Of a stretch of DNA of 64,000 nt, positions 1 to 64,000 are shown piece after piece. The notes under the pieces were generated by a model. The model had not been told where the DNA came from. It saw nothing but the letters and a program-made list of their open reading frames with translations, and did not search any database. Source of the DNA: an uncultured Parcubacteria group bacterium (GTDB lineage: Bacteria; Patescibacteriota; Patescibacteriia; UBA9934; CAMTUG01). How positions within the stretch are numbered: position 1 is the first letter of the stretch; the number at the start of each line of letters is the position of its first letter. Location: NCBI GenBank assembly GCA_947084965.1, contig CAMTUG010000002.1, positions 79,434-143,433 of the forward strand, given 5' to 3'. Both the position numbers and the translations under genes were made by a program.

Positions 1-631
1 TGGCGTGCCAGCGACAGTCAAGACGATTGAATACGATCCAATCCGTGGCGCACGTATCGCTCTCATTTCTTACAAGGATGGGGAAAAGCGCTACATGCTT
101 GTGCCTGCTGGCGTGTCCGTTGGGGACACGGTCATGTCTGCCAATGTGAAGGATGGAGCTGAAGTTAAAGTCGGAAATCGTCTGCGCTTGGAATTTATGC
201 CAGTGGGTGCGCAGATTTGTAATGTTGAACTCGACCCAGGCAAGGGCGGCCAGATGGCTCGCGGTGCTGGGGCTACCGCCACTCTCGTTTCGATTGAAGG
301 AAATTTTGCGACGGTGAAATTGCCGTCCGGTGAAGTTCGCAAGGTGCGCAAAGAATGTATGGCCACGATCGGACAGGTCAGCAACCCAGATTGGCGCTTG
401 GTGCGCTGGGGGAAGGCAGGTCGTTCCCGCAACCGTGGGATCCGTCCAACCGTTCGTGGTAAGGTCATGAACCCGGTTGACCACCCGCATGGTGGTGGGG
501 AAGGCCGCAACCCGATCGGTATGCCGTATCCGAAGACCCCGACCGGTCGCCATGCCCTTGGTGTGCTTACCCGCAAGAAAAAGGCGTCGGACGCGCTCAT
601 TCTAGAACGCCGTAAACGCCGCAACGGTTAA
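1..631 (+). CDS. rplB: 50S ribosomal protein L2 (5'-partial, runs off window start)
   Basis: Translation ...[32 protein letters not shown]... is the conserved L2 C-terminal core; first gene of the S10-type block. Confidence 0.9.
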
Positions 632-639
632 TTGCCAAT

Positions 640-969
640 ATGTCACGCAGCTCAAAGAAAGGTCCATACGTGGACGAAAAATTGATGAAGAAGGTAGGAA
701 AGTTGAAGGTCGGCGATGCCACGGTTATCAAAACCTGGGCCCGCGCCTCAACGATCACCCCAGAAATGGTTGGGTTTACCTTCGGCGTGCATAACGGAAA
801 CAAGCATATCAGCGTGCGTATTGTCGAAAACATGGTTGGACATAAGTTGGGTGAATTTGCTCCAACGCGTAAGTTTGTCCGTCATGGTGGTACAGATAAG
901 GGCGCCCCAGCCGCTGGTGCCGCCCCAGCTGCCGCCCCAGCCGCTAAAGCTCCGGCCGGCAAAAAATAA
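640..969 (+). CDS. rpsS: 30S ribosomal protein S19 with Ala/Pro-rich C-terminal extension
   Basis: [15 protein letters not shown]...[22 protein letters not shown]; C-terminal tail [21 protein letters not shown]. Confidence 0.9.
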
Positions 970-972
970 TGT

Positions 973-1374
973 ATGGAAGTGAAAGCATCAACAAATTTCT
1001 TGCGCATCGCCCCACGTAAAGTGCGGCTGGTGATTGACGCTGTCCGTGGACAGAAGATCGATCAGGCGATCATTCGTCTTCGATTTATTGAGAAGGCAGC
1101 AGCAGAACCGGTGCTCAAGTTGTTGAAGTCGGCCGTTGATAATGCCCGTCAAAAGGGGCTCGATGTCTCAACGCTCGTTGTGAAGGAGATCCTTGCCAAT
1201 CAAGGCCCGATCATGTATCGTTACCGCCCCCGCGCGATGGGTCGAGCGACCCCGATTCGCAAGCGGACGACGCACGTGAATGTGGTTTTGGAAGGAAAGG
1301 AAGGAACAGAGAAGAAGGAGGAAAGTGGAAAGAAGAAAGTGGAAAAGAAGGTAACCACAAAGACAAAGAAATAA
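973..1374 (+). CDS. rplV: 50S ribosomal protein L22 with Lys-rich C-terminal extension
   Basis: MEVKASTNFLRIAPRKVRLVIDAVRG... L22 fold signature; KKEESGKKKVEKKVTTKTKK tail. Confidence 0.9.
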   Translation: MEVKASTNFLRIAPRKVRLVIDAVRGQKIDQAIIRLRFIEKAAAEPVLKLLKSAVDNARQKGLDVSTLVVKEILANQGPIMYRYRPRAMGRATPIRKRTTHVNVVLEGKEGTEKKEESGKKKVEKKVTTKTKK

Positions 1375-1375
1375 T

Positions 1376-2038
1376 ATGGGTACCAAGGTCAATCCACGCG
1401 CACATCGCCTTGCCACCATTCAGCCGCCGGATGCTAAGTGGTTCGCCCGCGGGGCACGTTTCCGCCAATTCTTGATGGAAGATGTTAAGATTCGTGCTTT
1501 CCTTACCAAGAAATTGCGTGAGGCATCGGTCGATCGCATCACGATCGAACGCACCAACCAGAACGTCAGCATCACCATCCATACCGCAAAACCAGGTGTG
1601 GTTATCGGTCGCGCCGGTGCCGGGGCAGAAGATATCAAGAAGGAATTGAAGAACCTCTTCTACCGCGGTCGTCGTGTCAACATCAACTTGAACGTGCAAG
1701 AAGTCGCCCATCCAACGAGCTCGGCCGCCATCGTTGCGGACCAGATCGCGATGGAGATCGAAAAACGCATGCCGTTCCGCCGTTCCATGAAGACCGCCAT
1801 TGAGCGGGTCATGAAGGGTGGGGCACTCGGGGTGCGCGTCAAGTTAGGTGGTCGTTTGAACGGGGCAGAAATCGCGCGCACCGAAGCGCTCTCTTCTGGA
1901 ACGATCCCGCTGCAGACGATGCGTGCAGATATCGACTTCTCCCGCAAGACCGCCAACACGATGTACGGGGCGATCGGTGTCAAAGTCTGGATCTATCGTG
2001 GTGAGATCTTCGAAGAAAAGAAAAAATCCGCTGAATAG
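1376..2038 (+). CDS. rpsC: 30S ribosomal protein S3
   Basis: [12 protein letters not shown]... KH-domain S3 sequence; start fused as TAATATG. Confidence 0.92.
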
Positions 2039-2043
2039 TTGAT

Positions 2044-2457
2044 ATGTTCATCCCGAAGAAAGTCAAACATCGTAAATGGCACAAAGGACGAGCGAACGGC
2101 AAGCGCATTGCTTCGTCTAAGCTTACCGTTGCCTTCGGCGAGTTTGGCTTGAAAGCCACCACGGAATCCTGGGTGACCAGCCGGCAGATCGAAGCGGCGC
2201 GTCGCGCCATGACCCGCTACGTCAAACGCGGAGGCAAGATCTGGATTCGCATCTTCCCTGACCATCCAATTACCACCAAAGGGGCCGAAATGCCGATGGG
2301 TAAAGGAAAAGGTGCCGTGGATCATTACGTCTGCCCGGTTCGTCCAGGTACGGTGATGTTCGAGATGGGTGGTATTCCAAAGGCCACAGCCGAAGAAGCA
2401 TTCCGTCTGGCTGCCTACAAACTTCCGGTCAAGACCAAGTTTATTGAACGCACCTAG
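2044..2457 (+). CDS. rplP: 50S ribosomal protein L16
   Basis: [16 protein letters not shown]... canonical L16. Confidence 0.92.
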
Positions 2458-2458
2458 T

Positions 2459-2653
2459 ATGAAATTGGCAGATTTGAAAAAGAAGTCGATGACCGATTTG
2501 GACAAGCTCATGGCCGAGCATCGCTCGCGCCTCCAGGAGTTGTCCTTCAAATTGAACGCCAATCAGGTCAAGAACGTGCGCGAAGTTCGCGTCGTTAAAA
2601 AAGAGATTGCACGTATTCTCACCTTGAAGAACGCCGCCAAGGCCGCCAAGTAA
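2459..2653 (+). CDS. rpmC: 50S ribosomal protein L29
   Basis: MKLADLKKKSMTDLDKLMAEHRSRLQELSFKL... ; the ORF-track start at 2369 is an upstream extension overlapping rplP. Confidence 0.85.
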   Translation: MKLADLKKKSMTDLDKLMAEHRSRLQELSFKLNANQVKNVREVRVVKKEIARILTLKNAAKAAK

Positions 2654-2655
2654 TT

Positions 2656-2895
2656 ATGGAAGCAACTATCACCAAGCGCCGCATCGAAGGAATCGTCGTC
2701 AGCAATAAAATGATGAAGACGATCGTGGTTCGTGTTGACCGCACACTCGTCCACCCGAAATACGGCAAGCGTTATGTGGTTTCTAAGCGGTTCAAAGTCC
2801 ATGTCGAAGGCGACAAGCCAGAAGTGGACACCTTGGTGACGATTGAAGAATGCCGACCAATATCAAAGGATAAACGATTCCGACTTGTGAAATAG
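2656..2895 (+). CDS. rpsQ: 30S ribosomal protein S17
   Basis: MEATITKRRIEGIVVSNKMMKTIVVRVDRTLVHPKYGKRY... Confidence 0.9.
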   Translation: MEATITKRRIEGIVVSNKMMKTIVVRVDRTLVHPKYGKRYVVSKRFKVHVEGDKPEVDTLVTIEECRPISKDKRFRLVK

Positions 2896-2986
2896 TATGA
2901 AATTCGAATCTCTAAATACGAAATCAGAAACAAATCAGAAATTTCAATTTCGAATTTCGAAATTCGGATTTCGAATTTAATCAGAT
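2896..2986. repeat. TTCGAAAT-rich imperfect inverted-repeat element, copy A (between rpsQ and rplN)
   Basis: gaaattcgaatctctaaatacgaaatcagaaacaaatcagaaatttcaatttcgaatttcgaaattcggatttcgaattt; same motif family as 8810-8927 and 9723-9840. Confidence 0.6.
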
Positions 2987-3358
2987 ATGGTTCAACATCG
3001 CTCAATGATCGGCGTCGCGGATAACACAGGGGCTAAAAAGCTCCAGGTGATTCGTGTCCACGGTGGTTACCAAAAGCGTTATGCCTTTATGGGCGACGTG
3101 GTGACCGCTGTGGTTAAAATTGCCACCCCACACAACGCGATCAAAAAGAGTGACGTTGTGCACGCCGTGATCGTTCGCGCTAAAAAAGAGATTCGTCGCC
3201 CGGACGGTTCGTACATTCGCTTTGATGAAAACGCCGCCGTCATCATCGATCGCAAATCGAAGGAACCGAAAGGCACGCGTATCTTTGGACCGGTGCCACG
3301 CGAACTGCGCGATCTCGGGTTTACGAAGATTATTTCCTTGGCCCCTGAAGTGCTCTAA
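2987..3358 (+). CDS. rplN: 50S ribosomal protein L14
   Basis: [24 protein letters not shown]... Confidence 0.92.
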
Positions 3359-3359
3359 T

Positions 3360-3686
3360 ATGAAGCTTAAAGTTGGCGACAAGGTCCGTATCATTACGGG
3401 CACAGAAAAAGGCAAAGAGGGGAAGATCACTCAGGTGTTCCCGAAGGATTCGCGTATCATTGTGGAAGCAATCAACGTCAAGACCAAGCATTTGAAGGGC
3501 CGCAAAGGCAGCGCTCAGAAGGGTCAGAAAGTTGAATTCGCCGCCCCAATCCATATTTCTAATGTTGCCCTCGTCGGTTCTTCCATCAAGTTCGGCCGCG
3601 TTGGAATGAAGATGTTGAAAAAAGACGGCAAACTGGTAAAGACCCGCGTCTTGCACAAGGCCGGTAAGGTTGAAGACATCGCCTAA
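3360..3686 (+). CDS. rplX: 50S ribosomal protein L24
   Basis: MKLKVGDKVRIITGTEKGKEGKITQV (KOW motif); ORF-track start 3222 is an in-frame extension into rplN. Confidence 0.88.
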   Translation: MKLKVGDKVRIITGTEKGKEGKITQVFPKDSRIIVEAINVKTKHLKGRKGSAQKGQKVEFAAPIHISNVALVGSSIKFGRVGMKMLKKDGKLVKTRVLHKAGKVEDIA

Positions 3687-3687
3687 T

Positions 3688-4251
3688 ATGATCAAGCTCA
3701 CCTCTGAAATGTATCGCAAAGAGATCGCGCCGGCTTTGAAAGAAAAGTTCGGTTGGTCCAATGTGAACCAGGTGCCGGTGATCAAAAAGGTGACCTTGAA
3801 CGTCGGCTTGGGCAAGGGGCTTAAGGATTCGCGTTTCACCGACGCGGTGGAAGCGACCTTGACCCGCATCGCCGGTCAAAAGCCGGTCAAAACGCTCGCT
3901 AAGAAGTCGATCGCCACGTTCAAAATTCGTCAAGGGATGCCGGTTGGGATGATTGTTACTTTGCGCGGAAAGCGCATGTGGGCCTTCATCGACAAGTTGA
4001 ACAAGGTGGCGTTCCCGCGCGTCCGCGACTTCCGTGGGATCGGGGAGAGCGCGATTGACAAAGCCGGCAATTTCTCATACGGTTTCCGCGAGCAGCTTGC
4101 CTTCCCAGAAGTGGGGGCAGACGAAGCGGAAATTCCGCACGGCGTGCAGGTAACCATTACCACCACCTGTCGTACGCAAAAGGAGGGATTGGCGCTTTTC
4201 ACCGCCCTCGGATTCCCGTTCGCCAAAAAGGACGGCAAGAACAACAAATAA
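3688..4251 (+). CDS. rplE: 50S ribosomal protein L5
   Basis: [30 protein letters not shown]... Confidence 0.9.
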
Positions 4252-4252
4252 T

Positions 4253-4438
4253 ATGGCCACGCAGTCGCAGATCGCAAAATCCAATCGCAAACCGAAGTTC
4301 ATGACCCGTGTCGTGCGCCGATGCTGGCGCTGCGGACGTCGTCATGGATTTATCCGCGATTTTAATCTCTGCCGTATCTGCTTCCGTGAGTTGGCCGTCA
4401 AAGGCGAGATCCCGGGCGTGACTAAAGCCAGCTGGTAA
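4253..4438 (+). CDS. rpsZ: 30S ribosomal protein S14 type Z (zinc-ribbon)
   Basis: 61 aa, [20 protein letters not shown] = CxxC...CxxC S14-Z. Confidence 0.88.
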
Positions 4439-4445
4439 TCACATT

Positions 4446-4838
4446 ATGATCACCGATCCGATTTCAGACATGTTGACCCGAATCCGCAACGCCTCCAAGG
4501 TTAAAAAGGGCGAAGTGGTTTTGCCGTCTTCTATCATCAAATTCTCGATCGCTAAGATTCTTCAGAAGGAAGGATATGTCGCGACGGTGAATGAAACTGT
4601 TGACGGGTTCCGCAAAACGCTGACCATTGGCTTGAAGTACGAAAATGGTATGCCAGTGGTGCATGAAGTGAAGCGCGTCAGCAAACCGGGCCGCCGTGTC
4701 TACGCCAAGTTTGACAAGTTGCCACACGTCCTTTCCGGAATCGGGATGGCGATCATCTCGACCCCGAACGGTTTGATGACGAATAAAGAAGCGCGCGCCC
4801 GTAAGTTGGGTGGCGAGGTGATCTGCGAAATTTTCTAG
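4446..4838 (+). CDS. rpsH: 30S ribosomal protein S8
   Basis: MITDPISDMLTRIRNA... Confidence 0.92.
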   Translation: MITDPISDMLTRIRNASKVKKGEVVLPSSIIKFSIAKILQKEGYVATVNETVDGFRKTLTIGLKYENGMPVVHEVKRVSKPGRRVYAKFDKLPHVLSGIGMAIISTPNGLMTNKEARARKLGGEVICEIF

Positions 4839-4839
4839 T

Positions 4840-5397
4840 ATGTCACGCATTGGTAAACAACCTGTGGTCATCCCGAGCGGCGTCGATGTGACGCTTGCGA
4901 ATGGTTCGATTACGGTCAAGGGTCCGAAGGGGACGCTCTCCCGCGCCATCCACCCACGGATGACTGTGACGCTTGGAGAAGACGAAGGACAAAAGACGGT
5001 CAACGTTTCCATCGGAGAACAGGACGACGTCGAAGTCCGTGCGTTGTGGGGCACGACGCGCTCCAACATTCAGAACATGATCGTCGGTGTTGTTGATGGA
5101 TTCAAAAAGGCGTTGGAAGTTGTCGGTGTCGGGTATCGCGTCAACGCGCAGGGGAATAAAGTTGTCCTTGATGTTGGTTACTCCCATTCTGTAGATTTCA
5201 TTCTGCCAGAAGGAGTGAAGGCAGAAGTAGAAAAGAACACCTTGACGCTTTCTGGTATCAATAAGGAAGTTGTCGGTGAAGCTGCCGCTCAAATCCGTCG
5301 CATCCGCAAGCCAGAACCGTATGGCGGTAAAGGGATTAAGTATGTGGACGAAGTGATTCGTCGTAAGGCTGGTAAGGCCGCCAAGACCGGCGAATAA
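4840..5397 (+). CDS. rplF: 50S ribosomal protein L6
   Basis: MSRIGKQPVVIPSGVDV... two L6 repeats. Confidence 0.92.
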   Translation: MSRIGKQPVVIPSGVDVTLANGSITVKGPKGTLSRAIHPRMTVTLGEDEGQKTVNVSIGEQDDVEVRALWGTTRSNIQNMIVGVVDGFKKALEVVGVGYRVNAQGNKVVLDVGYSHSVDFILPEGVKAEVEKNTLTLSGINKEVVGEAAAQIRRIRKPEPYGGKGIKYVDEVIRRKAGKAAKTGE

Positions 5398-5400
5398 TCT

Positions 5401-5760
5401 ATGAAGGACGTTGTCAAAGAAAAGTTGCGAAAAGCAAAACGCCGCGCCATCCGGGTGCGCGCGAAGATTTCGGGCACCAGCGCTCGCCCTCGTCTGTCGA
5501 TCAAGCGCTCGGCTAAGCATCTGTATGCCCAGTTGATTGATGACGTTGCTGGAAAGACGCTTGCCGCTGCCTCGGACACAAAATTGACCGCCGGCAAACC
5601 GCTTGAACGCGCAGGTGAGGTTGGGAAGGCGTTGGCTGAAGCGGGCAAGAAGGCTGGCATCACCTTGATGGTCGTTGATCGCGGTTCTTACAAATTCCAC
5701 GGTCGTGTCAAAGCGCTCGTCGACGCCGCAGTGGAAGGCGGTATTTCGATCACCAAGTAA
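5401..5760 (+). CDS. rplR: 50S ribosomal protein L18
   Basis: ...[18 protein letters not shown]... Confidence 0.9.
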
Positions 5761-5762
5761 GT

Positions 5763-6362
5763 ATGGAAAAGAAAGATTTTGGTAATAAGAAACAGGGTGG
5801 CCAAGGTGGCCAACGCGACGGACGCGGCGGAGGCCGTGGACGTGGTGGTCGTGACAATCGTCGCGACGAACCAAAGGAATTTGATCAGAAGATTTTGGAT
5901 CTTTCCCGCGTTACTCGTGTGACGGCTGGTGGCAAGCGCATGCGCTTCCGTGTCCTGTTGGTCATCGGTGACCGCAAGGGTCGCGTCGGATTTGGGGTAA
6001 CCAAGGGCGCGGACGTGCAGATCTCGGTTGATAAGGCGTTGCGTCAGGCTAAGAAGCGCTTGATCAAAGTGCCGTTTGTGAATGAAACGATCCCATTCCC
6101 GGTCACGGCCAAGTTTGCTGCGTCGGTCGTCCTCTTGAAGCCAGCTCCGAAAGGGACTGGGCTCAAGGCGGGGGGCGCTGTTCGATCCGTGCTTGAATTC
6201 GCTGGTGTCCCGAACGCGGTTTCAAAAAATTTGGGAGCCTCTAACCCGATTAACACCGTTAAAGCAACGTTTGAAGCGCTTAAGAAGCTTTCAGAAGGAA
6301 CGAGCACGCTTCAACGCAAGAAGTCTCAGACGTCTGCTGCGGTGAAGGAAGAAAAAGAATAG
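5763..6362 (+). CDS. rpsE: 30S ribosomal protein S5 with Gly/Arg-rich N-terminal extension
   Basis: GGQGGQRDGRGGGRGRGGRDNRRDE then LSRVTRVTAGGKRMRFRVLLVIGD S5 core. Confidence 0.9.
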   Translation: MEKKDFGNKKQGGQGGQRDGRGGGRGRGGRDNRRDEPKEFDQKILDLSRVTRVTAGGKRMRFRVLLVIGDRKGRVGFGVTKGADVQISVDKALRQAKKRLIKVPFVNETIPFPVTAKFAASVVLLKPAPKGTGLKAGGAVRSVLEFAGVPNAVSKNLGASNPINTVKATFEALKKLSEGTSTLQRKKSQTSAAVKEEKE

Positions 6363-6363
6363 T

Positions 6364-6798
6364 ATGGCAGTTGGCATGCACAACATGAAACCACCGGCCG
6401 GGGCGAAGCGCAATCGTAAGCGTGTTGGTCGCGGGCTCGGTTCAACCGGTACCTACTCCGGTCGCGGTGGAAAAGGACAAACAGCTCGTTCCGGTGTTTC
6501 TGGTTTGAAGCGCCTTGGGATGAAGCGTTGGGTTTTGGCTCAGCCAAAAGTCCGCGGGTTCAAATCCTTGGCCCGTGAGATGTTTGTGGTCAATGTTGGC
6601 TCGCTTGAAAAGGCCTTTAGCAAAGGCGGGGAGGTCAACCTTGCTGTCCTAAAGGAAATCGGCCTCGTTCCAAAAACTGCCGCCCATGCTAAACTTCTGA
6701 GTAAGGGGGATCTCACGGTCGCTTTGAAGGTGACAGGAATGGCCGTTTCGGCTGCAGCAAAAGAAAAGATCGAAAAGGCTGGAGGTTCGGTTAGTTAA
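6364..6798 (+). CDS. rplO: 50S ribosomal protein L15 (directly follows rpsE; no L30 gene)
   Basis: ...KRNRKRVGRGLGSTGTYSGRGGKGQ... Confidence 0.9.
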   Translation: MAVGMHNMKPPAGAKRNRKRVGRGLGSTGTYSGRGGKGQTARSGVSGLKRLGMKRWVLAQPKVRGFKSLAREMFVVNVGSLEKAFSKGGEVNLAVLKEIGLVPKTAAHAKLLSKGDLTVALKVTGMAVSAAAKEKIEKAGGSVS

Positions 6799-6810
6799 AT
6801 TTCAACGCGT

Positions 6811-8076
6811 ATGAACGTGTTCCTTCGGATCTTCCGCATTAAAGAATTACGGACAAGCATCCTCTTTGTGTTAGGGATGCTTGTTATCTTTCGGTTAGCG
6901 GCCCACGTTCCGGTTCCGGGGGTGGATCCGTCAGCCTTGACCTCTCTTTTCCAGGGGAACCAGGTTCTTGGACTGCTAAACCTTTTTTCCGGCGGGACGC
7001 TTGAAAACTTCTCGATCGTTGCGCTGGGAATTGCCCCGTATATTACCGCTTCGATTATCTTCCAGTTGTTAGCCATGATCATCCCTTCGTTTGAAGAGAT
7101 GCAAAAAGAAGAAGCGGGTCGTCGCAAAATCAACCAGTACACCCGTATCGCCACCGTTCCGCTCGCCTTTTTGCAAGGCTATGGGATCATCAATTTGCTT
7201 GCGTCTCAAGCCCAAGGACTGATCGTTGATACTGGATGGTTAACGATGCTCCTCATCATGACGACGATGACGGCCGGCACGATCTTCCTGATGTGGCTTG
7301 GTGAATTGATCTCAGAACGCAACATCGGAAACGGTATTTCGATCTTGATCTTCGCTGGAATTATCGCTGGATTACCGACAACGTTTCAGCAGGTGCTCGC
7401 GACCTTTGATCGTTCCCAGGTTTTCGACATTCTGTTGATCCTCGCCTTGGTCATTGTGACGATTGTCGCGGTGGTGATCATCAACGAAGCCCAGCGCAAT
7501 ATCCCGATCCAGTACGCCCGGATGCAGCAAGGCGCGCGTTCGCTTGGTGGTGTTTCGTCGAACTTGCCGTTGCGTGTGAACATGGGAGGAATGATCCCGA
7601 TTATCTTTGCGGTGTCGATCATTCTCTTCCCACCGACGATGGCTCAGTTCTTCCTTCGTGCTAAAACAGAATGGATTGTGAACGCGGCTCAGTTTACGAT
7701 CGATATCTTCACCAACCAGCTCTTCTACGGGTTGATCTTCTTCCTCCTCGTCTTCGGATTCACCTTCTTCTATTCCGGGGTTGTTTTCCACCCGGATCGC
7801 ATTTCGGAAAACTTGCAGAAGCAGGGCGGCTTTGTTCCGGGCATTCGCCCAGGTCGCCCGACCGCCGAATACTTGCAGTGGGTCACCAATCGTATCCTCC
7901 TTCTCGGAGCCACCTACTTGGCCGTTATCGCGGTCCTCCCGATTGTGGTGCAGCAGGTAACGGGTACAGCCCAATTGGTCGTCGGTGGCGCTTCGGTTAT
8001 CATCATCGTCGGTGTTGTTATCGACCTTATCAAACAGATTCAGGCACAACTCTCGATGCACGAGTACGAGCATTAA
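6811..8076 (+). CDS. secY: Preprotein translocase subunit SecY
   Basis: 10-TM protein in the canonical rplO-secY position; LIFAGIIAGLP motif. Confidence 0.92.
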   Translation: MNVFLRIFRIKELRTSILFVLGMLVIFRLAAHVPVPGVDPSALTSLFQGNQVLGLLNLFSGGTLENFSIVALGIAPYITASIIFQLLAMIIPSFEEMQKEEAGRRKINQYTRIATVPLAFLQGYGIINLLASQAQGLIVDTGWLTMLLIMTTMTAGTIFLMWLGELISERNIGNGISILIFAGIIAGLPTTFQQVLATFDRSQVFDILLILALVIVTIVAVVIINEAQRNIPIQYARMQQGARSLGGVSSNLPLRVNMGGMIPIIFAVSIILFPPTMAQFFLRAKTEWIVNAAQFTIDIFTNQLFYGLIFFLLVFGFTFFYSGVVFHPDRISENLQKQGGFVPGIRPGRPTAEYLQWVTNRILLLGATYLAVIAVLPIVVQQVTGTAQLVVGGASVIIIVGVVIDLIKQIQAQLSMHEYEH

Positions 8077-8176
8077 AAGTTAGAGGTCAGAGGTTGGGGG
8101 AGAGAGGTTGGAGGGGATCTGCGCATCTCCTCTTTCTTCTTTCCTCTTTCTTTTAACCTCGGTATACTCTCCTCGT

Positions 8177-8809
8177 ATGAAAAAGATCCTCTTATTTGGG
8201 CCCCAAGGTGCAGGCAAAGGCACGCAGGCAGAGCGTTTGGCAAAGCATTTGAATCTCCCTGCGCTGTCCATGGGTGATTTATTGCGTCGTGAGCAGGCGA
8301 AGGGGAGCGAAATCGGCCGACAGATCGTGGAGATTATGACCCACGGCGGGTTGGTATCTGATCAGATTGCGGTGGAGGTGCTCAAAGCTCGATTGAAAGA
8401 ACCGGATGCGGCCGGGGGGTACATTATCGACGGCTATCCGCGCAACATGGAGCAGTACAAGGCCTACGTCGCCTTTGATCACCCGACCGACGTCATCGTC
8501 ATCGACGTGCCAGACGAAGAGTCACTCAAACGTCTCGCTGGTCGTCGCACCTGTGTAGGTTGTGGCAAGGTCTATCACATTGATTTCGCCCGCCCTAAGG
8601 TGGCAGATATCTGCGATGTTTGTGGTGGATCGCTTGTGCAGCGCGAAGACGATAAGCCAGAAGCGATCCTGAAGCGTTTGGGGATTTATCATAACGAAAC
8701 AGAACCGATGGCCAAAGAATTTGAAGCCCTTGGTGTCCTCCGCCGAGTGGATGGAATGGGATCGATCGACGAGGTGGAAGCAAAAATTCAAATGGCCCTT
8801 GGAGTGTGA
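8177..8809 (+). CDS. adk: Adenylate kinase (zinc-lid type)
   Basis: MKKILLFGPQGAGKGTQAERLA (P-loop); CVGCGKVYH...CDVCGG zinc lid; ORF-track start 8108 is an N-terminal overcall. Confidence 0.9.
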   Translation: MKKILLFGPQGAGKGTQAERLAKHLNLPALSMGDLLRREQAKGSEIGRQIVEIMTHGGLVSDQIAVEVLKARLKEPDAAGGYIIDGYPRNMEQYKAYVAFDHPTDVIVIDVPDEESLKRLAGRRTCVGCGKVYHIDFARPKVADICDVCGGSLVQREDDKPEAILKRLGIYHNETEPMAKEFEALGVLRRVDGMGSIDEVEAKIQMALGV

Positions 8810-8927
8810 AAACTCGAAATGTGAAATCCGAAATTCGAAATAAATTTGAATCGGAGATAGAAAATGTTCAAATTCGAATTTTTCGGTTTCCGGTTGTTTC
8901 GAATTTTGGATTTCGGATTTAATACGT
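8810..8927. repeat. TTCGAAAT-rich inverted-repeat element, copy B
   Basis: gaaatccgaaattcgaaataaatttgaa ... ttcaaattcgaatttttcgg ... tttcgaattttggatttcggattt; the arms are reverse complements. Confidence 0.6.
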
Positions 8928-9722
8928 ATGGCGATGACTAAAACAACAGAAGAGATTGATGCGATTCGCGAAGGCGGGGCGTTATTGTCGCGTTCGTTGC
9001 AAACGGCGATCGATGCGGCCAAGCAAGGGGTGACACTGCGTCAGCTCGATAAGATTGCGGAAGAGGCGATTCGTGCCGGTGGAGGAACGCCGTCGTTTTT
9101 GGGATACAAATCGCGCAGTAGCGACGAAGGATTTCCTTCCACCGTTTGCATTTCGGTCAACGACGAAGTCGTTCATGGGTCGGGCGCACGCGATGTTGTT
9201 TTGAAAAATGGAGATCTCCTCGGACTCGATATCGGCTGTTGGTACAAAGGATTGTGCACGGACATGGCGGTGACGATTCCGGTCGGAGGGTTCAAGGCGA
9301 TCCCGGACAAGCACAAAGAGTTGTTAACGGTGACGCGGGCATCGATGATGGCTGGGATTGAGGTCGCACGTGTTGGTGGAGATATCAAAGATATTTCTCG
9401 GGCGATCGAAGAATACGTTCGACCGTTTAAGTTTGGGGTTGTCCGGGCATTAGTCGGACATGGGGTAGGGCACAAAGTTCACGAAGATCCGCACGTGCCG
9501 AATTTTATTTCGAACCAATTTCCTTCTGTGCCGATTCAGAGCGGAATGGTGTTGGCGATTGAGCCGATGCTGACGCTTGGCGGCTGGCAGGTAGAAACAG
9601 GGGATGACGGTTGGACGATCAAGACGGTCGATGGCTCACTCGGCGCGCATTTTGAGTTAACAATTGCGGTGACAAAGGATGGGGTGGAGATTTTGACCCC
9701 TCCGCCAAATGTGGGGTTTTAA
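8928..9722 (+). CDS. map: Methionine aminopeptidase type I
   Basis: pita-bread metalloprotease motifs ...DIGCWYKGLCTDMAVT...VGHGVGHKVHEDP... Confidence 0.9.
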   Translation: MAMTKTTEEIDAIREGGALLSRSLQTAIDAAKQGVTLRQLDKIAEEAIRAGGGTPSFLGYKSRSSDEGFPSTVCISVNDEVVHGSGARDVVLKNGDLLGLDIGCWYKGLCTDMAVTIPVGGFKAIPDKHKELLTVTRASMMAGIEVARVGGDIKDISRAIEEYVRPFKFGVVRALVGHGVGHKVHEDPHVPNFISNQFPSVPIQSGMVLAIEPMLTLGGWQVETGDDGWTIKTVDGSLGAHFELTIAVTKDGVEILTPPPNVGF

Positions 9723-9840
9723 ATTCGAAATACGAAATCCGAAATTCGAAACAAATTCAAAGTGGAAACAGGAAGTTTGCAAACTTTCCTTTTCCTATTT
9801 CTGATTGTTTCGAATCTCGACATTCGAATTTAGAGTTTCT
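9723..9840. repeat. TTCGAAAT-rich inverted-repeat element, copy C; contains perfect palindrome AAGTTTGCAAACTT
   Basis: aaattcgaaatacgaaatccgaaattcgaaacaa ... ggaagtttgcaaactttcc ... ttgtttcgaatctcgacattcgaattt. Confidence 0.6.
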
Positions 9841-10233
9841 ATGCGCTTACTAGGAATTGATTACGGACTAAAAAAGATTGGCCTCGCCATCGGTGACGAC
9901 GAAGCAGGCGTCGCCGCTCCGTTAGAGGTGATTAGAAATGATGGAGAGATGACGACGGAGCTTCTGGCTAAGCGTATTCGTGACGAAGAGATCGATGCAG
10001 TTGTTTGTGGGGCGCCCCTTTCACAGGGTGGACATCACTCGAGCGATCAACTCGATAAAACTCGCGCCTTCATGGAGTCGCTTCGGAAGCAGGTGACCAT
10101 TCCGGTGTACGAGGAGGATGAGAGTTACACCACCAAAGAAAGTATTCGCATCGCGCGCGAGGAAAAATCTGGGATCGACGAAGATGCGCTGGCGGCATCC
10201 CTAATTTTGCAACAGTTTTTGAACCGCACCTAA
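9841..10233 (+). CDS. ruvX: YqgF/RuvX-like putative pre-16S rRNA nuclease / Holliday junction resolvase-like
   Basis: MRLLGIDYGLKKIGLAIGDDEAGVAAPLEVI... RNase H-like YqgF signature. Confidence 0.8.
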   Translation: MRLLGIDYGLKKIGLAIGDDEAGVAAPLEVIRNDGEMTTELLAKRIRDEEIDAVVCGAPLSQGGHHSSDQLDKTRAFMESLRKQVTIPVYEEDESYTTKESIRIAREEKSGIDEDALAASLILQQFLNRT

Positions 10234-10240
10234 AAGCAAC

Positions 10241-10290
10241 GACCACCCCCGAGGAGTAGCGACGAGAGGGTCGCTGCATGGGGGTGGTCT
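10241..10290. terminator. GC-rich hairpin element (CGACCACCCCC ... GGGGGTGGTC) between convergent genes; member of a repeat family
   Basis: cgaccacccccgaggagtagcgacgagagggtcgctgcatgggggtggtc; ~40 nt of it recurs reverse-complemented at 50431-50480 and, related, at 48822-48882. Confidence 0.5.
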
Positions 10291-10304
10291 TGTCGTTCGG
10301 ACTA

Positions 10305-11273
10305 CTACTCGTCGTAGTAGTCGTCGGGGTACTCGTGGTCGGATGGTTCAAGGACCCCGTCTTCATAGCCGGTGCCGTCTTCGTCCTCCTTCGGCGGGAC
10401 GATCGGGAGGGCCTGGTCCTCGAAGACGACGATCCGGTCGTGGGCGTTCCGCTGGCCGGGCTTCTGCTCGCCGCGCCGGAAGGCGAGGGAGTAGGGCCCG
10501 ACCGAGGCGAAGACGAACATGTCCGGGTGGCGGGTCCGCTCGTTGCGGCCGACCGTGAGGTCGATCGCCGAGGCGCCGCTGCCGCTGTAGACCACGAGCG
10601 TCTCGCCGGGGAGCGGCACCACGCGGTGGCCGATGAACTCGCCGACGCGCTGGAAGTAGCTCCTGGGCCCGTGGATGTTTTCGACCCGCTCGCCGAGCCG
10701 CTCCTTGCTCCCGTTGCTGAAGACCCAGTGGTCGCGGGTCCACGGCTTCAGGGTGAGGGCCTGCTCCCACTCGACGGTCTCGCAGCCGAGGTAGTCGAGC
10801 TTGTTGAGCGCCAGCTTCATCTCCACCCCCTTCGCGGGGTCGGCGAAGGTGATGGTGACGATGGGGGTCTTGTTGCGGTCGATCCAGCCCTGCTTCACGG
10901 TCAGCGTCACGCCCTCCTTCGGGGTGAGGGTGATGACCTCGCCGTCGAGCTTGGCGCCGAAGGGCTCGCCATAGCGGACCGCGTCCTGCGCCCGACTGGA
11001 CTCGAATCGGTCGTTGTTGAACCGGTCGAAGTAGCCGCCGGGCCGGGGGAGGTAGACCCCGAGGCAGGACCCGAGCACCCGTTCGAGCTCGCTCCAGTTC
11101 TCGTTGGCTTCGAGCGCCATGCGGATCCCGCAGGCGACCATTCGGTGGTCGGTCCCGATCCCGACCCCGCGACCGTAGGGGTCGTAGATGTAGGTCGTGC
11201 TGACGGGCCGGCGGAAGCCGATGATCTGCTTCATGGACATCGGAAAATCCTCCTCTTCACGTGCGGAGTGCAC
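10305..11273 (-). CDS. Hypothetical protein in a strongly GC-rich, GC3-biased island (possible start at 11240, MSMKQ)
   Basis: 322 aa ORF; visibly higher GC than flanking ruvX/recO; acidic C-terminal tail; own TTGACA-N18-TAATCT promoter upstream. Confidence 0.6.
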   Translation of the reverse strand: MHSAREEEDFPMSMKQIIGFRRPVSTTYIYDPYGRGVGIGTDHRMVACGIRMALEANENWSELERVLGSCLGVYLPRPGGYFDRFNNDRFESSRAQDAVRYGEPFGAKLDGEVITLTPKEGVTLTVKQGWIDRNKTPIVTITFADPAKGVEMKLALNKLDYLGCETVEWEQALTLKPWTRDHWVFSNGSKERLGERVENIHGPRSYFQRVGEFIGHRVVPLPGETLVVYSGSGASAIDLTVGRNERTRHPDMFVFASVGPYSLAFRRGEQKPGQRNAHDRIVVFEDQALPIVPPKEDEDGTGYEDGVLEPSDHEYPDDYYDE

Positions 11274-11323
11274 GGTGGTGCTTCTCGCGCTTCATGCGCG
11301 GAAGTGGCCTAGATTAGCATCAA

Positions 11324-11351
11324 AAGCCGATTCTGTCAAGACAGAATCGGC
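11324..11351. promoter_or_regulatory. Perfect 13-2-13 palindrome overlapping the -35 box of the minus-strand promoter, in the divergent recO intergenic region
   Basis: agccgattctgtc aa gacagaatcggct; TGTCAA (=TTGACA on minus) lies in the right arm. Confidence 0.4.
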
Positions 11352-11372
11352 TGAATATGGGAAAATTGACTC

Positions 11373-12143
11373 ATGTCCGTAACCTTTCGCACTACTGGAA
11401 TCGTTATTGCCATGCGCGATCTGTTTGAACACGATCGTGTCTATTCGGTTTTAACCGCTGAGCACGGGAAGCTCGAGTTGCGTGCCCGCGGGTCGCGGAA
11501 GATCTCTTCGAAACTCTCGGCGCACCTCGAACCGTTCGCTCTTTGTGATCTGATGGTTGTGCGTGGACGATACGGTGACTTGGTTGCGGGCGTAGAGCGC
11601 CTCGAGTCGTATCGATCAATTCGTGCGGACATGGATAAGCTCGAACTCGCTTGGCACACCTTGGCGTTGGTCGAGATGTCGACGCGAGCGCGGCTACACG
11701 ATCCGGTGATGTTCGACGAAGTCCGTCGTTGGTTGACGTTCATTGATGGAGCGCCAGAGTTGACTGCAGATCGCGCGGCCTTTCTTTCTGGAAGTTTCAC
11801 CCTTAAACTCCTCGCCATTCTTGGGTTTCGTCCAGAACTTTTGTGTTGCGTGAACTGCGAACGCGGCATCGCCCCGATGGGCTACTCGTGGCACGGGTTG
11901 AAAGGGGGGGTCGTTTGTCGCGATTGCTGCAGTCGCGAGCCAGAGCAGTGGTTTTCTGCCCGCCGCATTGATGACAATTCGCTTAAGCTGATCCGCTACG
12001 CCATGAGCGAGCACTTCGAGCATCTCCTCGACATTCGTTTGCCAGGCCCGATTCTTTCTGAATATCACGCCGTCATTGAGTCCTTGGTGGTCGCACACTT
12101 TCCCGTTATTCCCACCGTCTCTTTTTCGCGCACTGCTGCCTAA
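11373..12143 (+). CDS. recO: DNA repair protein RecO
   Basis: OB-fold N-terminus and CCVNCERG...CRDCC zinc-finger C-terminus. Confidence 0.85.
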   Translation: MSVTFRTTGIVIAMRDLFEHDRVYSVLTAEHGKLELRARGSRKISSKLSAHLEPFALCDLMVVRGRYGDLVAGVERLESYRSIRADMDKLELAWHTLALVEMSTRARLHDPVMFDEVRRWLTFIDGAPELTADRAAFLSGSFTLKLLAILGFRPELLCCVNCERGIAPMGYSWHGLKGGVVCRDCCSREPEQWFSARRIDDNSLKLIRYAMSEHFEHLLDIRLPGPILSEYHAVIESLVVAHFPVIPTVSFSRTAA

Positions 12144-12403
12144 ATCACAACCCTACGCGCTCCGCCGAATCCCGCCACGACATAGATTTTTGCTCCTGAT
12201 ACCGGCTTCAGAAGCCGGTATCAGGAATGGCGCTTGACGATCAATCGGTGTGAGGGTAGTGTGATTGTAGGTATGCAGAAACGTCGATTCGACATCGCCA
12301 ATAATGATAATAACCAGCGTTCGCTGGCTTTCTTGGCATAATCGGGTGACGACATCGTATGCCAAAGAAGAACGCCAGCAGACCGCTGGTCGTTTTGTTT
12401 TAT

Positions 12404-12479
12404 TGGCCTGTAGTTTAATTGGCAAAACATTCCGCTGTTAACGGAAAGAGCGCAGGTTCGACTCCTGCCGGGCCAGCCA
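12404..12479 (+). tRNA. tRNA-Asn (GTT)
   Basis: Cloverleaf: acceptor TGGCCTG/CGGGCCA, anticodon loop CTGTTAA, T-arm GCAGGTTCGACTCCTGC, encoded CCA. Confidence 0.8.
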
Positions 12480-12516
12480 TCTATTCCTTGCGTCTATGCG
12501 TTTAGTTCGCTAAAAT

Positions 12517-13824
12517 ATGCACACTATGACTGAGACGATGATTGATAAGATCGGTGCGAAGGTTGGCCAAGAAGTTGAGTTAAAGGGTTGGGCGTACAAC
12601 TTCCGCTCGAGCGGGAAGATTTTCTTCTTGCAATTGCGTGACGGATCGGGTCGGGTGCAGGTCGTCTATTCAGCGGCAGAGTTGCCGCCCGAACAATGGG
12701 AGGAGCTGCAGAAGATTCGGATTGAGTCATCTGTCGTTGTTCGTGGAATCGTTAAAGCCGAGCCGCGATCAGCCTCCGGATTTGAGCTTCAGGGCGTGTC
12801 GTTTCAACCGATCCAAGTCGCGCCGGAAGATTATCCGATCGGCAAAAAGGAACACGGACCAGATTTCCTCCTCGATCAACGCCACCTGTGGTTGCGTTCA
12901 GAAAAGCAGTGGGCGATTCAGCGCGTGCGCAACACGATCATCAACGCGACGTACGCCTATTTGAACGAAATCGGATTTATCAAAATTGATTCTCCGATTC
13001 TCACACCAACGGCTTGCGAAGGGACGACGGAGTTGTTTGAACTTGAGTACTTCGACATGGGCAAGGCGTACTTGTCGCAGTCGGGGCAGTTGTATTTAGA
13101 AGCGGCGATCATGAGCGTTGGCCGTTGTTTCGACTTTGGTCCGGTCTTCCGCGCGGAAAAATCCAAAACGCGCCGTCACCTCACTGAGTTTTGGATGATG
13201 GACGCCGAAGCGGCGTTTGTCGAACATGAAGAGAACTTGAAGATTCAGGAAGGGCTCGTCTGTCGTATTGTCAAAGACGTTCTCGAAAAGAACCGCAAGG
13301 AACTCGAAGTGCTTGAACGCGATATTTCAGCGCTTGAAAAAGTCCAAGCGCCATTTGTGCGCATGACGCATACCGAAGCGGTGAAGATTTTGCGCGAACA
13401 CGGCAGTGATATCGGTGACTTGGATGATTTGGGGGCGGACGACGAAACCGTTCTTACTAAAATGTACGATCGCCCGATCTTTGTCGAAAAGTATCCGGCC
13501 GAAGTCAAAGCGTTTTACATGAAGCGTGATCCATCGGACCCGACCCGCGTGTTGAATGCTGACCTCTTGGCCCCAGAAGGGTATGGCGAAATATTCGGTG
13601 GATCGCAACGCGAAGATGATCATGACGCCCTTCTTGAACGCATCCGCGAACACAACCTTCCGGTTGAACCACTGCAGTGGTATCTCGACCTGCGCAAGTA
13701 TGGCTCTGTGCCACACTCAGGATTTGGGTACGGTTTGGAGCGCATCACCGGCTGGGTCTGCGGTACGCAACACATTCGCGAAACGATCCCGTTCCCACGC
13801 CTGATTAATCGCCTCACACCGTAA
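12517..13824 (+). CDS. asnS: Asparaginyl-tRNA synthetase (class IIb; an archaeal-type AspRS cannot be excluded)
   Basis: N-terminal OB anticodon-binding domain, motif 2 GPVFRAEKSKTRRHLTEFWMMDAE, motif 3 GFGYGLERI; adjacent tRNA-Asn. Confidence 0.65.
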   Translation: MHTMTETMIDKIGAKVGQEVELKGWAYNFRSSGKIFFLQLRDGSGRVQVVYSAAELPPEQWEELQKIRIESSVVVRGIVKAEPRSASGFELQGVSFQPIQVAPEDYPIGKKEHGPDFLLDQRHLWLRSEKQWAIQRVRNTIINATYAYLNEIGFIKIDSPILTPTACEGTTELFELEYFDMGKAYLSQSGQLYLEAAIMSVGRCFDFGPVFRAEKSKTRRHLTEFWMMDAEAAFVEHEENLKIQEGLVCRIVKDVLEKNRKELEVLERDISALEKVQAPFVRMTHTEAVKILREHGSDIGDLDDLGADDETVLTKMYDRPIFVEKYPAEVKAFYMKRDPSDPTRVLNADLLAPEGYGEIFGGSQREDDHDALLERIREHNLPVEPLQWYLDLRKYGSVPHSGFGYGLERITGWVCGTQHIRETIPFPRLINRLTP

Positions 13825-13825
13825 T

Positions 13826-14980
13826 ATGGAAAAAAAGATCCTCCCCGCCATTGTGCTTATTTTGATCGCCGGGGCGATTGCCTACTGGAAGTTGTCGAAT
13901 CCGATCATGGATAAGCCGGTCGCTCCGGATACCTATATTGTTTGGAGTGCGACACGTGAAACGACGGATCGATCTGTTGACGATACTCCCGGTGCAGACG
14001 TTCTTTATACCTGCGATGCCTTTGCCTATCGTTACGCGATCGGGGCGGAGGAGATGCTTCAACTGGATCGCATCACTGCGGAGGCGAGTGGCTGTGATTA
14101 TCCCTACAGCTTTGTTCCTGCCACTGAACTTGTCTACACGTATTCCGATTATCGTTTGAATTTGAATGGGAAAAAGTTTGCTTGGGAAGACCCAGGGAAG
14201 CTTGGTGTGGAGGGATATGGTACAGGCGAGCTGCATGTCTATTCCGAGTACATGATGCCAGACAACGACACGATTGTGACGCTCGTCCCGCGTGAAGGGG
14301 AGAGTACTCAGTTTACGATTCAGAATGAGAATTATATCAGCAGGCCGTATTACCTCTCCCCAATCGCAGTAAGCGATGACGGCACGCAGATCTATTTTGG
14401 AGAGTTCACCGAAGCGAGCGGATCCCTTCGTTTCGGAATTCATGTCCATGTCTATAATGTGGCCGTGGGGAGCATGACTCGGATTGCCTACGGCAATGAT
14501 CTGCTCGTGAGTGACTTTGTGTTCGATACGGCAGGGAAGCGCATGCTGGTTATTTCAGGAACGCGCCAGGTGAATGAAGAAGCGCCTGGGTGGGATGAAG
14601 TGATCGGACCGAGCCAGTTACATCTTGTTGATTTAGTGACCGGCAAAGGGAAGATTCTCGGTGTAGAAACAACGGACGAAGCAATTCTTACGTCTCCACG
14701 TTTCTCCCCGGTGAATGCTGATACGTTCTCGGCCGAATCAAACGGGGTGACGCACATGATTACCGTAGATGCGGATGGACTCATCACCGACGGTAATGAT
14801 ATCACTGGTCGCATCGTCGACTGGACGGACGACATTCTTGTTCTGGCCGGTCCTTCGCGCTACATGATTTTTGACCCGACAGGAAAGATATTTCTTGGAG
14901 CGACGAACTGGGCGGACTTCGATCTGACGGATGGCAGCTTTGGCTTCCAGTACCTTGGTTCGGCCACCATCTCAGAATAA
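13826..14980 (+). CDS. Membrane-anchored hypothetical protein (N-terminal TM; possibly beta-propeller-like), paralog 1
   Basis: MEKKILPAIVLILIAGAIAYWKL TM; shares GPSxLHLxDL and W.DD motifs with the next ORF. Confidence 0.6.
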   Translation: MEKKILPAIVLILIAGAIAYWKLSNPIMDKPVAPDTYIVWSATRETTDRSVDDTPGADVLYTCDAFAYRYAIGAEEMLQLDRITAEASGCDYPYSFVPATELVYTYSDYRLNLNGKKFAWEDPGKLGVEGYGTGELHVYSEYMMPDNDTIVTLVPREGESTQFTIQNENYISRPYYLSPIAVSDDGTQIYFGEFTEASGSLRFGIHVHVYNVAVGSMTRIAYGNDLLVSDFVFDTAGKRMLVISGTRQVNEEAPGWDEVIGPSQLHLVDLVTGKGKILGVETTDEAILTSPRFSPVNADTFSAESNGVTHMITVDADGLITDGNDITGRIVDWTDDILVLAGPSRYMIFDPTGKIFLGATNWADFDLTDGSFGFQYLGSATISE

Positions 14981-14982
14981 GT

Positions 14983-16077
14983 ATGAATCGCATTCAACTC
15001 GCCTCTGTTCTCGTGATCGCTGCGATCGCCATCCTGACCGGATGGGTGTATCTGTCTTCAACGAAGGAGCAGATTGAAGTGACGCCTGCTCCTCTGGGAC
15101 AAGAGGAGCTCGTCGAAGAAACTGCTGAACTCCCGGGACTCACACCTGGAATGTACGTCTTGTATACCAAGGAAGTTGTGGCCGATCGTGGGGAGGACGT
15201 AGAACAAAATTCGGATGATGTTCGTGAAGAGACGTACTGGGTTTATCCGGTCGCTGGCGGGACACCGCGTCAGCTGACAGATGAGCAAGCACAGGAGTTG
15301 CTTCCATCAAAGGAACAGGTCTGGACTGGTGGCACTACGACCGTCACCGCTGACTTCGTATTTAAAGAAGGCGAGCGTGGGCCAACGGTGACGATGAACG
15401 TTGTGGCTGCCGGGGATTCTACGTCGATCACGTTTGACGATGCAGAAATGGGGATCGAATTTGGCTATCCCTGGCCGGCGGCCGTCGCGAGTGATGGTTC
15501 GGCGGTCTACCTCCGCCAAGTGTTCGAAGGAGAAGGATGGTTTAGCGGATTCTGGAAGTATGACGTCGTGACTGGGGAGATCACGCGTTGTGCATATTGC
15601 GACACGTTTGCGCTCAAGATGCCGTTCGTCAATCCAGCAACCAAACAGATGATCGCTACATCGTTCCCACAACCAGAATCGCTCAGCGATTGGATCATGG
15701 GGCCATCGGCACTGCATCTCATCGACTTACAGACGATGAATGGCATGGAGATCAGCTCCTCTGCAGATCTTGGTTTCGTGCTCCCGACCCTTTCCCCAGA
15801 AGGGACGTACTACAGCTACAACTGGGGGAATGAACAGCCGCCACAGTTGTGGGTGGTGCCGGTGGTCGGCGGTGAGTTTAAAAACAGCAACCGTGTGATC
15901 CAAGGATCATTGCTCACGTGGGTTGATGATCACACCCTTCTTGTCGACCGCTCTGGCGAACTGGTGCTCTACCAGATGACCACCCGTGCAGTGACGGCGA
16001 TTGATCGTACGATTGGGTTTTATCAAGATTCAGATTATCAGCGCATTGCGTTCGTTGATATCGTAACTGTCGAATAA
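14983..16077 (+). CDS. Membrane-anchored hypothetical protein, paralog 2
   Basis: MNRIQLASVLVIAAIAILTGWVYL TM; same architecture as 13826-14980. Confidence 0.6.
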   Translation: MNRIQLASVLVIAAIAILTGWVYLSSTKEQIEVTPAPLGQEELVEETAELPGLTPGMYVLYTKEVVADRGEDVEQNSDDVREETYWVYPVAGGTPRQLTDEQAQELLPSKEQVWTGGTTTVTADFVFKEGERGPTVTMNVVAAGDSTSITFDDAEMGIEFGYPWPAAVASDGSAVYLRQVFEGEGWFSGFWKYDVVTGEITRCAYCDTFALKMPFVNPATKQMIATSFPQPESLSDWIMGPSALHLIDLQTMNGMEISSSADLGFVLPTLSPEGTYYSYNWGNEQPPQLWVVPVVGGEFKNSNRVIQGSLLTWVDDHTLLVDRSGELVLYQMTTRAVTAIDRTIGFYQDSDYQRIAFVDIVTVE

Positions 16078-16078
16078 T

Positions 16079-17491
16079 ATGCAGCGCACATGGAATTGGG
16101 AGACGAAAGACAAGGTGGGGGAAGTGGTTCGCTTGAACGGCTGGGTGCATAACGTCCGTCGTGTCGGCGATAAGCTCGTCTTTGTTATTTTGCGTGACGG
16201 TTCGGCTACGGTGCAGTGTGTCTGCTACAAGCCGGATTTAGACGAAGCCACAAACGCGCTGATCGATTCGCTCGGTACAGAGTTTGTTGTCGAGATCGAA
16301 GGTGAGGTGAAGGCGCGTGGGGAGAAGCAGATCAATCCGGATATGGTGACCGGTACGGTCGAAGTCGGAATTAAATCGCTCAAAGTGTTGAACACCTGTA
16401 AGACCCCGCCGTTTGAGATCGACAAAGACACGATGGGGGTGAATGAAGAGTTGCGTTTGAAGTATCGCTACCTTGATCTGCGCTCAGAGCGAATGCACAA
16501 GAATATTTGGATGCGTTCCTCGATTGTGCGGGCCATTCGTGATCATCTGTACGCCTCGCATTTTACGGAGATCGAAACGGCGATTCTGACCAAAGGGACG
16601 CCAGAAGGGGCGCGTGAGTTTTTGGTCCCGTCACGCCTGCACGCCGGGAATTTTTACGTCCTGCCACAATCGCCACAGCAGTTCAAGCAGTTGTTGATGG
16701 TCGGTGGAAAAGAGCGTTACTTCCAGGTGGCCAAATGTTTCCGCGATGAAGACCAGCGCGGCGATCGTCAGCCGGAATTCACTCAGATCGACCTTGAGAT
16801 GAGTTTTGTTGAGCGCGAGGATGTGATGAACGTTATCGAAACGATGTTGATCGAACTCGTGACCAAGTTGTATCCAGGGAAGAAGATTCAGCAAACGCCG
16901 TTCCCGCGTTTGTCGTACAAAGAAGCGATGGAAAAGTACGGCACCGATCGTCCAGACTTGCGCGAAGACAAGAACGATCCGAATCTTCTTGCTTTTGGCT
17001 GGGTGATTGATTTTCCGTTCTTTGAGAAAACCGAGGAAGGTGGGTGGACGTTCACTCACAATCCATTTTCGCGCGCCTTGCCGGAATGTCATCAGGACTT
17101 GATGGACAAGAAGAATATTGAAGGGATCGTCACTTCACAGTATGACGTGGTGTTGAACGGGTTTGAGATCGGTGGGGGATCGATTCGCAACCATGAATCG
17201 CTCGCGCTACAACGCGTCTTCGAAATCATGGGGATCGCCATGGAAGAGATTCAAGCCAAGTTTGGTCATATGCTCGAAGCGTTCGAATTCGGCGCACCAC
17301 CGCACGGGGGGATTGCCCTCGGACTCGATCGCTTGGTCGCCATTTTGCAGAACGAACCAAACATCCGCGAAGTGATCGCCTTCCCGAAGGATGGCCACGC
17401 CTACGACCACATGATGCAAGCGCCGTCGCCGATGCCGGAGAAGTCGCTCAAGGAAGTGCATATCGAATTGGATGTAGAAAGCGGAAAGTAG
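16079..17491 (+). CDS. aspS: Aspartyl-tRNA synthetase (short form, no GAD insertion)
   Basis: motif 2 FQVAKCFRDEDQRGDRQPEFTQIDLEMSF; motif 3 GGIALGLDRLV. Confidence 0.85.
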   Translation: MQRTWNWETKDKVGEVVRLNGWVHNVRRVGDKLVFVILRDGSATVQCVCYKPDLDEATNALIDSLGTEFVVEIEGEVKARGEKQINPDMVTGTVEVGIKSLKVLNTCKTPPFEIDKDTMGVNEELRLKYRYLDLRSERMHKNIWMRSSIVRAIRDHLYASHFTEIETAILTKGTPEGAREFLVPSRLHAGNFYVLPQSPQQFKQLLMVGGKERYFQVAKCFRDEDQRGDRQPEFTQIDLEMSFVEREDVMNVIETMLIELVTKLYPGKKIQQTPFPRLSYKEAMEKYGTDRPDLREDKNDPNLLAFGWVIDFPFFEKTEEGGWTFTHNPFSRALPECHQDLMDKKNIEGIVTSQYDVVLNGFEIGGGSIRNHESLALQRVFEIMGIAMEEIQAKFGHMLEAFEFGAPPHGGIALGLDRLVAILQNEPNIREVIAFPKDGHAYDHMMQAPSPMPEKSLKEVHIELDVESGK

Positions 17492-17509
17492 TAAGCAGAA
17501 AGCGGAGAC

Positions 17510-18211
17510 ATGAAATTCGAAATCAAACTTGATGCCTTCAGCGGGCCGCTGCAATTACTCCTCGAGCTTGTCGAGAAGCAAGATTTGCCGATCACCGAAG
17601 TGGCGCTGGCGAAGGTAACAGAAGATTACTTGAAGCATCTCGAAGCAAACGAGGTGCCTTCAAGTGAATTGGCAGATTTTCTCGTTGTTGCTGCACGGTT
17701 GTTGTATCTCAAGTCCGCAGCGATCTTGCCGACCCCTCCGGCCGAGGAAGAAGATGCTGGTGCACTCGCCGCTCAGCTCAAGCTGTACAAAGAATTCGTC
17801 GTCGCTACAGAATATGTCGATGCTCTTTATCGCGCCGGCCGCGTGAGTTACGGTCGACCGGTGAACGCCACCAAACTTCCGGTTGTGACCGCGTTCCGTC
17901 CACCCGAGAATGCCACGCCGTCAGCCTTGCAATCCCTCTTCGCCACTCTCCTGAAGCGCCTTGAGCCGTTTTTCACCTTGCAGCAAACGACGATGCATAA
18001 GATTGTGAGCGTGCAGGAGCGCATCAAACAGATTCGCGAAGTGTTGCTCGAACGTGCCCAGATGTCTTTCAAAGACATCACAAAGGGGGCGGGGTCGAGG
18101 ATCGAAGTTGTGGTTAGCTTCCTCGCTCTGCTAGAATTGATGAAGCAGAAAGCCATCATGGCTGTACAGTCGTCAGCATTCGGGGACATTGAGCTCAAGA
18201 GGGTGGATTAA
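17510..18211 (+). CDS. scpA: Segregation and condensation protein A
   Basis: MKFEIKLDAFSGPLQLLLELVEKQDLPITEVALAKVTEDYL. Confidence 0.85.
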   Translation: MKFEIKLDAFSGPLQLLLELVEKQDLPITEVALAKVTEDYLKHLEANEVPSSELADFLVVAARLLYLKSAAILPTPPAEEEDAGALAAQLKLYKEFVVATEYVDALYRAGRVSYGRPVNATKLPVVTAFRPPENATPSALQSLFATLLKRLEPFFTLQQTTMHKIVSVQERIKQIREVLLERAQMSFKDITKGAGSRIEVVVSFLALLELMKQKAIMAVQSSAFGDIELKRVD

Positions 18212-18246
18212 TTCGTGGTACGTAGAAAGAGGTAAGTGGAGACACT

Positions 18247-18795
18247 ATGGTCAAAGGAAAATTAGAAGCGGTGCTGTTTGTTTCAGGAAAATCGATGGCG
18301 ATTAAGTCTCTTGCAAAGCTCGTCGAAGCAACAGAAGAGGAAGTTCAAGCGGCGATAAAGCAGCTTCAGCTTGAACGTAATGTGGAGAGTTCTGGCATCC
18401 ACCTTCTCGAGCACGATGGCCATGTTCAATTTGTAACCAATCCAGGATTCGCGACTCTAGTCGCAAATTTGGTAAAGGATGAATTCTCGGACGAGCTCAC
18501 GCGACCGCAACTCGAAACGCTTTCCATTATTTTGTATCGTGGGCCGATCACCAAGCCGGAGATCGAGCAGATTCGTGGGGTCAACTGTAGTCTCATTCTA
18601 CGCAATTTGTTGATTCGCGGTTTGATCAGTGAAGAGGAACACGCAGAGAAGCTTCAGATGGTTTACAGCGCCACGACCGATTTTCTTCGTCATCTCGGCG
18701 TCAGTGGCGTCACGGAGATCCCTGAATACGATCGATTTCACACCGACGAACGTATTTCCAAACTGATCGAAGAATCAACTCAAGGAACGCTGTGA
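18247..18795 (+). CDS. scpB: Segregation and condensation protein B
   Basis: two winged-helix repeats; ...LETLSIILYRGPITKPEIEQIRGVN... Confidence 0.85.
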   Translation: MVKGKLEAVLFVSGKSMAIKSLAKLVEATEEEVQAAIKQLQLERNVESSGIHLLEHDGHVQFVTNPGFATLVANLVKDEFSDELTRPQLETLSIILYRGPITKPEIEQIRGVNCSLILRNLLIRGLISEEEHAEKLQMVYSATTDFLRHLGVSGVTEIPEYDRFHTDERISKLIEESTQGTL

Positions 18796-19778
18796 TCTTT
18801 CGGACTATTTTACAAGGCATTCTTGCCGCCAGTTTGATGGAATTCGTTCCGATGGATGGGGCGATGATTGAGCAGGCCGCCAAACTTCCGGTCGCTCCTC
18901 TACGATCGGCTATCCTTGCATCCCTTGATACGAGCGATGCCTTTCTGGGATTGCCCACGTCCGCCGATCGATATCCAAAAAAGATCGATGAGGAGAGCCT
19001 GGGAATCGTCACGACCGCAGAGAGCGTTTTAGTTCTTGATCGGGAAAGTGGACTGCCACTCTATCAAAAGAATGCCGATTCGGTCCGTTCTATCGGGAGC
19101 ATCACCAAACTCATGACCGCTCTCGTCTATCTTGAAAGGTCACCGGATCTGAATGCTCCTGCCAGCATCTTACCGGAAGATTATCGTAATGGCGGGCGTC
19201 TCTATTTACTGATGAATGATCCGGTTACGGCGCGGGACATATTGAAAACAAGTTTAGTTGGTTCTGATAACTCTGCCACCATGACCTTGGTGCGTCTTTC
19301 CGGGGTAACCCTTGCAGAGTTTGTCGACAAGATGAATGCCAAGGCGGTCGAACTCGGCATGACGCAGACGACGTTTGCTGATCCGACCGGTCTGACCGCA
19401 GATAATCGCTCGACCGCCTATGATATTGTGCGCTTATTGACCGCGGCGCTCGCTGTTCCAGAGATCGCTGAGACCGTTGTTCAACCGCAGGTGGAGGTTA
19501 CCCAAGGCAGCGGGATCACCGTTACCGTTCCTTCGACCGACGATCTGCTTGAAAGTTTTATCAACCAGGATCCGTACACCATTCTTGGTGGCAAAACCGG
19601 TTACTTGCCCGAAGCGGGGTATTGCATCGGCCTCGGCGTGAAGCGCGAAGGGGCGGGGGAAATTTTTGTCATCCTTCTCGGTTCGGATTCCAAAATCACT
19701 CGGGTGTCCGAAGTGAAGGGGCTTGTCGACTGGGCCTTCCGCGTGTTTCAATGGCAGGAGGACGCCCTGAACTCCTAA
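18792..19778 (+). CDS. D-alanyl-D-alanine carboxypeptidase (serine peptidase S11-like)
   Basis: SITKLMT (SxxK), SDNSAT (SxN), KTGY (KTG) motifs; GTGA overlap with the scpB stop. Confidence 0.8.
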   Translation: MIFRTILQGILAASLMEFVPMDGAMIEQAAKLPVAPLRSAILASLDTSDAFLGLPTSADRYPKKIDEESLGIVTTAESVLVLDRESGLPLYQKNADSVRSIGSITKLMTALVYLERSPDLNAPASILPEDYRNGGRLYLLMNDPVTARDILKTSLVGSDNSATMTLVRLSGVTLAEFVDKMNAKAVELGMTQTTFADPTGLTADNRSTAYDIVRLLTAALAVPEIAETVVQPQVEVTQGSGITVTVPSTDDLLESFINQDPYTILGGKTGYLPEAGYCIGLGVKREGAGEIFVILLGSDSKITRVSEVKGLVDWAFRVFQWQEDALNS

Positions 19779-19781
19779 TGC

Positions 19782-20237
19782 ATGCAAGACCTTTTGATCA
19801 TCGCTCTTTCGACTTTGCCGGTCGCAGAGCTTCGAGTGGCCCTTCCGCTCGCCATTGAGGTGTATCATTTTTCTATTCCGCGAGCGTTGTTTGATGTCTA
19901 CGTCGGTAATGCCCTGCCGATCGTCCCGCTCATCTACGGCCTCGAGGTACTGACCAATCTGTGCGATCGTCATTTCAAAGTGTGCCATCGGGTGTTGGTC
20001 AAAGTATTCGAGCGGACGCGCACCAAGTTTCAAGGGGATTACCAAAAATACGGAGCGATCGGTCTCTTCTTTTTTGTCGTTTCGCCCTTGCCGTTTACGG
20101 GGGTATGGAGCGGGTGTGTGGCCGCGGTGCTATTTGGTATCCGTCCGCGGTTGGCGATTCCGGCGATTCTTGGCGGAATGATCGTCTCTGGACTGATGAT
20201 GCTCGCAGTGGTGAAAGGGTTTGTAGCCATTTTTTAA
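19782..20237 (+). CDS. Small polytopic membrane protein (function unknown)
   Basis: 151 aa, 4 predicted hydrophobic helices. Confidence 0.5.
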   Translation: MQDLLIIALSTLPVAELRVALPLAIEVYHFSIPRALFDVYVGNALPIVPLIYGLEVLTNLCDRHFKVCHRVLVKVFERTRTKFQGDYQKYGAIGLFFFVVSPLPFTGVWSGCVAAVLFGIRPRLAIPAILGGMIVSGLMMLAVVKGFVAIF

Positions 20238-20238
20238 T

Positions 20239-21387
20239 ATGCGCATTGCGATCGATGGTCGTTCGATCGTGCGTCCGGATGTTGGGCGAGTCAGTGGGAT
20301 CAATCAGTACACCTCTTGCATGATTGATGCCTTGGTTGATGTTGCTGCAGATGATACATTTGTCGTTTTTCTAGACAGCGACGTGCCGTCAGAGCAAGTC
20401 CGGGCGATGATTCGTGGGCGATCAAATATTGAGGCACGGCAGGACGCTTCGCTGCTTCGAGCTGTACCGTATGTTGGGGCTCATTTGATGTTGCCGTCGG
20501 CGATCCACGCGGAACGGATCGATCTGTTCTTTGCGCCTACAGGGTTGATTCCGCTCGGGTTGCGTATCCCCTCTGTCGGATTCATTCATGATCTTTTCAT
20601 TTTAGAACATCCGGAGTGGTTTCCTGATTCAGCGATTCAACAGGTATTTACGTTAAAGTTAGTACTTCCGCGCTCTCTTGATCATGCTCGATTACTTCTG
20701 ACGCCGTCTGCGGCCGTTCGCTCTGATCTCATCCGTGCTTTTCCAAAAACCAAACAAAAGACCGTTGTTGTACATGAGGGGATCACGATCTGTTCTCCGC
20801 AACCGGAGCGCCAGATTCACGGTCGTTATATCGTCTCCGTTGCTACGCTCGAGCCGCGCAAAAATTTCCTCTTTGCCTTACGGGCGTTTGAAGCGCTTCT
20901 ATCTCGCGATCCATCCCTTTCTAAGTCGTTGCAGTACGTGATTGCTGGTACGCCAGGGTGGGGGGCTGAACCGATTTTGGAAGCGATCGACCACATCAAT
21001 GCGCGCTGGCGACAGTATCGACCTGACGGCGTTGTACGTTATCTCGGGTCGGTGACCGATGCCGAGCGCTGTTCACTCTACCAACACGCAGAATTGTATT
21101 TGTGCACCTCCTTTGCCGAAGGATTCGGGTTGCCACCGCTTGAAGCGATGGGGGTCGGCACCGCAGTTGTGACCACTTCGGTCGGTGTGATTCCAGAAGT
21201 TGCCAAAGGGTCAGTAGCGATCATTAGCGAAAGTGATGTCCCATCCACGGCTACCATCCTTTTGAAGTTATTGAACGATCAGGTCGCGCGCCGGCGATTA
21301 GCTGAGGCAGGGAGAGCTGCTGTTGCTCAATTCACCTGGCGCCGCTCGGCCGAGCAGACACTCACTCACTTTCGCTCCGTTTGCTAG
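20239..21387 (+). CDS. Glycosyltransferase family 4 (GT-B fold)
   Basis: ...TSFAEGFGLPPLEAMGVGTAVV... EX7E-type motif. Confidence 0.8.
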   Translation: MRIAIDGRSIVRPDVGRVSGINQYTSCMIDALVDVAADDTFVVFLDSDVPSEQVRAMIRGRSNIEARQDASLLRAVPYVGAHLMLPSAIHAERIDLFFAPTGLIPLGLRIPSVGFIHDLFILEHPEWFPDSAIQQVFTLKLVLPRSLDHARLLLTPSAAVRSDLIRAFPKTKQKTVVVHEGITICSPQPERQIHGRYIVSVATLEPRKNFLFALRAFEALLSRDPSLSKSLQYVIAGTPGWGAEPILEAIDHINARWRQYRPDGVVRYLGSVTDAERCSLYQHAELYLCTSFAEGFGLPPLEAMGVGTAVVTTSVGVIPEVAKGSVAIISESDVPSTATILLKLLNDQVARRRLAEAGRAAVAQFTWRRSAEQTLTHFRSVC

Positions 21388-21463
21388 GGAGGACCTCTTG
21401 CCAGCAGGCGTGATTTGTGCCATACTTTGCTCTTGCAATTGAGAAATATTGCCTAGCAAAGGT

Positions 21464-23137
21464 ATGAAAATCACTCGTAAGCGCCTGATTATTTTGACTC
21501 TGGGAGCTGTTCTTTTTCTTGTGATTGGAGCATTTGCGGCTCAGCCATCGCCAACAGAATCGATGACAAACGATACGGTAAAGCGACAGGATCTCATTCA
21601 GACCGTAGAAGTGACCGGACGTGTGGAAAGTGTGACCGAAGCAGATCTCGCTTTCGGTGCTTCTGGCGTTGTCGGCAAGATGCTCGTTAAGGTAGGGGAT
21701 ACGGTAAAGGCCGGCCAGCTCCTCGCCTCGCTGACAGCTGGTGATCTGCAGGCATCCTACGCGCAGGCCTTGCAATCTGTCGCCCAGGCACAAGCCGACT
21801 TGGATTTGAAGCGTGCGGGGATTTCTTCTTCGGCCACAGCGGTCAGTCAGGCAGACGTAGACGCCGCCCTTGTCGCTTTGGATCAGGCCAACCTCGATCT
21901 TGAGCGCACAAAACAAGAAACGGCAGATGAGCTGGTGCAGGCAAAGGAGAATCTCGTGGAAGATTTGCGCGCGCTCGTTTCAGAAGTGCGTCAGTCTCTT
22001 GCTTCGGCAGACACTGTGCTTGGAGTGGAAAATAGTTTGTACAATAACGATTTCGACGAGATTCTGGGGGCGCAGGATGTGAGTTCTGTGGCACGGGCAG
22101 TCGATGCGTTCGAACAGGCGATGGTCAGTCGCGATCGTGCGGAGGCAGATCTTGCCACGATGCAGGGAGCGGATGCAGATCCGGCGATCCGCTCAGCACG
22201 GGCCGCGTACGAAGATGCCTATGACGTGCTGGCAGCGACGAGTCGTGTGCTTGATGCTACTTCTGCCAATACGGATGCGTTGACGCTCGATGAATTGACG
22301 ACGTTAAAGTCAACGATCGCATCTGCCCAGGCGTCGCTCGTAGCAGATGGTTCGGCACTTCTTTCTGCGGAACAAGCTGTTGACGATGCTGCGCTCGCGA
22401 TCGTTCTTGATGTTGCTGATGCGGAAGCAGTCGTTGCGGCTCGGCACGTTGCGGTCCAACGGGCGGAGGCGTCACTTCTTGATGCAACCGAAGCCCCGCG
22501 TGATGTCGAGTTGGCCGGATACGAAGCGGCGTTGGCACGTGCTCGTGCTGGGGTGACGTCGGCCTTGGCACGCCTAGCCGAGACACGGATCGTCTCGCCA
22601 TTGTCCGGTATCGTCACGGCCGTTGAGGTGCAAGCGGGGGAAGCCGCTTCGGCATTGACCCCGATGATTTCTGTCCTCGCCAGCGGCGATCAATACAAAA
22701 TCACCTTAGATTTGCCAGAAGCGGACATCGCCAAGGTGCAGGTCGGTCAGACCGCGGACGTTACCTTTGACGCCTTTGGGGATGATCTTCACTTCACGGC
22801 CACGGTTACGGCAATCGACCCAGCCGAACAATTGATCCAGGACGTCGTTTTCTATAAAGCGACGGTTCTTCTCGATCCAACCCAGGATCTTTCGGGCCTC
22901 AAGCCAGGCCTGTCCGCCAATGTCACGATCACTACAGCGACGCGCACGGCCGTGCTGACGGTCCCTTCGCGTTCAGTTCTTGAAAACGACGGTGTGAAGT
23001 ATGTCCGTGTTCCAGAGGGCGAGAGCTATCGCCAACAGACCGTTGAAGTCGGATTACGCGCGGACGGTGGCCTGATGGAGATTATCAGCGGGCTGAGCGA
23101 AGGGGAGACAGTGATCGTTTCGATCAAGGCACTTTAG
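21464..23137 (+). CDS. HlyD/MacA-family efflux periplasmic adaptor with very long coiled coil (an in-frame TTG at 21449 is an alternative start)
   Basis: N-terminal TM, biotinyl-lipoyl-like half-motifs, ~300 aa Ala-rich coiled coil, C-terminal beta-barrel. Confidence 0.75.
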   Translation: MKITRKRLIILTLGAVLFLVIGAFAAQPSPTESMTNDTVKRQDLIQTVEVTGRVESVTEADLAFGASGVVGKMLVKVGDTVKAGQLLASLTAGDLQASYAQALQSVAQAQADLDLKRAGISSSATAVSQADVDAALVALDQANLDLERTKQETADELVQAKENLVEDLRALVSEVRQSLASADTVLGVENSLYNNDFDEILGAQDVSSVARAVDAFEQAMVSRDRAEADLATMQGADADPAIRSARAAYEDAYDVLAATSRVLDATSANTDALTLDELTTLKSTIASAQASLVADGSALLSAEQAVDDAALAIVLDVADAEAVVAARHVAVQRAEASLLDATEAPRDVELAGYEAALARARAGVTSALARLAETRIVSPLSGIVTAVEVQAGEAASALTPMISVLASGDQYKITLDLPEADIAKVQVGQTADVTFDAFGDDLHFTATVTAIDPAEQLIQDVVFYKATVLLDPTQDLSGLKPGLSANVTITTATRTAVLTVPSRSVLENDGVKYVRVPEGESYRQQTVEVGLRADGGLMEIISGLSEGETVIVSIKAL

Positions 23138-23138
23138 T

Positions 23139-23813
23139 ATGTCGATCCCGCTCATTCGCGTTCACGGCATCACCAAGACGTATAAAAATGGTGAAGTGGA
23201 AACGCCGGTGCTCCATGGGGTGAGTCTGGATGTGCACACCGGCGAATTCGTTTCGTTGATGGGACCTTCCGGTTCAGGAAAGTCGACGTTGATGCACATT
23301 CTTAGTTTGCTCGATCGTCCGGACGCCGGTTCGTATCAACTCGATGAAGTGGACACGGTCACGCTTGACGAAGTGGCTCGCGCTTCCCTGCGCTTACAAA
23401 AAATCGGTTTTGTTTTTCAGGCTTTTCATCTGTTGCCTCGACTTTCCGTGCTTGAAAACGTCACGTTGCCACTCCTCTACGCCGAGATGCCTGAGGCAGA
23501 ACGCGTGGCACGAGCCAAAGCCGTTTTGGCCGATGTTGGACTGAGCGATCGAGAATCCTACTTACCGTCACAACTTTCTGGCGGGCAAAAACAGCGGGTG
23601 GCGATCGCGCGTGCCCTGGTCAATGATCCAGCCGTTATTTTTGCAGATGAGCCGACCGGTAATTTGGACTCTGTCTCCAGCCGTCAGGTACTAGAGATTC
23701 TTCGTGACCTCACCAAAAAACACGGTCGTACGGTAGTGATGGTCACCCATGAAGAGGAAGCGGCCGCGTATGGCGATCGCGTTATTCGCATCCGCGACGG
23801 CTACATCATCTAA
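23139..23813 (+). CDS. ABC transporter ATP-binding protein (MacB/LolD-like)
   Basis: GPSGSGKST Walker [16 protein letters not shown] signature, [11 protein letters not shown] Walker B. Confidence 0.88.
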
Positions 23814-23814
23814 T

Positions 23815-25047
23815 ATGCGTTCGCTCGACCTTCTACGGACTTCTACAGACTCCTTGCGCCGCAACACCTCGCGGTCATTGTTGACCGTGCTCGGGATCGT
23901 CATCGGCATCGGCGCGGTTATTTTGATGCTTTCGATCGGACAAGGGGCGCAGGGGTACGTGCTCAGCCAAGTTTCTGATCTCGGGTCGGATCTGGTTTTT
24001 GTGGAGGCAGGGAACGGGGGTGGAAGCTCTGGTCCCCCATCTCCTTTTATTGAACAGACGATCACGCTTGATGACGCCAAGGCGCTTGAAGAGGATGGTC
24101 CCTTCTCGTTCGTGTCGTCTGTAGTGATTACCACCACAACGGTCTCCGCAGAACAGGATTCAACGTTCACGGATATCGCTGGAGTCGATCAATATCAGCT
24201 CGACGTCTTTCCAGCAGACGTTGTCTCTGGTCGATTTATTGAAGGCGAAGATGTGGACAGTCATGCGCGAGTGGCTGTGCTTGGCTCGGAGATTGCTGAG
24301 CAGTTGTTTGGTGACCAAGATCCGATTGGAGAACGGATCGAGGTCAAGAATCTTTCTGTACGGGTGATCGGTGTGCTTGGCGAGCAGGGGAGTAAGTTTT
24401 TTTCGAACCTCGATAAGCGCGTTTATTTGCCAGTCACTACCGCCCAACGCGAGTTGCTCGGTGTCACCTACGTCAATTATATTTCTGCCCGTTCGATCGG
24501 TGACATTGAATCGGCCAAAGAGGACGCCCGGGCTATTTTGCGCGATGCGCACAATTTAGATAATCCCGAGCAGGACCTGGCCAAGGATGACTTTATCGTC
24601 TCGTCACAGTCTGATGCGGTGGCGATTATTGGGGGTGTCGGGTTTGCCTTGACCCTGTTGCTCGCTTCGATCGCGGCGATCTCATTGCTCGTTGGAGGGA
24701 TCGGGATTATGAACATCATGCTTGTCTCCGTCACCGAGCGTACCCGCGAGATCGGTTTGCGCAAAGCGATCGGAGCGACCGAATCAGAAGTTTTGCGTCA
24801 GTTTTTGCTTGAAGCGGTGATCCTCACCATGTTTGGTGGGGTGATCGGGATCGTTGGTGGTGTTGGGACTTCGGCTTTAGCCGCGGCTGTGCTTTCGCAA
24901 TTTGTTGAAGGATGGCAGTTCATCATTCCGCCATCCGCTGTCATCGCTTCGGTTGCTGTCGCTACCCTTGTTGGGATCGCCTTCGGTTATTATCCTGCCC
25001 GTCGCGCCGCCCGCCTCGACCCGATCGAAGCACTGCGTTACGAGTAA
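23815..25047 (+). CDS. ABC transporter permease, FtsX/MacB-like
   Basis: TM1, large periplasmic domain, C-terminal 3-TM FtsX bundle; TAATATG junction with the ATPase gene. Confidence 0.85.
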   Translation: MRSLDLLRTSTDSLRRNTSRSLLTVLGIVIGIGAVILMLSIGQGAQGYVLSQVSDLGSDLVFVEAGNGGGSSGPPSPFIEQTITLDDAKALEEDGPFSFVSSVVITTTTVSAEQDSTFTDIAGVDQYQLDVFPADVVSGRFIEGEDVDSHARVAVLGSEIAEQLFGDQDPIGERIEVKNLSVRVIGVLGEQGSKFFSNLDKRVYLPVTTAQRELLGVTYVNYISARSIGDIESAKEDARAILRDAHNLDNPEQDLAKDDFIVSSQSDAVAIIGGVGFALTLLLASIAAISLLVGGIGIMNIMLVSVTERTREIGLRKAIGATESEVLRQFLLEAVILTMFGGVIGIVGGVGTSALAAAVLSQFVEGWQFIIPPSAVIASVAVATLVGIAFGYYPARRAARLDPIEALRYE

Positions 25048-25100
25048 TTGCAATATTTAAAGCGGTTCGGTAAGGTGGGGCGGCCCAACCAGGAGTCCAC

Positions 25101-25997
25101 ATGTCCGACCCTTTCCGCATCATCCAGTTCGGTCCCCGTCACGGACAGTCGAATGGATCGCCCGTCCTGATCGAGGTCGCCCACGGGGCTACGACCATGC
25201 TCCAGTACGCCCGCACCCTCGGGCTCCTCCGGGGTTTGTACCCTACCAGCCTGCTCGACTTCTTCCTGGTCAACACGGACCAGGGGGCGCCTGAGCTGGC
25301 CATGGAGATCGGCAGGCAGATCGTCGACGCCCATCCGGGGCGGTCGGTGACGATCATGATCGCCGAGGTTCCCCGGACGTTCATCGACTTCAACCGGATC
25401 CCTGGCGTGACGGCCGAGGCGGCCAAGGCCGGTGGGGTCACCCCCGGGCTCCAGCCCTGGGTCACGAACCCGGACGACGTCAAGCTCCTGACCGGGTTCC
25501 ACCGCGCCTACCACGCGAAGCTCGGGCCGATCGTTGATCAGGTCTGCGAAGCGGGTGGCACGATGCTCGCGCTTCACACCTACGCCCCGCGGTCGGTCGA
25601 CGTCGAAGCTATCGACGAGCGGATCGGGGAGCGCATGCGCGAGGCTTGGTCCGGCAACGTCGAGCGCTGGCCCCTGCGTCCGGAGATCGATCTCATCGGT
25701 CGCGACAAGTGGGAAGGGGATGACCGGCCGTGGATGGTCGTGCCCGCCGTTCTCACCCGTCTGCGCGCTGAGTTCCTGCCGCTCGAACTCGAGGTTGCAG
25801 ACTCCGTGTCCTACCATCTGGCGGACGTCACCATGGCGCGTCAGTACCGCGACCGCTACCCCGAGCAGGTCATCTGCCTCGAGGTGCGTCGCGATCTGCT
25901 CACGGGGTGGTGGCTACCCTTCGCGCAGATGATCCCTGATTCGTTTCGGATCCGGCGCATCGGCGAGGCTCTTGCCCACGCCCTGTTTCTCTTCTAG
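25101..25997 (+). CDS. Hypothetical protein in a GC-rich island (possible amidohydrolase-like; unverified)
   Basis: 298 aa, visibly GC-rich with strong GC3 bias; followed by a perfect 10-bp hairpin ggccaccc-ttactc-gggtggcc. Confidence 0.55.
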   Translation: MSDPFRIIQFGPRHGQSNGSPVLIEVAHGATTMLQYARTLGLLRGLYPTSLLDFFLVNTDQGAPELAMEIGRQIVDAHPGRSVTIMIAEVPRTFIDFNRIPGVTAEAAKAGGVTPGLQPWVTNPDDVKLLTGFHRAYHAKLGPIVDQVCEAGGTMLALHTYAPRSVDVEAIDERIGERMREAWSGNVERWPLRPEIDLIGRDKWEGDDRPWMVVPAVLTRLRAEFLPLELEVADSVSYHLADVTMARQYRDRYPEQVICLEVRRDLLTGWWLPFAQMIPDSFRIRRIGEALAHALFLF

Positions 25998-26054
25998 ATT
26001 CGGTCGCTCCTTCGCGATCGCCCAAGGCCACCCTTACTCGGGTGGCCTTCGACG

Positions 26055-27338
26055 TTATGGAGCGGGTTCGTCAGGGGTAATATCGATCGGTGGGGTGCGG
26101 TGAACGATCGAATGGAGGATCGGTTTGATGATAAAGAGAAGGCCGATCTGTCCGACCACCAAGAAGAGAAGGCCGAAGCGGATCCCGACCACGGGTGAGC
26201 TCACGGCGAGCGACCACACTAGGAGAAGTCCACCGAGGCGGCCAATGTTCAAAAAGAATTCCCGATCCATCAAATAGACAAATCGATGCTGCGCCCCTTG
26301 AGCACTGAACTGATCGACGAGTTCGTACATCACCGCCGCGAGTGATGGCCAGCGGAACGTATTGGTAAGCGCGCTGATGGCAAAGTAAATAATCGCACCG
26401 ACCGAGGAGAAGAGGACAGCAAAGATCCCTCCACCAACGAGGGTTCCAAGCATCCATACGACCAGGATGAGGAGATGATTGCGATGTTTCACGTGGCGTC
26501 CGATCAGTCCCAAGAGGACAACGCCGACGATGGCGGTTGCTGTCTCAATCGTGCCGACAACTTCCTCAGCACCCAGGAAGGTGAGGGTAATAACGACAGG
26601 GAGGATTGTTTCGACCCCACCGATGAATCCGTGGCAGACCTCAAGGAAACGTTGGCGTTGCCACAGTGCGGCTGGGTTTTGTAGAAAGATCTGTTTCAGC
26701 GGTGTTGAGCACGGTGGGAGATCAGCGCGATAGACGACGAGTCCAGCGGCACCGAGCGTCAGGATGGCGATGACGGAGACAAACCAGTAGGCAGCGCCCG
26801 TTGAGTAGAGCCCGTAGAGGTCACCAAAGCCGATGATCCAACCGATCGAAATCGGGGCGATGATTCCAGCGACGGTGTCCACGATCCCTTCTAAGCTCAA
26901 AAAGTAAAAGCGATGGGATCCGCTTGTGACTTTGGAGAGAAGGTAGTTACGATTCGCCCAGTAGAATCCTCCAGAGACCCCAAGAACGACACCGAGGAGA
27001 AAGGCGAAGTCAGCGGCAGCTTCTCCTAAAGCGACCATCGCAAGCGGCACGACCCCGACCATCACAGAACCAACGACATACAGCACGGGCGTGTCGGTCC
27101 AGCGCAGGAGGATCGCATTCAAGAAAAACCCGATCGACAGAGCGGCAAAAAATCCGGCATTATACAGAATCAGGAGGGTCACGTTCTCCTCGATTCTCCA
27201 CAGAAAGGTGTTCATGTAGGTGAAGGCGATCGGGGAGGCGAGGCCGTACAGAAAGTAGGAAACCAAAAATCGCCGCTCTGTGCCGGAGAGGATATTGAAA
27301 TGGTTGCGTTGACTCTGGAACCAGGATTTGATGGACAT
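26055..27338 (-). CDS. Polytopic membrane transporter, MFS-like (12 predicted TM)
   Basis: Start set at MSIKSWF; the ORF-track 5' extension to 27482 overlaps a tRNA-Leu gene and is rejected. Confidence 0.6.
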   Translation of the reverse strand: MSIKSWFQSQRNHFNILSGTERRFLVSYFLYGLASPIAFTYMNTFLWRIEENVTLLILYNAGFFAALSIGFFLNAILLRWTDTPVLYVVGSVMVGVVPLAMVALGEAAADFAFLLGVVLGVSGGFYWANRNYLLSKVTSGSHRFYFLSLEGIVDTVAGIIAPISIGWIIGFGDLYGLYSTGAAYWFVSVIAILTLGAAGLVVYRADLPPCSTPLKQIFLQNPAALWQRQRFLEVCHGFIGGVETILPVVITLTFLGAEEVVGTIETATAIVGVVLLGLIGRHVKHRNHLLILVVWMLGTLVGGGIFAVLFSSVGAIIYFAISALTNTFRWPSLAAVMYELVDQFSAQGAQHRFVYLMDREFFLNIGRLGGLLLVWSLAVSSPVVGIRFGLLFLVVGQIGLLFIIKPILHSIVHRTPPIDITPDEPAP

Positions 27339-27376
27339 AGATTGATCAAAAAAGCAGCTCCGAGGAGCCGCCCTTT

Positions 27377-27462
27377 TGGTGCCGCGGGAGGGACTCGAAC
27401 CCTCAAGTCCTTGCGAACAACGGTGTTTGAGACCGTCGCGTATACCATTCCGCCACCGCGGC
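27377..27462 (-). tRNA. tRNA-Leu (CAA), class II with long variable arm
   Basis: minus-strand read GCCGCGGTGGCGGAATGGTATACGCGACGGTCTCAAACACCGTTGTTCGCAAGGACTTGAGGGTTCGAGTCCCTCCCGCGGCACCA. Confidence 0.8.
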
Positions 27463-27657
27463 ATGCGGCAGTATCCTAGCAAACCCTTGATGTTTTTTCA
27501 AGGAATTGCTATTATCACGTCACAAAAGTTCTGCGGATGCCTCTAAAAAAGGCATATTCAAGGCGCGGGGAGACGGCGAACGAGGCGTACCAAAATGTAC
27601 GTCGAGGAGCCGTCGGGGCCCCGCAACGCAGAAGATGCCATTTTTAGGGGCATACGA

Positions 27658-27733
27658 GGCGGGATAGCTCAGTTGGTAGAGCACAGGACTCATAAGCCTG
27701 TTGTCGGCGGTTCGATTCCGCCTCCCGCTACCA
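27658..27733 (+). tRNA. tRNA-Met (CAT), elongator-type (G1-U72 paired)
   Basis: GGCGGGATAGCTCAGTTGGTAGAGCACAGGACTCATAAGCCTG...GGCGGTTCGATTCCGCCTCCCGCTACCA. Confidence 0.7.
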
Positions 27734-27799
27734 GAAAGTCCGCGAGGAAACTCGCGGTTTTTCTATTGACAAAAGCTTTGATTCCTCGTACTGTACCGA

Positions 27800-27876
27800 C
27801 GCGGGATAGAGCAGTCTGGCAGCTCGCTTGGCTCATAACCAAGAGGTCGCTGGTTCAAATCCAGCTCCCGCAACCA
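27800..27876 (+). tRNA. Initiator tRNA-fMet (CAT) with C1xA72 mismatch
   Basis: CGCGGGATAGAGCAGTCTGGCAGCTCGCTTGGCTCATAACCAAGAGGTCGCTGGTTCAAATCCAGCTCCCGCAACCA; position 1 C opposite A72. Confidence 0.7.
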
Positions 27877-27939
27877 TAATTCCGTCTGACATCGTCAGGC
27901 GGTATTATGTTTAAGGTCGATCGTGTATGCTAACGGTAT

Positions 27940-28335
27940 ATGATTGATCATGTGACACTTACGGTGCGGGATCTTGGCGTGAGTAAAGTCTTTTACGAAA
28001 CGGTGCTTGGGGCGCTCGGGATGCGGGTAAATCTGGGGAGCACTGAGGATCAGTTTTGGGGATTCGGTTCTGGGGATGTGCCAGAGTTTGAAGTGTCGCT
28101 TGGGCGATTTTTTGTTGCTCAGGCCGATGCCACACATCCGATCGCCCCATCCGTTCACATCGCGTTTCGCGCCAGGAATCAGGATGAGGTCAAGGCATTC
28201 CATCGTGCGGCACTTGCGGCAGGTGGAGTCGACAATGGCGCTCCTGGTCCGCGCCCAGAATATGGGGAGACCTATTACGCCGCCTTTGTTCTTGATCCAG
28301 ATGGGAACAACATCGAGGCGGTGACGTTTGAATAA
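27940..28335 (+). CDS. VOC-family protein (glyoxalase/bleomycin-resistance fold)
   Basis: MIDHVTLTVRDLGVSKVFYETVLG... paired beta-alpha-beta-beta-beta modules. Confidence 0.8.
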   Translation: MIDHVTLTVRDLGVSKVFYETVLGALGMRVNLGSTEDQFWGFGSGDVPEFEVSLGRFFVAQADATHPIAPSVHIAFRARNQDEVKAFHRAALAAGGVDNGAPGPRPEYGETYYAAFVLDPDGNNIEAVTFE

Positions 28336-28360
28336 GAGTGTGCTATAGTTCCGGCACGTT

Positions 28361-28822
28361 ATGACCATTTCGACACATACAGCGATCGGGGCAGTGCTTG
28401 GAGGGTTTGTCGGTGGACCGATCATCGGATTTTTTGCGGGGATGCTCTCTCATTTTTTGGTCGACATGATTCCTCATGGCGATGCTAAATTGGGTAAAGA
28501 GTTCCATACCAAGCGTGCCAGTAAATCCGGCAAAGCGTACGTCACGATCGACGGTGTATCTGCGATCTTCATCCTTCTTATCTTCTTCAATCTCGTCGAT
28601 TTTGACAGTCGTTTTGTTTTTAGCTGTACGATCGCCGGATCTGTTTTGCCCGACATTCTGGCTGGGATTCACGGCATCACCAAAACGAAGTATCTCCGTT
28701 GGTTCGTCAAGCTCCATTTCTTTTTTCATGACTTTTTCACCAGTCGCTACGGCGACGTCCGGTTACGTTGGGCGATCATGGGACAGGCCGTGTTTATCCT
28801 TTTGTTAGTCCGCTGGATGTAG
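28361..28822 (+). CDS. Small membrane protein (His-containing; possible membrane-bound hydrolase-like)
   Basis: 153 aa, 3-4 hydrophobic helices. Confidence 0.45.
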   Translation: MTISTHTAIGAVLGGFVGGPIIGFFAGMLSHFLVDMIPHGDAKLGKEFHTKRASKSGKAYVTIDGVSAIFILLIFFNLVDFDSRFVFSCTIAGSVLPDILAGIHGITKTKYLRWFVKLHFFFHDFFTSRYGDVRLRWAIMGQAVFILLLVRWM

Positions 28823-28841
28823 TGGTATACTGGGTCCGCTT

Positions 28842-29609
28842 ATGGCCCACATTATCTCAGTCGTAAATCAGAAAGGAGGCGTGGGGAAAACGACGACCAC
28901 GGTTAACCTGGCTTCGTATTTGGCACATTTAGGCAAGTACGTTTTGGTTGTTGATCTTGATCCGCAGGCCAACGCCAGTTCGGCGTTTGGCATCAACTAT
29001 AACGATATCCCTGGAGGTACGTATGAAGGGATGATCGGAACACACCGCACCAAGGATCTGATCCGCACGACTGAACATGAAGGACTAAAGATCCTCCCGG
29101 CGTCACCGTCGCTTGCCGGGGCGGCTGTGGAGTTGGTCAATGAACTCGCCCGCGAGCACAAATTGCGCAACACCTTGCTTGAGGTGCGCAACGACTACGA
29201 TTATATTTTGATCGATAATCCACCATCGCTCGGGTTGTTGACGGTCAACGGACTTGTGGCTGCGGACAGTGTGCTCATTCCTGTGCAGGCCGAATATTTT
29301 GCTCTCGAGGGTCTCGGTCAGTTGCTGCAAACCGTTGACCTGATCAAACAGTCGCTCAATCCAAACCTCAAACTGATGGGCGCCGTGATCACCATGTTTG
29401 ATCCGCGCACCAAATTGTCGCAAGAAGTTTTTTCTGAACTGTATCGTTACTTCCCAGACAAGATTTATCGCTCGGTCATTCCACGTTCTGTACGCCTGGC
29501 CGAAGCGCCGAGTTTTGGCAAGTCGATCTTGAGTTATGACCCGTCCTCGAAGGCGGCGCGGGCCTACGAACGGTTGGCGAGAGAATTTTTATACCGAGAG
29601 GAATTATGA
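28842..29609 (+). CDS. parA: Chromosome partitioning ATPase ParA/Soj
   Basis: VVNQKGGVGKTTTTVNLA deviant Walker A. Confidence 0.9.
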   Translation: MAHIISVVNQKGGVGKTTTTVNLASYLAHLGKYVLVVDLDPQANASSAFGINYNDIPGGTYEGMIGTHRTKDLIRTTEHEGLKILPASPSLAGAAVELVNELAREHKLRNTLLEVRNDYDYILIDNPPSLGLLTVNGLVAADSVLIPVQAEYFALEGLGQLLQTVDLIKQSLNPNLKLMGAVITMFDPRTKLSQEVFSELYRYFPDKIYRSVIPRSVRLAEAPSFGKSILSYDPSSKAARAYERLAREFLYREEL

Positions 29610-30451
29610 AAAATTCAGGTCTTGGGAGGGGGCTTGGCTCCTTAATCCCGATGAAGCAGACAGAGGCACCGAGTGTGGTGCCACAAGGGAACATTCGCGA
29701 CGTTCCTGTCGGTTCGATTCGCGAAAACCCGCGTCAGCCACGTACCCATTTTTCTCCGAGCGAACTTGAGGATCTGATCGCTTCCATTAAGGAGCATGGG
29801 ATCATCCAGCCGCTCGTGGTGACGGAACTTGGCGGTAATTCCTACGAGTTAATCGCCGGTGAACGTCGTTTGCGCTCGGCACGGATGCTGGGCCTCGCGA
29901 CCGTACCAGCAGTGGTGCGTACCGCCAACGATCAAGAAAAGCTCGAGCTCGCGCTCATTGAAAATATTCAGCGCCAGGACTTGAACGCTCTGGAAGAAGC
30001 GGTCGCGTTTCAGGCGCTGGTCGAAGAGTTTGGGCTGACCCAAGATGAAGTGGCTAAGCGGGTAGGAAAGAGTCGTAGCGCCGTCGCCAACACTATTCGT
30101 TTAATGGATCTGCCGGAAGAGATGCGTCAGGCGTTGGTGGACGGGAAGATCACCAAGAGCCATGCACGCACCTTACTTGCTGAAACGGATCTCGCTAAAC
30201 GTGAACATCTTTTTCATGCCATGATGAACGGCGGCGGGATGACGGTGCGCGAGGCAGAGGCTCGTACAACCCCAACGACTAAATCTGCACCGATGCCAAA
30301 GGATCCAAATATTCTTGATCACGAACGTAAACTACGCGAGATTCTCGGCACCAAGGTCGACATTCAGGATCGTGGGGGTAAAGGGAAAATCACTGTCAGT
30401 TATTTTTCAAAGGAGGAATTCCGTGACCTGCTTAGTAAGTTGAGCGAATAA
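29606..30451 (+). CDS. parB: Chromosome partitioning protein ParB/Spo0J
   Basis: GIIQPLVV...IAGERRLRSARMLGL ParB box, HTH; 4-nt overlap with parA. Confidence 0.9.
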   Translation: MKNSGLGRGLGSLIPMKQTEAPSVVPQGNIRDVPVGSIRENPRQPRTHFSPSELEDLIASIKEHGIIQPLVVTELGGNSYELIAGERRLRSARMLGLATVPAVVRTANDQEKLELALIENIQRQDLNALEEAVAFQALVEEFGLTQDEVAKRVGKSRSAVANTIRLMDLPEEMRQALVDGKITKSHARTLLAETDLAKREHLFHAMMNGGGMTVREAEARTTPTTKSAPMPKDPNILDHERKLREILGTKVDIQDRGGKGKITVSYFSKEEFRDLLSKLSE

Positions 30452-30476
30452 AAACGGGGGCTTGTCGCCCTCGTTT

Positions 30477-31973
30477 TTACTTTGTTTTTTTGCCGACCAT
30501 TTTGGTAAGCCAGACTTTGACCGTCGATCGTGTTGCTTCGCGAATCCGTTCTCGAGCGTGATGGGACTTCACGAACTTCAGCCAGTCGGGGTTCGGTCCT
30601 TTGCGATTTTTATCAGTGATGATCTGACACATATCCCCGCTTTGCAATTCTGTGTCCAAGTTAACCATGACGTCATTAACGCGCGCCCCAGTGCATTTGT
30701 TCCCAATATCGGTGTGGATGGCGTAGGCCAGATCGACTGGCGTTGATCCTTCGGCCAATTCAATCACGTCGCCCTTGGGAGTAAAGACGAAGATACGATC
30801 TTTAAAGACTTCTAGCTTCGTCTCCTTTAACTGATCAAGGAAATCTCCCTTTGCCTCAATCGACTTTTGTACCTGCGCTAACTCTTCCATCCATTTCATG
30901 TCGCGCGGTTTGTATTTGCCGCCATCTTCTTTATAGCGCCAATGGGCCGCAACCCCATATTCGGCACTTTCATGCATTTCGGTCGTACGGATTTGGAATT
31001 CAACGATCGCTCCGTCTTCAGCAAAGATCGTCGTGTGCAACGATTGATAGCCGTTCGGCTTTGGTTGGGCAATATAATCCTTGATGCGTCCAGCCAGCGG
31101 CTTCCAGCGATTATGGAGGATACCAAGAACGGAATAGCAATCGCTGACGTCGTCAACGATAATGCGCACGGCGATAATGTCGTAGACTTTGTTGATGTCG
31201 TTGTGATGCTTGCCGAGCTTGCGATGGAGCGAGTAGAGGCGCTTGACGCGGCCGTGGATGGAAACGGGGATAATCTCTTGTTCAAGAAGTTCCTGGTAGG
31301 CGATCTCCATTGTTTTGTTGACCAACGTTTCTTTTTCACGCACCGTACGTTCGAGCAAAGTGTTGACCATCTGATACTCCTTTGGTTCGGCGTACATAAA
31401 TGCTAGATCTTCCAAATCGCCGCGCATCATCCCCATCCCCAAACGATTGGCGATTGGGGCGTAGATTTCGAGCGTTTCACGAGCAACACGCAGTTGCTTT
31501 TCCCGCGGTCGGGCATAGAGCGTCCGCAAGTTATGCAGGCGATCGGCAAATTTAATAAAGACGACGCGTACATCTTTTGACATGGCAAGGAACATGCGGC
31601 GCATATTTTCCGCATACAGATCATTCCCTTGGTACTTCACTTTTTTGAGCTTGGTGACTGCATCAACGAGGTCGGCGATATCATCATTAAACGTTTGGCG
31701 AAGCTGATCAACGGTGACGTCCGTGTCCTCGATAACGTCATGTAAAATACCGGCAGCAACGACTTCGATGCCAAGTTTCATCTCAGCGAGCTTGTAGGCG
31801 CAGGAAACGGGATGGGTAATGTACTCATGACCCGTTTGGCGCTTTTTCCCCCCATGGGCCGACAACGCCAACTGATACGCCCGTTCGATCAACTGAAGAT
31901 CGGGCGCTTCGTAATTCTTTTTGACGAGCTCGATAAGGTCGTCGTACGTCATTTCAATTTTCTGATCAGACAT
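30477..31973 (-). CDS. Bifunctional (p)ppGpp synthetase/hydrolase RelA/SpoT, short form (HD + synthetase + TGS, no ACT)
   Basis: HD motif AAGILHDVIEDT; synthetase IHGRVKRLYSL; TGS GDVIELAEGSTPVDLAYAIHTDIG; ORF-track N-extension to 32258 is rejected. Confidence 0.85.
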   Translation of the reverse strand: MSDQKIEMTYDDLIELVKKNYEAPDLQLIERAYQLALSAHGGKKRQTGHEYITHPVSCAYKLAEMKLGIEVVAAGILHDVIEDTDVTVDQLRQTFNDDIADLVDAVTKLKKVKYQGNDLYAENMRRMFLAMSKDVRVVFIKFADRLHNLRTLYARPREKQLRVARETLEIYAPIANRLGMGMMRGDLEDLAFMYAEPKEYQMVNTLLERTVREKETLVNKTMEIAYQELLEQEIIPVSIHGRVKRLYSLHRKLGKHHNDINKVYDIIAVRIIVDDVSDCYSVLGILHNRWKPLAGRIKDYIAQPKPNGYQSLHTTIFAEDGAIVEFQIRTTEMHESAEYGVAAHWRYKEDGGKYKPRDMKWMEELAQVQKSIEAKGDFLDQLKETKLEVFKDRIFVFTPKGDVIELAEGSTPVDLAYAIHTDIGNKCTGARVNDVMVNLDTELQSGDMCQIITDKNRKGPNPDWLKFVKSHHARERIREATRSTVKVWLTKMVGKKTK

Positions 31974-32037
31974 AGCGTATCTATCTAACGTAGTGAAATT
32001 TAAGCTTTTTGTAAAGCAGGACCCCCACGTGACGTAC

Positions 32038-32628
32038 TCACGCGGGGGTTCCGTTCTTGATGATCCCGGCTTCGACCAGGACCTTGTAGAGGTTGGGGGA
32101 GATGGGAAGACCATCTTCGGTCTGACCCGCCTTGATCTCGGTGGTAGTGACGAATCGCGCCATGGGGGACTTGGCTGCCTCCTGTTCGATGCGTCGCATG
32201 ACCTGTCGGGCCAGGGACATGACCACGAGGACGTAGAAGTAGATCGCCAGCTGACCACGGCTGTCCATCTCCTGGTGCGGAAGGGGAGGGGTCTTTCTCT
32301 GGATCTTCATCTTTGTCTTGTGGAGTTCCCGATCAATGAGTCCGTAGGCGACCAGCTCCTGGTTCAAGCGGCGGCGGATGGCACGGTCGCGGGACTCTCG
32401 GCCTACCATCGGTTGGGAGAACCCGGCGATCGTCGCTGCCATCGCCCGAGCGGTCGTGGCCTCGACGTGGACCGGCTCACCGTTGCTGTTCCCGTCGGCA
32501 GAGGTGTAGTGCACCCGCCCTCCTGGAAGGAAGAACCAGGCGCGCGGGGCTCTGTGCATGAGCAGGAGGAAGCGCCCCTGCTCGTCACGGATGATGGCTT
32601 TCACCATCAACTTCATCATGACGGACAT
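32038..32628 (-). CDS. Hypothetical NUDIX-like protein in a GC-rich island
   Basis: AIIRDEQGRFLLLMHRAPRAWFFLPGG resembles a NUDIX N-terminus, but no canonical REx2EE box; visibly higher GC than its neighbours. Confidence 0.45.
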   Translation of the reverse strand: MSVMMKLMVKAIIRDEQGRFLLLMHRAPRAWFFLPGGRVHYTSADGNSNGEPVHVEATTARAMAATIAGFSQPMVGRESRDRAIRRRLNQELVAYGLIDRELHKTKMKIQRKTPPLPHQEMDSRGQLAIYFYVLVVMSLARQVMRRIEQEAAKSPMARFVTTTEIKAGQTEDGLPISPNLYKVLVEAGIIKNGTPA

Positions 32629-32845
32629 GGAGGACTCCTGGGTTGGTCAGTCGCCACAATCATGGCAGATCTGCACAAAAAGTCAACGGTTGCCCCGGGA
32701 GGCAGTTTTCGATATACTGGAGGCATAATCATCAACTATGCCTCCAAGGAATGTTCGTGCGGGGAGAGCCGGTGGCGACCCAGGTGTGGGTGGCAGAGGC
32801 GGCCGCGATCGCAGCGTTGCTGCTCGAAGGAATGCAGAACCTGCC

Positions 32846-34078
32846 ATGCCTCGCATTTCGCCGGAGAAGCAGGCACTTGTTGATGCGGAACATGCCCGAG
32901 AACGAGCGGAGCGTGTTGTCCAACTGCGAGCAGAGGTTCGGGCAACAGAGGCCCGAGAAGAGGAACGGACCAGAAAAGCCGTGGAGCGAGCCAGTCGAAA
33001 TCCAGAGGATTTTTCCGTAGGCTTCTCGACGCATGACGGGGCTGACGGTGCAACTGAGGTCACCCTTTCCCTTCGTGGATCTGACGGTCAGGAAATTGAC
33101 CTCAAGGAATATCTCTCTGAGTTGGAGGATTTCGACGTTCGTCTTTCGCCGGATGGCGCCTTTCATTTTCAAGACAAGCCCGCCGATCGGCCAGACGCCA
33201 AGGCTGTTATTTTAATCCCCGAACGCTTAACGAGTGATGCCGGCAGTCCAGAAGATTCCGCCCGTAGATTGCTCGAGGTCGCTGAAGCGATCATCGGGAG
33301 AGAGAAGGAAAAAAAGGTGGCGGAGGCCCGGGAAAAACTCGAACATGAGCTGGTGCATATTTACGAAGGTCACGCGCACGAGCCGCCAGTGCGTTGGGCG
33401 GATCGGGTCGAACATTGGGCGGCGGAGTTTCCGAGCAAGCACCTTTTTTGGGATGATAAGGCGAAAGACTATAAAAAACTTGAGGATGCCTACGCCAAGG
33501 CAGATCGTGAACGTGAAGCGTACGTTTCCGAAAAGTTGCAGGGATTTGCTGACGCTTTAAAGAACGGTGAAAATGTCGATCTTGAAGCGGTCCTGGGTGG
33601 TATCTCCGCCAGGCCTGCGGATACCAATCTGATTTTCAGTGGTCCGCAGAGCGAAGGTCGAGGATCGTTTGAGCAGAATGATTCGGTGCGAACGCGTGTG
33701 GTCGATGCGGTCTGGGATAAAAGGGATGCAGAAGGAAGTCAGCGGCTTATTCCTCGTGCTGCTCGAGCGACGGGGCGCTTCCTTCATCGTGACGTGGGGG
33801 CGGTAACGAGGACGATGGGTGGCGTGGCTCTCGGTGCGGGGATAGGACTCGTTGTCGCTGGATGGAAGATGGGTGGACGGTTTTTATATAAGCAGCTTTC
33901 TCGTTTCTTCCATAACGTCGTCGGTGCAGAAGATCACCCGCATTCGACGGTGCCGGTTTTCGGAGGGGCCATTGATTGGCTCCAAGGGAAGATGAGAGGA
34001 TTTTCTGAGGAGGTTCTTCCTCTGCTTGATGAGAAGGGTGCGGGCGGGCACGGAGGGGGAGGAGGCGCACATCATTAG
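32846..34078 (+). CDS. Hypothetical charged coiled-coil protein with C-terminal TM and Gly/His tail
   Basis: Start set at MPRISPEKQ; GGVALGAGIGLVVAGW TM near the C-terminus. Confidence 0.5.
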   Translation: MPRISPEKQALVDAEHARERAERVVQLRAEVRATEAREEERTRKAVERASRNPEDFSVGFSTHDGADGATEVTLSLRGSDGQEIDLKEYLSELEDFDVRLSPDGAFHFQDKPADRPDAKAVILIPERLTSDAGSPEDSARRLLEVAEAIIGREKEKKVAEAREKLEHELVHIYEGHAHEPPVRWADRVEHWAAEFPSKHLFWDDKAKDYKKLEDAYAKADREREAYVSEKLQGFADALKNGENVDLEAVLGGISARPADTNLIFSGPQSEGRGSFEQNDSVRTRVVDAVWDKRDAEGSQRLIPRAARATGRFLHRDVGAVTRTMGGVALGAGIGLVVAGWKMGGRFLYKQLSRFFHNVVGAEDHPHSTVPVFGGAIDWLQGKMRGFSEEVLPLLDEKGAGGHGGGGGAHH

Positions 34079-34122
34079 CAAAAATAAAGGATCCGGTGCC
34101 TCATCAGCGCCGGATCTTTTAT

Positions 34123-36231
34123 TTACTCCTGGGTCAATTCGTGTGTTTGTTCTTTTTCAAACTGACATTCCTTGTTCGAGCACTTAATCTTTTCTTTGCC
34201 CGCGAAGACGAGGAGGGATCCGCAGGTCGGACAGAGTTCTCCGGTCGGTTTATTCCAGAGGGCGAACTTGCAATCTGGATAGCGCTTGCAGGAAAAGAAC
34301 ACTTTGCCGCGGCGCGATTTTTTTTCCACGATCTCCCCTTGCTTGCATTCTGGACATTCAACCCCGGTGGATTTCAGGATCGGTTTGGTGTTTTTACAAT
34401 CTGGGAATCCTGTGCAGGCGATGAACTGGCCGAAACGACCGATTTTGATGACCATCGGTTTGCCGCACTTATCACAGATCTCATCCGTTGGAATAACTGG
34501 CTGGACCATCTTTTCGATTGTCGACTCCTTGGCCTTGATCGATTCTGCAAATGGCGTAAAGAAATCGCGGATCATCGGTACCCAGGCCGTTTTGCCTTCG
34601 GCGATATTATCTAGTTCATTTTCCATCCCGGCGGTGAATTCGTAGTCAACGATATTGGGGAAGTGCTCTTTGAGCAGATCCACCACATCTTCCGCCACGG
34701 CTAATGGGGCAAGTTTGCGCGATTCGTCCCGTTCCACATAGCCGCGAGCGACAATCGTCGCGATCGTTGGGGCGTAGGTCGATGGGCGGCCGATCCCATG
34801 TTCTTCCATCACTTTGACGAGCGTCGCATCGCTGTAGCGGGCTGGGGGTTCGGTGAAGTGTTGGGTCGGGGTGATCGAGGTATTGCTGACGGTGTCGCCT
34901 TCGCTAAGCGGCGGGAGGAGCGTTTCTTTTGTTGCTCGGTACACCTTCATGAACCCATCAAAAACGATCGTTGATCCATTGGCGCGGAAGATGTCGCCCG
35001 TTTTACTCGCCACGATATTCATGGCGGTGCGCTCGAGTTCGGCTTCGGGCATCTGGGTAGCCAGGGTACGGCGCCAGATCAAGGTGTACAGCTTCAAGGC
35101 GCGTGGATCAAGTTCACCAGCAAGCGATTCTGGCGTCGTTGTTGGGTCGGTTGGGCGGATCGCTTCGTGCGCTTCCTGCGCCCCTTTGGATTTTGTTTTG
35201 AACGTGCGGTGCTCAGCTAACTGATAGTTCTCCCCAAACGCCGTGCCGATATAATTCTTGGCTTGTTCCAAAAATTGCTCAGAGAGGTTCATCGAGTCCG
35301 TACGCATGTAGGTGATGCGACCTGTTTCGTACAGACCTTGAGCAAGCTGCATCGTCGTCTTGGCAGAGAGGCCAAGTTTGGTGTTGGCTTCGATCTGGAG
35401 GTTCGAGGTGGTGAACGGCGTTGGCGGAGCTTTTTTAACGCGCTTCTTTTGGATGGAATGGATGGTGAAGGTGTCGCCATTTAATCCATCGACGATCGCT
35501 TGAGCGTCCTCTGCAGTCTTGATGTCCATCTTTTCCAGCTTTTTCCCGTTGTGCGAAACGAGTTCGGCGGCGATCTCTGTCCCGTCTTTGGTGAAGACGG
35601 CGTCGATCGTCCAATACTCTTCCTGAACGAACGCACGGCGTTCACGTTCGCGCTCCACGATCAATCGCACAGCGACCGATTGCACCCGTCCGGCCGACAA
35701 CCCGCGACGGATCTTCTTCCATAGAAGCGGGGAGAGGGAATACCCGACTAAGCGATCAAGAATACGTCGTGCCTGCTGGGCATCGACGAGCTGCATGTCG
35801 AGCGCACGAGGATGCTCGAGCGCCTTTTCGATCGCCCCTTTGGTGATTTCGTGAAAGGTGATGCGTTTGGCCTCTGCTGTTGGTACCTCGAGTAATTCTG
35901 CTAAATGCCAAGAGATCGCTTCACCTTCACGGTCCTCATCTGTTGCAAAGTACACTTCGTCCGCTTTTGCCGCTGCTTTTTTGAGAGCGGTGACGTGCTT
36001 GCGGGCTTTGGTCGGGACGATGTAATCCGGACGAAAATCATGTTCCATGTCGACCCCCATCTTGCTTTTGGGAAGATCACGCACGTGCCCAAACGAAGAG
36101 AGGACGGTGTAGTCCTTTCCCACAAATTTCGAAATCGTTTTTGCTTTCGTCGGCGACTCGACGATCAGGAGTTTATGCGTGCCTTTTGTCATATGTTGAA
36201 CGATGATGCCCGCTTTTTGCGCGTCTGTCAA
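34123..36231 (-). CDS. topA: DNA topoisomerase I with C-terminal zinc ribbons
   Basis: TOPRIM LLIVESPTKAKTI; ~3 C4 zinc ribbons; TTG start overlapping the dprA TGA stop (TTGA); ATG at 36192 is an alternative. Confidence 0.88.
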   Translation of the reverse strand: MTDAQKAGIIVQHMTKGTHKLLIVESPTKAKTISKFVGKDYTVLSSFGHVRDLPKSKMGVDMEHDFRPDYIVPTKARKHVTALKKAAAKADEVYFATDEDREGEAISWHLAELLEVPTAEAKRITFHEITKGAIEKALEHPRALDMQLVDAQQARRILDRLVGYSLSPLLWKKIRRGLSAGRVQSVAVRLIVERERERRAFVQEEYWTIDAVFTKDGTEIAAELVSHNGKKLEKMDIKTAEDAQAIVDGLNGDTFTIHSIQKKRVKKAPPTPFTTSNLQIEANTKLGLSAKTTMQLAQGLYETGRITYMRTDSMNLSEQFLEQAKNYIGTAFGENYQLAEHRTFKTKSKGAQEAHEAIRPTDPTTTPESLAGELDPRALKLYTLIWRRTLATQMPEAELERTAMNIVASKTGDIFRANGSTIVFDGFMKVYRATKETLLPPLSEGDTVSNTSITPTQHFTEPPARYSDATLVKVMEEHGIGRPSTYAPTIATIVARGYVERDESRKLAPLAVAEDVVDLLKEHFPNIVDYEFTAGMENELDNIAEGKTAWVPMIRDFFTPFAESIKAKESTIEKMVQPVIPTDEICDKCGKPMVIKIGRFGQFIACTGFPDCKNTKPILKSTGVECPECKQGEIVEKKSRRGKVFFSCKRYPDCKFALWNKPTGELCPTCGSLLVFAGKEKIKCSNKECQFEKEQTHELTQE

Positions 36232-37091
36232 CCGATGATGTAATGTCCGCCCCCCACATGCCGTACCTTTCCTTTGATTTCCATCATGGTGATCGTTGCT
36301 AGTGCTGTTGATGTACTGAGGTTGCTTTTCTCAATGATATTGTCAATATGTGTCGGTGCTTTGCCAAGAAATGAAAGGAGCGTCGCCTCCTGCTCGTTGT
36401 CTGGTTTGTGACCTCCGACGACGGATGTCCCAACAACGAATCCTTTCTTCTTCAGGATATCGAGAATATCGCTGGCTGACGTTGTAACGTAAGCCCCATC
36501 TTTGATAAGGAGGTTTGGCCCCGTGCTCGTTGGAGAATCGATCTGTCCAGGGACGGCGAAAATCTCTCGATTTTGGGCGATTGCGGCTCGGGCGGTAATC
36601 ATCGTTCCAGAGGGCTCGGCCGCTTCAATGACGAGCGTGCCGTAACACATACCGCTGATCACCTGGTTTCTCACCGGAAAGTTTGCACGGTATGGAAATG
36701 TCCCTGGTGGAAATTGGGTGATGATGGCACTTTCGCGATCAAGCATCCGGTTAGCGATAAATGTATTTCCTGCTGGCCCGACGCGATCAATACCTGAAGC
36801 GAGAACTCCGATGGTCCTTCCACCAACATCAAGTGCAGCTTCGTGAGCAATAGCATCAATTCCGTACGCTAGCCCAGAGACGATCACGACTCCGGCTTGA
36901 GCTAGCCCTTCCACGATCATTCGGGCAGTACGTCGACCGTAAGGCGTACAGTTACGACTCCCGACAACAGCAATCATTAAGGTGTCGGGGGGAGGGAGGA
37001 CTCCCTTCACGTATAGTTGATCCGGTGCGTCATGGATTTCGCGCAGGAGGTTAGGGTACTCAAAACTACACTTATCTAAAATTTTGAACAC
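36228..37091 (-). CDS. dprA: DNA processing protein DprA/Smf
   Basis: Rossmann-like DprA core IAVVGSRNCTPYG...GLAYGIDAIAHEAAL. Confidence 0.88.
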   Translation of the reverse strand: MFKILDKCSFEYPNLLREIHDAPDQLYVKGVLPPPDTLMIAVVGSRNCTPYGRRTARMIVEGLAQAGVVIVSGLAYGIDAIAHEAALDVGGRTIGVLASGIDRVGPAGNTFIANRMLDRESAIITQFPPGTFPYRANFPVRNQVISGMCYGTLVIEAAEPSGTMITARAAIAQNREIFAVPGQIDSPTSTGPNLLIKDGAYVTTSASDILDILKKKGFVVGTSVVGGHKPDNEQEATLLSFLGKAPTHIDNIIEKSNLSTSTALATITMMEIKGKVRHVGGGHYIIG

Positions 37092-37109
37092 AAAATGTAG
37101 TCAAAAAGT

Positions 37110-37628
37110 TTAAAAACGGAGTTTTTCGAGCACCCTGGCGATGACTTCAGGCAACTTCGCGGCTTCATCAACACTCCAGCGCCCCAGGACAAACACGTCT
37201 AAAGGAACCCCGTCCTCTGGCGGCCGCCCAATCCCAACTCGTACCTGAACAAAATCCATCGATCCGCCAAACGTTTCCTGAATGGATTTCATCCCATTAT
37301 GCCCAGCACTTCCGCGGCCAGGTTGAATACGTACGTCCCCAAAAGCGAGGTCAGCTTCATCACGCACGACGAAAATATCCTTCGGTTCAATTTTATAGAA
37401 CGAGGCAACGGCTTGCACGGCCTTGCCTGATTCGTTCATGTACGTATCTGGTTTGAGCAGAACAACCTTTTCATCACCGATCATGACTTCGGCAACCTCT
37501 CCATGAAACGCCTTCTTAAAAGACCACCCCACGTCGTTCGCCAACGCGTCAACAACAAGAAACCCGACGTTGTGCCGCGTGCGGGTGTAAGCGTCGCCAG
37601 GATTGCCGAGGCCGACGATTAACTTCAT
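37110..37628 (-). CDS. pth: Peptidyl-tRNA hydrolase
   Basis: MKLIVGLGNPGDAYTRTRHNVGF. Confidence 0.9.
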   Translation of the reverse strand: MKLIVGLGNPGDAYTRTRHNVGFLVVDALANDVGWSFKKAFHGEVAEVMIGDEKVVLLKPDTYMNESGKAVQAVASFYKIEPKDIFVVRDEADLAFGDVRIQPGRGSAGHNGMKSIQETFGGSMDFVQVRVGIGRPPEDGVPLDVFVLGRWSVDEAAKLPEVIARVLEKLRF

Positions 37629-37634
37629 ACGAGA

Positions 37635-39002
37635 TTATGTCTTTCGTAATTCGGTGCGTGAACGCATGCGGATCGGGGTGCCGTCGAATCCAAACTCTTC
37701 GCGCAATTGATTTTCGAGGAAGCGCAGGTAAGACGGATGTAAGACGTCGGCGCGCTTGCCTTTAATCGTCAAGGCAAAGACCGGTGGCGCGACCGCGGTC
37801 TGATGAAATTTGAGAATCACAGGATGGGAAACGCCCTTGTGGCGGGACGGTAAGTGCTTCTTGATCATGCGATGCAAAAATTCGGTTAAGGTATCTTCGT
37901 CAATCTGTTTATAGCGCTCGTTTTGCACATGATCTACCATATCAAGAACTTTTTGGACGTGCTGACCGGTCATGGCCGAGGTGAAGATGATCGGAGCGTA
38001 GGCAAAGAAGGGGATCTTGCCCGCGACGTGGCGCAGATATTCATTTTGCGTGGTCGTTGTTTTGTGCGGTACTAAATCCCATTTGTTGGCGACGATGAGC
38101 GTTGCTGTGTTCGATTCAGACAAGAGCTCGATGATCTTCTTTTCTTGGTTGCCGATTTCACCGAGGACATCGAGGACGAGAATCGCCACGTCGACATGTG
38201 GTAAGAGTTTGAGAGTTTTCATCACACCGGCCAGTTCCATCCCACCACGCTTTTTAACTCCGGCCATCTTGCGGATCCCAGCGGTGTCCACGAAAATATA
38301 GCGCTTGGTGCCGCCCTCTTTCATCGGTACTTCGATTAAGGTGTCGTTTGGTTCGCGAGTGGTGTGGGCCACTGGGCTGGTAATAAAACGCTTTTGCCCA
38401 ACGATTGCGTTCAAGAGCGTGGACTTGCCGACGTTTGGTGTGCCAATGACCATCACGCGCGTGGTGGCCACTTCGGAAACGGGGACCGGCGGACGTTTGG
38501 CTTTTTTCAACTTCTTCCAAACGTCTTCCAGCAAGTCCCCGACCGCCTGCCCTTGGTGAGCGGCGATGGCAAACGGCGCCCCAAGCCCGAGTGCTTTCCA
38601 TTCGCCCGCTTCTGCGGCGCGGCGGAGCGCAGGAGTGTCCGCTTTGTTGCCGACGAGGATGATCGGCTTTTTGCTTTGGCGTAAACGCTTGGCGATCATG
38701 CGATCGTCCGGGTTGATCCCAACTTTGATGTCGACCAAAAATAACACCAAGTCACACTCGTTGATCGCCAGTTCGGCTTGTTCGCGGATGTCGCGATCGA
38801 ACGGATCGATCGCCTTCATGTTGACCCCGCCGGTGTCGATGACGCGAGCGACCGTTCCGTTCCAAAAACAATCTCCTTCCGCACGGTCGCGGGTCGTGCC
38901 AGGGATCGGGGAGGTCAGCGCTTTGTTGGCGCCGAGCAATCGGTTAAACAAGGTCGACTTTCCGACGTTGGCGCGGCCGACGATCGCAATTTTTGGAATC
39001 AT
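37635..39002 (-). CDS. der: Ribosome biogenesis GTPase Der/EngA
   Basis: Two G domains (GRANVGKSTL, GTPNVGKSTL) plus KH-like C-terminus. Confidence 0.9.
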   Translation of the reverse strand: MIPKIAIVGRANVGKSTLFNRLLGANKALTSPIPGTTRDRAEGDCFWNGTVARVIDTGGVNMKAIDPFDRDIREQAELAINECDLVLFLVDIKVGINPDDRMIAKRLRQSKKPIILVGNKADTPALRRAAEAGEWKALGLGAPFAIAAHQGQAVGDLLEDVWKKLKKAKRPPVPVSEVATTRVMVIGTPNVGKSTLLNAIVGQKRFITSPVAHTTREPNDTLIEVPMKEGGTKRYIFVDTAGIRKMAGVKKRGGMELAGVMKTLKLLPHVDVAILVLDVLGEIGNQEKKIIELLSESNTATLIVANKWDLVPHKTTTTQNEYLRHVAGKIPFFAYAPIIFTSAMTGQHVQKVLDMVDHVQNERYKQIDEDTLTEFLHRMIKKHLPSRHKGVSHPVILKFHQTAVAPPVFALTIKGKRADVLHPSYLRFLENQLREEFGFDGTPIRMRSRTELRKT

Positions 39003-39003
39003 A

Positions 39004-40506
39004 TTAACGCATCACGAGGTTAGCGGTGTTGGCACCCAGAATCACTAAGAAGTCGACGGGCTCGGTTGGTTGAGCCGAATGATCTTCATCGCTGACCGTG
39101 AGCTCGCTTGGAATAATTTTGTTGGTGTACACCCAGCCGGCGGCCGACATCGATACTTGACCGGCCAGAATTTCAGACAGTGCCTGGAGCGCTTCCGGCT
39201 CGGTACCGTCGGTTAAATCGTAGATGACCGTTTGGGAGTAGTCGCGATTAACGGCGTTGCCGATTTTGATCACGTCAAACCCTTGCGCGGAGAGGATCTG
39301 CGAAGCGCCAAAAGCCATGCCACTGACGTTGGTCCCATTTTGAATTTCTACCCGAACGAAGTTGGGGACTTCTTCTTCTGGTTCGGACATGGCGATGTTT
39401 GAACCGCTGTCGTTGAGGATGTTGGCAGCGATGCGTTGGATCGGTCCCCAATCGTTGTTATCGGGCAAGAGGAGATAGGCGCCGTTGACGATCGCGCTGT
39501 AGAGCGGGCCGGATTCGTCGAGGACATGGTGGCTGATCGCGTTTTGGTCGATCGAAGGGATGTAGGTGGCGAGCTTGGTGATTTCCCACCCGGTTAAATT
39601 CGTTTCAATGTTGTCGCCAAGGGCGTCAAAGAGTCCGATGATGCGGGCAGGATTCAACAAGGTCGAAGCGGAAAGGAGTTCTTCACGTACGGCGAGGAGA
39701 ACTTTTTGCTGACGCGCAGCACGGGCGAAATCGCTGCCCTCGCCGTTGTTGCCATGGCGTGAGCGGACAAACTTGAGTGCGGTCGCTCCGTCCATATGTG
39801 TCCATCCTTCCTGGAAAGAGAGCGTTTCGTATCGGCAGCCGTAGGTCGGGACTTCGATCTCTTCGCCTGAAGCATCGGTGGTCGTTGTCGTCGTGCCACA
39901 GTCGGCATATTCCTTGCCTGGAGTTGGGTAGGCTGTATCGGTGAAGGCATTCTCCACGTAGATATCGACACCGTCCAACTCATCAATGAAATCAGCGAAC
40001 CCGTTGAAGTTGACTTTGACCCAGTAGTGGATCGGCTGTTCTAAAATTTCCCCGACAACCTTGGCGGTTGTTTCTGGCCCCTCGTAGACGTTGATCGAGT
40101 TAATGCGACCGATTCCACGGTCAGGGATCGGTACCGCCATATCGCGAGGGATCGAAAGCATACCAACTTCGCTGGTCGATGGGCGGAACGAGGTGAAGAT
40201 CATCGTGTCGGTCAGTTCTGATCCTTCATGGCCTTTACCGCCAACGCCGGTGAGCAAAATGTTGATGCGATCTTCGTCCTCGCCGGCGATCGGCTTGTCT
40301 CCTGAAAGGACGAGGCGCGAGAGGGTACCGAAGAATCCGCCTGGGCCTGTTTCCGTTGAGGTTACGCCAAACGAAAGGGCGGCCGCCATCATTGCTCCCG
40401 CAACGAGCACGACGAGAAAGAGACGTGCAAACAAAGAAACACCCCGTTCGCGCGGCGCCTCTAATCCGTATTTGGCTTTCAAAAAATCGACTTTGATCCG
40501 ATCCAT
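39004..40506 (-). CDS. LytR-CpsA-Psr (LCP) family cell-envelope protein with C-terminal extension
   Basis: N-terminal TM; LCP core ILLTGVGGKG...LSIPRD. Confidence 0.8.
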   Translation of the reverse strand: MDRIKVDFLKAKYGLEAPRERGVSLFARLFLVVLVAGAMMAAALSFGVTSTETGPGGFFGTLSRLVLSGDKPIAGEDEDRINILLTGVGGKGHEGSELTDTMIFTSFRPSTSEVGMLSIPRDMAVPIPDRGIGRINSINVYEGPETTAKVVGEILEQPIHYWVKVNFNGFADFIDELDGVDIYVENAFTDTAYPTPGKEYADCGTTTTTTDASGEEIEVPTYGCRYETLSFQEGWTHMDGATALKFVRSRHGNNGEGSDFARAARQQKVLLAVREELLSASTLLNPARIIGLFDALGDNIETNLTGWEITKLATYIPSIDQNAISHHVLDESGPLYSAIVNGAYLLLPDNNDWGPIQRIAANILNDSGSNIAMSEPEEEVPNFVRVEIQNGTNVSGMAFGASQILSAQGFDVIKIGNAVNRDYSQTVIYDLTDGTEPEALQALSEILAGQVSMSAAGWVYTNKIIPSELTVSDEDHSAQPTEPVDFLVILGANTANLVMR

Positions 40507-40587
40507 AACGCGAGACCATTATAAGAGGAAGTGGCTCTCTTGCCAAGCTTTGCGAATTCGGTTATTCTTGCTGCCGTTCGAGTTCAC

Positions 40588-40664
40588 GGGCGTTTAGCTC
40601 AGTTGGTTAGAGCGTTGCATTCACATTGCAAAGGTCGGTGGTTCGAGTCCACCAACGCCCACCA
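40588..40664 (+). tRNA. tRNA-Val (CAC)
   Basis: GGGCGTTTAGCTCAGTTGGTTAGAGCGTTGCATTCACATTGCAAAGGTCGGTGGTTCGAGTCCACCAACGCCCACCA. Confidence 0.8.
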
Positions 40665-40845
40665 AAAATTTCTCAGCCTAAGGCTGGGAAATTTTTGATA
40701 TTGGTGGACTCGAATCAGGGAAAGGGGAACGGGGGAAACGGGAGTTTCCCCAGTGAGGTCGCCAGTGAGGAAGGGGTGACAGCGAGCGGAGGCGAGCGCC
40801 AGAGGGGAAACGACGTTTCCCCATGGGGAGGAGCGTAGCGACGAC

Positions 40846-40869
40846 GTTCGCGTCCACCAACGCCCACCA
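40846..40869 (+). repeat. Direct duplicate of the tRNA-Val 3' end (att-like remnant)
   Basis: gttcgcgtccaccaacgcccacca versus tRNA 3' end gttcgagtccaccaacgcccacca; an inverted T-arm fragment ggtggactcgaa lies at ~40703. Confidence 0.55.
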
Positions 40870-40874
40870 AAAAA

Positions 40875-40908
40875 TCCCGAGGCGTACGCCTCGGGATTTT
40901 TTGTTTTC
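40875..40908 (+). terminator. Rho-independent terminator
   Basis: tcccgaggcgtacgcctcggga + tttttgtttt. Confidence 0.65.
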
Positions 40909-40939
40909 TATCCAGTGTGCGGAGGGCAAGATGCTATGA

Positions 40940-41902
40940 CTAGCGATCTGCTGATCTCCGCGGTTGACTCACCGTCAACAACAAAAATTTTCCTGAATCA
41001 AGCTGGGCGATTCCCGGATCTCCTCCGATCGGTGAAAGTAATGTCGTCGGCTCTGTCCAAGCATTATCGCGATACTCGGCAAACCACAGGGAAGGACCGG
41101 ATCCATAAAAACGCAGGACACCATCAATGACCACCATATTGCCCGTCCAGTTGCGTTGATCACCGGAAGTGAACGTCTCCATCTCGCTGAAGTTCAATCC
41201 ATCGGTCGATGTCTGAAAGAAATATTCCCCTGGCTTCCCTGGAGTTAACAGATACCAGGTGCCATCGAGAAGTCCGACTGCACTGTCGTAGGCATTTTCT
41301 TCTGCATAGGCAGTGCGGGCCCCTTCTTCAAACACATAGTTCACACCGTCCGTAGAAATGGCTGAGTAAATTTCTACTCCTTCTAACATTTTCGTCCCGG
41401 TTGTGTTCGAAGTAAAATACAGTCGGATACGGTCATCGTCTGTCAGCACGAGGGTCGGATCAAACGGGCGTTGGTAATTTGTCGGGAGTCCGCTGATGGA
41501 AATAATCTGCGGCTCTGTCCACGTTTGACCTTCATCTTCAGAAATTTTGACGGCAATTTTATCAAATGCGGCGTCGTCATTTTCTGGAAACCATTGGAAG
41601 GCCGCGATCAATCGACCGGAGGCGTCTTGAATAATGCTCGGTACGCCCGCACGCTCTTCAAATACCGCTGATTCTTCGAAGGTCGTTCCGTCCTCGCTCC
41701 ACCAGATATCGACATCATTCATCCAGGGGCCTTTTGTCGATTGATTGTTCGCGAGCGGCGGAGCTTGATTCACCCGAGCAGCGTTGGGTGATGATACGTT
41801 GTTTGATGGATCGGTGGATGAACAGCCGGCACCGGCAAGAACAAAAAACGTCAGGAGAACCGAACAAGAGAGGCGGAAGATTTTCATAGATAGAAAGAGC
41901 AT
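40940..41902 (-). CDS. Lipoprotein with BNR/Asp-box repeats (sialidase-like beta-propeller glycosidase fold)
   Basis: Signal + lipobox LAGAGC; Asp-box SEDEGQTW and a degenerate STDGLNF. Confidence 0.6.
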   Translation of the reverse strand: MLFLSMKIFRLSCSVLLTFFVLAGAGCSSTDPSNNVSSPNAARVNQAPPLANNQSTKGPWMNDVDIWWSEDGTTFEESAVFEERAGVPSIIQDASGRLIAAFQWFPENDDAAFDKIAVKISEDEGQTWTEPQIISISGLPTNYQRPFDPTLVLTDDDRIRLYFTSNTTGTKMLEGVEIYSAISTDGVNYVFEEGARTAYAEENAYDSAVGLLDGTWYLLTPGKPGEYFFQTSTDGLNFSEMETFTSGDQRNWTGNMVVIDGVLRFYGSGPSLWFAEYRDNAWTEPTTLLSPIGGDPGIAQLDSGKFLLLTVSQPRRSADR

Positions 41903-41959
41903 AACATTTCACATACCAATGGGGAAACCCTAGTGATAATTTAACTTTTGTGATACGGT

Positions 41960-42328
41960 TTGCTTAAGAATATGGCTCGATTTTTTATCGCATGCGCTTC
42001 GGTCAGCCTCGCCCTTTTGGGGCTGTTTGGAATGCAGGGCGCGGGCTCGATGACCTTGATGGATCATGGGCAGATGATGGAGCACACGGGATGTGAAGAC
42101 GGACATTGTGGCGAACCAACCGGCACGGCCTGTGCTACACATTGCTTGGCCCAGGCGATCGAGGAAACAGCGCGGGTCGTTTCTGCTCCGGCCAGTTCGA
42201 CCGCTGTTGTTGCTGGCGTAATCTTCGGGGTCATCGTCCTGTTTCAAAAAGCGCGCCTTTGGCAACCGGTCCTTGCTATTCGTTCACGCGATCCCGCATG
42301 GATACGCTCAACGATTCGTCGAGAATAA
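41960..42328 (+). CDS. Small secreted/membrane Met/His/Cys-rich protein (putative copper-binding)
   Basis: MTLMDHGQMMEHTGCEDGHCGEPTGTACATHC after a signal-like N-terminus; sits in the copA cluster. Confidence 0.45.
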   Translation: MLKNMARFFIACASVSLALLGLFGMQGAGSMTLMDHGQMMEHTGCEDGHCGEPTGTACATHCLAQAIEETARVVSAPASSTAVVAGVIFGVIVLFQKARLWQPVLAIRSRDPAWIRSTIRRE

Positions 42329-42362
42329 CAGTCACGTTCGAGCAGAGCTTGTTTCGTGATTT

Positions 42363-43550
42363 TTGATTTCTATGACTACTGAACAACAACAAACGTGTAC
42401 ACTCGCTCCAAGTAAACCGTCGATCGGTGAACTCATCGTACTTTTCGGTGTCGTCCTGTATCTCGGGTATCTCCTGAAATCGTTCGGCTTCCTCACTCCG
42501 GAGGTTGTACTTGGTGGATCAGTCGGACTTGGTGCCGTCTTCCTGATGGGTCTTATTGCCGCGGCTTCGTCTTGCATCGCCGTGTCTGGAGGGTTGATGC
42601 TTTCTTCTGTTGCGTCCTTTCAGAAACGTTATGGCGGAAACGGCAAGTGGGGAAAGATGCAACCAACGCTTCTCTTTGTCTTGGGTCGTGTCGTCGCCTA
42701 CACCGTGCTTGGGGGGGCGATCGGCTACATCGGCCAAGCGTTCGTTCCATCGCCAGTCGTGCTCGGGGTGATCACCTTCTTCGCCGCTACCTACATGCTG
42801 ATCATGGGACTTAACATGTTGTCGATCGCTCCAGTTTGGGTACGACGGCTGACTCCGACGATGCCGCGGGTGCTGACCAAAAAAATTCTCGGTGGGGAAA
42901 ATCGCGAAGGGTGGTTTATGCCATCGCTTCTTGGTGGTGCAACCTTCTTTCTACCGTGCGGTTTTACCCAGGCGCTACAGATCTTCGCCCTCACGACCGG
43001 AAGTGCTGTGACTAGCGCATTGATCCTTGGGGTTTTCGCTCTTGGTACGGCGCCATCACTCCTTGCTCTTGGTTGGGCTTCCAGCTCGCTTAAAGGACAG
43101 ACGGGCGCTTGGTTCTATCGATTTTCTGGCGCGCTCGTTGTTGTCCTTGGTGTTTGGAATGTCGGCAACGCGGCGACGATCTCCGGGATCGATCTAGAAG
43201 TGCCGAGCTTCGCGTTATCATCGACCTCGACGAACGAAGATCCTTCCACAGGGTCTGATCCGTACGTCAAAATGGTCGACGGTGTGCAAGTGATCAATAT
43301 GCGGATCACGGGTCAAGAACCATTCTACCTTCCTGCTGATACGTATACGGTCAAAGCGGGTACACCGGTACGCATGGAAATTACTGGAATCGGTACTGGA
43401 TGTCGGACGATCTTCCAGATTCCAAAATACAACGTCAGCGTGCCTCTCATTGATCCGGTGAACATCGTTGAATTTACGCCGACCAAAACGGGCAAGGTGG
43501 TCTTCTCCTGTTCGATGGGGATGTATAAGGGGACGTTGAATGTCATTTAG
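42363..43550 (+). CDS. Polytopic Cys-containing membrane protein fused to a C-terminal cupredoxin-like beta-sandwich domain
   Basis: ~8 TM with conserved Cys in TM segments (SSCIAVSGG, FLPCGFTQ); C-terminal ~110 aa beta-rich domain with Cys/Met. Confidence 0.5.
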   Translation: MISMTTEQQQTCTLAPSKPSIGELIVLFGVVLYLGYLLKSFGFLTPEVVLGGSVGLGAVFLMGLIAAASSCIAVSGGLMLSSVASFQKRYGGNGKWGKMQPTLLFVLGRVVAYTVLGGAIGYIGQAFVPSPVVLGVITFFAATYMLIMGLNMLSIAPVWVRRLTPTMPRVLTKKILGGENREGWFMPSLLGGATFFLPCGFTQALQIFALTTGSAVTSALILGVFALGTAPSLLALGWASSSLKGQTGAWFYRFSGALVVVLGVWNVGNAATISGIDLEVPSFALSSTSTNEDPSTGSDPYVKMVDGVQVINMRITGQEPFYLPADTYTVKAGTPVRMEITGIGTGCRTIFQIPKYNVSVPLIDPVNIVEFTPTKTGKVVFSCSMGMYKGTLNVI

Positions 43551-44010
43551 TATGAAAGATAAGACATTCATGATCCTAGGATTCGGAACAGTAGTCCTGG
43601 TGATCGGCGGATTGGCTGTGCTCGCCGCGTCGCAGAGGGTGGACACGTCGACGCTCTCAACACGCGAAGTTGCTTTGAGCTGTACAACCGACATGGCCAC
43701 GGCATTCCATATTCATCCGCGTCTCGCCATCACCGTTGATGGTGTTGATGAGTCGTTGCCTATGAATATCGGCATCAGGAGCGGTTGTATGAATCCTCTG
43801 CACACACACGAGGAACAAGGGGTGATTCACGTTGAATCACCGGTACAGCGCGACTTTACCCTCGGTGATTTTTTTGCCGTGTGGGGTGAGCCGCTGGCGC
43901 GCGAAGGGTATGCACTGACCGTGTTAGCTGACGGGACGATCGCGCCTGATCCGGAATCCGTTGTCTTCAAGGATGATCAGCAGATCGAACTATTGTATTC
44001 ATCAAAATAG
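43540..44010 (+). CDS. Membrane-anchored hypothetical protein with His/Cys motifs (possible metal chaperone)
   Basis: N-terminal TM; HIHPRL...SGCMNPLHTHEEQGVIHVE. Confidence 0.45.
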   Translation: MSFSMKDKTFMILGFGTVVLVIGGLAVLAASQRVDTSTLSTREVALSCTTDMATAFHIHPRLAITVDGVDESLPMNIGIRSGCMNPLHTHEEQGVIHVESPVQRDFTLGDFFAVWGEPLAREGYALTVLADGTIAPDPESVVFKDDQQIELLYSSK

Positions 44011-44016
44011 GACGTT

Positions 44017-46191
44017 ATGAAATCCACTTTTAAGATTGATGGGATGCACTGCGCTTCCTGCGCGGTGACGATTGAAAAGGATCTCTCCAAGACTGCGGGC
44101 GTGAAGGACGCTATTGTTAACTTTGCTACGGCAAAAGCCACGGTGGAGTTTGACGAGGCTACGGTGTCGGAGATGGGATTACATGAGGTGGTTGTCAAAG
44201 CAGGGTATTCCGTTCAGATGGATCACGGTACACACGGCGCCGGAGCACCGCAGAGCGAACACGCACACGGTGGAGTACGAGAAGCAGGGCGTCGAGCGCT
44301 GATCTCGTTAGCGTTGGGTGTTCCTGTGATGGTGCTGGCGATGCTTGGGCGCGAACCGTGGGTGCAGGCGGTGCTGGCCACGATCGTCGTGCTTGGGCCT
44401 GGGATGGAGTTTCATAAGATGACCTGGAAGGTCCTTAAGCGTGGGCGGGCGAACATGGACACGCTGATCACCCTCGGGACGCTCGTGGCGCTTCTCTTCA
44501 GCTGGTGGAATCTGATCGCTTGGTGGAACTGGCAAGAGCTTACGAAGGTTGCTCTTGTGGAAGGCGTTCAACCAACGTTTCATCTCTACTTTGAGATTGC
44601 CGCGATCATCACTGGATTCATTTTGCTTGGTCGTTACTTTGAGGCGAAGAGCAAGGGGCGGGCGAGTGCAGCGATTCAGAAGTTGCTTGAGCTGGGAGTG
44701 AAGTCCGCACATCGAGTGAAGTCCGACGGATCGATCGAAGAAGTTCCACTCGAAACACTGGTGCTCGAAGATCGTGTCTTGGTGAAACCGGGGGAAAAGA
44801 TTCCGCTGGATGGACTCGTCGTTGATGGACGATCATCGATTGATGAATCGATGCTGACCGGTGAAAGTTTGCCTGTTGGGAAACAGGTTGGTGATGCTGT
44901 GTACGGTGCGACGATCAATCAACAAGGTGCGCTGACGATCGAGGTGAAAAAGCTTGTTGGGCAAACGGCGCTTGATCAAATTGTGAAGATGGTTGAAGAG
45001 GCACAGCAGAAGAAGGCGCCGATCCAAAAGTTAGTCGATCACATCAGTGGAATCTTTGTTCCGGTCGTGATTGTGATCGCTGTCATTACCTTCGCGATCT
45101 GGTATTTCGTGACGGGAGATGTGACGGCTTCGTTCGTTCCGGCCGTTGCTGTTTTGGTGATCGCTTGTCCGTGTGCTCTTGGGCTTGCAACACCGACAGC
45201 GATTATGGTCGGCACGGGTCGTGGAGCCGAACGTGGGGTGTTGATCAAAAATGGCGAAGCGCTTGAGCGCGGTCGCAACCTCGACGTTGTGATGTTTGAT
45301 AAAACAGGGACGTTGACCGAAGGCAAACCGTCGGTGACGGATTGGACAGGGGAGAATTTGAAAGGCGTCGCGACCGTTGAATCTTCGTCCGAGCACCCGT
45401 TAGCTAAAGCCGTCCTCACCTACGCTAAATCGCAAGATGTCGCTCTCGGTAAGCTTGAACACTTTCAATCCGTGACAGGGAAAGGGGCAAAAGGGACGGT
45501 TGATGGTGTGGCTGTTTTGGTCGGCAACGCGGCGTTGATGGCGGACGAAGGCGTGGATTTGAAAGAGTACGCCAATGACATCGCGCGATTGCAGTCCGAG
45601 GCGAAGACGGTTGTGATTGTTGCAGAGAACGGCAAAGCGGTCGGTTTACTGGCGATTGCGGACGCGCCAAAGGCAACGGCAAAGGAGACGATCAAAGCGC
45701 TGCGAACGCTCGGGCTCGAAGTGCTCATGATCACTGGCGACCACAAAACAACGGCACAGGCGATCGCCAATGATCTCGGCATCACCCAGATTGAAGCTGA
45801 GGTTTTGCCCGATCAGAAGTTAGAGATCGTCAAACGCTGGCAACAGAACAAAAAGAAGGTCGCCTTTGTCGGCGACGGGATCAACGATGCTCCAGCCCTC
45901 ACCCAGGCTGACTTGGGGATCGCTGTGGGGAGCGGTACGGATGTGGCGATCGAGGCCGGACAGATCGTGCTGGTGGGTGGCGGACCGGAAAAGGTTATCG
46001 AAGGGATTACCCTCTCGCGTCAAACGTACAGCATCATTAAGCAAAACCTCTTCTGGGCCTTCATCTACAACGTCATTGGCATTCCGGTTGCGGCCCTTGG
46101 ACTCTTAAATCCGATCATCGCTTCGGCGGCGATGGCCTTTTCCTCGGTTTCGGTCGTCTTGAACTCCCTCCGCTTGAAATCGGCCAAATAA
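44017..46191 (+). CDS. copA: Copper-translocating P1B-type ATPase
   Basis: HMA domain GMHCASC; CPC in TM6; DKTGTLT; [10 protein letters not shown]. Confidence 0.9.
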
Positions 46192-46210
46192 CCTGCTAAC
46201 CTAGTGTCAC

Positions 46211-46825
46211 ATGCTGTTTCGCAAACAAGATCCGACGATAGAAACGTTCTGGCATCGAACGTTCGGCCCAACGCTTGGCGCCGTGGCGATGTTTTTGCTG
46301 GAAGTCATGCAGATCGTGATCATCTCGGCCGCGATCATCGTCCCGATCCGTTACTTCCTGATCCAACCGTTCTACGTCAAAGGAGCGTCGATGGAACCGG
46401 AATTCTACGATCATGAATACTTGATCATTGACGAAATCTCCTACCGGTTCAGCGATCCGGCACGCGGGGACATCATCGTCTTCCGTTATCCGCGCGACCC
46501 ATCGCAGTATTTCATCAAGCGAGTGATCGGGTTACCAGGGGAAACGGTCGAGGTGACCAACGGAGTTGTCTTTGTCTACAACGATCAACATCCGAACGGC
46601 GTAGAATTGGACGAGCCGTATTTGGATCCTGAGTTCACTGCTGGCCATAAGCGTGTCACGCTCGGTGAGGGGGAATACTTCGTCCTTGGCGATCATCGCG
46701 ACGCGAGTTTGGACTCGCGATCGTTCGGGGCTGTGCCAAGTGATTTGATCGTTGGAAAGGTGTGGTTGCGTGGATTGCCGATCAATAAAATTACGCTCTT
46801 CGAAGCGCCTGAATATAATCTATGA
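46211..46825 (+). CDS. lepB: Signal peptidase I
   Basis: GASMEPEF (box B Ser), KRVIGLPGE (box D Lys), YFVLGDHRDASLDSR (box E). Confidence 0.85.
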   Translation: MLFRKQDPTIETFWHRTFGPTLGAVAMFLLEVMQIVIISAAIIVPIRYFLIQPFYVKGASMEPEFYDHEYLIIDEISYRFSDPARGDIIVFRYPRDPSQYFIKRVIGLPGETVEVTNGVVFVYNDQHPNGVELDEPYLDPEFTAGHKRVTLGEGEYFVLGDHRDASLDSRSFGAVPSDLIVGKVWLRGLPINKITLFEAPEYNL

Positions 46826-48192
46826 AGAAAGCAGAAGTGAAAGAAGAATCAGCAAAGGCTGAGGCGCCAAAAGCTGGAGAAGCACCTGCCGGGAAGCGTG
46901 TGAAAACCCCGCAATTGCTGCGCGGGTTTCGCGATGTGTTACCGGAAGAGCAGTCGTTTTGGGATTTTGCTCGCACCACGGCGGAGAAGTTAGCCCGCGC
47001 GTATTCGTTTGATCGCATCGGTTTGCCACTTCTTGAATCGCAAGATCTGTTTATCCGCTCGGTTGGAAAGGCAACGGACATTGTGGAAAAAGAGATGTTC
47101 GCCTTTGAAGATCCAGGTGGGGACAAGGTAGTCATGCGTCCGGAGGGGACGGCCAGCGCCGCCCGTGCCTACATCGAACACGGCATGCTCGATCGCCCCC
47201 AGCCCGTCAAACTGTTCTATATCGAACCGATGTTCCGCTACGACCGTCCGCAAGCTGGACGCTACCGTCAGCACTATCAGTTCGGTGCGGAAGTGTTTGG
47301 GTCAGAAGAAGCGATCATTGATGCGCAGTTGATCACCGTTGCTCACAGTTTTTATAAGGAGTTGGGGCTCGACGTGGTCATGCGTATGAATTCGATCGGC
47401 ACCAACGAATCGCGCACGGCATATAAGGTCGAATTGGTGGCGCACTATCGTCGTCATCGCAATACGATCTGTGAAGATTGCAAGCGCCGGTTGCAGAAGA
47501 ATCCATTGCGCGTTTTGGACTGTAAAGAAGAATCCTGTCAGCCGGTTAAAGCGAGTGCACCGCAGATTCTGGATTATCTTGATGACGCTTCGAAAGAGCA
47601 CTTCATGAAAGTTCTCGAGTACTTGGACGAGGTGGGTGTGAAGTACGTTCTGTCTCCGCATTTGGTGCGCGGATTGGATTACTACTCGCGCACCGTGTTC
47701 GAAGTGACGCTTGCTGATGCCGACGAAGAAGCGGCGCGCGGAACTGTTTTGGGAGGCGGCGGACGCTACGACGCCTTGATCGAAACGCTCGGTGGCCGAC
47801 CAACTCCAGGATGTGGATTCGGTCTTGGGATTGAACGCACGGTGATGGCGATGAAAGACAAAGGGGTTGTGCCGCCGGTTGTGACTCCGTTTGTCTTCTT
47901 GGCTCCGCTTGGCGACGGCGCACGTCGCAAGGGCCTGCTCTTGTTCGAGCAGTTGCGCCAGGCCGGGATCCCCGTGGCCGAATGTTTCGGCAAAGCGGCT
48001 TTGAAAGCCCAGCTTGAAGCGGCCGACCGTATGAAAGTGCCACACACCTTAATTTTGGGCCAAAAGGAAGTTTTGGACGGCACGATCATCATTCGCGACA
48101 TGGAATCCGGCGCGCAAGAAACGGTTGATATTGGCAAAGTCGTCGGGATTATTCAGAAAAAATTAGCCAACGGAAATGGGAAGAGCGAATAA
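46822..48192 (+). CDS. hisS: Histidyl-tRNA synthetase
   Basis: class IIa motifs; anticodon-binding C-terminus; 4-nt overlap with lepB. Confidence 0.88.
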   Translation: MKKAEVKEESAKAEAPKAGEAPAGKRVKTPQLLRGFRDVLPEEQSFWDFARTTAEKLARAYSFDRIGLPLLESQDLFIRSVGKATDIVEKEMFAFEDPGGDKVVMRPEGTASAARAYIEHGMLDRPQPVKLFYIEPMFRYDRPQAGRYRQHYQFGAEVFGSEEAIIDAQLITVAHSFYKELGLDVVMRMNSIGTNESRTAYKVELVAHYRRHRNTICEDCKRRLQKNPLRVLDCKEESCQPVKASAPQILDYLDDASKEHFMKVLEYLDEVGVKYVLSPHLVRGLDYYSRTVFEVTLADADEEAARGTVLGGGGRYDALIETLGGRPTPGCGFGLGIERTVMAMKDKGVVPPVVTPFVFLAPLGDGARRKGLLLFEQLRQAGIPVAECFGKAALKAQLEAADRMKVPHTLILGQKEVLDGTIIIRDMESGAQETVDIGKVVGIIQKKLANGNGKSE

Positions 48193-48260
48193 GAGTTTAT
48201 AGGGAAAGAACGGCCTAAATGGCCGTTCTTTTGTTTTGTGGCATAAAGAGCCCAACATAA

Positions 48261-48289
48261 TTGACAAAGTTACATTTTTATGCTATTTT
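48261..48289 (+). promoter_or_regulatory. Sigma70-like promoter TTGACA-N17-TATTTT (shared type with 49019-49047)
   Basis: ttgacaaagttacatttttatgctatttt; RBS aaggaggaagg before ATG 48321. Confidence 0.45.
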
Positions 48290-48320
48290 TCTTGACCACC
48301 AAGGCAAGGAGGAAGGAAAG

Positions 48321-48818
48321 ATGCGTCGTTATTTTATCGGCATCGGCGGTCTCATGGCCGCTGGATTTGCAGGGATCGCCGTGGCGATGGTTTCTGTCCA
48401 CAGACAGTGGCAGGCAGACGTCGCGGCGGCTGAGGCGGCCCAAGCTGAGTGGGTCGCTGAGCGGGCGGAGATCGCCGAGCGCGAAGCGGTCGCGCGCAAG
48501 GCCGAGGAGCAGAAGGAGCTCATCGGCGAGGCGATGGCCAACCTGACGGGGGGCTGGAACCCCTGGATCGTCGACTCGATCGACCAGGTCCAGAACCCCG
48601 AGTTCGTCGCGCTCTTCCTGGTCGTCCGCGCCCAGCGGGACGAGCAGAGCAAGGCGCTCGACGAGCTGCTCGAGAAGGAGCCGTGCGCCAGCCGGTTCGA
48701 GAAGCCGGGCTACAAGGAGCGCTGCGACAAGCTCTTCGACGCCCTGTCCCTCGAGACCTTCGCCCCGATCAAGCCCAACCTCGACCGCATCCAGGAGATC
48801 GCCAACACGTACAACTAG
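48321..48818 (+). CDS. GC-rich membrane-anchored coiled-coil hypothetical protein
   Basis: MRRYFIGIGGLMAAGFAGIAVAMV TM then Ala/Glu-rich helix; visibly GC-rich; ORF-track start 48261 is the -35 box. Confidence 0.55.
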   Translation: MRRYFIGIGGLMAAGFAGIAVAMVSVHRQWQADVAAAEAAQAEWVAERAEIAEREAVARKAEEQKELIGEAMANLTGGWNPWIVDSIDQVQNPEFVALFLVVRAQRDEQSKALDELLEKEPCASRFEKPGYKERCDKLFDALSLETFAPIKPNLDRIQEIANTYN

Positions 48819-48821
48819 TAC

Positions 48822-48882
48822 GACCACCCCCAGCGGCCACCCTCGTCGCACTCTCGGGGGTGGTCGCTGCATTTCATGCAGC
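48822..48882 (+). terminator. GC-rich tandem hairpins (GACCACCCCC...GGGGGTGGTC then GCTGCATTTCATGCAGC), repeat family
   Basis: cgaccacccccagcggccaccctcgtcgcactctcgggggtggtcgctgcatttcatgcagc. Confidence 0.5.
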
Positions 48883-48944
48883 CACAGGGGCTTCCGCCCC
48901 TCTGGTCGTCGCTCCGCTCCTGTCACCCTCAGCAGGTAAGGGGA

Positions 48945-48970
48945 GATATCTCCCCTTACCATCCCCTCCG
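48945..48970. repeat. Perfect 26-bp palindrome
   Basis: ggtaaggggagatatctccccttacc. Confidence 0.5.
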
Positions 48971-49018
48971 CCCACGCTTCGCGTGGTCGCTGCATTTTAG
49001 CTACTTTAGCCACGAACG

Positions 49019-49047
49019 TTGACAAAGTCGACTTTTTGTGTTATTTT
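49019..49047 (+). promoter_or_regulatory. Sigma70-like promoter TTGACA-N17-TATTTT, near-identical to 48261-48289
   Basis: ttgacaaagtcgactttttgtgttatttt; preceded by a partial copy gtggtcgctgcatttta of the 3' repeat. Confidence 0.45.
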
Positions 49048-49164
49048 CGGCCCTCTGGCAATCCCGCCAGATGTGTCGACCGGATTGGGAACGGGGTTTT
49101 CCGTTGCCCTTTTCGCTCGGCCCTTACACCGTTTGGATGCAATAGGCCAAACGCTGGAGGTCTC

Positions 49165-50394
49165 GTGTTTCTGCCCACTTGGATCCCCTGGTGGATCGGC
49201 TTTCTGCAGCCGGCTTCGAAGCTGCAGCGCATGATGGAAGCGTGTTCCATCGTCATCATGGCCGTGTTCACGGCCTGGTGCGTCATCAACAACGTGGAGC
49301 CCACGGTCACCGAGCAGGACCAGGCCCGTCGCGACGCGGACGTCATCGCCGTCCAGTACGAGGCCCGCTGCAGCATTTACACCCTCGCCGAGATGGGCTC
49401 TTGGCCGTCCAAGCCGTGGACGAAGGCCAAGAACATGTGGGGCAGCAACCCCGGGTGTGGCGCCCTCGGCCAGAACTTCCTCCACTTCTTCACCAAGGGC
49501 TACCCCGACGGTGGGGGACGTTCGCCGGCCGTCTTCTGGTGGAACAACGATCGCCCGGCGGTCGCGCTCTACCAGGAGTGGTGGAAGGAGCGTGAGCGGC
49601 ACTACGAGCGGGAATGGGACAAGAAGGAAAAGGCCGAGCTCGCCAAGGCGGACGCCGCGTTCGAAGCGGCGCTCGTGAAGGCCGACGAGAGTGAGCGGTT
49701 TCAGCTCGTGCTCATCGAGACCGCCAAGCGCACCGTCGGCTGGTGGGTCGGCGGGCTCGTCGTGATCGCCATGATCGTGGGGTGCATCTACGGGTGGCTT
49801 CGCATGATCAACCACCGCTTCATCACGCACTGCGGTGTCTGGGCTGGCGGCGACTGCCTGGCCGAGGTGGTGATCCCGCGCTACCCGTTCGGGCGGCCGA
49901 AGATCACCGGTCGCTTCGACAAGGCCTGGAGGGCGGTCGTCAACTTCCGCGGCCAGACGGTGCTCGCCGACCGCCTGGGCAACCGGGTCGTCATCGGAGA
50001 GAACGGCACCTCCACGACGATCAACATGATCCTGCACCCGAGCCTCCCCGCCTACCTGAAGGCGGTCGTCAATCAGTCCAGCACCCAGGCGGTGACCATC
50101 CGTCAGCAGGGGGAGCAGATCGCCCAGCTCGAGGCGGCGGCGCAGAAGCAGAAGCAGTGGATCGACTGGTACCGCGATGAGATCCGGGCGCGCAACCGCC
50201 TGCTCGTCCTCGCCATCGAAGGGATGCGGAAGTCGAAGGACTTCCAGCGTCTCGGCGTGGTCCAGACGATGCGCGAGCGCCTGCTCGAGCGGATGCGCGA
50301 AGAGCTCAAGGACGACAAGGAGCTCTGGGCCGCGATCGGGGAGCGCGAGGAGGAAGAGGGGCTGTCCGTCAAGCCCCCGACCGAAGACAACTAG
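49165..50394 (+). CDS. GC-rich hypothetical membrane-anchored protein (GTG start after GGAGG)
   Basis: ctggaggtctcGTG; N-terminal hydrophobic segments, central TM, C-terminal coiled coil; visibly GC-rich; ORF-track start 49036 lies in the 5' UTR. Confidence 0.5.
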   Translation: MFLPTWIPWWIGFLQPASKLQRMMEACSIVIMAVFTAWCVINNVEPTVTEQDQARRDADVIAVQYEARCSIYTLAEMGSWPSKPWTKAKNMWGSNPGCGALGQNFLHFFTKGYPDGGGRSPAVFWWNNDRPAVALYQEWWKERERHYEREWDKKEKAELAKADAAFEAALVKADESERFQLVLIETAKRTVGWWVGGLVVIAMIVGCIYGWLRMINHRFITHCGVWAGGDCLAEVVIPRYPFGRPKITGRFDKAWRAVVNFRGQTVLADRLGNRVVIGENGTSTTINMILHPSLPAYLKAVVNQSSTQAVTIRQQGEQIAQLEAAAQKQKQWIDWYRDEIRARNRLLVLAIEGMRKSKDFQRLGVVQTMRERLLERMREELKDDKELWAAIGEREEEEGLSVKPPTEDN

Positions 50395-50430
50395 GCGACC
50401 GTACGGGTCGCCCCTAGACCGACCATCCCC

Positions 50431-50480
50431 AAGCAGCGATCATCCTCGTCGCTACTCCTCGGGGGTGGTCGTTTGCATTT
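50431..50480 (+). repeat. Conserved 3' element (reverse-complement match to 10241-10290)
   Basis: aagcagcgatcatcctcgtcgctactcctcgggggtggtcgtttgcattt. Confidence 0.5.
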
Positions 50481-50647
50481 TTAGGATCGGCCGCGAAATT
50501 CGTGATCTTTCGGCTTGCGGGCCCCTGCCACCTCTTCGGCGTACGTTTTTGGTACGCCTCAGAGGATGGCATCCCGCGCGCCGAAATCTCATCGAATTTG
50601 GCGACCGATCGGCTAGGAAGTGAAGGTGCTTGAAAATTAAACTGTCG

Positions 50648-50718
50648 CAAAGTGGAAGTACACAGGGTTCATTTTGTACTAACTTTAGTAAAAACTGATG
50701 TCTGTGTACTTCCACTTT
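50648..50718. repeat. 18-bp perfect inverted repeat with ~32-nt AT-rich loop upstream of rpsU
   Basis: caaagtggaagtacacag ... ctgtgtacttccactttg. Confidence 0.4.
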
Positions 50719-50885
50719 GGGGAAGTTGTATTTTTGAGGCGCTCAACCTTTAAAGGCCATGAATTAACCACGCGGCCGGAGCCTGCGACTACTGTGAATT
50801 ATCTCTATTATAAGGGACCCTCCGTCCCTATTGACCTTTTTAAACCTAATTGATACTCTTTTCGCACTCGAAAGAGATGAAATAT

Positions 50886-51134
50886 ATGGCAGTAGATATC
50901 AAACGCAAAAAAGGGGAGAGTTTTGAAGCGATGTTGCGTCGCTTTACCCAGCGCGTGCAATCGAGCGGCACGATCCTGGAAGTAAAGAAGCGCAAGCATC
51001 ACACCAAAAAGCCGACCAAGATCAAGCTCAAGACGAGCGCCTTGGCCCGCCTCGCCGCCAAGGAGAAGCGTGATTACCTCGAAAAAGCCGGTTTGCTGGT
51101 CGAGGACAAGAAAAAGAAATTCGGTCGCCGTTAG
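50886..51134 (+). CDS. rpsU: 30S ribosomal protein S21
   Basis: MAVDIKRKKGESFEAMLRRFTQRVQSSGTILEVKKRKHHTKKPTK. Confidence 0.85.
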   Translation: MAVDIKRKKGESFEAMLRRFTQRVQSSGTILEVKKRKHHTKKPTKIKLKTSALARLAAKEKRDYLEKAGLLVEDKKKKFGRR

Positions 51135-51205
51135 AGAAAAAGCTCGCTGGTTTCCCAGCGAGCTTTTCGTTTGCTATAATTGCCAAGAAATAATCCACAA
51201 CTTGT

Positions 51206-51646
51206 ATGTCACTGCTATCTCGTATTGAGGAAGATGTAAAGACCGCGATGAAGGAGAAAAAGGAGGACGCACTTTCGACGTTGCGCATGATCCGCTCTGC
51301 CCTCAAGAATAAACAGATCGACTTGATGCGTGACCTGGAAGATGAGGATGTCATCACGGTTTTGCAATCGCAGATGAAGCAACTCGGGGAAGCGCTCGAT
51401 TCGGCGCTAAAAGCCGGACGCACAGAACTGGAAGAGCGCGCCAAAGCCGAGATGGAACTTCTCAAGGCGTATCTCCCGGCCGAGATGAGTGATGAAGATC
51501 TGCAAGCCGCGATCCAAGAGGTCTTGGCCGACGCCAAAGATCTCGGCAACGACATGGGCAAGGTGATGGGGCTTGTGATGCAGAAGGTCAAAGGCCGGGC
51601 CGGTGGACAACGCGTTCGTGAAAAAGTCGCGCAGATGTTAAAATAG
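51206..51646 (+). CDS. yqeY: GatB/YqeY-domain protein
   Basis: MSLLSRIEEDVKTAMKEKKEDALSTLRMIRSALKNKQID; conserved rpsU-yqeY pairing. Confidence 0.8.
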   Translation: MSLLSRIEEDVKTAMKEKKEDALSTLRMIRSALKNKQIDLMRDLEDEDVITVLQSQMKQLGEALDSALKAGRTELEERAKAEMELLKAYLPAEMSDEDLQAAIQEVLADAKDLGNDMGKVMGLVMQKVKGRAGGQRVREKVAQMLK

Positions 51647-51652
51647 ACAGGC

Positions 51653-53494
51653 ATGAAGTTTGTCGCATCACTTTTTGTTGCGCTGACGTTAATTGCCACA
51701 CCGATATTTGTCGCGCTCGCCCAGCAGGAAGGGCTCGATACGGTTGGTACAGCGTCAGGACTTGGGAACCAGGATCTGCTGGTGACCATTGGTCGTGTAG
51801 TTCAAGTATTCCTTGGACTTCTTGGTGTTATCTTCCTGTTGCTGACGATCTACGCCGGCTACCTTTGGATGACGTCGCAAGGGGATGAAGAGAAAGTTCA
51901 GAAGGCGATCAACATCATTAAATCGGCGACGATCGGGTTGATCATCTGTCTGGCCGCGTTCGCGATCGCTACGTGGATCGTGAATGCGCTCATCGCAGCG
52001 ACAGGGCTCGGTTCCGACACTACGGACGACAGCGCAACGCCAACCCCGTTCTCGGACGCTCTCGGAAGCGGTGGTATTGAAGATCATTATCCGCCACGCA
52101 ACGGAACGGATATCGCCCGTAATACAAAAATTATCGTCACGTTTAAAGAAGAGGTTTATATCCCTTCACTGATTGTTGATTACGATACAGGGGCGGATGC
52201 GTCAGATGTGAGCGATGACACCGCTCCAGCCGTCGCTTATTTGAACACAGATAATGTGACGATCTCCTGTGTTGATCCGACCACAGCAGAGGAGACGGAT
52301 CTTACTTCAACGGAAGTGACCGTGGCCTTTACGGAAGATTTACAAACATTCGTGTTCGATCCGCCCGTTCTCGGTTCGTCTGTTTATGAAACGACATGCA
52401 CCGTTGCTCTTGGTCCGGGTATCTTAGAAGCGGATGGAGCGAATGTCTTCACCGGTTCAAGCGCGGAAGGTTACCAATGGTCATTCACGGTTTCGACCGA
52501 GATCGATACCACTCCGCCGACGATTCGTAGCATCTACCCAACAGAAGGGGCGACAGACGCACGCAATGTCTTAGTGCAGATCGTCTTTTCCGAGGCTGTG
52601 GATCCAACAACGACATCTGGAACGTATGACCTGACAGAGGGCGGATTCACCAACATCCAGGTTCAGTCTGACGAAGACGAAACAGGCACCTACAGCCCAG
52701 TTGCCGGAACATTCGTCATTTCGAGCGGATACACGGTCGTTGAATTTACCTCCGCCGACGCTTGTGGGACGAATTCTTGTGGAGAGACGATCTATTGTTT
52801 GCCTGGGCCGAGTGCTACAGAAGCAACAGAAGAAATTCAACTTGAAATTCAGGCCGCTGACCTCGGAGATTCTCCTCCAGAGGCGGCCACACCGTATACG
52901 GGCGTCGTTGATGTGGCGGGGAATTCCCTTGATGGAAACGACGACGGCACAGCCGGGGATGATGCACGTTCAGATTTTTCTGTCACGGATGAAATCGTTT
53001 TGGCCGGACCTGAGCTGACCGATATCTCACCAAATCCTGTTGAGGAAGATGTCGACGTGGATGCAGATCTGACCTTTATTTGGGATACGATCATGCGTTC
53101 AAGCACACTGACCAACAGCAACATCAGTTTGTACGCTTACCCCGATCACGAATTGTATTACGTCGCTCGCAACAGTTCGTACGACAGTAGTGGGGTGGAA
53201 GTGACAGCAACGACCCAAACCCCGGATCACACCGTGACGGAGATGAGTCATGGGACGTTTGTCGAATCGATTGAAGATGATCCATCAACAGCGGCGGATG
53301 AATCGACCTCACAACTGTATGCTCCATTACTCCCGGACGCAGTGCAGAGCATCTATCAAAACTGTTTCTACCCAGCGGTGGGGCCAGGGGCGAGCGAGAC
53401 GACTTCGTGTGATGGTACGGCCAACAATCCGTACTGCTGCGATGGAGTAGAAGCTGACGCTCCGTTTAACGCCACGACATTCTCATGTCCTTAA
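51653..53494 (+). CDS. Secreted/membrane-anchored protein: signal peptide + two-helix pilin-like (TrbC/VirB2-like) module + Ig-like domains + Cys-rich C-terminus
   Basis: MKFVASLFVALTLIATPIFVALAQ ... LLGVIFLLLTIYAGYLWMTSQGDEEKVQKAINIIKSATIGLIICLAAFAIATWIV; same module as the next gene. Confidence 0.7.
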   Translation: MKFVASLFVALTLIATPIFVALAQQEGLDTVGTASGLGNQDLLVTIGRVVQVFLGLLGVIFLLLTIYAGYLWMTSQGDEEKVQKAINIIKSATIGLIICLAAFAIATWIVNALIAATGLGSDTTDDSATPTPFSDALGSGGIEDHYPPRNGTDIARNTKIIVTFKEEVYIPSLIVDYDTGADASDVSDDTAPAVAYLNTDNVTISCVDPTTAEETDLTSTEVTVAFTEDLQTFVFDPPVLGSSVYETTCTVALGPGILEADGANVFTGSSAEGYQWSFTVSTEIDTTPPTIRSIYPTEGATDARNVLVQIVFSEAVDPTTTSGTYDLTEGGFTNIQVQSDEDETGTYSPVAGTFVISSGYTVVEFTSADACGTNSCGETIYCLPGPSATEATEEIQLEIQAADLGDSPPEAATPYTGVVDVAGNSLDGNDDGTAGDDARSDFSVTDEIVLAGPELTDISPNPVEEDVDVDADLTFIWDTIMRSSTLTNSNISLYAYPDHELYYVARNSSYDSSGVEVTATTQTPDHTVTEMSHGTFVESIEDDPSTAADESTSQLYAPLLPDAVQSIYQNCFYPAVGPGASETTSCDGTANNPYCCDGVEADAPFNATTFSCP

Positions 53495-56400
53495 AACGTT
53501 TCATCCTGAGTTTCGTGATCGCCCTCGCTGCCGTGGGATTCTTTGCTCTGCCAGCCCTTGCCCAGATCGATACAGGGATTGAAGAGGGGAGTGCATTCCA
53601 ACAAGCGCTCGGGCTTGGCACGGCCGATCCTAAGATTATTGTGGCGAACGTGATCCGTGCCGCCCTCGGACTGCTCGGTGTTGTTGCGGTCTGTCTGTTC
53701 ATCTACGCCGGCTTTTTGTGGATGACGAGCGGCGGAAGCGAAGAAAAAGTTGATCGGGCGCGCAAGATGCTGATCAACGCCACGGTCGGGTTAACGATTA
53801 TTTTGGCTTCATTTGCCATTACGCAGTTTGTCCTTTCGCGTCTGCTTTCAGCCACTGGAGTCGGCGGCTCTGATATTACCGGTGGAGGAGGCACGTCTGG
53901 TGGGGCACCGGCTTCCACCGACGCGGTGTTTGTGATTGAAAGCGCTTCACCGCAAGGCGAGCAGACGATCAAAAACTTAACGGTCCGTCTGACCTTTAAC
54001 AAAGACGTTGACGGGGACACGGTGAGTGCGATCACGATTACACCAGATGGATCTTCGACGCCGGTTGAGGGGACGTATGCGGTCAACGGTGATCGTGTGA
54101 CCTTCACCCCGAGTCTCGCCTGTGAAGAAGCGCCGAGCGAAAACTGTTTTGCGGAAAATACGTTGTACACGATCGAGCTGGGTTCAGGGCTGAAGAGTGA
54201 GTCCGGCCTGACGATCTCTTGTGGTGGACTGTATGACGCCTGTGAGTACGAATTTACTTCTGGGGAGCTTGTTGATACCACAGATCCCGAAGTTGAGATC
54301 ACCTACCCGGAAGACGGCGATTCCGTTTCTGTTGATGCGTACGTTCCGCTTCAAGCGCTCGTCACGGATGATGCCGGAGTTTCTTTGGTTGAATTTTACG
54401 TGGACGGTGTGTTGGTTGATACCGATCAACCGGACGGCGACACCCCGACCGAATTTATCGCTGAAATCGAATGGGACACCGCGGCGATCGAAGAGGGCAG
54501 TGAGCATGAGATTTATGCGATCGCCTACGATGTGAACGCGCATGATGCGGATTCGGATGCGATTGAAGTGACCGTACGTGCCGCGCACTGTTTTAATGGA
54601 GAGACAGATGAAGATGAAACGGGGGAAGATTGCGGCGGCGAAGATTGTGGTTCCTGTGGCGGTGATGCGTGTGTCGAAGATAGTGATTGTCAAAGCGGAG
54701 TCTGTGAAGACGGTTCTTGCGTCGATGCCCCAGAAATTACAGGCGTTTCTCCGGCGGACGGCGCTCCGGGCACCTACGTTACGATTTCTGGAAATAATTT
54801 TGGGAGCAGCACTGGCACGGTGTTGTTTGGAGACGTTGAGGCCGAACTTGCTGACTGTAACGACCCGTGGGATACGGATCAGGTCATTGTTGTCGTTCCG
54901 GAAGGGGTGAGCGAGGGGGAACTTTATACTATTACGCTCACAACCGCAGGTGGTCATAGCGATAGTACGGATGATGACAACGGTACGTTGATTGATGATT
55001 TTGAAGTGACTTCGGTTGTCCGTCCGGGGATCTGTCAGTTGGATCCGGATTTTGGTGAGGTCACAGACCCGACAGATGTATTGGGGGTAAATTTTGGCGA
55101 TGCCCAGGACAGCGGGGCATTTTATTTCGGCACCGTAGAAGCTGGAGCGTACACGGATTGGGCCGACGAACTTCTTTCCGTGATCGTGCCAACGCTCGCA
55201 GCCGATGATTACGATGCTACGGTTTGGATTGATGGAGTGGAATCAAACACCGTCAACTACGAAGTGCAGGAAGCAGACACCGGTGCGGCACCTGTCATCA
55301 CCTCGATCGATCCAGAATCCGGACCGATCGATGAATACGTGACCATTGTCGGTGAAAACTTCGGTTCTTCTACTGGTTTGGTTTATTTCACAAATACGGA
55401 TACAGAAAGTGCTGATTTTGGGGTAGTGACGGCCGCCTCCACGGATTTCCCCGCCGTCTGTGTAGATGATATCTGGGGTGGCGAAGAAATCATCGTCAAA
55501 GTGCCAGAAGGTGTTGAGAGTACAACGTACTCGGTCAATGTCTATCGGTACGACAGCGTCGCTTCGGAAGGGATAGACTTCACGGTGACGGACGGTACGG
55601 CCGGTCCGGGGATCTGTGCGATCGATCCGGATTCTGGACCGTCCGGGTATGAAGGGGTGACGATCTCGGGTGAAGGATTTGGGGACGATGAAGGCACAGT
55701 CACGTTTGCTGACGGTCAGTCAGCGAGCGTCACTACCTGGGAAGACGGAGAAATTGTGGTCGATGTGCCGGAGGCGGCAGTGACGGGCTATGTAACGGTC
55801 ACGGATACCTCAGATGATGAATCCAACGGTACGCTTTTTGGCATCGGCGACTGTAACGAAGTTGATCTTTGTGATGCGAACACCCAGCAGTGTTGTTCTA
55901 CAGGGGTGTGTGTTGCTTCAACGGGCAGCTGTCCGGAAGAAACGGTGATTGATGCGTCGTATGCCTGGCGGTTTTCAACTGGGCCGATTCCGACGGTGCC
56001 GGGGATCGAGGTGGAATGCTCGGACGACATGATCAGTCCGACCCCTTGGGACGGACGCTCTGGTGGTGATGCGGTTTGTGTCAATGCCGCCCTTTCGGCA
56101 ACCTTCGACACGACGATGGATCAGGATAGCTTTACCTCAACGACGATCTTGTTGAATAAATGCACCGGCCCATCCGACGACCCTTGTTCATCTGTGGAAT
56201 CGGTTACTCTCGACACGATCGATACAACAAGCGTCAGCTTTACGGTCGCGCCTGCCTCGGTTCTCGACGTCTCCTCGACCTACCTGATCACATTAACGAG
56301 TGGGATCACTTCGTATAATGGAACGGCGATCGAGGAAACAGCCTGGACATTTGGGACCTCCTCGAGCGCGGAAATTTGCGATATCGAAGGGGTGAACATC

Positions 56401-59400
56401 ACCCCGAGCAGCCAAACGATCGAAGAGGAAGATGGGACGGCGAATTTCAACGCCCAAGCGGTCGCGGCGGACGAGTGTGTCATCCTTGATTCCGGCGCCT
56501 ACGCTTGGAATTGGGAGACAGACGAGACGTATGCCACGCTGACAACCGCAGCCGATGCGGATTGCACCGGCGAGCCGTCTTCTTGTCAGAGTGCGCTGGC
56601 GGTCCAAGAGGGTACGTCTTACATGTTGGTCGAAGAAAACACCCAGGGGGTGGACGATGATGCCGACCTGCTGATTAATTTTACTAATCCGTACATCGTG
56701 AGTTACGAACCTTCTTGCGGTGAAGGGGGAACGGCCTGTATCAACGCCGGGATTTACGTCACCTTTAATACGGAGATGGACGAAAGTTCTATCACGAGCC
56801 CTGGGCGGGTCGTGGTGTATCCGTGTACGGATGAAATTTGCGCTGCCTATACGGATGCCGACGGGATCGAACTTTCCATTGATCTCGATGACGATGATCC
56901 AACACAGCTCTCCATCATCCCAACCAGCTACTTCACGTCGACAACGTATTACGAAGTTATCCTGTCCGGGGACATTGCTTCTGAGAGTGGGGTGTTGATG
57001 TCGGAAACGTACGACGGTGATTTCTCCTGGACGTTTTTGACTAAAGCAGACGACACACTTTGCGCTGTTGATCGTGTTGCCTTGGATCCAGGTTCGGCGA
57101 CCGTTGATTACGTCGGGGCGACAGCGGTTTTTGAATCGCGCGCTTATGGTTTGCCAGACGCCTGTTCTTCGGAAGGTCAACAGCTTGTCGGTACGAGCTA
57201 TGACTGGGCGTGGGTGAGCGACAACACAGCTGTTGCCACACTCTACAGCGATGGTGCAGTCGAAGTGGCTACGGACGAAATTCCTGACGGGTGTACAACG
57301 TCTTGCTTACCAGAAGGGACGCAAAGCTACACCGCCATTTGCGGCGAAGACGCAGACGGTGATGGGAGCTTGCTCGATTCGGGTGAGGATTGTGATGACG
57401 GAAACGCTGAAGACGGTGATGGATGTTCTTCGCAGTGCTTGAACGAGGGGACGACGGCCTGCACTTCTGCGACCGACCCGTCCTGCTGTGGAAATGGTAC
57501 GGTCGATGCGGCTGAGGAGTGCGATGATGGCGGGAGTAGGAGTGGTGACGGTTGTTCCGCAAGCTGTCTCAATGAAGGATCACGGTCCGTTGGTTTGAGC
57601 TGCACGGACAACGTTTTGACACACTACGACACCGTCGGGACAACGACCTGGGCCGGAGGGGAAGAGTGCAATGACGAAGATGATGGCTGTTCAAGTGTAT
57701 GCTTGAACGAGGGGTCGCCGTCGAACTTGGATTTGGTCGGTGTGTGTGGTAACGGTGTCGTGGAAAGTCCGGCAGAAGAGTGCGATGGCGGGGCTCGCTG
57801 TTCCGACACCTGTCTGTTTGAAGGGAATACCACGGCCTGCAGTGCAACCGTTACCACGAATTGTTGTGGCAATAGCACGACTGAATCTTCTGCTTTTGAA
57901 TCTTGTGACGACGGAAATACCACCAGTGGCGACGGCTGCTCAAATCTTTGTCTGCTGGAGGGAAGTTCCGCACTCTATACCACCCCAAGTTTCTGCGCGG
58001 ATGCCACAGTGGGGTTGGGCGAAGCTAGTGCTTGCGAAGTATCAACCAGCGATTTAGACGGGAACGTTGAACCGATTCAGGTGGCGATCATCGCCACGAC
58101 CGCTCCGGCAGAAGTGGTTGACGGAGTGGCGACGTCCACGATTGAGGCAACGACCGAAGGGGAGACCGGCGAGGCAGCGTTTAATCTTTCCTGTTCCTGT
58201 ACGGTGGACAGTGACTGTTCCGACTCGACGACGCTCGGCTGCGGAACGGGTGGATGTTGTTACGTCCGACCAACAGTAACCGACTACACCCCTTCAACAA
58301 CGGATGCCTGTCGCAACACGTTGATCTCTTTTACCTTTGATGCCGAAATGAACATCAACACCTTTGCTGAAAATGTTTCGGTCGAACTTGAGTTGGATGC
58401 TGATGAAACCTGTCCGTATGATGGGTCGACGGCCCGCGCGAACGGGAGCTGGTTCTCGCGTCTGTGGAACACGGTCACCGATTTCTTCACCGGATTTGTT
58501 CTGCCGGCAGATGCGCAATCATCCGTTTGCGAACTTCCTTTCACCTTCAGTGTCTCTGACGATGCGGGCGGACAACGCGTATCCTTGATCTATACGGAAT
58601 TACTGGAAGCGAGTCATGATTACACCGTGACGATCACCGGTGATCCAGATCACGACGGTTCTGGTGTTCGCTCGGCCGACGGGGTCGGTATGCAAGCGGA
58701 TTACACCTTCACCGCTGAAATCGGCGAGGACGTCTGCTCATTTGATGCGGTGAGAGTTGAGGATGAAGACGAAGATTCTCCAGGGCTCTTCACAGAGACG
58801 AATGAAGAGCACAGCTATCATGCTACAGCGATCACCACGACCGGAGGTGTGGAAGAAGAACTCTCTTCAATCCCAGGGGTTTACGAATGGGATTGGACGC
58901 AAACGTGGTGGTCAACCGACACGGAGATTTTGACCGTCCCTTCGACGAGCGAAACCGATGCCGAGGGCGATGATAACGTCGTCACCGCCGTCGGAGAAAA
59001 CGGGGAAGCGGTTATTTATGCCGATGCGCTGATCACCGTCGATACGCTCTTTGGCCTGGCGGGTGAATCTGTTGCTGGATCGGTTGATGCCGTTGCTAAC
59101 TTGTGTGAAAATCCTTGGCCGGCATTGCCGACCGCCGATGAACTCGCGGCGGGCGGTACCTGGGAACCGTTTACCGATGAAGACGGCGCGGATGCGGATC
59201 CAGATGATGACGGCACAGATGAAATTGCTGAACGCGATGGCTACATGCACTTCTCGACCTATTATTGCCGTGATGATGGCGATGAAGGGGGGAGTGATGA
59301 CTTTGATTCGGCAGACGCCGTCGGTGTGACGGCTCCACCGGGTGATGTGCTCAAAGAATATCTTTTCCGTTTCAGCAACGGCGACGGTATTGGTATTCGC

Positions 59401-62400
59401 ATCTCTCCAAATGAAGATCTCCTGGCGATCGGTGACTGGTATGCAGAGCAAGGATTCACCGGTTCGCCTTCCGCCACAACGGTCGATGGCTACGAAGCGC
59501 TCCAAGACGGCCGCACGGTTTACGTTTTGGCCGCCAATCAGAGCGACGATGGCGACATCTATTCGAATATTTACGTCCTCTCCTATTCCGAAGGGGCTGA
59601 TGAATCGACGGTGGAGATCTTCAACCAGATGCTTGAAAACTGGTCGTTCAATACCAACGTCAGTAATGATCAGCTTTGCTATGAAACGGTAACCACAGCA
59701 ACGGAAGTGACCGCCAGGATTCCGATCTGTAATTCAGCGACCTCTGCCGGATATCAGCAGGATTGTGTCATGGACTGTGATGACGCATGGCAGTGTTACT
59801 ACGGTGATACGGACGAGGACGGCTATTGTGACATGGTTGGGACGGCCAACTTGCGTGGTGAAGGTGCTGTCTGTGGCGATGGAGATTACGACTGTAGCAT
59901 TGATTGTTCAGGATCAAGCATCGGTTTCCGTACCGGAACCGTTACTCATGATGTGGATAGCCTTGAGATTTCAGCGGAGACCTGTTCCTCGGATTTCGAT
60001 TGTTCCAGCGGGCCTTGTAGTGCAGAAAAGGACAAGCTGACGCGTGACCTCAAGCGTCTGACCGACCTGCGCTATATCGAAGGAGCTCTTGAGAATTATG
60101 GCGAATCAAACGGGCGCTGCAGCGCATCGACCTCTATCTCTTGTACTTCAAGCGCGGATTGTCCGAGCGCCAGCGAAACATGCGAACCGGTCTATCCAGA
60201 GATTAACTCCGGTTCGTTCCTCCGCTCCATCACCGATAGCGCTTGGTCGTCGTGGACCGAGGTGTTGCAGAGTGACTTGGAAGTAACGATCCCAACCGAT
60301 CCGCTCAATCAATTCGATCTTTGCGGAGAGACGGGTGGCGATTACGCGGACTACAGCGCAGACACCTGCTGGAACGCGACCAACTCGTTATTCGCCTGTC
60401 CGGCCGGCTCCTACACCTATCTCTATCGTAATATTGGTCAAACGGCGTATCAGATCCTCGTTGACCTAGAATATGATTACGTCAGTGCTAGCCCGACGGC
60501 TTCTTGGGCCTTCGCCATTGACCAAGACACGACGGACGATCTCGATATTTTGGTGGGGAACGCCTTCGATAATCTGACTGACGGGTATCAAGAGGATCCA
60601 ACGTGTAACGACGACATCTACGGCGCATCCGAAGTTTGTGGGGACGGCGTGCGTGGGTCTGGGGAGGCGTGTGAAGCGGGTGATACCCAGAGCGTTGCTT
60701 GCACCGCACTGGTCTGTGTTAGTAGAGACGCGGATTATGACGGACAAGCCTGTCTGATCGATTGTACGGACACGACGATCTGTTCCGGCGGGGATGCGGA
60801 TGCGGACGGTGACTGTGATTCCGGCCTGGCCGCCGGCCTTGCCTGTAATTCCGGCGCAGTCGATTGTACGGACACGACGATCTGTACAACAACCGCTTCG
60901 GAGAGCGGGACAACGACCGAATCTTGTATCGACGACCCCAGCGATGCCCTGGCTTGTGATGATTATGAAACGAATCCTCGTGCGGCCTGCGTGCCGGTTC
61001 GCTGCGGAAACGGTGTCGTTGATGCGGGTGAAACGTGCGACGACGGTTCACGCAACGGGACGTACGGCTATTGCGGTACTAATTGCGCTTGGGACAGCTC
61101 AGCGTTCTATTGTGGTGACGGTACCCTTGCTGGCGGAGAATCTTGTGATGAAGGTTCAGACAACGGTGTCTATACACTGAATCCGGCTAATTCTTGCAAC
61201 GCCACCTGTTCAGGGACCGGTCCATCCTGCGGAGATGGAAAGGTAAATGGTGCCGAGATTTGCGATGGTGACAACGAGCAATACGAAGGCGCACTCTGTT
61301 CAGATGGGGAGACGGCGTGTGATGATGATAGCGACTGCTCCGGAACAGATACCTGTCATTTGACGTATGATTCGAGTGTGTCCATTTTGGGCCAGCATCT
61401 CGCCTGTCCGACAGGGAATGTCTGCGTCGGTGGCTCGCTTGATGGAGTCCTTTGTAATGGAACGAGCTGGGCGGATGTTGGGATCACGGGCTTGGATGAA
61501 CTTGGCGTCGATCTAGTTCTACTCGGTTTGTGTCAGGCGGGTGGGGGAACATGCGACACAACAGCGGCTGAATATCAAACCTATCGCACCCGTTCTTGCG
61601 ATGAAGATGCGACAAGTGCCACCGCCTGCCAATGGAACTCTTGGAATTATTGTAACAGTGCCGAGCAAATGTGCGGCGATGGGGAAATACAGGGTGAGGA
61701 AGAATGTGATGACGGTAACAGCAGCAATAATGACGCCTGTACTAACGCCTGTACTTCGAACGTCTGCGGTGATGGCTATTTGTACTCCGGTTACGAAACG
61801 TGCGACCGCGGGGACGAGAACGGCACGATCTGCGAAGCAGATTACGGTTCAACCTGTCGCTACTGCTCAAATGCCTGTGTCTATCTGACCGCTTCGGGTG
61901 ACTATTGCGGTGATGGAGTGCTTGATACATCTTCTGAAGTCTGTGATGGAACACTTACCTCGCACTATTACTATTTTGATTCAGCAACTCGGACGGTTAA
62001 CGGGATCTGTTACACGCTCGGTGACACACTCTCGGACGATGGTGTTGATTACACCTGTCGTGATGTTGGTGTTTGTGACGGTGGTCCTGATGGCGGGGAA
62101 TATTGTACCTACTCCGCTGGGGAGTCGGTTAGTGGAAATGATCAAACGACCTGTGATACCAACTCGACACAGTTCTATACTTGTATGAAGCCGACGTGCA
62201 ATGATGATTGTGCAAGCGCCTGTCCGTTCAATTATGAAGAAGGTACGGTCTCGATTACCAGCGAGTCCGCTGGGGCTGTGGCTGGTACTTCGCTTAGTCT
62301 GTACAGTTTTGAGAATGATGATGGTAATGCGCCGGACAACGCCACACTGACGCTTCCAGCCTGTACTGTTTGGTCGTCGTTAACTGCCGATATTTCTGAA

Positions 62401-63402
62401 TCAGAACGTAATCTCCCGGACACAGATATTATCTTTGTCCTTGATAAGTCGCAGTCGATGTCTAGTACGTTGTCTGGTTCAGATACCCGATTAGATATTT
62501 TACGGTCTGCCGTTAGTGATGCTGTTGACGAACTCTTTGACGCCTATACCGGGGTAAGTGCCGAGTTGAGAGTCGGCGTCGCCTATATCGGCGGCCAGCA
62601 TGGTACAGATGGTGATTCGAGTGGGACCTACAGCCAGAGTGAACTCAACGATTTCTTACTGCTTGATTTGACTGATGAAAAAGCCGATGTCTTGCAAACC
62701 TTAGCAGATGACTTCAGAGGTGTGGACTCCGTGCAAGGGACACCAATATACGAATCGGTAGCGGACGCGATTGATGCACTTAGTGATTCAACTGCTGAGA
62801 GTCGCATCATCATTGTCTTTACCGACGGAGATATTTACAACACTTCAACAGAGTATGGAAAGATCCAGTCGGTTTATGGCCTGAGTGATTCTGACTCAAG
62901 CGGCAGCGTCAATGATGAATATATGGCCGAAGTCAGTCAGTTGACTGATGACGCCAAGGATAGTGGGATAGAAATTTATTCTGCTGTTCTGACCTCTACT
63001 ACTTGTGACATTCGTCAGATGCAGCGCTGGTCGTCAATGGTGTGTACAACAGATACAAGCGCTGATAACTGTTCTGGTGCTCGCGCTGAGGGGAATGATC
63101 TTTCTTGCACGGAACCGGATTCGGGGCTGACCTATGCTTACTCGGCAACCACAGCAGACGAACTCGCGGCGATGTATGAGCAGATTATCGACTCGATTCT
63201 TGGCGTAACAGTTATCATTGTCGACGAGGACGGCAATGAGGGCATGGATCTGGTTGACGTCGGTGATTCGATTACCTTGCCATTGCCCTCGGCGTTCATC
63301 TGTGATGAAACGGCAGAGAAGGATGTGAGTATCAAAGTCAGTTTCCGTGGGAGTGGCCCGGTCAAGTTTGAGGCGTTTGAATTGAACATGTGTGCCCCAT
63401 AA
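53485..63402 (+). CDS. Giant (3305 aa) multidomain surface protein: pilin-like anchor, Ig-like, 3x IPT/TIG, two Cys-rich repeat blocks, C-terminal vWA
   Basis: LLGVVAVCLFIYAGFLWMTSGGSEEKVDRARKMLINATVGLTIILASFAITQFVL; IPT-like PEITGVSPADGAPGTYVTISGNNFGSS x3; CxDDGNxxxGDGCSxxC repeats; vWA DIIFVLDKSQSMS...IIIVFTDGD. Confidence 0.75.
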   Translation: MSLKRFILSFVIALAAVGFFALPALAQIDTGIEEGSAFQQALGLGTADPKIIVANVIRAALGLLGVVAVCLFIYAGFLWMTSGGSEEKVDRARKMLINATVGLTIILASFAITQFVLSRLLSATGVGGSDITGGGGTSGGAPASTDAVFVIESASPQGEQTIKNLTVRLTFNKDVDGDTVSAITITPDGSSTPVEGTYAVNGDRVTFTPSLACEEAPSENCFAENTLYTIELGSGLKSESGLTISCGGLYDACEYEFTSGELVDTTDPEVEITYPEDGDSVSVDAYVPLQALVTDDAGVSLVEFYVDGVLVDTDQPDGDTPTEFIAEIEWDTAAIEEGSEHEIYAIAYDVNAHDADSDAIEVTVRAAHCFNGETDEDETGEDCGGEDCGSCGGDACVEDSDCQSGVCEDGSCVDAPEITGVSPADGAPGTYVTISGNNFGSSTGTVLFGDVEAELADCNDPWDTDQVIVVVPEGVSEGELYTITLTTAGGHSDSTDDDNGTLIDDFEVTSVVRPGICQLDPDFGEVTDPTDVLGVNFGDAQDSGAFYFGTVEAGAYTDWADELLSVIVPTLAADDYDATVWIDGVESNTVNYEVQEADTGAAPVITSIDPESGPIDEYVTIVGENFGSSTGLVYFTNTDTESADFGVVTAASTDFPAVCVDDIWGGEEIIVKVPEGVESTTYSVNVYRYDSVASEGIDFTVTDGTAGPGICAIDPDSGPSGYEGVTISGEGFGDDEGTVTFADGQSASVTTWEDGEIVVDVPEAAVTGYVTVTDTSDDESNGTLFGIGDCNEVDLCDANTQQCCSTGVCVASTGSCPEETVIDASYAWRFSTGPIPTVPGIEVECSDDMISPTPWDGRSGGDAVCVNAALSATFDTTMDQDSFTSTTILLNKCTGPSDDPCSSVESVTLDTIDTTSVSFTVAPASVLDVSSTYLITLTSGITSYNGTAIEETAWTFGTSSSAEICDIEGVNITPSSQTIEEEDGTANFNAQAVAADECVILDSGAYAWNWETDETYATLTTAADADCTGEPSSCQSALAVQEGTSYMLVEENTQGVDDDADLLINFTNPYIVSYEPSCGEGGTACINAGIYVTFNTEMDESSITSPGRVVVYPCTDEICAAYTDADGIELSIDLDDDDPTQLSIIPTSYFTSTTYYEVILSGDIASESGVLMSETYDGDFSWTFLTKADDTLCAVDRVALDPGSATVDYVGATAVFESRAYGLPDACSSEGQQLVGTSYDWAWVSDNTAVATLYSDGAVEVATDEIPDGCTTSCLPEGTQSYTAICGEDADGDGSLLDSGEDCDDGNAEDGDGCSSQCLNEGTTACTSATDPSCCGNGTVDAAEECDDGGSRSGDGCSASCLNEGSRSVGLSCTDNVLTHYDTVGTTTWAGGEECNDEDDGCSSVCLNEGSPSNLDLVGVCGNGVVESPAEECDGGARCSDTCLFEGNTTACSATVTTNCCGNSTTESSAFESCDDGNTTSGDGCSNLCLLEGSSALYTTPSFCADATVGLGEASACEVSTSDLDGNVEPIQVAIIATTAPAEVVDGVATSTIEATTEGETGEAAFNLSCSCTVDSDCSDSTTLGCGTGGCCYVRPTVTDYTPSTTDACRNTLISFTFDAEMNINTFAENVSVELELDADETCPYDGSTARANGSWFSRLWNTVTDFFTGFVLPADAQSSVCELPFTFSVSDDAGGQRVSLIYTELLEASHDYTVTITGDPDHDGSGVRSADGVGMQADYTFTAEIGEDVCSFDAVRVEDEDEDSPGLFTETNEEHSYHATAITTTGGVEEELSSIPGVYEWDWTQTWWSTDTEILTVPSTSETDAEGDDNVVTAVGENGEAVIYADALITVDTLFGLAGESVAGSVDAVANLCENPWPALPTADELAAGGTWEPFTDEDGADADPDDDGTDEIAERDGYMHFSTYYCRDDGDEGGSDDFDSADAVGVTAPPGDVLKEYLFRFSNGDGIGIRISPNEDLLAIGDWYAEQGFTGSPSATTVDGYEALQDGRTVYVLAANQSDDGDIYSNIYVLSYSEGADESTVEIFNQMLENWSFNTNVSNDQLCYETVTTATEVTARIPICNSATSAGYQQDCVMDCDDAWQCYYGDTDEDGYCDMVGTANLRGEGAVCGDGDYDCSIDCSGSSIGFRTGTVTHDVDSLEISAETCSSDFDCSSGPCSAEKDKLTRDLKRLTDLRYIEGALENYGESNGRCSASTSISCTSSADCPSASETCEPVYPEINSGSFLRSITDSAWSSWTEVLQSDLEVTIPTDPLNQFDLCGETGGDYADYSADTCWNATNSLFACPAGSYTYLYRNIGQTAYQILVDLEYDYVSASPTASWAFAIDQDTTDDLDILVGNAFDNLTDGYQEDPTCNDDIYGASEVCGDGVRGSGEACEAGDTQSVACTALVCVSRDADYDGQACLIDCTDTTICSGGDADADGDCDSGLAAGLACNSGAVDCTDTTICTTTASESGTTTESCIDDPSDALACDDYETNPRAACVPVRCGNGVVDAGETCDDGSRNGTYGYCGTNCAWDSSAFYCGDGTLAGGESCDEGSDNGVYTLNPANSCNATCSGTGPSCGDGKVNGAEICDGDNEQYEGALCSDGETACDDDSDCSGTDTCHLTYDSSVSILGQHLACPTGNVCVGGSLDGVLCNGTSWADVGITGLDELGVDLVLLGLCQAGGGTCDTTAAEYQTYRTRSCDEDATSATACQWNSWNYCNSAEQMCGDGEIQGEEECDDGNSSNNDACTNACTSNVCGDGYLYSGYETCDRGDENGTICEADYGSTCRYCSNACVYLTASGDYCGDGVLDTSSEVCDGTLTSHYYYFDSATRTVNGICYTLGDTLSDDGVDYTCRDVGVCDGGPDGGEYCTYSAGESVSGNDQTTCDTNSTQFYTCMKPTCNDDCASACPFNYEEGTVSITSESAGAVAGTSLSLYSFENDDGNAPDNATLTLPACTVWSSLTADISESERNLPDTDIIFVLDKSQSMSSTLSGSDTRLDILRSAVSDAVDELFDAYTGVSAELRVGVAYIGGQHGTDGDSSGTYSQSELNDFLLLDLTDEKADVLQTLADDFRGVDSVQGTPIYESVADAIDALSDSTAESRIIIVFTDGDIYNTSTEYGKIQSVYGLSDSDSSGSVNDEYMAEVSQLTDDAKDSGIEIYSAVLTSTTCDIRQMQRWSSMVCTTDTSADNCSGARAEGNDLSCTEPDSGLTYAYSATTADELAAMYEQIIDSILGVTVIIVDEDGNEGMDLVDVGDSITLPLPSAFICDETAEKDVSIKVSFRGSGPVKFEAFELNMCAP

Positions 63403-63403
63403 T

Positions 63404-64000
63404 ATGGAGGAACAATACCAGCCACAATCGTATGTCTATGAAGGACAATCGGGCGCACCGGAGCCAGTTGTAAAAAATCGCCGCTGGGTTGTTATTGGGG
63501 TGGTGGTCATTCTCGTCATTATTCTGTTCTCGTTCGTCACTATCTTTTTTGTGAATCGGTCACGTGCGAACCGAGCGGCGGAACAAGCAGCAGCGAATAA
63601 ACGCGCGGAGGTAATCGTTGTTATTGAAGAAAAGTGCAATGATGCTGAATTACCTGAAGAATGTCTGTTGGATCTGCGCGGAAGTGCAGCACAGAAGGCG
63701 GCGGATGTTGCTTATTGTGACGGGCTTGCATCTGGAACAGCCTACGATTCTTGTGCCATGTTGGCGGCGATCGCCGCGGCGGATGCTTCATATTGCGATA
63801 AGATATCGGATGCAACCAAAAAAGCCGCTTGCAATGATGCGGCCCTATCCTCTGTTGCATCCGCGGATCGTCAGTATGACGATTGTCGGCTTTATTCGAC
63901 GACCCAGCGCCAAGATCAATGTAGAGATGAATTTGTTATTCGGGCTGTTGTGCAGGGGGTCTGTGATCCTGCGTTCATGGATGATGTATCTTGCGATGCG
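63404..64000 (+). CDS. Membrane-anchored Cys-repeat hypothetical protein (3'-partial, runs off window)
   Basis: MEEQYQ...WVVIGVVVILVIILFSFVTIFFV TM, then repeated A..YCD motifs; TAATATG junction with the giant gene. Confidence 0.5.
   Translation, partial: MEEQYQPQSYVYEGQSGAPEPVVKNRRWVVIGVVVILVIILFSFVTIFFVNRSRANRAAEQAAANKRAEVIVVIEEKCNDAELPEECLLDLRGSAAQKAADVAYCDGLASGTAYDSCAMLAAIAAADASYCDKISDATKKAACNDAALSSVASADRQYDDCRLYSTTQRQDQCRDEFVIRAVVQGVCDPAFMDDVSCDA

Follow-up and report, generated by a model that had tools for sequence, protein, structure and literature searches.

Phage morons, in the concept of Hendrix and Juhala, are promoter-ORF-terminator units of deviating base composition located between adjacent phage genes. 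The units considered here resemble morons, since each would comprise, by sequence prediction only, a single ORF with its own promoter and a hairpin, and since they separate genes that are direct neighbours in relatives, deviate sharply in composition and carry accessory or orphan cargo. However, the genes around them are ribosomal, tRNA-synthetase and repair genes of a cellular chromosome, unrelated cassettes carry homologous promoter and 3′ modules, and one cargo family recurs across genomes, being GC-rich in all four examined.

In Neisseria, minimal mobile elements (MMEs) are variable cassettes between conserved flanks, exchanged by transformation and homologous recombination. The alternative contents of the hisS-rpsU junction in relatives, the lack of a linked recombinase and the presence of dprA, which would only permit such an exchange, recall these elements. 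On the other hand, one cassette family (G1, below) also occurs at non-homologous junctions, and neither a strong, persistent GC offset nor a shared hairpin is a feature of MMEs.

Integron cassettes, in turn, mostly lack promoters. Orphan ORFs, each followed in fixed orientation by a conserved imperfect palindrome of ~60 nt, and a short tandem array at hisS-rpsU are reminiscent of attC sites, but the element flanks do not present the RYYYAAC/GTTRRRY core pair, the window yielded no intI, attI or Pc, and these cassettes have promoters of their own and are scattered over 40 kb among housekeeping genes. The readings of the cassettes as integron attC, as REP elements or as genes from an actinobacterial donor are not supported.

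Patescibacteria genomes are tiny and streamlined, and their gain of accessory functions is poorly understood. Most horizontal gene transfer (HGT) into Patescibacteria has been reported to come from other Patescibacteria (PMC12455944). General HGT surveys exist, and no description of such cassettes was found in the literature.

GC-rich units in the window

The window, i.e., the whole stretch of DNA that was analysed (64 kb read out of ~146 kb or more), corresponds to an Uhrbacteria-like Patescibacteria chromosome with 53.8% GC. Five GC-rich monocistronic units (G1-G5; GC 0.62-0.67, GC3 0.81-0.95) were identified in it (Table 1); the initial annotation had recognised three, all of which are real, but G2 and G3 had been missed. 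The GC3 of 37 host ORFs was 0.585±0.049, with a maximum of 0.665, and the units departed from it with z = 4.5-7.5, which bears out the GC3 bias, unlike that of their neighbours, first noticed for G4 (0.89) and G5 (0.92).

Table 1. Predicted features of the GC-rich units and their surroundings, in window positions
Feature	Position	Strand	Description
Copy C	10229..10289	-	outer stem 10280-10289/10241-10250; inner stem AGCGAC/GTCGCT; nhmmer E 1e-13
G1	10305..11240	-	311-aa gene, acidic C-terminal tail; GC 0.675, GC3 0.955
G1 promoter and leader	11241..11339	-	promoter 11339-11311 (TTGACA-17-TAATCT), 70-nt two-hairpin leader, GAAGAGGAGG ribosome-binding site; from sequence
G2 unit	25048..26048	+	weak promoter-like site 25048-25076, ORF 25101-25997, two GC-rich hairpins 26001-26048
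G3 unit	32019..32686	-	promoter-like site 32686-32658, ORF 32628-32038, hairpin ACCCCCGCGTG/CACGTGGGGGT overlapping stop codon
Intrinsic terminator after hisS	48204..48232	+	canonical, A/T-flanked; 12-bp stem and T run; first feature of the 2.64-kb block
G4 promoter module	48261..48289	+	TTGACA-17-TATTTT, TG before -10; 23/29 identity to G5 promoter
G4	48321..48818	+	165-aa ORF; GC 0.66, GC3 0.89
Copy A	48822..48882	+	outer stem 48822-48831/48856-48865; inner stem GCGGC/GTCGC
GC-rich relic without ORF	48883..48999	+	three hairpins, ends in partial copy D; fold z -5.35
Partial copy D	48983..48999	+	GTGGTCGCTGCATTTTA; nhmmer E 0.67, model positions 45-64 (3′ part) only
G5 promoter module	49019..49047	+	TTGACA-17-TATTTT; from sequence pattern
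G5 5′ leader	49048..49164	+	GC-rich, 117 nt; fold -46.7 kcal/mol, z -1.7, structure not significant
G5	49165..50394	+	409-aa GC-rich orphan; GC 0.66, GC3 0.92
Copy B	50421..50485	+	outer stem 50421-50430/50461-50470 with one G-U pair; inner stem AGCGA/TCGCT; tail GTTTGCATTTTTAGG

Codon usage was similar among the five units (r 0.71-0.93; 0.89-0.93 for the G1/G4/G5 pairs), and their correlation with the host was far lower (r 0.38-0.57). GC-richness also extended to the non-coding parts, including leaders, hairpins and the ORF-less relic. The GC2 of the cassettes (0.40-0.47) was close to that of the host (0.43); according to the relationship of genome GC to codon positions attributed to Muto and Osawa, the native proteins of a 65-70% GC genome would reportedly show a higher GC2.

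The host neighbours of the units were map, ruvX, recO, asnS, macB, relA, topA, hisS and rpsU. A PHROG search returned no significant match, and the units do not lie in a phage or prophage. Neither integrase, transposase nor RAYT was detected by Pfam among 30 scanned host ORFs of the window, in which the competence gene dprA is present, and no target-site duplications were seen at the cassettes.

The G2 unit is a cassette class different from that of G1/G4/G5. It carries a 298-aa FGase-like ORF (weak match to PF05013, 31.4 bits; GC3 0.85), and the G3 unit, inserted upstream of relA/spoT, carries a 196-aa ORF (GC3 0.81) with a weak NUDIX match below the Pfam cut-off; these were the only cargo families suggested by Pfam, PHROGs, PADLOC, NCBIfam and PDB. 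G2 and G3 have in common a CCAACC(C)AGGAGTCC leader/RBS motif, and their hairpins differ from the G1/G4/G5 element.

Shared promoter and hairpin modules

The putative promoters of G4 and G5, initially described as almost identical, coincide at 23 of 29 positions. Their pattern was matched twice in the window versus 0.00 times expected in shuffles, and the similarity continues upstream as far as an AGCC motif. A third homologue, which had escaped notice, precedes G1, and its homology goes beyond the consensus hexamers.

At the other end, a nested hairpin of ~60 nt was found behind G1, G4 and G5, with three full copies (A-C) and one partial copy (D) in the window. The pattern GGGGGTGGTCGYTNGCAT was matched three times versus 0.28 expected, a count that none of 100 shuffles reached, which sustains the conserved 3′ element proposed for G4 and G5. 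The reverse-complement copy proposed for a third GC-rich gene is copy C behind G1, whose positions 10238-10266 are complementary to 50445-50473 of copy B at 29/29, i.e., a 29-nt perfect match. The full copies were 78-93% identical across ~60 nt. The partial copy is likewise real, but it had been placed at 48978-48995, and its true site is shifted rightwards by ~5 nt, close to the G5 promoter and upstream of it.

When folded, each copy formed a nested two-stem hairpin (z -3.2 to -6.1), in which a 10-bp outer stem GACCA(C/T)CCCC/GGGGGTGGTC encloses an inner stem of 5-6 bp, the latter held within a conserved loop of 24-30 nt; the folded segments ranged from -31 to -46 kcal/mol. Copy A (-36.1 kcal/mol, z -6.1; nhmmer E 1e-10) presents a second small hairpin, GCTGCAT-ttc-ATGCAGC, 3′ of the main one, and copy B gave a z of -4.9 and an nhmmer E of 1e-13. 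The element is followed by GTTTGCA, GTTGCTT or GCTGCAT, and ..TAC, ..ACC or ..CAA precede GACCA. Covariation of the inner stem was considered and rejected, since the four copies use shifted registers of one CGAC/GTCG core and not clean compensatory change. A role as DNA-uptake sequence was also rejected, because the motif was not over-represented outside the element. In an Rfam 15 search of the window, only tRNAs reached the gathering score; at a relaxed threshold, the element region gave an opposite-strand rsmX match that was sub-threshold (21.3 bits versus 56).

As GC-rich extragenic hairpins at gene 3′ ends, these copies are comparable to REP/BIME elements and Rho-independent terminators, and copy C is common to both G1 and the convergent ruvX, its T-run tail extending over the TAA stop codon of the latter. 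A role as terminator or mRNA stabiliser is plausible. The promoter and terminator activities of the cassette modules are, in fact, predictions from sequence. The element differs from REP/BIME in that only 3-4 copies occur in 64 kb, all of them with GC-rich genes, and no RAYT was found in the window. It differs from terminators in its nested fold, its conserved loop and its offset T run: a run of T4-5 begins 4-8 nt past the outer stem in copies B and C and is missing in copy A, so that, with strong stems and the expected position at the end of the unit, the hairpin matches the classical intrinsic terminator only in part. A terminator scan picked up only a sub-hairpin of copy B. Beyond GC-rich DNA, the element was found neither in the 64-kb window, where ~55 host genes are without it, nor in 10 related loci. 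Since, in addition, host genes end in ordinary A/T-flanked terminators, the window lends no support to the suggestion of a generic REP or terminator family.

The 3′ half of the element was perfectly conserved between copies B and C, whereas the 5′ half was only ~75% identical; structure alone does not explain this difference. One explanation would be a site-specific cassette system, in which the hairpin, mainly its invariant 3′ half, is the site of a recombinase encoded elsewhere, akin to integron attC or to the hairpin-targeting IS110/IS200-type systems, and in which capture at existing copies leaves half-sites upstream of promoters. Besides the unequal halves, such a system would account for copy D, a 3′ half lying just upstream of the G5 promoter, for a lone GGGGGTGG ~70 nt upstream of a cassette promoter in a related locus (L101), for the array of copies in one orientation at hisS-rpsU, and for the orphan state of the cassette proteins, which is typical of chromosomal integron cassettes. 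However, the 30 Pfam-scanned host ORFs gave no integrase or transposase match, the attC core boxes are absent, promoters accompany every cassette, and the G1-family hairpins of L101 and L102 differ in sequence; in addition, no target-site duplication is visible, and five copies are too few for statistics. A site-specific system is thus considered quite unlikely.

Cassette junctions and the G1 family

The segment 48193-50831, a block of 2.64 kb, is missing from the hisS-rpsU junction of relatives. In L077 and L081 the hisS stop codon abuts the rpsU -35, leaving the junction empty, and hisS adjoins the rpsU promoter in L077/L078 and L081/L082. In L079, the junction is filled by three unrelated AT-rich ORFs, so that three states were observed across relatives (empty, three AT-rich ORFs, and G4 plus G5). 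The block itself is a tandem array, A-relic/D-B, in a single orientation. This presence of G4/G5 versus absence in two relatives, together with the differing junctions of the G1 family described below, agrees with the interpretation, made from the outset, of promoter, ORF and structured 3′ end as a cassette.

The G4 protein, as read from its sequence, has a single hydrophobic segment at the N terminus and, after it, a charged helical region; Pfam, NCBIfam, PADLOC and PHROG gave no significant family, the protein is alone in its 90%-identity cluster, and no relative was found in IMG/VR. G5 was predicted to be mostly helical in a low-confidence single-sequence AlphaFold model (pLDDT 45), had no phage or IMG/VR relative and, in a word-indexed homology search, matched only itself among 5.8 billion proteins. 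Since the same type of search missed the G1 family, which was recovered by exhaustive HMMER, G5 is an orphan at the word-index level only.

For G1, translation probably begins at the ATG at 11240, which follows a GAGGAGG site, and not at the GTG at 11273; the GC-rich gene annotated at 10305-11273 was therefore confirmed, but with a likely shorter 5′ end. The word-indexed search with G1 returned nothing, an exact-sequence look-up with both candidate starts gave no match, no Pfam or PDB relative was found, and the single-sequence AlphaFold model had a pLDDT of 34. Exhaustive HMMER yielded 25 representatives, and a 21-sequence alignment of the family was too divergent as a query for the related-locus search. 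All named members (3/3) and all recovered contexts (4/4) were Patescibacteria, and the family was GC-rich in 4/4 host genomes examined, whose GC ranged from 43 to 56%.

These genes occupied the junctions RuvX-RecO (window and L100), Pth-DprA (L101) and RecG-ThyA (L102), and the Pth-DprA junction is empty in the window. Each unit of the family starts with a predicted TTGACA-17-TAnnnT promoter, has hairpins in its leader and is closed by a C-rich/G-rich hairpin with a T run behind it. The L101 leader has the same hairpin architecture as that of the window G1, and the GGGGGTGG of L101 is the sole one in 17 kb (0.24 expected). L100 has an orthologous copy of C, which likewise runs over the stop codon of ruvX. 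Identity of the window to L100 was 83% for promoter and leader, 80-89% for the 3′ element and 63% for the CDS; copies B and C, in the same genome, were 88-93% identical, i.e., more alike than the orthologous pair.

The G1 orthologues at RuvX-RecO had a GC3 of 0.95 in the window and 0.82 in L100, and 0.55-0.69 of the 4-fold sites of the flanking genes differed, where full saturation would give 0.74. A pair that is GC-rich despite such near-saturated flanks does not fit one ancestral transfer with neutral decay thereafter. The puzzle is a phylum-restricted family whose composition looks foreign in all four hosts, this orthologous pair included; simple gene transfer does not account for a family confined to Patescibacteria and GC-rich in each of the genomes examined (n=4).

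This evidence would suit resident, long-standing Patescibacteria genes whose high GC is actively maintained by GC-biased conversion at frequently recombining loci or by selection on composition, for example, for mRNA stability or avoidance of AT-directed nucleases; the GC-richness in hosts of differing GC, the GC2, which is not raised, and the restriction of the family to Patescibacteria point in the same direction. Nevertheless, the G4/G5 block is missing in two relatives, the G1 family sits at differing junctions, and no homologue of G5 was detected. Moreover, a rise in GC3 from 0.35 to 0.86 exceeds the far smaller effects reported for bacterial GC-biased conversion, and the GC-rich non-coding leaders, hairpins and relic argue against pure codon selection. 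Resident genes are, on balance, unlikely, with some real chance of being correct.

An assembly or binning artefact, with high-GC reads wrongly merged into a contig of Patescibacteria, might be suspected from the metagenomic origin of the contig. However, an independent Logan assembly of run ERR3478686 gave hisS-G4-G5-rpsU contiguous and identical, a G1 orthologue occurs in the same context in a different sample (SRR28842990), and the five islands are separate, each with precise host-type promoters, which leaves the artefact a negligible probability.

Source and upkeep of the cassettes

Direct transfer from an unrelated high-GC organism, such as the actinobacterial host of an epibiont, had been proposed at first, and the hairpin would then be a donor terminator or REP. 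The high GC3 and the mutually similar codon usage fit one high-GC background, and terminators described in high-GC Actinobacteria are hairpins with a weak T tail, which these hairpins resemble. A general hairpin pattern, GACCAYCCCC...GGGGGTGGTCG, also occurs sporadically in high-GC genomes, with 75 scattered matches among 185,579 species genomes; however, none contained the element loop sequence, and no genome had more than two. The general pattern was matched four times in IMG/VR, a count alone. The specific element pattern gave 0 matches in IMG/VR and, in JGI metagenomes, 12 chance matches without the 5′ arm; the collections searched do not include the source genome. No relative of the G1, G2, G4 and G5 proteins tried was found in IMG/VR, GenBank phages or PLSDB. 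As G5 matched only itself, all named members of the G1 family are Patescibacteria, and the element was not found in these genome, viral and metagenome collections, the donor claim was not supported; GC2 is not raised, and the promoters are host-type and mutually homologous. Such a donor is accordingly held to be very doubtful.

The explanation that we consider best, with about an even chance of being right, is that of moron-like autonomous expression cassettes drawn from a GC-rich pool within Patescibacteria, with the hairpin as a lineage-specific terminator/insulator module. Single-gene accessory cassettes (promoter, leader, GC-rich ORF and hairpin) would be placed in intergenic junctions between housekeeping genes, and we infer that their source would be a gene pool of ~65% GC circulating inside Patescibacteria, not a high-GC host unrelated to them. 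Each cassette would be freed from dependence on its insertion site by the sigma-70-type promoter module that the cassettes share, and the nested hairpin most likely would stop transcription, protect the mRNA 3′ end and shield the neighbours from read-through. Copying or gene conversion may keep the promoter and hairpin copies alike within a genome. Because no recombinase is linked to the cassettes, insertion or replacement is proposed to proceed from imported DNA, most likely through recombination of the general or illegitimate type.

Several observations were counted against this moron-like explanation: searches of IMG/VR, GenBank phages and PLSDB with the proteins tried revealed no GC-rich reservoir, and the reading covered just 64 kb and four contexts of the G1 family; the GC2 of the cassettes equals that of the host, and the G1 pair is persistently GC-rich; the T run is offset or missing, and the two halves of the element are unequally conserved.

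A broader proposal, which we regard as speculative and rather improbable, is an as yet unrecognised modular gene-cassette system of Patescibacteria, in which a dedicated GC-rich reservoir would supply accessory or orphan genes, standard modules would install and re-install them at junctions, the 3′ half of the hairpin would be a recombination site, and frequent replacement or biased conversion would keep the GC at ~65% in hosts of 43-56% GC. Silent cassette stores may serve as this reservoir, or else a replicon, plasmid-like or viral, that has escaped sampling.

Should such a GC-rich replicon be responsible, the cassettes would betray a hidden mobile element in Patescibacteria; with biased conversion or selection as the cause, they would constitute an unusually strong bacterial case. 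Either way, GC-based HGT detection and donor inference would mislead at these loci, where the inference of a host donor fails. In the moron-like architecture, single genes would come as self-contained units that have their start and stop modules in common and are located between essential genes without disturbing them. The 2.3 kb recovered beyond the window corresponded to the ribosomal operon.

GC-rich units among housekeeping genes

The window (53.8% GC), which harbors a ribosomal-protein operon, secY, adk, map, ruvX, recO, asnS, scpAB-like genes, macB, relA/spoT, topA, dprA, pth, der, hisS, rpsU and genes for a T4SS-pilin protein and a 3,305-aa surface protein, was placed by its HisS homologues (the nearest 74-79% identical) among Candidatus Uhrbacteria/Patescibacteria, and part of it was independently assembled from run ERR3478686. 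The GC richness that the initial annotation had described for three genes, G1, G4 and G5, was recovered, with GC3 values of 0.89-0.955 against 0.585±0.049 (maximum 0.665) in 37 host ORFs, giving z = 4.5-7.5 for the GC-rich genes. Two further GC-rich units, G2 and G3, had been overlooked. Across these cassettes, GC1, GC2 and GC3 were 0.61-0.69, 0.40-0.47 and 0.81-0.95, with C3 exceeding G3, against 0.58, 0.43 and 0.58 in the host pool, so that cassette GC2 is not raised. By the usual Muto-Osawa relation, a higher GC2 would be expected of proteins that are native to a genome of 65-70% GC.

Coordinates of the GC-rich units and of associated features (window positions unless a locus of another genome is named)
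Feature	Position	Strand	Description
G1	10305-11240	-	GC 0.675, GC3 0.955
G1 promoter	11339-11311
G2	25101-25997		FGase-like
G2 leader motif	25082-25100
G3	32038-32628	-	weak NUDIX match
G3 leader motif	32629-32649	-
hisS-rpsU block	48193-50831		2.64 kb
G4	48321-48818		GC 0.66, GC3 0.89
ORF-less GC-rich relic	48883-48999
Partial copy D	48983-48999		partial copy of the 3' element
G5	49165-50394		GC 0.66, GC3 0.92
Long hairpin	50478-50620		directly after copy B
Long hairpin	27520-27656		opposite orientation; between tRNA-Leu and tRNA-Met
AT-rich palindrome	50625-50743		between the G5 cassette and the rpsU promoter
AT-rich palindromic repeats	2893-2978, 8810-8921, 9721-9838		intergenic; repeats D1, D3, D4, I1, I3, I5
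ORFs at hisS-rpsU, L079	L079 3822-5294		JGI 3300009031; L080 identical; 258, 170 and 54 aa, unannotated
M23-peptidase-like gene, L077	L077 180-1460		monocistronic, GC3 0.88 (host 0.71)
Lone half-copy, L101	L101:5873		GGGGGTGGTT

All five units sit among housekeeping genes, the promoters and terminators of these neighbours being intact, and no Pfam match to an integrase, a transposase or a RAYT was obtained in the 30 host ORFs scanned. The block between hisS and rpsU comprises, from 5' to 3', a terminator, G4 with its promoter and 3' element (copy A), the ORF-less relic ending in the partial copy D, G5 with its promoter and 3' element (copy B), and two long hairpins. In two pairs of loci whose HisS is 74% identical (L077/L078 and L081/L082), the hisS stop codon lies directly against the rpsU -35 box, while in a third pair (L079/L080; the closest HisS relative, 79% identical; 43% GC locus) the junction holds three unrelated ORFs of host-like, low-GC composition. 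This difference in cargo indicates that the junction is a recurrent insertion hotspot whose content varies by lineage. Together with the differing junctions occupied by G1 homologues, the loci devoid of the block support the interpretation as cassettes that had been proposed from the outset.

An unrelated GC-rich gene, M23-peptidase-like, was observed in the relative L077 directly after a tRNA gene, with its own hairpin and a promoter (TTGACAtcggtcgttttttcaagTACATT) similar to those of the cassettes, which suggests that such units occur commonly in this clade.

The near-identity noted earlier between the G4 and G5 promoters was confirmed (23/29 positions identical; pattern absent from shuffles), and the G1 promoter, which had been missed, aligns with both well past the consensus hexamers; the host promoter preceding tRNA-Met has only TTGACAAA in common with them. 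G2 and G3 present different hairpins and a common leader and ribosome-binding motif, CCAACC(C)AGGAGTCC-ATG, with an N2-3 spacer before the ATG. The sharing of this leader despite unrelated proteins and 3' hairpins suggests that they form a second class of cassettes, characterized by a separate 5' module.

The 3' element

The motif reported at the 3' ends of G4, G5 and G1 does occur in these three places (3 matches versus 0.28 expected), and copies B and C, behind G5 and G1, respectively, have a perfect 29-mer in common at a distance of 40 kb. The partial copy also exists, but about 5 nt away from where it had been placed. The element folds as a nested hairpin, in which a 10-bp outer stem, GACCA(C/T)CCCC/GGGGGTGGTC, encloses an inner stem of 5-6 bp around CGAC/GTCG, followed by the tail GYT(T)GC(A)TTTT(T)AG. 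In the window and ten related loci, a profile derived from the four complete copies matched nothing beyond these and the partial copy D, and exact occurrences of GGGGGTGGTC were confined to the element.

It had been considered that the element could be a generic REP or terminator family. Within the window, this reading was not supported, since the element occurs in few copies, is attached to GC-rich genes only and is accompanied by no RAYT; the 3' ends of hisS and rpsU are ordinary A/T-flanked terminators. Compared with an intrinsic terminator, the element is atypical in that its loop is large and structured and its T run offset. An attC site was not supported either, given that R''/R' cores are lacking, that the window has no intI, and that each unit possesses its own promoter. 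Rfam returned no match for the element. Moreover, its patterns retrieved only chance hairpins of high-GC genomes from 185,579 species genomes, IMG/VR and JGI metagenomes, besides 4 further IMG/VR matches to the general pattern, not classed as chance or real; the source genome lies outside these collections, and no donor genome carrying the repeat was found in them. The element is a so far undescribed repeat, as seen across 64 kb of genome, four G1-family contexts and a total of five copies.

The element does not vary in its 3' half, and half-copies stand directly upstream of cassette promoters both in the window (D) and in L101 (a lone GGGGGTGGTT; 0.24 expected). These two features may speak, weakly, for a role of the element as a recombination site.

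Similar nested hairpins, GACCA(C/T)CCCC-GATCGCGA..GGCGATC-GGGGGTGGTCG, were observed on two contigs (L040 and L059) of the high-GC Myxococcales MAG SOY_6_C_metabat_27. Their loop is unrelated to that of the window element, and they probably represent a REP-like family of that genome.

The G1 family and its persistent GC offset

G5 matched only itself among 5.8 billion proteins in a word-indexed search, and G4 was the sole member of its 90%-identity cluster. No significant match was obtained for any cargo protein in PHROG, PADLOC and NCBIfam, or in the PDB for those searched (the G1 family, G2 and G3), and the cargo proteins tried had no relative in phages, plasmids or IMG/VR. G1 homologues were not recovered by the word-indexed search; an exhaustive HMMER search with G1 yielded 25 representatives, the best 49% identical. 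Their alignment (A3; window G1 and P0125-P0149) revealed the conserved motifs LG.R, PL.GE.LVVY, HP..VFASVG and DRIVVF.D..LPI.P, the last followed by a strongly acidic tail that in most members finishes with an aromatic residue (..DEY, ..EF, ..DDYYDE) and resembles tails serving as protein-docking peptides. Each of the three named members carries the annotation 'Patescibacteria group bacterium'. With this annotation, the self-match of G5 and the lack of a donor genome with the repeat in the collections searched, the actinobacterial donor suggested initially as a possibility is not supported.

Outside the window, G1 homologues were located at RecO/RuvX in L100, a relative with housekeeping proteins 63-85% identical, in the window's strand layout (locus GC 52%; homologue GC3 0.82, flanks 0.51-0.63); at Pth/DprA in L101, an NCBI MAG (43%; 0.86, flanks 0.29-0.41); and at RecG/ThyA in L102, from TARA (56%; 0.89, flanks 0.49-0.67). 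The Pth-DprA junction of the window is empty, with a gap of 18 nt. Every one of these homologues presents TTGACA-17-TAnnnT, a structured leader with a GAAGAGG-type ribosome-binding site at its end, and a C-rich/G-rich hairpin with a T run behind it. The hairpin of L100 is a clear orthologue of copy C, and its T run overlaps the ruvX stop codon, as in the window. The window and L100 share 83% identity in promoter plus leader and 80-89% in the element, but only 63% in the G1 coding sequence (48% for the protein). The paralogous copies B and C are 88-93% identical, closer than the orthologous pair, suggesting that one genome copy was copied onto, or converted, another.

At four-fold sites of conserved residues in the flanking genes, 0.55-0.69 of positions differ between the window and L100, saturation being at ~0.74. 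Synonymous sites are thus nearly saturated, and a single ancestral import should have drifted to host composition. Despite this, the G1 orthologues keep a GC3 of 0.95 (window) and 0.82 (L100). Selection on codons alone is disfavoured by the fact that high GC also extends to the leaders, to the hairpins and to the ORF-less relic. The GC offset that persists in this phylum-restricted gene family could still stem from repeated replacement out of a GC-rich reservoir so far unsampled, from GC-biased conversion where loci recombine frequently, or from selection on composition.

Proposed mechanism and other repeats

Judging from their sequence, the units are most likely moron-like expression cassettes. 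The sigma-70-type promoter module would make expression independent of the insertion site, and the leader with its ribosome-binding site would ensure translation. The nested hairpin and T run could end the transcript, protect its 3' end and shield adjacent essential genes; at G1/ruvX, one hairpin would serve both convergent genes. The architecture works like that of phage morons, although the units here are not in a phage, and like that of Neisseria minimal mobile elements, with exchange via flanking homology as a possible further parallel. The finding is a variant of a known HGT-islet or moron-type architecture.

The cargo would derive from a GC-rich gene pool, within Patescibacteria as far as traceable, in agreement with a published survey that found transfers into Patescibacteria to be mostly intra-phylum (PMC12455944). 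Since no linked recombinase was found in the 30 host ORFs scanned and dprA is present, DNA uptake followed by homologous or illegitimate recombination would be the simplest entry route.

A second repeat family comprises long GC-rich imperfect hairpins of ~110-140 nt with the common sequence GCGGG(G)CCCC...CGTAC(G/A)TTTT(T)GGTACGCCTC...CCCGCGC, apparently compensatory differences in the middle stems and fold z-scores of -6 to -12. Rfam gave no match for the copy following G5, and none for the copy between tRNA genes in a gathering-threshold scan. The AT-rich palindrome near rpsU is near-perfect (~115 nt; 50-nt arms 80% complementary), and its Rfam matches were only sub-threshold plant miRNA precursors, as for a generic hairpin. 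Finally, the AT-rich intergenic palindromic repeats consist of AAATTCGAAAT-type units and have the appearance of a REP- or MITE-like family of the host that bears no relation to the GC-rich element.

Follow-up and report, generated by a model that had tools for sequence, protein, structure and literature searches.

A giant surface protein with a VirB2-like pilin head and a C-terminal von Willebrand A domain: a candidate for partner attachment in Patescibacteria

The locus

The window considered here, the whole 64-kb stretch of DNA that was analysed, comes from an ultra-small, ABY1/Uhrbacteria-like bacterium of the Patescibacteria. The closest loci are found in Uhrbacteria-type MAGs; the earlier note on this DNA, made from the letters alone, had rightly supposed a small-genome organism. 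One strand carries gene A, a giant ORF and a membrane protein gene in tight succession, with a 10-nt overlap at the start codon of the giant and a 2-nt gap after its stop codon:

51653–53494, forward strand: gene A, a 613-aa paralogue of the giant (T4SS_pilin 40.1 bits, Big_5 44.4 bits)
53485–63402, forward strand: giant ORF, 3305 aa, ATG start, uninterrupted
53485–53562, forward strand: Sec-type signal peptide, giant residues 1–26 (AlphaFold2 helix 3–26)
53629–53856, forward strand: VirB2-like pilin hairpin, residues 49–124 (PF18895, phmmer, AlphaFold2)
53932–54495, forward strand: Big_5 (residues 150–258), then Big_7 (268–337), both Ig-like, after a Gly-rich linker (Pfam)
54730–55833, forward strand: IPT/TIG array, residues 416–783 (Pfam TIG, 84 bits in 3 stretches)
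56062–57042, forward strand: two more Big_5 Ig-like domains, residues ~860–958 and ~1067–1186 (36.7 and 33.6 bits)
57340–57984, forward strand: Cys-rich acidic repeat block 1 (TIGR02232 91.5 bits in 3 stretches; DUF4215 30.8 bits)
59359–59661, forward strand: PsbP/Mog1/Eag (DUF1795)/LpqN-like alpha/beta domain, residues ~1959–2060
60019–60471, forward strand: long helix followed by a beta-sheet domain, residues ~2179–2329
61003–61974, forward strand: Cys-rich repeat block 2, CG[ND]G...CD units (TIGR02232 35.2 bits)
62428–63159, forward strand: von Willebrand A (vWA) domain with MIDAS (VWA_2 29.6 bits; orthologue profile A5)
63172–63399, forward strand: C-terminal module of ~75 residues with a conserved Cys pair, ending ...C-x-P (alignment A5)
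63404–64000, forward strand: first conserved downstream single-pass membrane protein, running past the end of the window

The giant is a single unbroken ORF of 9.9 kb, as first described; the coordinates given at that time are all correct to within a few tens of bases, and there is no in-frame start codon earlier than the ATG at 53485. Neither tandem DNA repeats nor long, near-identical direct repeats occur in the ORF, so that repeat collapse is unlikely, and its GC content is uniform with the remaining window. The mature protein would have a mass of ~342 kDa and a pI of ~4.05; its ectodomain contains 160 Cys, 18% D+E and 2.5% K+R. Large parts of it, at residues ~1190–1290, 1500–1950 and 2330–2500, gave no fold assignment.

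The pilin head

Signal peptidase I would likely cleave after A26 (A-L-A/Q), and not after the Q, where the earlier note had placed the cut; A-x-A-type sites stand at the same place in the free-standing pilins of alignment A1 (72 sequences, the giant included). The segment that follows has the layout helix, GFLWMTSGG loop, second helix. AlphaFold2 models the predicted helical hairpin as helices 49–80 and 86–124, with pLDDT of 85–90. The Pfam family T4SS_pilin (PF18895) matches residues 54–116, with a score that depends on the length scanned: 30.3 bits with the N-terminal 150 aa alone and 27.4 with 300 aa, both above the gathering score of 26.6 bits, and 24.5 with the full-length protein, below it. 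A phmmer search with residues 1–140 gave 71 proteins, with E-values down to 6.5e-27; 70 of them are annotated as PF18895, and most are free-standing pilins of 100–150 aa, 40–60% identical to the giant. Every residue that is invariant for the family in alignment A1 is kept in the giant: G65, G76, W79, M80, T81, G84 and G102. The family profile made from this alignment gives 100–138 bits with the heads of related giants in other genomes and ~145–150 bits with single-module free pilins (among the best 150).

With the first 150 or 300 aa of the giant, the classical TrbC/VirB2 model (PF04956) does not come up even at E ≤ 10; of the 71 proteins nearest to the head, five have it in their precomputed annotation. 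The TrbC/VirB2-type core first proposed for this region thus survives as a VirB2-like member of PF18895, without a match to the classical model itself. The NCBIfam model NF045849 (‘Mbov_0395 family pilin-like conjugal transfer protein’) matches the heads of both gene A and the giant, but only gene A, with 41.4 bits, reaches the cut-off of 40; the giant has 25.1. On the evidence of profiles and alignment, then, the giant begins with a genuine VirB2-like conjugative-type pilin module.

A Foldseek search of the PDB with the hairpin model, a bare hairpin still carrying its signal peptide, gave nothing significant (best E = 0.89). Such a weak outcome is expected for a bare helical hairpin, and speaks neither for nor against a VirB2 fold.

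The body and the C-terminal domain

An adhesin-type array of domains in the body, as originally read, is borne out by profile matches to Big_5, Big_7, TIG and TIGR02232. The scores are above gathering for Big_5 (108 bits over four stretches), for Big_7 (39–47 bits) and for TIG (84 bits). The IPT/TIG array is present, although the count needs amending: three modules had been reported, Pfam finds three stretches, and by motif one can see four modules, which begin at residues 416, 514, 603 and 708. Both of the Cys-rich blocks match TIGR02232 (‘cysteine-rich acidic repeat’; 73.9 bits for the whole giant, cut-off 20.8), but the second is more degenerate than the initial description implied: there DUF4215 has 25.7 bits, under its gathering score of 27. 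The motif C-x-DDG-x-GDGCS-x2-C occurs at residues 1303, 1346 and 1474, and CG(N/D)G...CD at 1335, 1421, 2507, 2543, 2582, 2730, 2761 and 2808.

Two further domains were overlooked in the earlier note. The PsbP/Mog1-like domain has the conserved motifs IGIRxxPN and VDGYEAxxDGRTVYV; it ties with the hairpin as the most conserved segment of the giant (mean identity of the hairpin among orthologues, 0.57), and has 232 relatives among species-representative genomes. Residues ~2179–2329 have weak similarity to the heads of type IV pilins and T2SS pseudopilins (GspG/PilA-type) and lack the hydrophobic N-terminal helix of those proteins; their assignment as such a head is weakly supported.

At the C-terminus, the vWA domain with an intact MIDAS holds up. 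VWA_2 has 29.6 bits with the C-terminal 380 aa alone (gathering score 27) and 23.1 bits with the full-length protein. Searched against the PDB, a profile of nine orthologous C-termini (A5) matches solved vWA domains at E = 1.5e-14, among them the pilus adhesins 3tw0, Mfa5 and Streptococcus sanguinis PilB; a single-sequence phmmer search with the C-terminus of the giant found nothing in the PDB, and the orthologue profile was needed. The five MIDAS residues (D2987, S2989, S2991, T3086 and D3114) fall on the DxSxS, T and D positions of PTMP1 in the profile alignment. As DxSxS is degenerate in four of the nine orthologues (L011, L010, L020 and L024), metal-dependent binding may not be the conserved function. 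In the module beyond the vWA domain, which was assigned to no family, C348, F362, C378 and P380 of alignment A5 are invariant in all nine.

The protein ends ...VKFEAFELNMCAP; ...FELNMCAP. Two familiar modes of anchoring were considered and rejected: sortase, as this end has no LPXTG motif, and T1SS/RTX, as Pfam and NCBIfam scans of the whole protein and of its segments gave no RTX or T1SS match.

Neighbours, orthologues and spread

Gene A opens with a signal peptide and a VirB2-like pilin hairpin (residues 44–109), followed by Big_5, and is 29% identical to the giant across the first ~300 aa (E = 1e-26). In 44 loci a member of its family is found immediately upstream of the giant. In one metagenome locus, two genes stand in its place: one for a free pilin of 143 aa and, after it, one for a separate Big_5 protein. 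On the other side of the giant, the membrane protein is one of the 117 members of neighbour cluster 1, which spans 55 loci, and its orthologue beside the closest giant (L001) contains a bacterial TSP3 repeat (27.5 bits). The locus as a whole comprises gene A, the giant and two to three downstream TSP3-repeat membrane proteins, and is conserved in ~55 species-level genomes; the scan for loci used search patterns from alignment A3. Its flanks are HisRS, S21 and YqeY to one side and, in Uhrbacteria-type genomes, YbeY, DagK, FtsA and FtsZ to the other; Falkowbacteria-type neighbours differ (RelA, ClpP and SecDF).

Collinear orthologues of the giant, 36–54% identical end to end, are found in Uhrbacteria-, Falkowbacteria- and Magasanikbacteria-type genomes; in those of the Falkowbacteria type the giant is divided between two genes. 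The C-terminal parts differ strongly from species to species. Nor is the architecture as unusual as had been thought: ~30 of the best 150 PF18895 family representatives are 1,100–4,400 aa long with the same pilin head, and ~20 of these align with the giant across more than 2,000 residues. Long pilin-headed forms are, by these counts, a recurrent sub-architecture of the family, which also has members with 2–17 hairpins in tandem. No published description of the architecture of the giant was found in the literature searched, mostly outside subscription journals.

The paralogue upstream with its own pilin head, the multi-gene locus and the gene fission/fusion had all escaped the first reading.

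The company of a T4SS is another matter. A VirB4/VirB6/TraG cluster had been suggested as something to look for; neither these nor VirB3 or other T4SS genes were recognised among the ORFs scanned in the 64-kb window, and the families conserved as neighbours (within 10 kb) across 79 related loci include none either. The giant sits among housekeeping genes instead. The class ABY1 carries virB4 loci elsewhere (PMC12102498). Some of the free-standing pilins closest to the head of the giant lie in arrays of ~10 genes, and a hairpin homologue on a Pontibacillus plasmid is 4 kb from a VirB4-like ATPase of the CD1110 family.

Comparison with known systems

The N-terminal 125 residues of the giant align end to end, at 40–60% identity, with the VirB2-like pilins (PF18895) of Patescibacteria, and share with them the signal peptide, the two helices and the invariant GFLWMT(S/A)xG loop. 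Those pilins are ~100–150 aa long and end ~10 residues past the second helix, whereas the giant runs 3,180 further; and many are encoded beside virB4, whereas the giant is not. One example is the array in Southlakia epibionticum ML1, which is essential there; others are in the catalogue of Quinonero-Coronel et al. 2025 (PMC12102498). The TrbC/VirB2/TraA pilins (PF04956) of F, RP4 and Ti pili likewise have a signal peptide and a two-helix hairpin, but their model does not match the giant, and the organism of the giant is a monoderm. In F-pilin and VirB2 the C-terminus faces outward, and the topology would therefore allow an extension at that end. The Mbov_0395 pilin-like proteins of Mollicutes and Bacillota ICEs, with which gene A and the giant have the hairpin model in common, are ~80–150 aa long and reside on conjugative elements; the giant is chromosomal and below the cut-off.

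The S. sanguinis protein PilB (PDB 7b7p; PMC8179133) likewise joins a pilin module to an adhesive module with a MIDAS vWA, and the vWA profile of the giant family finds it at E = 2e-6. Its pilin superfamily differs, however, it is ~10 times smaller, and incorporation of the giant into a filament is hypothetical; the likeness is one of function and architecture alone. A class III signal peptide, a single N-terminal helix and assembly by T4P machinery are the marks of type IV pilins; the giant, which begins with a Sec-type signal peptide and continues with a VirB2-type hairpin, is thus no modular type IV pilin. The sortase pilus adhesins of the GBS104/RrgA type (3tw0) and the type V Mfa5 (6tnj) also present a distal vWA/MIDAS on a fibre. 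These are anchored by sortase and LPXTG or by strand exchange, and the giant lacks LPXTG.

Among very large proteins, SiiE, LapA, Ebh and the giants of the CPR predator Vampirococcus lugosii likewise project multi-thousand-residue Ig-like arrays from the cell. SiiE and LapA are exported by a T1SS and have their secretion signals at the C-terminus; the giant, unlike them, has no RTX or T1SS signature. No VirB2-type anchor on any of these proteins is reported in the literature searched. The C-x-DDGN-x3-GDGCS-x2-C units (73.9–91.5 bits) are held in common with Myxococcus-type Cys-rich acidic repeat proteins (TIGR02232/DUF4215), but in the giant they form two internal spacer blocks, in a much larger protein and a different phylum.

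A proposed membrane-held surface fibre

A good part of bacterial diversity falls within the Patescibacteria. All members in culture, to our knowledge, live attached to another cell, and the molecules of contact are largely unknown. One way to understand the giant is as a very long surface fibre, anchored by its hairpin and with the vWA domain as distal binding head: a candidate attachment structure. This is the reading that we favour and consider fairly probable. That is, the precursor would be exported by Sec and lose its signal peptide; the VirB2-type hairpin would then hold the mature protein in the cytoplasmic membrane. VirB2/TraA biology, together with the extracellular nature of all the downstream domains, suggests that both ends of the hairpin point outward, with the short GFLWMTSGG-EEK loop in the cytoplasm. 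Past the Gly-rich linker, ~3,180 extracellular residues would follow in series: Big_5/Big_7/TIG, Cys-rich acidic repeats, the PsbP/Mog1-like domain, the weakly pseudopilin-like domain, Cys-rich block 2 and vWA. The disulfide-rich acidic repeats probably bind Ca2+; the MIDAS, by analogy with vWA adhesins, would bind an acidic ligand on the partner surface via Mg2+ or Mn2+.

The giant probably does not act alone: clade-wide synteny and the start/stop overlaps suggest that it works with the gene A protein and the two to three downstream TSP3 membrane proteins. It is regarded as a core envelope and attachment structure rather than an accessory of a mobile element. There is precedent for the general idea in another member of the CPR, Vampirococcus lugosii, where giant membrane proteins were proposed as host-attachment fibres (PMC8080830). 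As sequence goes, the giant is a strong candidate for how these cells grip their partner; that it forms an ‘attachment organelle’, as the earlier note had it, is something we infer. It could also be cleaved at the Gly-rich linker and released, and would then not be anchored.

As none of the residues invariant in free-standing pilins has been lost from the hairpin, we think that it also contacts the pilin system. A second perspective carries this further, and supposes a modular conjugative-type pilin, which would be among VirB2 pilins what the modular PilB is among type IV pilins: a T4SS-like machine would pull the hairpin from the membrane into a VirB2-type pilus, where the giant, perhaps together with the gene A protein, would serve as tip or minor subunit and display its adhesin array on a filament of small PF18895 pilins. 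The GFLWMT(S/A)xG loop and the glycines are kept and the head is one of the two most conserved parts, which a plain anchor would not need; free-standing pilins are its nearest kin, and some of these lie in the arrays mentioned; the split gene A equivalent shows pilin and Big_5 parts as separate proteins; tandem hairpins imply that the polypeptide can continue past the second helix; and the hairpin family is linked elsewhere to monoderm T4SS clusters (NF045849, the Pontibacillus plasmid). VirB2-like pilins are essential in Southlakia (PMC10633639), a survey of Patescibacteria T4SSs detected no separate adhesins (PMC12102498), and vWA modules occur on the tip or minor subunits of three other pilus types (PMC8179133). 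Against this, no T4SS gene was recognised in the window or among the conserved neighbours of the 79 loci, an appendage of 3,180 residues cannot fit on every subunit of a filament, the literature searched holds no VirB2-type pilus visualised in Patescibacteria, and the fold search with the hairpin model was without significant result. Extraction of the hairpin into a pilus is thus tentative, and somewhat unlikely. The same doubt attaches to the bolder statement that the hairpin is a working polymerisation module, by which the gene A protein and the giant would cap or prime a VirB2-family filament as covalent adhesin-pilins; it is conceivable, with the odds against it.

A third perspective finds the role in structure: the giant, the gene A protein and the TSP3 membrane proteins would form a Ca2+-bridged acidic layer or scaffold for shape or division, and not a specific adhesin. 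The core-genome locus adjoins ybeY, dagK, ftsA and ftsZ in Uhrbacteria-type genomes, and an S-layer or envelope scaffold fits that position as well as adhesion does; the low pI, the acidic Cys-rich repeats, the Ca-binding TSP3 repeats of the partners and a MIDAS motif that is not strictly conserved would all suit it. However, the set of TIG, Big_5 and vWA is typical of adhesins, the different Falkowbacteria-type neighbours indicate that the link to ftsAZ is not general, and the strong C-terminal variation between species is what is expected of a surface that recognises partners. A purely structural role is improbable. An artefact, whether an assembly chimera (a possibility raised, and to be checked, from the start) or a fused or mis-called run of genes, is effectively refuted: the two-gene Falkowbacteria-type equivalent means that a missed stop codon could in principle create a fusion, but 20 loci (the window included) have the fused form, at 3,068–3,724 aa and collinear from residue 1 to the last, the closest orthologue (L001) has 3,308 aa and is 54% identical, and the DNA offers neither repeats able to mislead an assembler nor a shift in GC.

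Implications

VirB2-like pilins in Patescibacteria are a puzzle, as monoderm T4SSs are normally without a pilus, yet these pilins are essential in the one species tested. In the Uhrbacteria/Falkowbacteria/Magasanikbacteria-type clade this same pilin module is fused directly to two adhesin-like proteins, one of them a fibre of ~340 kDa that ends in vWA, with the genes in a syntenic core-genome cluster. The surface fibre favoured above makes the locus a concrete, testable candidate for the attachment apparatus. Should the hairpin prove to polymerise, this would be the first ‘modular T4SS pilin’, and in a monoderm bacterium; the essential T4SS/pilin system of Patescibacteria would then have its missing adhesin, and the grip on the host a physical explanation.

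Proteins of this kind have entered surveys simply as VirB2 (PMC12102498); there is reason to re-read lists of ‘VirB2’ hits by protein length. The natural fusion/fission pair, for its part, links a separate family of surface proteins of ~900–1,600 aa functionally to the pilin-headed protein.

The giant gene and its neighbour

Two pilin modules, and only two, are encoded in the window; they head consecutive genes, with a third gene close behind:

51653-53494 (+): gene A, 613 aa; T4SS_pilin (40.1 bits), then Big_5; overlaps the start of the giant by 10 nt
53485-63402 (+): the giant; ATG start, 3305 codons, uninterrupted, with no earlier in-frame start
63404-64000: first gene of the TSP3 family; starts 2 nt past the stop codon of the giant; partial at the window end

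The single open frame described in the earlier note thus stands; gene A, which is paralogous to the giant over the first ~300 residues, and the conserved locus to which both belong are absent from that account. The GC content of the giant (0.53-0.55) is that of the remainder of the window; no tandem DNA repeats were found inside the ORF, and the sole direct repeat of at least 40 nt in 51.6-64 kb is the pilin-head region common to the giant and gene A (70% nucleotide identity). Eight full-length orthologues are collinear with the giant end to end, at 36-54% identity. This excludes an assembly chimera, which the earlier note had named as a refuting outcome; that the ORF is an artefact is barely conceivable.

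Of the giant proteins among the best 150 matches of the head profile described below, about 20 align with that of the window over >2,000 residues; one of them, P0213 (3,271 aa), does so over residues 24-3304. Conservation among orthologues is highest in the hairpin (residues 61-120) and at residues 1981-2040; insertions private to the window's protein lie at about 2060-2160, 2400-2460 and 2640-2700. The orthologues are named 'FG-GAP-like repeat-containing protein' or 'Big 5 protein' in public records, never pilin.

The pilin head

The N-terminal module of the giant is, by sequence, a pilin of the VirB2-like family of Patescibacteria. Residues 1-150 alone match PF18895 (T4SS_pilin) with 30.3 bits, the gathering score being 26.6. 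Searched against 5.8 billion proteins, residues 1-140 gave 71 matches (best E = 6.5e-27), 70 of them annotated with PF18895; almost every match stands free, with 100-150 aa and 40-60% identity, and comes from Patescibacteria or Uhrbacteria. The alignment runs from the signal peptide through the end of the second helix, and all the invariant residues of the family are kept (G65, G76, W79, M80, T81, G84 and G102). Free-standing pilins end ~10 residues after the second helix, whereas the giant continues through a Gly-rich linker. AlphaFold2 places helices at 49-80 and 86-124 (pLDDT 85-90); in a Foldseek search the hairpin model gave no informative match.

The earlier note had likened this region to TrbC/VirB2 pilins, behind a signal peptide likely cleaved after Q. 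The likeness holds for the VirB2-like PF18895 family and for the two predicted helices, but not for the classical TrbC/VirB2 model PF04956, which does not match the head; the signal peptide is there, but its likely peptidase site is ALA|Q, that is, after A26. The NCBIfam model for 'pilin-like conjugal transfer proteins' of Mollicutes ICEs (cut-off 40) gives 41.4 bits with gene A and 25.1 with the giant.

The sole plasmid relative is encoded on a Pontibacillus megaplasmid, 4 kb away from a VirB4-like ATPase (L083:11707-18021, Pontibacillus sp. plasmid NZ_CP062975.1). Annotated as a 'Mbov_0395 family pilin-like conjugal transfer protein', it has 151 aa, resembles the hairpin weakly (E = 2e-3) and shares a cluster with the ATPase (CD1110 family) and a large peptidoglycan hydrolase. 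To our knowledge, monoderm MPF-FATA-type systems are usually said to be without pilins.

A profile of the head finds 72,793 family members among 1.84 billion representative proteins. Among the best 150, ~30 are giants (1,100-4,400 aa) whose one head lies at residues ~7-145; further members have 450-900 aa, two exactly 613. Also in these 150 are P0114, P0079, P0075 and about 60 more proteins that carry 2-17 tandem PF18895 hairpins in one ORF (1,775 aa and 17 matched stretches in P0114; 820 aa and 8 in P0079); these 'poly-pilins' look like pilin subunits joined covalently in series. P0003, among the closest free-standing relatives of the head (46% identity), is encoded by one of about ten small PF18895 genes that follow one another beside S6-SSB-S18 (L080:7838-13357, GCA_020049755.1), with no VirB4 gene within 10 kb.

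The body

Behind the head stands an extracellular array of adhesin-type domains. A Pfam scan of the whole protein gave Big_5 (4 stretches, 108 bits) and TIG (3 stretches, 84 bits), as well as Big_7, T4SS_pilin, VWA_2 and DUF4215; a scan in 400-residue pieces gave VWA_2 29.6 bits (gathering score 27) and DUF4215 30.8 bits. The Cys-rich units, in two blocks (57340-57984 and 61003-61974), belong to NCBIfam TIGR02232, 'cysteine-rich acidic repeat' (73.9 bits overall; 91.5 for the first block, 35.2 for the second). The Ig-like, TIG, Cys-rich and vWA domains read from the sequence at first are recovered by these scans, and the motif positions agree. So too with the intact MIDAS claimed for the C-terminal vWA domain: a profile of nine orthologous C-termini aligns with solved vWA domains (E = 1.5e-14), and D2987, S2989, S2991, T3086 and D3114 fall on the five canonical positions.

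The mature protein has a computed mass of ~342 kDa and pI of ~4.05; the ectodomain has 160 cysteines, 18% D+E and 2.5% K+R. A structure model of residues 1940-2345, built with 17 homologues, is confident for ~1959-2060 (pLDDT ~92) and moderately so for ~2179-2329.

A conserved locus

One genome per species was scanned with a conserved internal segment of the giant; this gave 232 relatives, from which 79 loci were kept. All their ORFs were clustered to derive the gene order, and flanking genes were identified by Pfam. The locus is conserved and operon-like:

Upstream flank: HisRS, S21, YqeY
Position 1: gene A, pilin-headed, 600-1,000 aa
Position 2: the giant, pilin-headed
Position 3: two or three single-pass membrane proteins with bacterial TSP3 repeats
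Downstream flank, Uhrbacteria-type genomes: YbeY, DagK, FtsA, FtsZ
Downstream flank, Falkowbacteria-type genomes: ClpP, SecD, SecF

In ~55 of the 79 loci the giant pilin-headed ORF comes directly after a smaller one of 580-1,000 aa, likewise pilin-headed. The membrane proteins with TSP3 repeats (thrombospondin type 3, Ca-binding) come after the giant gene without exception, two or three at a time, with 117 members across 55 loci; the third of them has a C-terminal alpha/beta domain (see also L001:13876-16495). Named relatives are Candidatus Uhrbacteria, Falkowbacteria and Magasanikbacteria. The closest locus, L001, comes from a MAG mislabelled 'uncultured Gammaproteobacteria'; dozens of MAG contigs (L004, L005, L007 and many more) bear this title despite a clearly Patescibacteria locus, and it seems to be either a placeholder or a mistake.

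Twenty loci of the Uhrbacteria type, the window among them, encode the giant in a single gene of 3,068-3,724 aa. At 36 Falkowbacteria-type loci, a pilin-headed gene of ~1,550-2,300 aa stops exactly where a separate second gene starts. Proteins of the second-gene family (56 loci, median ~1,000 aa; listed examples 1,069-1,595 aa) begin with a signal/anchor segment and the conserved internal module that the giant also has. Fusion in one type and fission in the other imply, on these gene structures, that the two halves work together wherever they are separate genes. At a syntenic locus from JGI 3300056999 (L082:2111-12542), the equivalent of gene A takes the form of a free pilin of 143 aa, which shares 60% identity with the giant head, and a separate 516-aa Big_5 protein, followed by a 3,643-aa giant; this could be genuine fission, or a frameshift or sequencing error.

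How the giant may work

All the parts come from known families, and the mechanism is read from sequence alone. The giant would be exported by Sec and its signal peptide cleaved; the hairpin would be lodged in the membrane, its two ends outside the cell, as in VirB2/TraA pilins; the 3,180-residue ectodomain would jut out as a fibre stiffened by disulfides and probably Ca2+; and the terminal vWA domain would bind a ligand on the partner surface through its metal site. Gene A and the TSP3 membrane proteins would be its partners. We consider this membrane-anchored surface fibre, with distal binding by vWA, the probable reading.

A second perspective supposes that the hairpin also serves to build the giant into a VirB2-type filament, as tip or minor subunit. 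The head keeps all the invariants of the pilin family and, within the protein, shows the highest conservation; proteins with hairpins in tandem exist. Modular pilins are known among type IV pili. The analogy is close with S. sanguinis PilB, a modular type IV pilin that also carries a vWA module (PMC8179133); the giant differs in joining its vWA domain to a VirB2-type head. Yet the neighbourhood is without T4SS genes: no gene for VirB4, VirB6 or a coupling protein was recognised, either in the window or among the conserved neighbours in relatives (in ABY1, the class concerned, virB4 loci are reported elsewhere in the genome, near comF, recG and radA; PMC12102498). The filament itself is hypothetical, and incorporation is a tentative proposal. 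A purely structural role in the envelope is improbable.

VirB2-like pilins and pilin arrays are known in Patescibacteria, and essential in Southlakia (PMC10633639, PMC12102498, PMC12857230); giant membrane proteins of Vampirococcus were proposed as attachment fibres (PMC8080830). The T4SS survey gives PF18895 matches as VirB2, without lengths, and states that no adhesins were detected (PMC12102498). Neither this syntenic locus nor a fusion of a VirB2-type head with giant adhesin-like bodies was found described in the searchable literature; pilin-headed giants are common in metagenomes and apparently unremarked. The locus is real and conserved, and bears directly on the attachment of epibiotic bacteria.

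Genomic surroundings

The window is chromosomal: it contains a ribosomal protein operon, SecY, Adk, Map, tRNA synthetases, ParAB, TopA, DprA, Der, RelA and 5 tRNAs. Genes for a DsbD-family thiol-disulfide membrane protein, a Cu-type P-type ATPase and signal peptidase I (42363-46825) lie 7-11 kb upstream of gene A and the giant, both of which need signal-peptide cleavage, the giant having its 160 cysteines outside the cell; the closeness may be coincidental.

Between HisRS and S21, which are adjacent in the syntenic L001, lies a stretch of ~2.6 kb (48200-50700) with a GC content of 0.61 (window average ~0.53), which may be an insertion; it has ORFs of 185, 452 and 148 aa with no Pfam match, plus overlapping antisense ORFs. 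A second segment at 0.61 (10001-12000) holds a 344-aa ORF (10278-11312), also with no Pfam match and almost wholly overlapped by a 322-aa antisense ORF. Just downstream of tRNA-Asn (12404-12479), two class II (D/K/N-type) aminoacyl-tRNA synthetase genes (435 and 470 aa, 12517-17491) enclose ORFs of 384 and 364 aa with no Pfam match. Finally, a 475-aa ORF with a weak MFS_1 match (26055-27482, -) overlaps tRNA-Leu (27377-27462, -) at its 5' end; therefore, its true start must be further downstream.

What the first reader, a model, noticed from the sequence alone, without database searches (positions are those of the whole stretch)
51653..53850. Two adjacent genes share the same pilin-like N-terminal module and overlap by 10 nt
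The 613-aa protein (51653-53494) and the giant protein both begin with a signal peptide followed by the same two-helix module, ~60% identical by eye:
- ...LGLLGVIFLLLTIYAGYLWMTSQGDEEKVQKAINIIKSATIGLIICLAAFAIATWIV...
- ...LGLLGVVAVCLFIYAGFLWMTSGGSEEKVDRARKMLINATVGLTIILASFAITQFVL...
Both are followed by Ig-like domains of the 'TIKNLTVRLTFNKDV...' / 'NTKIIVTFKEEVY' type. The first gene ends in a Cys cluster (CDGTANNPYCCDG...FSCP). The second starts at ATGTCCTTAA, overlapping the first gene's TAA stop. This suggests a co-translated minor/major subunit pair, or a family of pilin-anchored display proteins. A third membrane-anchored Cys-repeat gene follows at 63404.
Basis: seen in the sequence. Interest (0 to 1): 0.7.

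Follow-up and report, generated by a model that had tools for sequence, protein, structure and literature searches.

The report
Conjugative-pilin hairpin anchoring giant surface adhesins
Two adjacent genes of an ultra-small (CPR/Patescibacteria) bacterium each start with the same membrane hairpin that normally forms conjugation pili, here fused to a 600-residue and a 3,300-residue surface protein; the pair is conserved in the 79 related genomes examined and is a candidate for the still-unidentified attachment device of these host-dependent bacteria.

Summary
Gene 1 (51653-53494, 613 aa) and gene 2 (53485-63402, 3,305 aa) overlap by 10 nt (ATGTCCTTAA). Their N-termini are 43% identical over 124 aa (E 1e-28) and 56% identical over the quoted core.

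The shared module is not a type IV pilin. It is the VirB2-like 'T4SS_pilin' hairpin (PF18895): a Sec signal peptide, two long hydrophobic helices and a short charged loop. The same module makes up whole 125-aa pilins in Patescibacteria.

Gene 1 is not a fragment. More than 100 full-length homologues of about 600 aa exist. In 79 of 81 informative related loci (Ca. Uhrbacteria and other Patescibacteria), gene 1 is followed directly by a hairpin-bearing giant. The junction is usually ATGA or a gap of 15 nt or less. The upstream order signal peptidase-HisRS-S21-YqeY is also conserved.

The giant is a very acidic, Cys-rich fibrillar protein. It carries Big_5, Big_7 and TIG domains, Cys-rich repeats and a distal vWA domain with a complete MIDAS motif. 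That vWA domain resembles those of pilus-tip adhesins.

No T4SS machinery lies in the 64 kb window.

Best reading: a conserved pair of hairpin-anchored surface adhesins. The exciting but unproven reading is modular VirB2 pilins displayed on the T4SS pilus. I found no paper describing this.

The parts
51138..51180 (+). Terminator-like hairpin after rpsU (51138-51167) overlapping a promoter-like site (TTCCCA-17-TGnTATAAT, 51152-51180); the probable start of the yqeY-g1-g2-g3 transcription unit
   Evidence: 13-bp stem; 10/12 promoter match with extended -10. A consensus match only; no expression data.
51206..51646 (+). yqeY (GatB/YqeY-domain protein, 146 aa). It ends 6 nt before gene 1 and is in conserved linkage with it.
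   Evidence: a YqeY homologue lies upstream of g1 in 70 of 85 loci; fused in frame to a hairpin module in 4 relatives
51653..53494 (+). Gene 1: 613-aa, 64-kDa, pI 4.05 surface protein
51653..51721 (+). Gene 1 Sec signal peptide (residues 1-23, ALA|QQ)
   Evidence: AxA|Q is conserved in the homologue alignment
51722..52006 (+). Gene 1 VirB2-like hairpin module (residues 24-118; helices 42-73 and 79-117, loop TSQGD)
   Evidence: PF18895 40.1 bits (cutoff 26.6) and NF045849 41.4 bits (cutoff 40); AF2 helices; 126.5 bits to the module HMM
52043..53491 (+). Gene 1 ectodomain: a flexible linker, then all-beta Ig-like domains (Big_5 at residues 285-362) and a C-terminal Cys knot
53485..53494 (+). 10-nt overlap ATGTCCTTAA (gene 2 start inside the end of gene 1)
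   Evidence: in relatives the junction is 23x ATGA, 38x gaps of 0-15 nt
53485..63402 (+). Gene 2: 3,305-aa, 345-kDa, pI 4.05 giant with 161 Cys
53485..53562 (+). Gene 2 signal peptide (residues 1-26, ALA|QI)
53584..53859 (+). Gene 2 VirB2-like hairpin module (residues 34-125)
   Evidence: PF18895 24.5-26.5 bits (cutoff 26.6); 115.8 bits to the module HMM; 43% identity to gene 1
53932..62424 (+). Gene 2 stalk: Big_5, Big_7, TIG x3-4, further Big_5 domains, DUF4215/TIGR02232 Cys-rich acidic repeats, and a PsbP/Mog1-like domain (~59347-59679)
60016..60474 (+). Conserved segment of gene 2 (residues 2178-2330) whose motif recalls the head of type IV pilins/pseudopilins; unconfirmed
62428..63024 (+). 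Gene 2 vWA domain with MIDAS residues D2987, S2989, S2991, T3086, D3114
   Evidence: VWA_2 29.1 bits (cutoff 27); PDB profile hits collagen VI 1.9e-18, SpaC 6.5e-13, GBS104 6.7e-12, RrgA 7.8e-10, Mfa5, S. sanguinis PilB; motif conserved in the closer relatives aligned
63025..63399 (+). Gene 2 C-terminal beta domain ending ...YCAP-type motif (here NMCAP)
63404..64000 (+). Gene 3 (truncated by the window end): a short cytoplasmic N-terminus, one TM helix, then Cys-pair repeats. Homologues of 281-301 aa in three relatives carry TSP3_bac repeats.

Best explanation
yqeY-g1-g2-g3 is a conserved chromosomal operon of an Uhrbacteria-like Patescibacterium (CPR). It encodes a cell-surface attachment structure.

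How it works, with each step marked as shown or inferred:
- Shown from sequence: g1 and g2 each carry a Sec signal peptide with an ALA|Q signal-peptidase-I site, followed by a VirB2-type helical hairpin.
- Inferred from VirB2/TraA topology: the hairpin leaves the loop in the cytoplasm and both ends outside, so the large C-terminal part is extracellular and tethered by a flexible Gly/Ser/Thr linker.
- Shown by domain content: g2 is a fibrillar adhesin. It has a long stalk of Ig-like domains (Big_5, Big_7, TIG) and acidic Cys-rich repeats, and ends in a metal-dependent vWA (MIDAS) head like those of pilus-tip adhesins. g1 is a short partner with Ig-like domains and a disulfide knot.
- Inferred: the homologous hairpins let g1 and g2 pack side by side in the membrane. 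Where free small pilins are encoded alongside, they may join the same assembly. The tight or overlapping junction gives coupled, proportionate synthesis.
- Inferred: the structure binds a host cell or substrate surface.

Whether the hairpins stay in the membrane (my preferred reading) or are drawn into a T4SS pilus is not settled.
For: - Module identity: PF18895 and NF045849 hits. Free 125-aa pilins such as P0214 consist of exactly this module.
- Topology: signal peptide plus two hydrophobic helices of about 32 and 39 residues, then a disordered linker.
- Surface character: pI 4.05; 11 and 161 Cys; conserved Cys pattern.
- Adhesin architecture: Big_5, Big_7, TIG and Cys-rich repeats. The vWA domain has a full MIDAS motif and matches SpaC, GBS104, RrgA, Mfa5 and PilB.
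- Conservation as a pair: 79 of 81 informative loci have g1 followed by a hairpin-bearing ORF. Forty-three complete ones range from 927 to 3,606 aa, median 3,281.
- The giants align collinearly at 30-47% identity.
- Junctions: 26 overlaps and 38 gaps of 0-15 nt among 79 loci.
- The g1 and g2 hairpins are ancient paralogues. The nearest neighbour is mostly of the same class, yet within-genome identity is somewhat higher (0.507 against 0.446), hinting at co-evolution.
- No promoter or terminator lies between yqeY, g1, g2 and g3.
- No T4SS genes occur anywhere in the window or in the annotated flanks of relatives.
Against: - There is no experimental or expression evidence.
- Adhesion is inferred only from domain types. 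vWA and Ig-like domains also occur in non-adhesive proteins.
- g1 diverges only a little faster than neighbouring housekeeping genes (27-59% identity against 34-53% for YqeY). The locus sits among core genes. Both fit a structural envelope role at least as well as a host-specific adhesin.
- The vWA head is present only in the closer clade of giants; distant ones end differently.
- The helices (about 32 and 39 residues) are longer than a plain TM anchor needs, which points towards a true pilin function.
- A direct g1-g2 interaction was not tested.
Confidence: 0.6

Rival explanations
1. Modular VirB2 pilins. g1 and g2 are minor subunits of the Patescibacterial T4SS pilus. The T4SS extracts their hairpins from the membrane together with small major pilins encoded elsewhere and builds them into the filament, at the tip or sparsely along it. 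The ectodomains hang on the outside. This would supply the adhesin that the essential Patescibacterial T4SS appears to lack.
For: - The hairpin is a full-length match to free pilins.
- In F-type pili both termini of the pilin lie outside the filament, and the loop that is cytoplasmic in the membrane lines the lumen (PMC5018250). A C-terminal fusion is therefore topologically displayable.
- A monoderm has no outer-membrane channel to block a bulky fusion (inference).
- In four relatives a free 123-165 aa pilin sits between g1 and g2.
- VirB2-like pilin arrays are widespread, and essential in a cultivated Saccharibacterium (PMC12102498, PMC10633639). The survey reported that no adhesins were detected.
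- Pilus adhesins of three other pilus types are likewise 'pilin module + vWA/lectin module'; SpaC, RrgA, Mfa5 and S. sanguinis PilB are hit.
- The helices are longer than a bilayer needs.
Against: - No virB4, virB6 or small pilin gene lies within the 64-kb window.
- The conserved neighbours are housekeeping genes, whereas T4SS clusters in Paceibacteria lie near dnaA.
- The module also occurs in polytopic tandem proteins of up to 17 copies, so it is not always a pilus subunit.
- A 345-kDa appendage per subunit could be tolerated only at very low stoichiometry.
Confidence: 0.22
2. Envelope scaffold. g1 and g2 are structural components of the cell envelope, such as an S-layer-like coat or a spacer holding it to the membrane, rather than adhesins. 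The hairpin is just their membrane anchor.
For: - Extreme acidity, pI 4.05.
- One syntenic copy of the pair per locus, next to core genes, in every locus examined.
- Moderate evolutionary rate, similar to neighbouring housekeeping genes.
Against: - No SLH or other known S-layer anchoring or lattice domain was found.
- A 3,300-aa multi-domain rod with a terminal MIDAS vWA head is the typical build of an adhesin, not of a lattice protein.
Confidence: 0.15
3. Annotation or assembly artefact: the two genes are one gene broken by a frameshift, or the similarity is generic hydrophobicity.
For: The genes overlap and are co-oriented.
Against: - Each gene has its own signal peptide and hairpin.
- Both are conserved as separate, full-length genes in 79 loci.
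- BLASTP E is 1e-28, with conserved polar motifs.
Confidence: 0.01

Closest known systems
VirB2/TrbC-like pilins of Patescibacterial type IV secretion systems (Pfam PF18895 T4SS_pilin; NCBIfam NF045849 Mbov_0395-family pilin-like conjugal transfer protein)
   Same: Same N-terminal module: a Sec signal peptide with an AxA|Q site, two long hydrophobic helices, and a short charged loop with the YAG-LWMT-GG motif. The organism group is the same, and paralogous copies sit side by side.
   Different: Known members are 120-160 aa proteins, often in arrays next to virB4. Here the module is the first 4-20% of 613-aa and 3,305-aa proteins. The genes lie among housekeeping genes, and no T4SS gene is in the 64 kb window. 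I found no paper describing such fusions. Automatic annotations such as 'Type IV secretion system pilin/Bacterial Ig-like domain' do exist.
Modular type IV pilins, e.g. Streptococcus sanguinis PilB (pilin module + vWA adhesin module; PDB 7b7p)
   Same: The design principle is the same: a filament-subunit module fused to a vWA adhesion module in a monoderm. The g2 vWA profile hits PilB at E 4.9e-8.
   Different: The pilin module is different and unrelated. PilB has a type IV pilin alpha1 helix with a class III signal peptide, against the VirB2-type hairpin with a class I signal peptide here. g2 also has a stalk of about 2,800 aa between the two modules.
Sortase-pilus tip adhesins SpaC, RrgA and GBS104, and the fimbrial tip protein Mfa5
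   Same: A distal vWA/MIDAS domain carried on Ig-like stalk domains.
   Different: Those proteins are attached through LPXTG/sortase or strand exchange. g1 and g2 have no LPXTG motif or C-terminal anchor; their anchor is N-terminal.
Fibrillar adhesins and giant surface proteins of CPR bacteria (e.g. the giant membrane proteins of Vampirococcus lugosii, PMC8080830)
   Same: Giant, membrane-associated, repeat-rich proteins proposed to mediate host attachment in CPR bacteria.
   Different: The lineage and domain sets differ. No VirB2-like anchor or conserved short partner gene is described there.

Membership tests
T4SS_pilin / VirB2-TrbC-like pilins (PF18895, NF045849) | Significant match to the family profile over the whole module | tested here: met
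   g1: PF18895 40.1 bits (cutoff 26.6), profile positions 7-71 of 71; NF045849 41.4 bits (cutoff 40). g2: PF18895 24.5-26.5 bits, just under the cutoff, but 43% identical to g1 (E 1e-28) and 115.8 bits to the module HMM.
T4SS_pilin / VirB2-TrbC-like pilins (PF18895, NF045849) | Cleavable leader followed by two hydrophobic helices joined by a short polar loop | tested here: met
   Hydropathy, AF2 helices 42-73 and 79-117, ALA|Q sites.
T4SS_pilin / VirB2-TrbC-like pilins (PF18895, NF045849) | Small protein consisting essentially of the module alone | tested here: not met
   613 aa and 3,305 aa. Free pilins of 122-156 aa exist in the same family.
T4SS_pilin / VirB2-TrbC-like pilins (PF18895, NF045849) | Encoded with T4SS machinery (virB4, virB6, virB3...) | tested here: not met
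   A Pfam scan of about 40 ORFs across the 64-kb window found no T4SS component. Annotated flanks of three relatives contain only housekeeping genes. The rest of the genome could not be searched.
T4SS_pilin / VirB2-TrbC-like pilins (PF18895, NF045849) | Fold like solved conjugative pilins | tested here: inconclusive
   [not shown]
T4SS_pilin / VirB2-TrbC-like pilins (PF18895, NF045849) | Polymerises with phospholipid into a pilus | not testable with these tools
   Needs cryo-EM/ET or biochemistry.
Fibrillar adhesins (stalk repeats + adhesive domain + surface anchor) | Repeated stalk domains | tested here: met
   Big_5 (at least 4 copies), Big_7, TIG x3-4, and DUF4215/TIGR02232 repeats.
Fibrillar adhesins (stalk repeats + adhesive domain + surface anchor) | Recognised adhesive domain distal to the anchor | tested here: met
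   vWA domain at residues 2982-3180 with DxSxS...T...D. VWA_2 scores 29.1 bits against a cutoff of 27. PDB profile hits range from 1.9e-18 to about 1e-8, including pilus adhesins.
Fibrillar adhesins (stalk repeats + adhesive domain + surface anchor) | Known surface anchor (LPXTG, SLH, LysM, autotransporter...) | tested here: not met
   No LPXTG motif and no C-terminal TM segment. The only membrane element is the N-terminal VirB2-like hairpin.
Type IV pilins / modular type IV pilins (e.g. PilB) | Class III signal peptide (G|FTLxE) and an N-terminal alpha1 helix | tested here: not met
   No such motif in g1 or g2, or in any ORF of the 85 loci and the window. The signal peptides are class I.
Type IV pilins / modular type IV pilins (e.g. 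PilB) | Pilin-head (alpha/beta) domain | tested here: inconclusive
   g2 residues 2178-2330 have a conserved KxKLxRDxxRLxDL...Y...DPLN...YxY motif that I recall from pilin heads. No Pfam or PDB hit. The model has low confidence.
S-layer proteins | SLH or other lattice/anchoring domains; abundant lattice-forming protein | tested here: not met
   [not shown]

The most novel reading that the evidence does not exclude
g1 and g2 are the first 'modular VirB2 pilins'. These would be giant adhesins that the Patescibacterial type IV secretion system polymerises into or onto its pilus through their N-terminal pilin hairpin. Such an arrangement is possible only because these bacteria have no outer membrane. 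It would provide the missing adhesin/host-recognition element of the T4SS that is essential for epibiotic growth. The conserved short partner g1 would act as an adaptor or initiator subunit.
Probability: 0.2. Interest if true: 0.85.

Novelty: new variant of a known kind. Interest (0 to 1): 0.6.

Why it matters
Patescibacteria make up a large share of bacterial diversity. All cultivated members live attached to other microbes, yet apart from type IV pili the molecules that hold them to their hosts are largely unknown. Their unusual T4SS with VirB2-like pilins is essential in the one genetically tractable species, and a 2025 survey reported no associated adhesin.

This study contributes three things:
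- It names a concrete candidate: a conserved, syntenic two-gene cassette, examined here in 79 related loci, in which the pilin hairpin is fused to a giant vWA-tipped fibre.
- It shows that the pilin module is used modularly, as free pilins, tandem arrays and N-terminal anchors of proteins up to about 3,600 aa.
- It yields simple tests: co-occurrence with virB4, immunolabelling, and multimer modelling.

Even under the conservative reading, it defines a new type of surface-protein anchor in monoderm bacteria.

Tried and rejected
- PDB sequence-profile search with the hairpin alignment. It returned only designed 'Pizza' beta-propeller repeats, an artefact of summing six weak repeats. No pilin was found, so this was uninformative.
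- Foldseek against afdb50. The library was not available.
- Word-indexed homologue searches with the g2 N-terminus and C-terminus. They gave few hits, because giants are fragmented in metagenomes and because of the word index. I used genome loci instead.
- Structure prediction with an alignment of locus-derived sequences.
- Replacement structure job with 5 sequences. It gave a poor model (pLDDT 50.5). Only residues of about 90-190 of that segment were usable; they show a PsbP/Mog1/LpqN-like fold with no functional implication.
- The idea that g2 contains a type IV pilin head domain. It remains a lead only.
- Frameshift/fragment hypothesis for g1. Rejected.
- Type IV pilin identity of the module. 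Rejected.
- Promoter directly upstream of 51653. None was found, and the gap to yqeY is only 6 nt.
- Rfam and tRNA scans. Nothing relevant near the locus.
- Recent duplication or gene conversion as the source of the g1/g2 similarity. Mostly rejected: the two hairpin classes are old paralogues, with only a modest within-genome excess of identity.

Full report
**1. The observation**

The window has two co-oriented ORFs, 51653-53494 (613 aa, 'g1') and 53485-63402 (3,305 aa, 'g2'). The junction reads ctcATGTCCTTAAaac, so the genes overlap by 10 nt.

BLASTP of the first 130 residues of each gives 43% identity over 124 aa, E 1e-28.

Each protein starts with a signal peptide ending ALA|Q. Two long hydrophobic segments follow (g1 41-75 and 84-120; g2 49-84 and 94-123). 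A six-frame motif scan finds only these two copies in the 64 kb window. A third gene starts 1 nt after g2's stop and runs off the window; it has a TM helix and Cys-pair repeats.

**2. What the module is**

Pfam assigns both N-termini to PF18895, 'Type IV secretion system pilin'. g1 scores 40.1 bits against a cutoff of 26.6. g2 scores 24.5-26.5 bits, marginally below the cutoff. NCBIfam assigns g1 to NF045849, the Mbov_0395 family of pilin-like conjugal transfer proteins of Mycoplasma ICEs (41.4 bits, cutoff 40).

The module is therefore the VirB2/TrbC-type pilin of conjugation-like type IV secretion systems, not a type IV pilus pilin. No class III signal peptide is present.

**3. How the module is used elsewhere**

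I searched a profile of the module against 1.84 billion representative proteins. It found 66,745 representatives at E ≤ 1e-3 and 20,426 at E ≤ 1e-10. Among the best 150 there are three forms:
- free pilins of 122-156 aa that consist of the module alone (for example P0214);
- tandem proteins with 2-17 modules (P0143, P0142);
- proteins with one N-terminal module and a long tail (487, 812, 1,075, 1,127, 3,018, 3,271, 3,481 and 3,578 aa).

**4. Is g1 a fragment?**

No. The homologue search returned 351 proteins. The best 120 are 568-635 aa with 87-100% query coverage, all carry PF13205 + PF18895, and where named they come from Patescibacteria, Parcubacteria or Uhrbacteria. The alignment is conserved end to end.

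**5. Is the pair conserved?**

Yes. Three relatives looked up by exact protein show the order signal peptidase-HisRS-S21-YqeY-g1-giant-g3. The giants there are 2,929-3,199 aa and also carry PF18895. The g3 homologues are 281-301 aa with TSP3_bac repeats.

A scan of one genome per species found 540 stretches encoding a relative. Some of these may match only through the hairpin. The 80 loci that were kept nearly all match g1 over close to its full length; four are cut by contig ends. Their record titles are Ca. Uhrbacteria, Patescibacteria or Parcubacteria, plus many records labelled 'uncultured Gammaproteobacteria', which is evidently a submitter's placeholder.

My ORF and HMM analysis of all 85 loci gave the following:
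- In 79 of 81 loci with usable downstream DNA, g1 is followed on the same strand by a module-bearing ORF. The 43 complete ones are 927-3,606 aa, median 3,281.
- The two exceptions (L064, L078) still have large ORFs of 1,650 and 880-900 aa directly downstream, without a recognisable hairpin.
- Junctions among the 79 loci: 26 overlaps (23 ATGA; 10 nt only in this window's own contig, seen as the window and L001), 38 gaps of 0-15 nt, 11 gaps of 16-120 nt, and 4 longer.
- The giants align collinearly with g2 at 30-47% identity.
- Upstream neighbours are conserved: SPase in 62, HisRS in 68, S21 in 74 and YqeY in 70 of 85 loci.

The g1 and g2 hairpins are old paralogues. The nearest neighbour is of the same class in 74 of 86 and 61 of 79 cases. 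Within-genome identity is slightly raised (0.507 against 0.446).

**6. What g2 is**

g2 is 345 kDa with pI 4.05. It has 609 acidic against 83 basic residues and 161 Cys. Its domain map:

| Residues | Feature |
|---|---|
| 34-125 | hairpin |
| 150-258 | Big_5 |
| 268-337 | Big_7 |
| 416 to ~790 | TIG x3-4 |
| several positions | more Big_5 domains |
| several positions | DUF4215/TIGR02232 Cys-rich acidic repeats |
| ~1955-2065 | PsbP/Mog1-like domain |
| 2982-3180 | vWA domain |
| 3181-3305 | terminal beta domain |

The vWA assignment is solid. VWA_2 scores 29.1 bits against a cutoff of 27. A profile of 17 orthologous C-termini hits collagen VI vWA (1.9e-18) and the pilus adhesins SpaC (6.5e-13), GBS104 (6.7e-12) and RrgA (7.8e-10). 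It also hits Mfa5 (2.4e-8) and the modular type IV pilin PilB of S. sanguinis (4.9e-8). All five MIDAS residues are present (D2987, S2989, S2991, T3086, D3114) and are conserved in the closer relatives aligned. More distant giants end in a different domain, so the tip varies while the stalk is conserved. Neither protein has an LPXTG motif or a C-terminal anchor.

**7. Context**

The window is ordinary chromosome. It encodes ribosomal proteins, SecY, Adk, Map, RecO, AsnRS/AspRS, ScpAB, ParAB, RelA/SpoT, a LytR-family protein, a DsbD-like protein, a Cu-ATPase, signal peptidase I, HisRS, S21 and YqeY. By synteny with relatives it also holds TopA, DprA, Pth and Der. There is no VirB4, VirB6 or other T4SS component.

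A 13-bp terminator-like hairpin follows rpsU. It overlaps the only good promoter-like site (51152-51180), which lies upstream of yqeY. yqeY ends 6 nt before g1, and g3 starts 1 nt after g2's stop. No terminator-like site follows g2. The predicted transcription unit is therefore yqeY-g1-g2-g3.

**8. Mechanism**

Shown:
- Sec-type leaders;
- a VirB2-type hairpin;
- a flexible linker;
- Ig-like/Cys-rich ectodomains;
- a distal MIDAS vWA domain;
- tight gene coupling;
- deep conservation of the pair.

Inferred from established VirB2/TraA biology:
- In the membrane the inter-helix loop is cytoplasmic and both termini are outside. In the F pilus the loop lines the lumen and both termini are on the outside (PMC5018250).
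- VirB2 sits in the membrane before it is extracted with a phospholipid into the pilus (PMC12624023).

Everything C-terminal of the hairpin is therefore extracellular, whether the hairpin stays in the membrane or enters a filament.

I commit to the hairpin-anchored adhesin pair as the most likely mechanism (about 0.6). The modular-pilin model is the main rival (about 0.2) and an envelope scaffold the third (about 0.15). The arguments for and against each are in the structured fields.

**9. Comparison with what is known**

Small VirB2-like pilins and pilin arrays in Patescibacteria are published. They were found in 1,948 assemblies, as arrays of 2-11 genes, near virB4 in 1,135 of them (PMC12102498). 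The array is essential in Southlakia epibionticum (PMC10633639) and has been reviewed (PMC12857230). The same survey states that no adhesins were detected.

Full-text searches for PF18895, T4SS_pilin, VirB2 + Patescibacteria, giant + CPR + pilin, and modular pilin + VirB2 found no description of the module fused to Ig/vWA giants or of this conserved cassette. Automatic annotation has noticed the domain pair (a JGI name).

I rate this a new variant of a known kind. The module and the organism group are known. The architecture, the conserved g1-g2 cassette and its genomic separation from the T4SS are not described.

**10. Limits**

- There are no expression or localisation data.
- The rest of the genome could not be searched for a T4SS.
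- The g1-g2 interaction was not modelled.
- The second structure model was poor.
- The count of 540 species is an upper bound for true g1 orthologues.

Noticed in passing
L012:9042-9782, L076:9054-9812, also L034 and L053: In four relatives the yqeY ORF upstream of g1 runs on without a stop into a signal-peptide-like TM segment and a divergent VirB2-like hairpin (246-254 aa in total). The result is a cytoplasmic YqeY domain fused to a pilin-type hairpin. In the window, yqeY (51206-51646) stops 6 nt before g1.
   Followed up: partly
L040:8753-9250, L041:11749-12138, L047:7071-7442, L057:11755-12126: A free small pilin (123-165 aa) with a g2-type hairpin sits between g1 and the giant in four relatives. 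In those genomes the cassette therefore contains a small pilin plus two 'modular' ones.
   Followed up: partly
library proteins P0142 (1,775 aa), P0143 (552 aa), P0145 (232 aa): Proteins made of 2-17 tandem copies of the pilin hairpin exist, as polytopic 'fused pilin arrays'. Whether they are cleaved into single pilins is unknown.
   Followed up: no
window 60016-60474 (g2 residues 2178-2330); also L071:9836-12331 C-terminal extension and L064:16502-19147: A conserved segment has the motif KxKLxRDxxRLxDL..I..AL..Y...G.YP...WPSW...iPxDPLN...CPxGS..YxY. It recalls the alpha1-C helix and head of type IV pilins/pseudopilins.
   Followed up: partly
[not shown]
   Followed up: partly
window 48261-50394: Two ORFs (185 and 452 aa, no Pfam hit, local GC 61% against about 54%) are inserted between HisRS and rpsU. 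None of the 84 other loci has them except L001, which is the same contig. This looks like a lineage-specific insertion in an otherwise conserved gene order.
   Followed up: partly
window 42363-43547, 44017-46188, 46211-46822: A DsbD_2/CcdA-like membrane protein, a heavy-metal P-type ATPase and signal peptidase I lie just upstream. The signal peptidase is in conserved synteny with the cassette (62 of 85 loci). Both a disulfide-handling protein and a leader peptidase would be needed by these Cys-rich secreted proteins. In RP4 an S26-family peptidase (TraF) matures the pilin (from my own knowledge, not tested here).
   Followed up: no
C-termini of giants in L045, L049, L055, L056, L063, L070, L072, L077, L079, L084: More distant orthologues of g2 lack the vWA head and end in a different domain (with a 'TDxxGxFxFxGL'-type motif). 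The tip of the fibre has been exchanged between clades while the stalk and hairpin were kept.
   Followed up: partly
L064:11504-19147, L078:11538-19231: In two loci the gene after g1 is split into ORFs of about 1,650 and 880-900 aa with no recognisable hairpin. This could be a degraded or remodelled giant.
   Followed up: partly
record titles of L006, L008-L010 and many others: Many MAG records that carry this clearly Patescibacterial cassette and gene order are titled 'uncultured Gammaproteobacteria bacterium'. This is probably a placeholder or a mislabel in the submissions.
   Followed up: no
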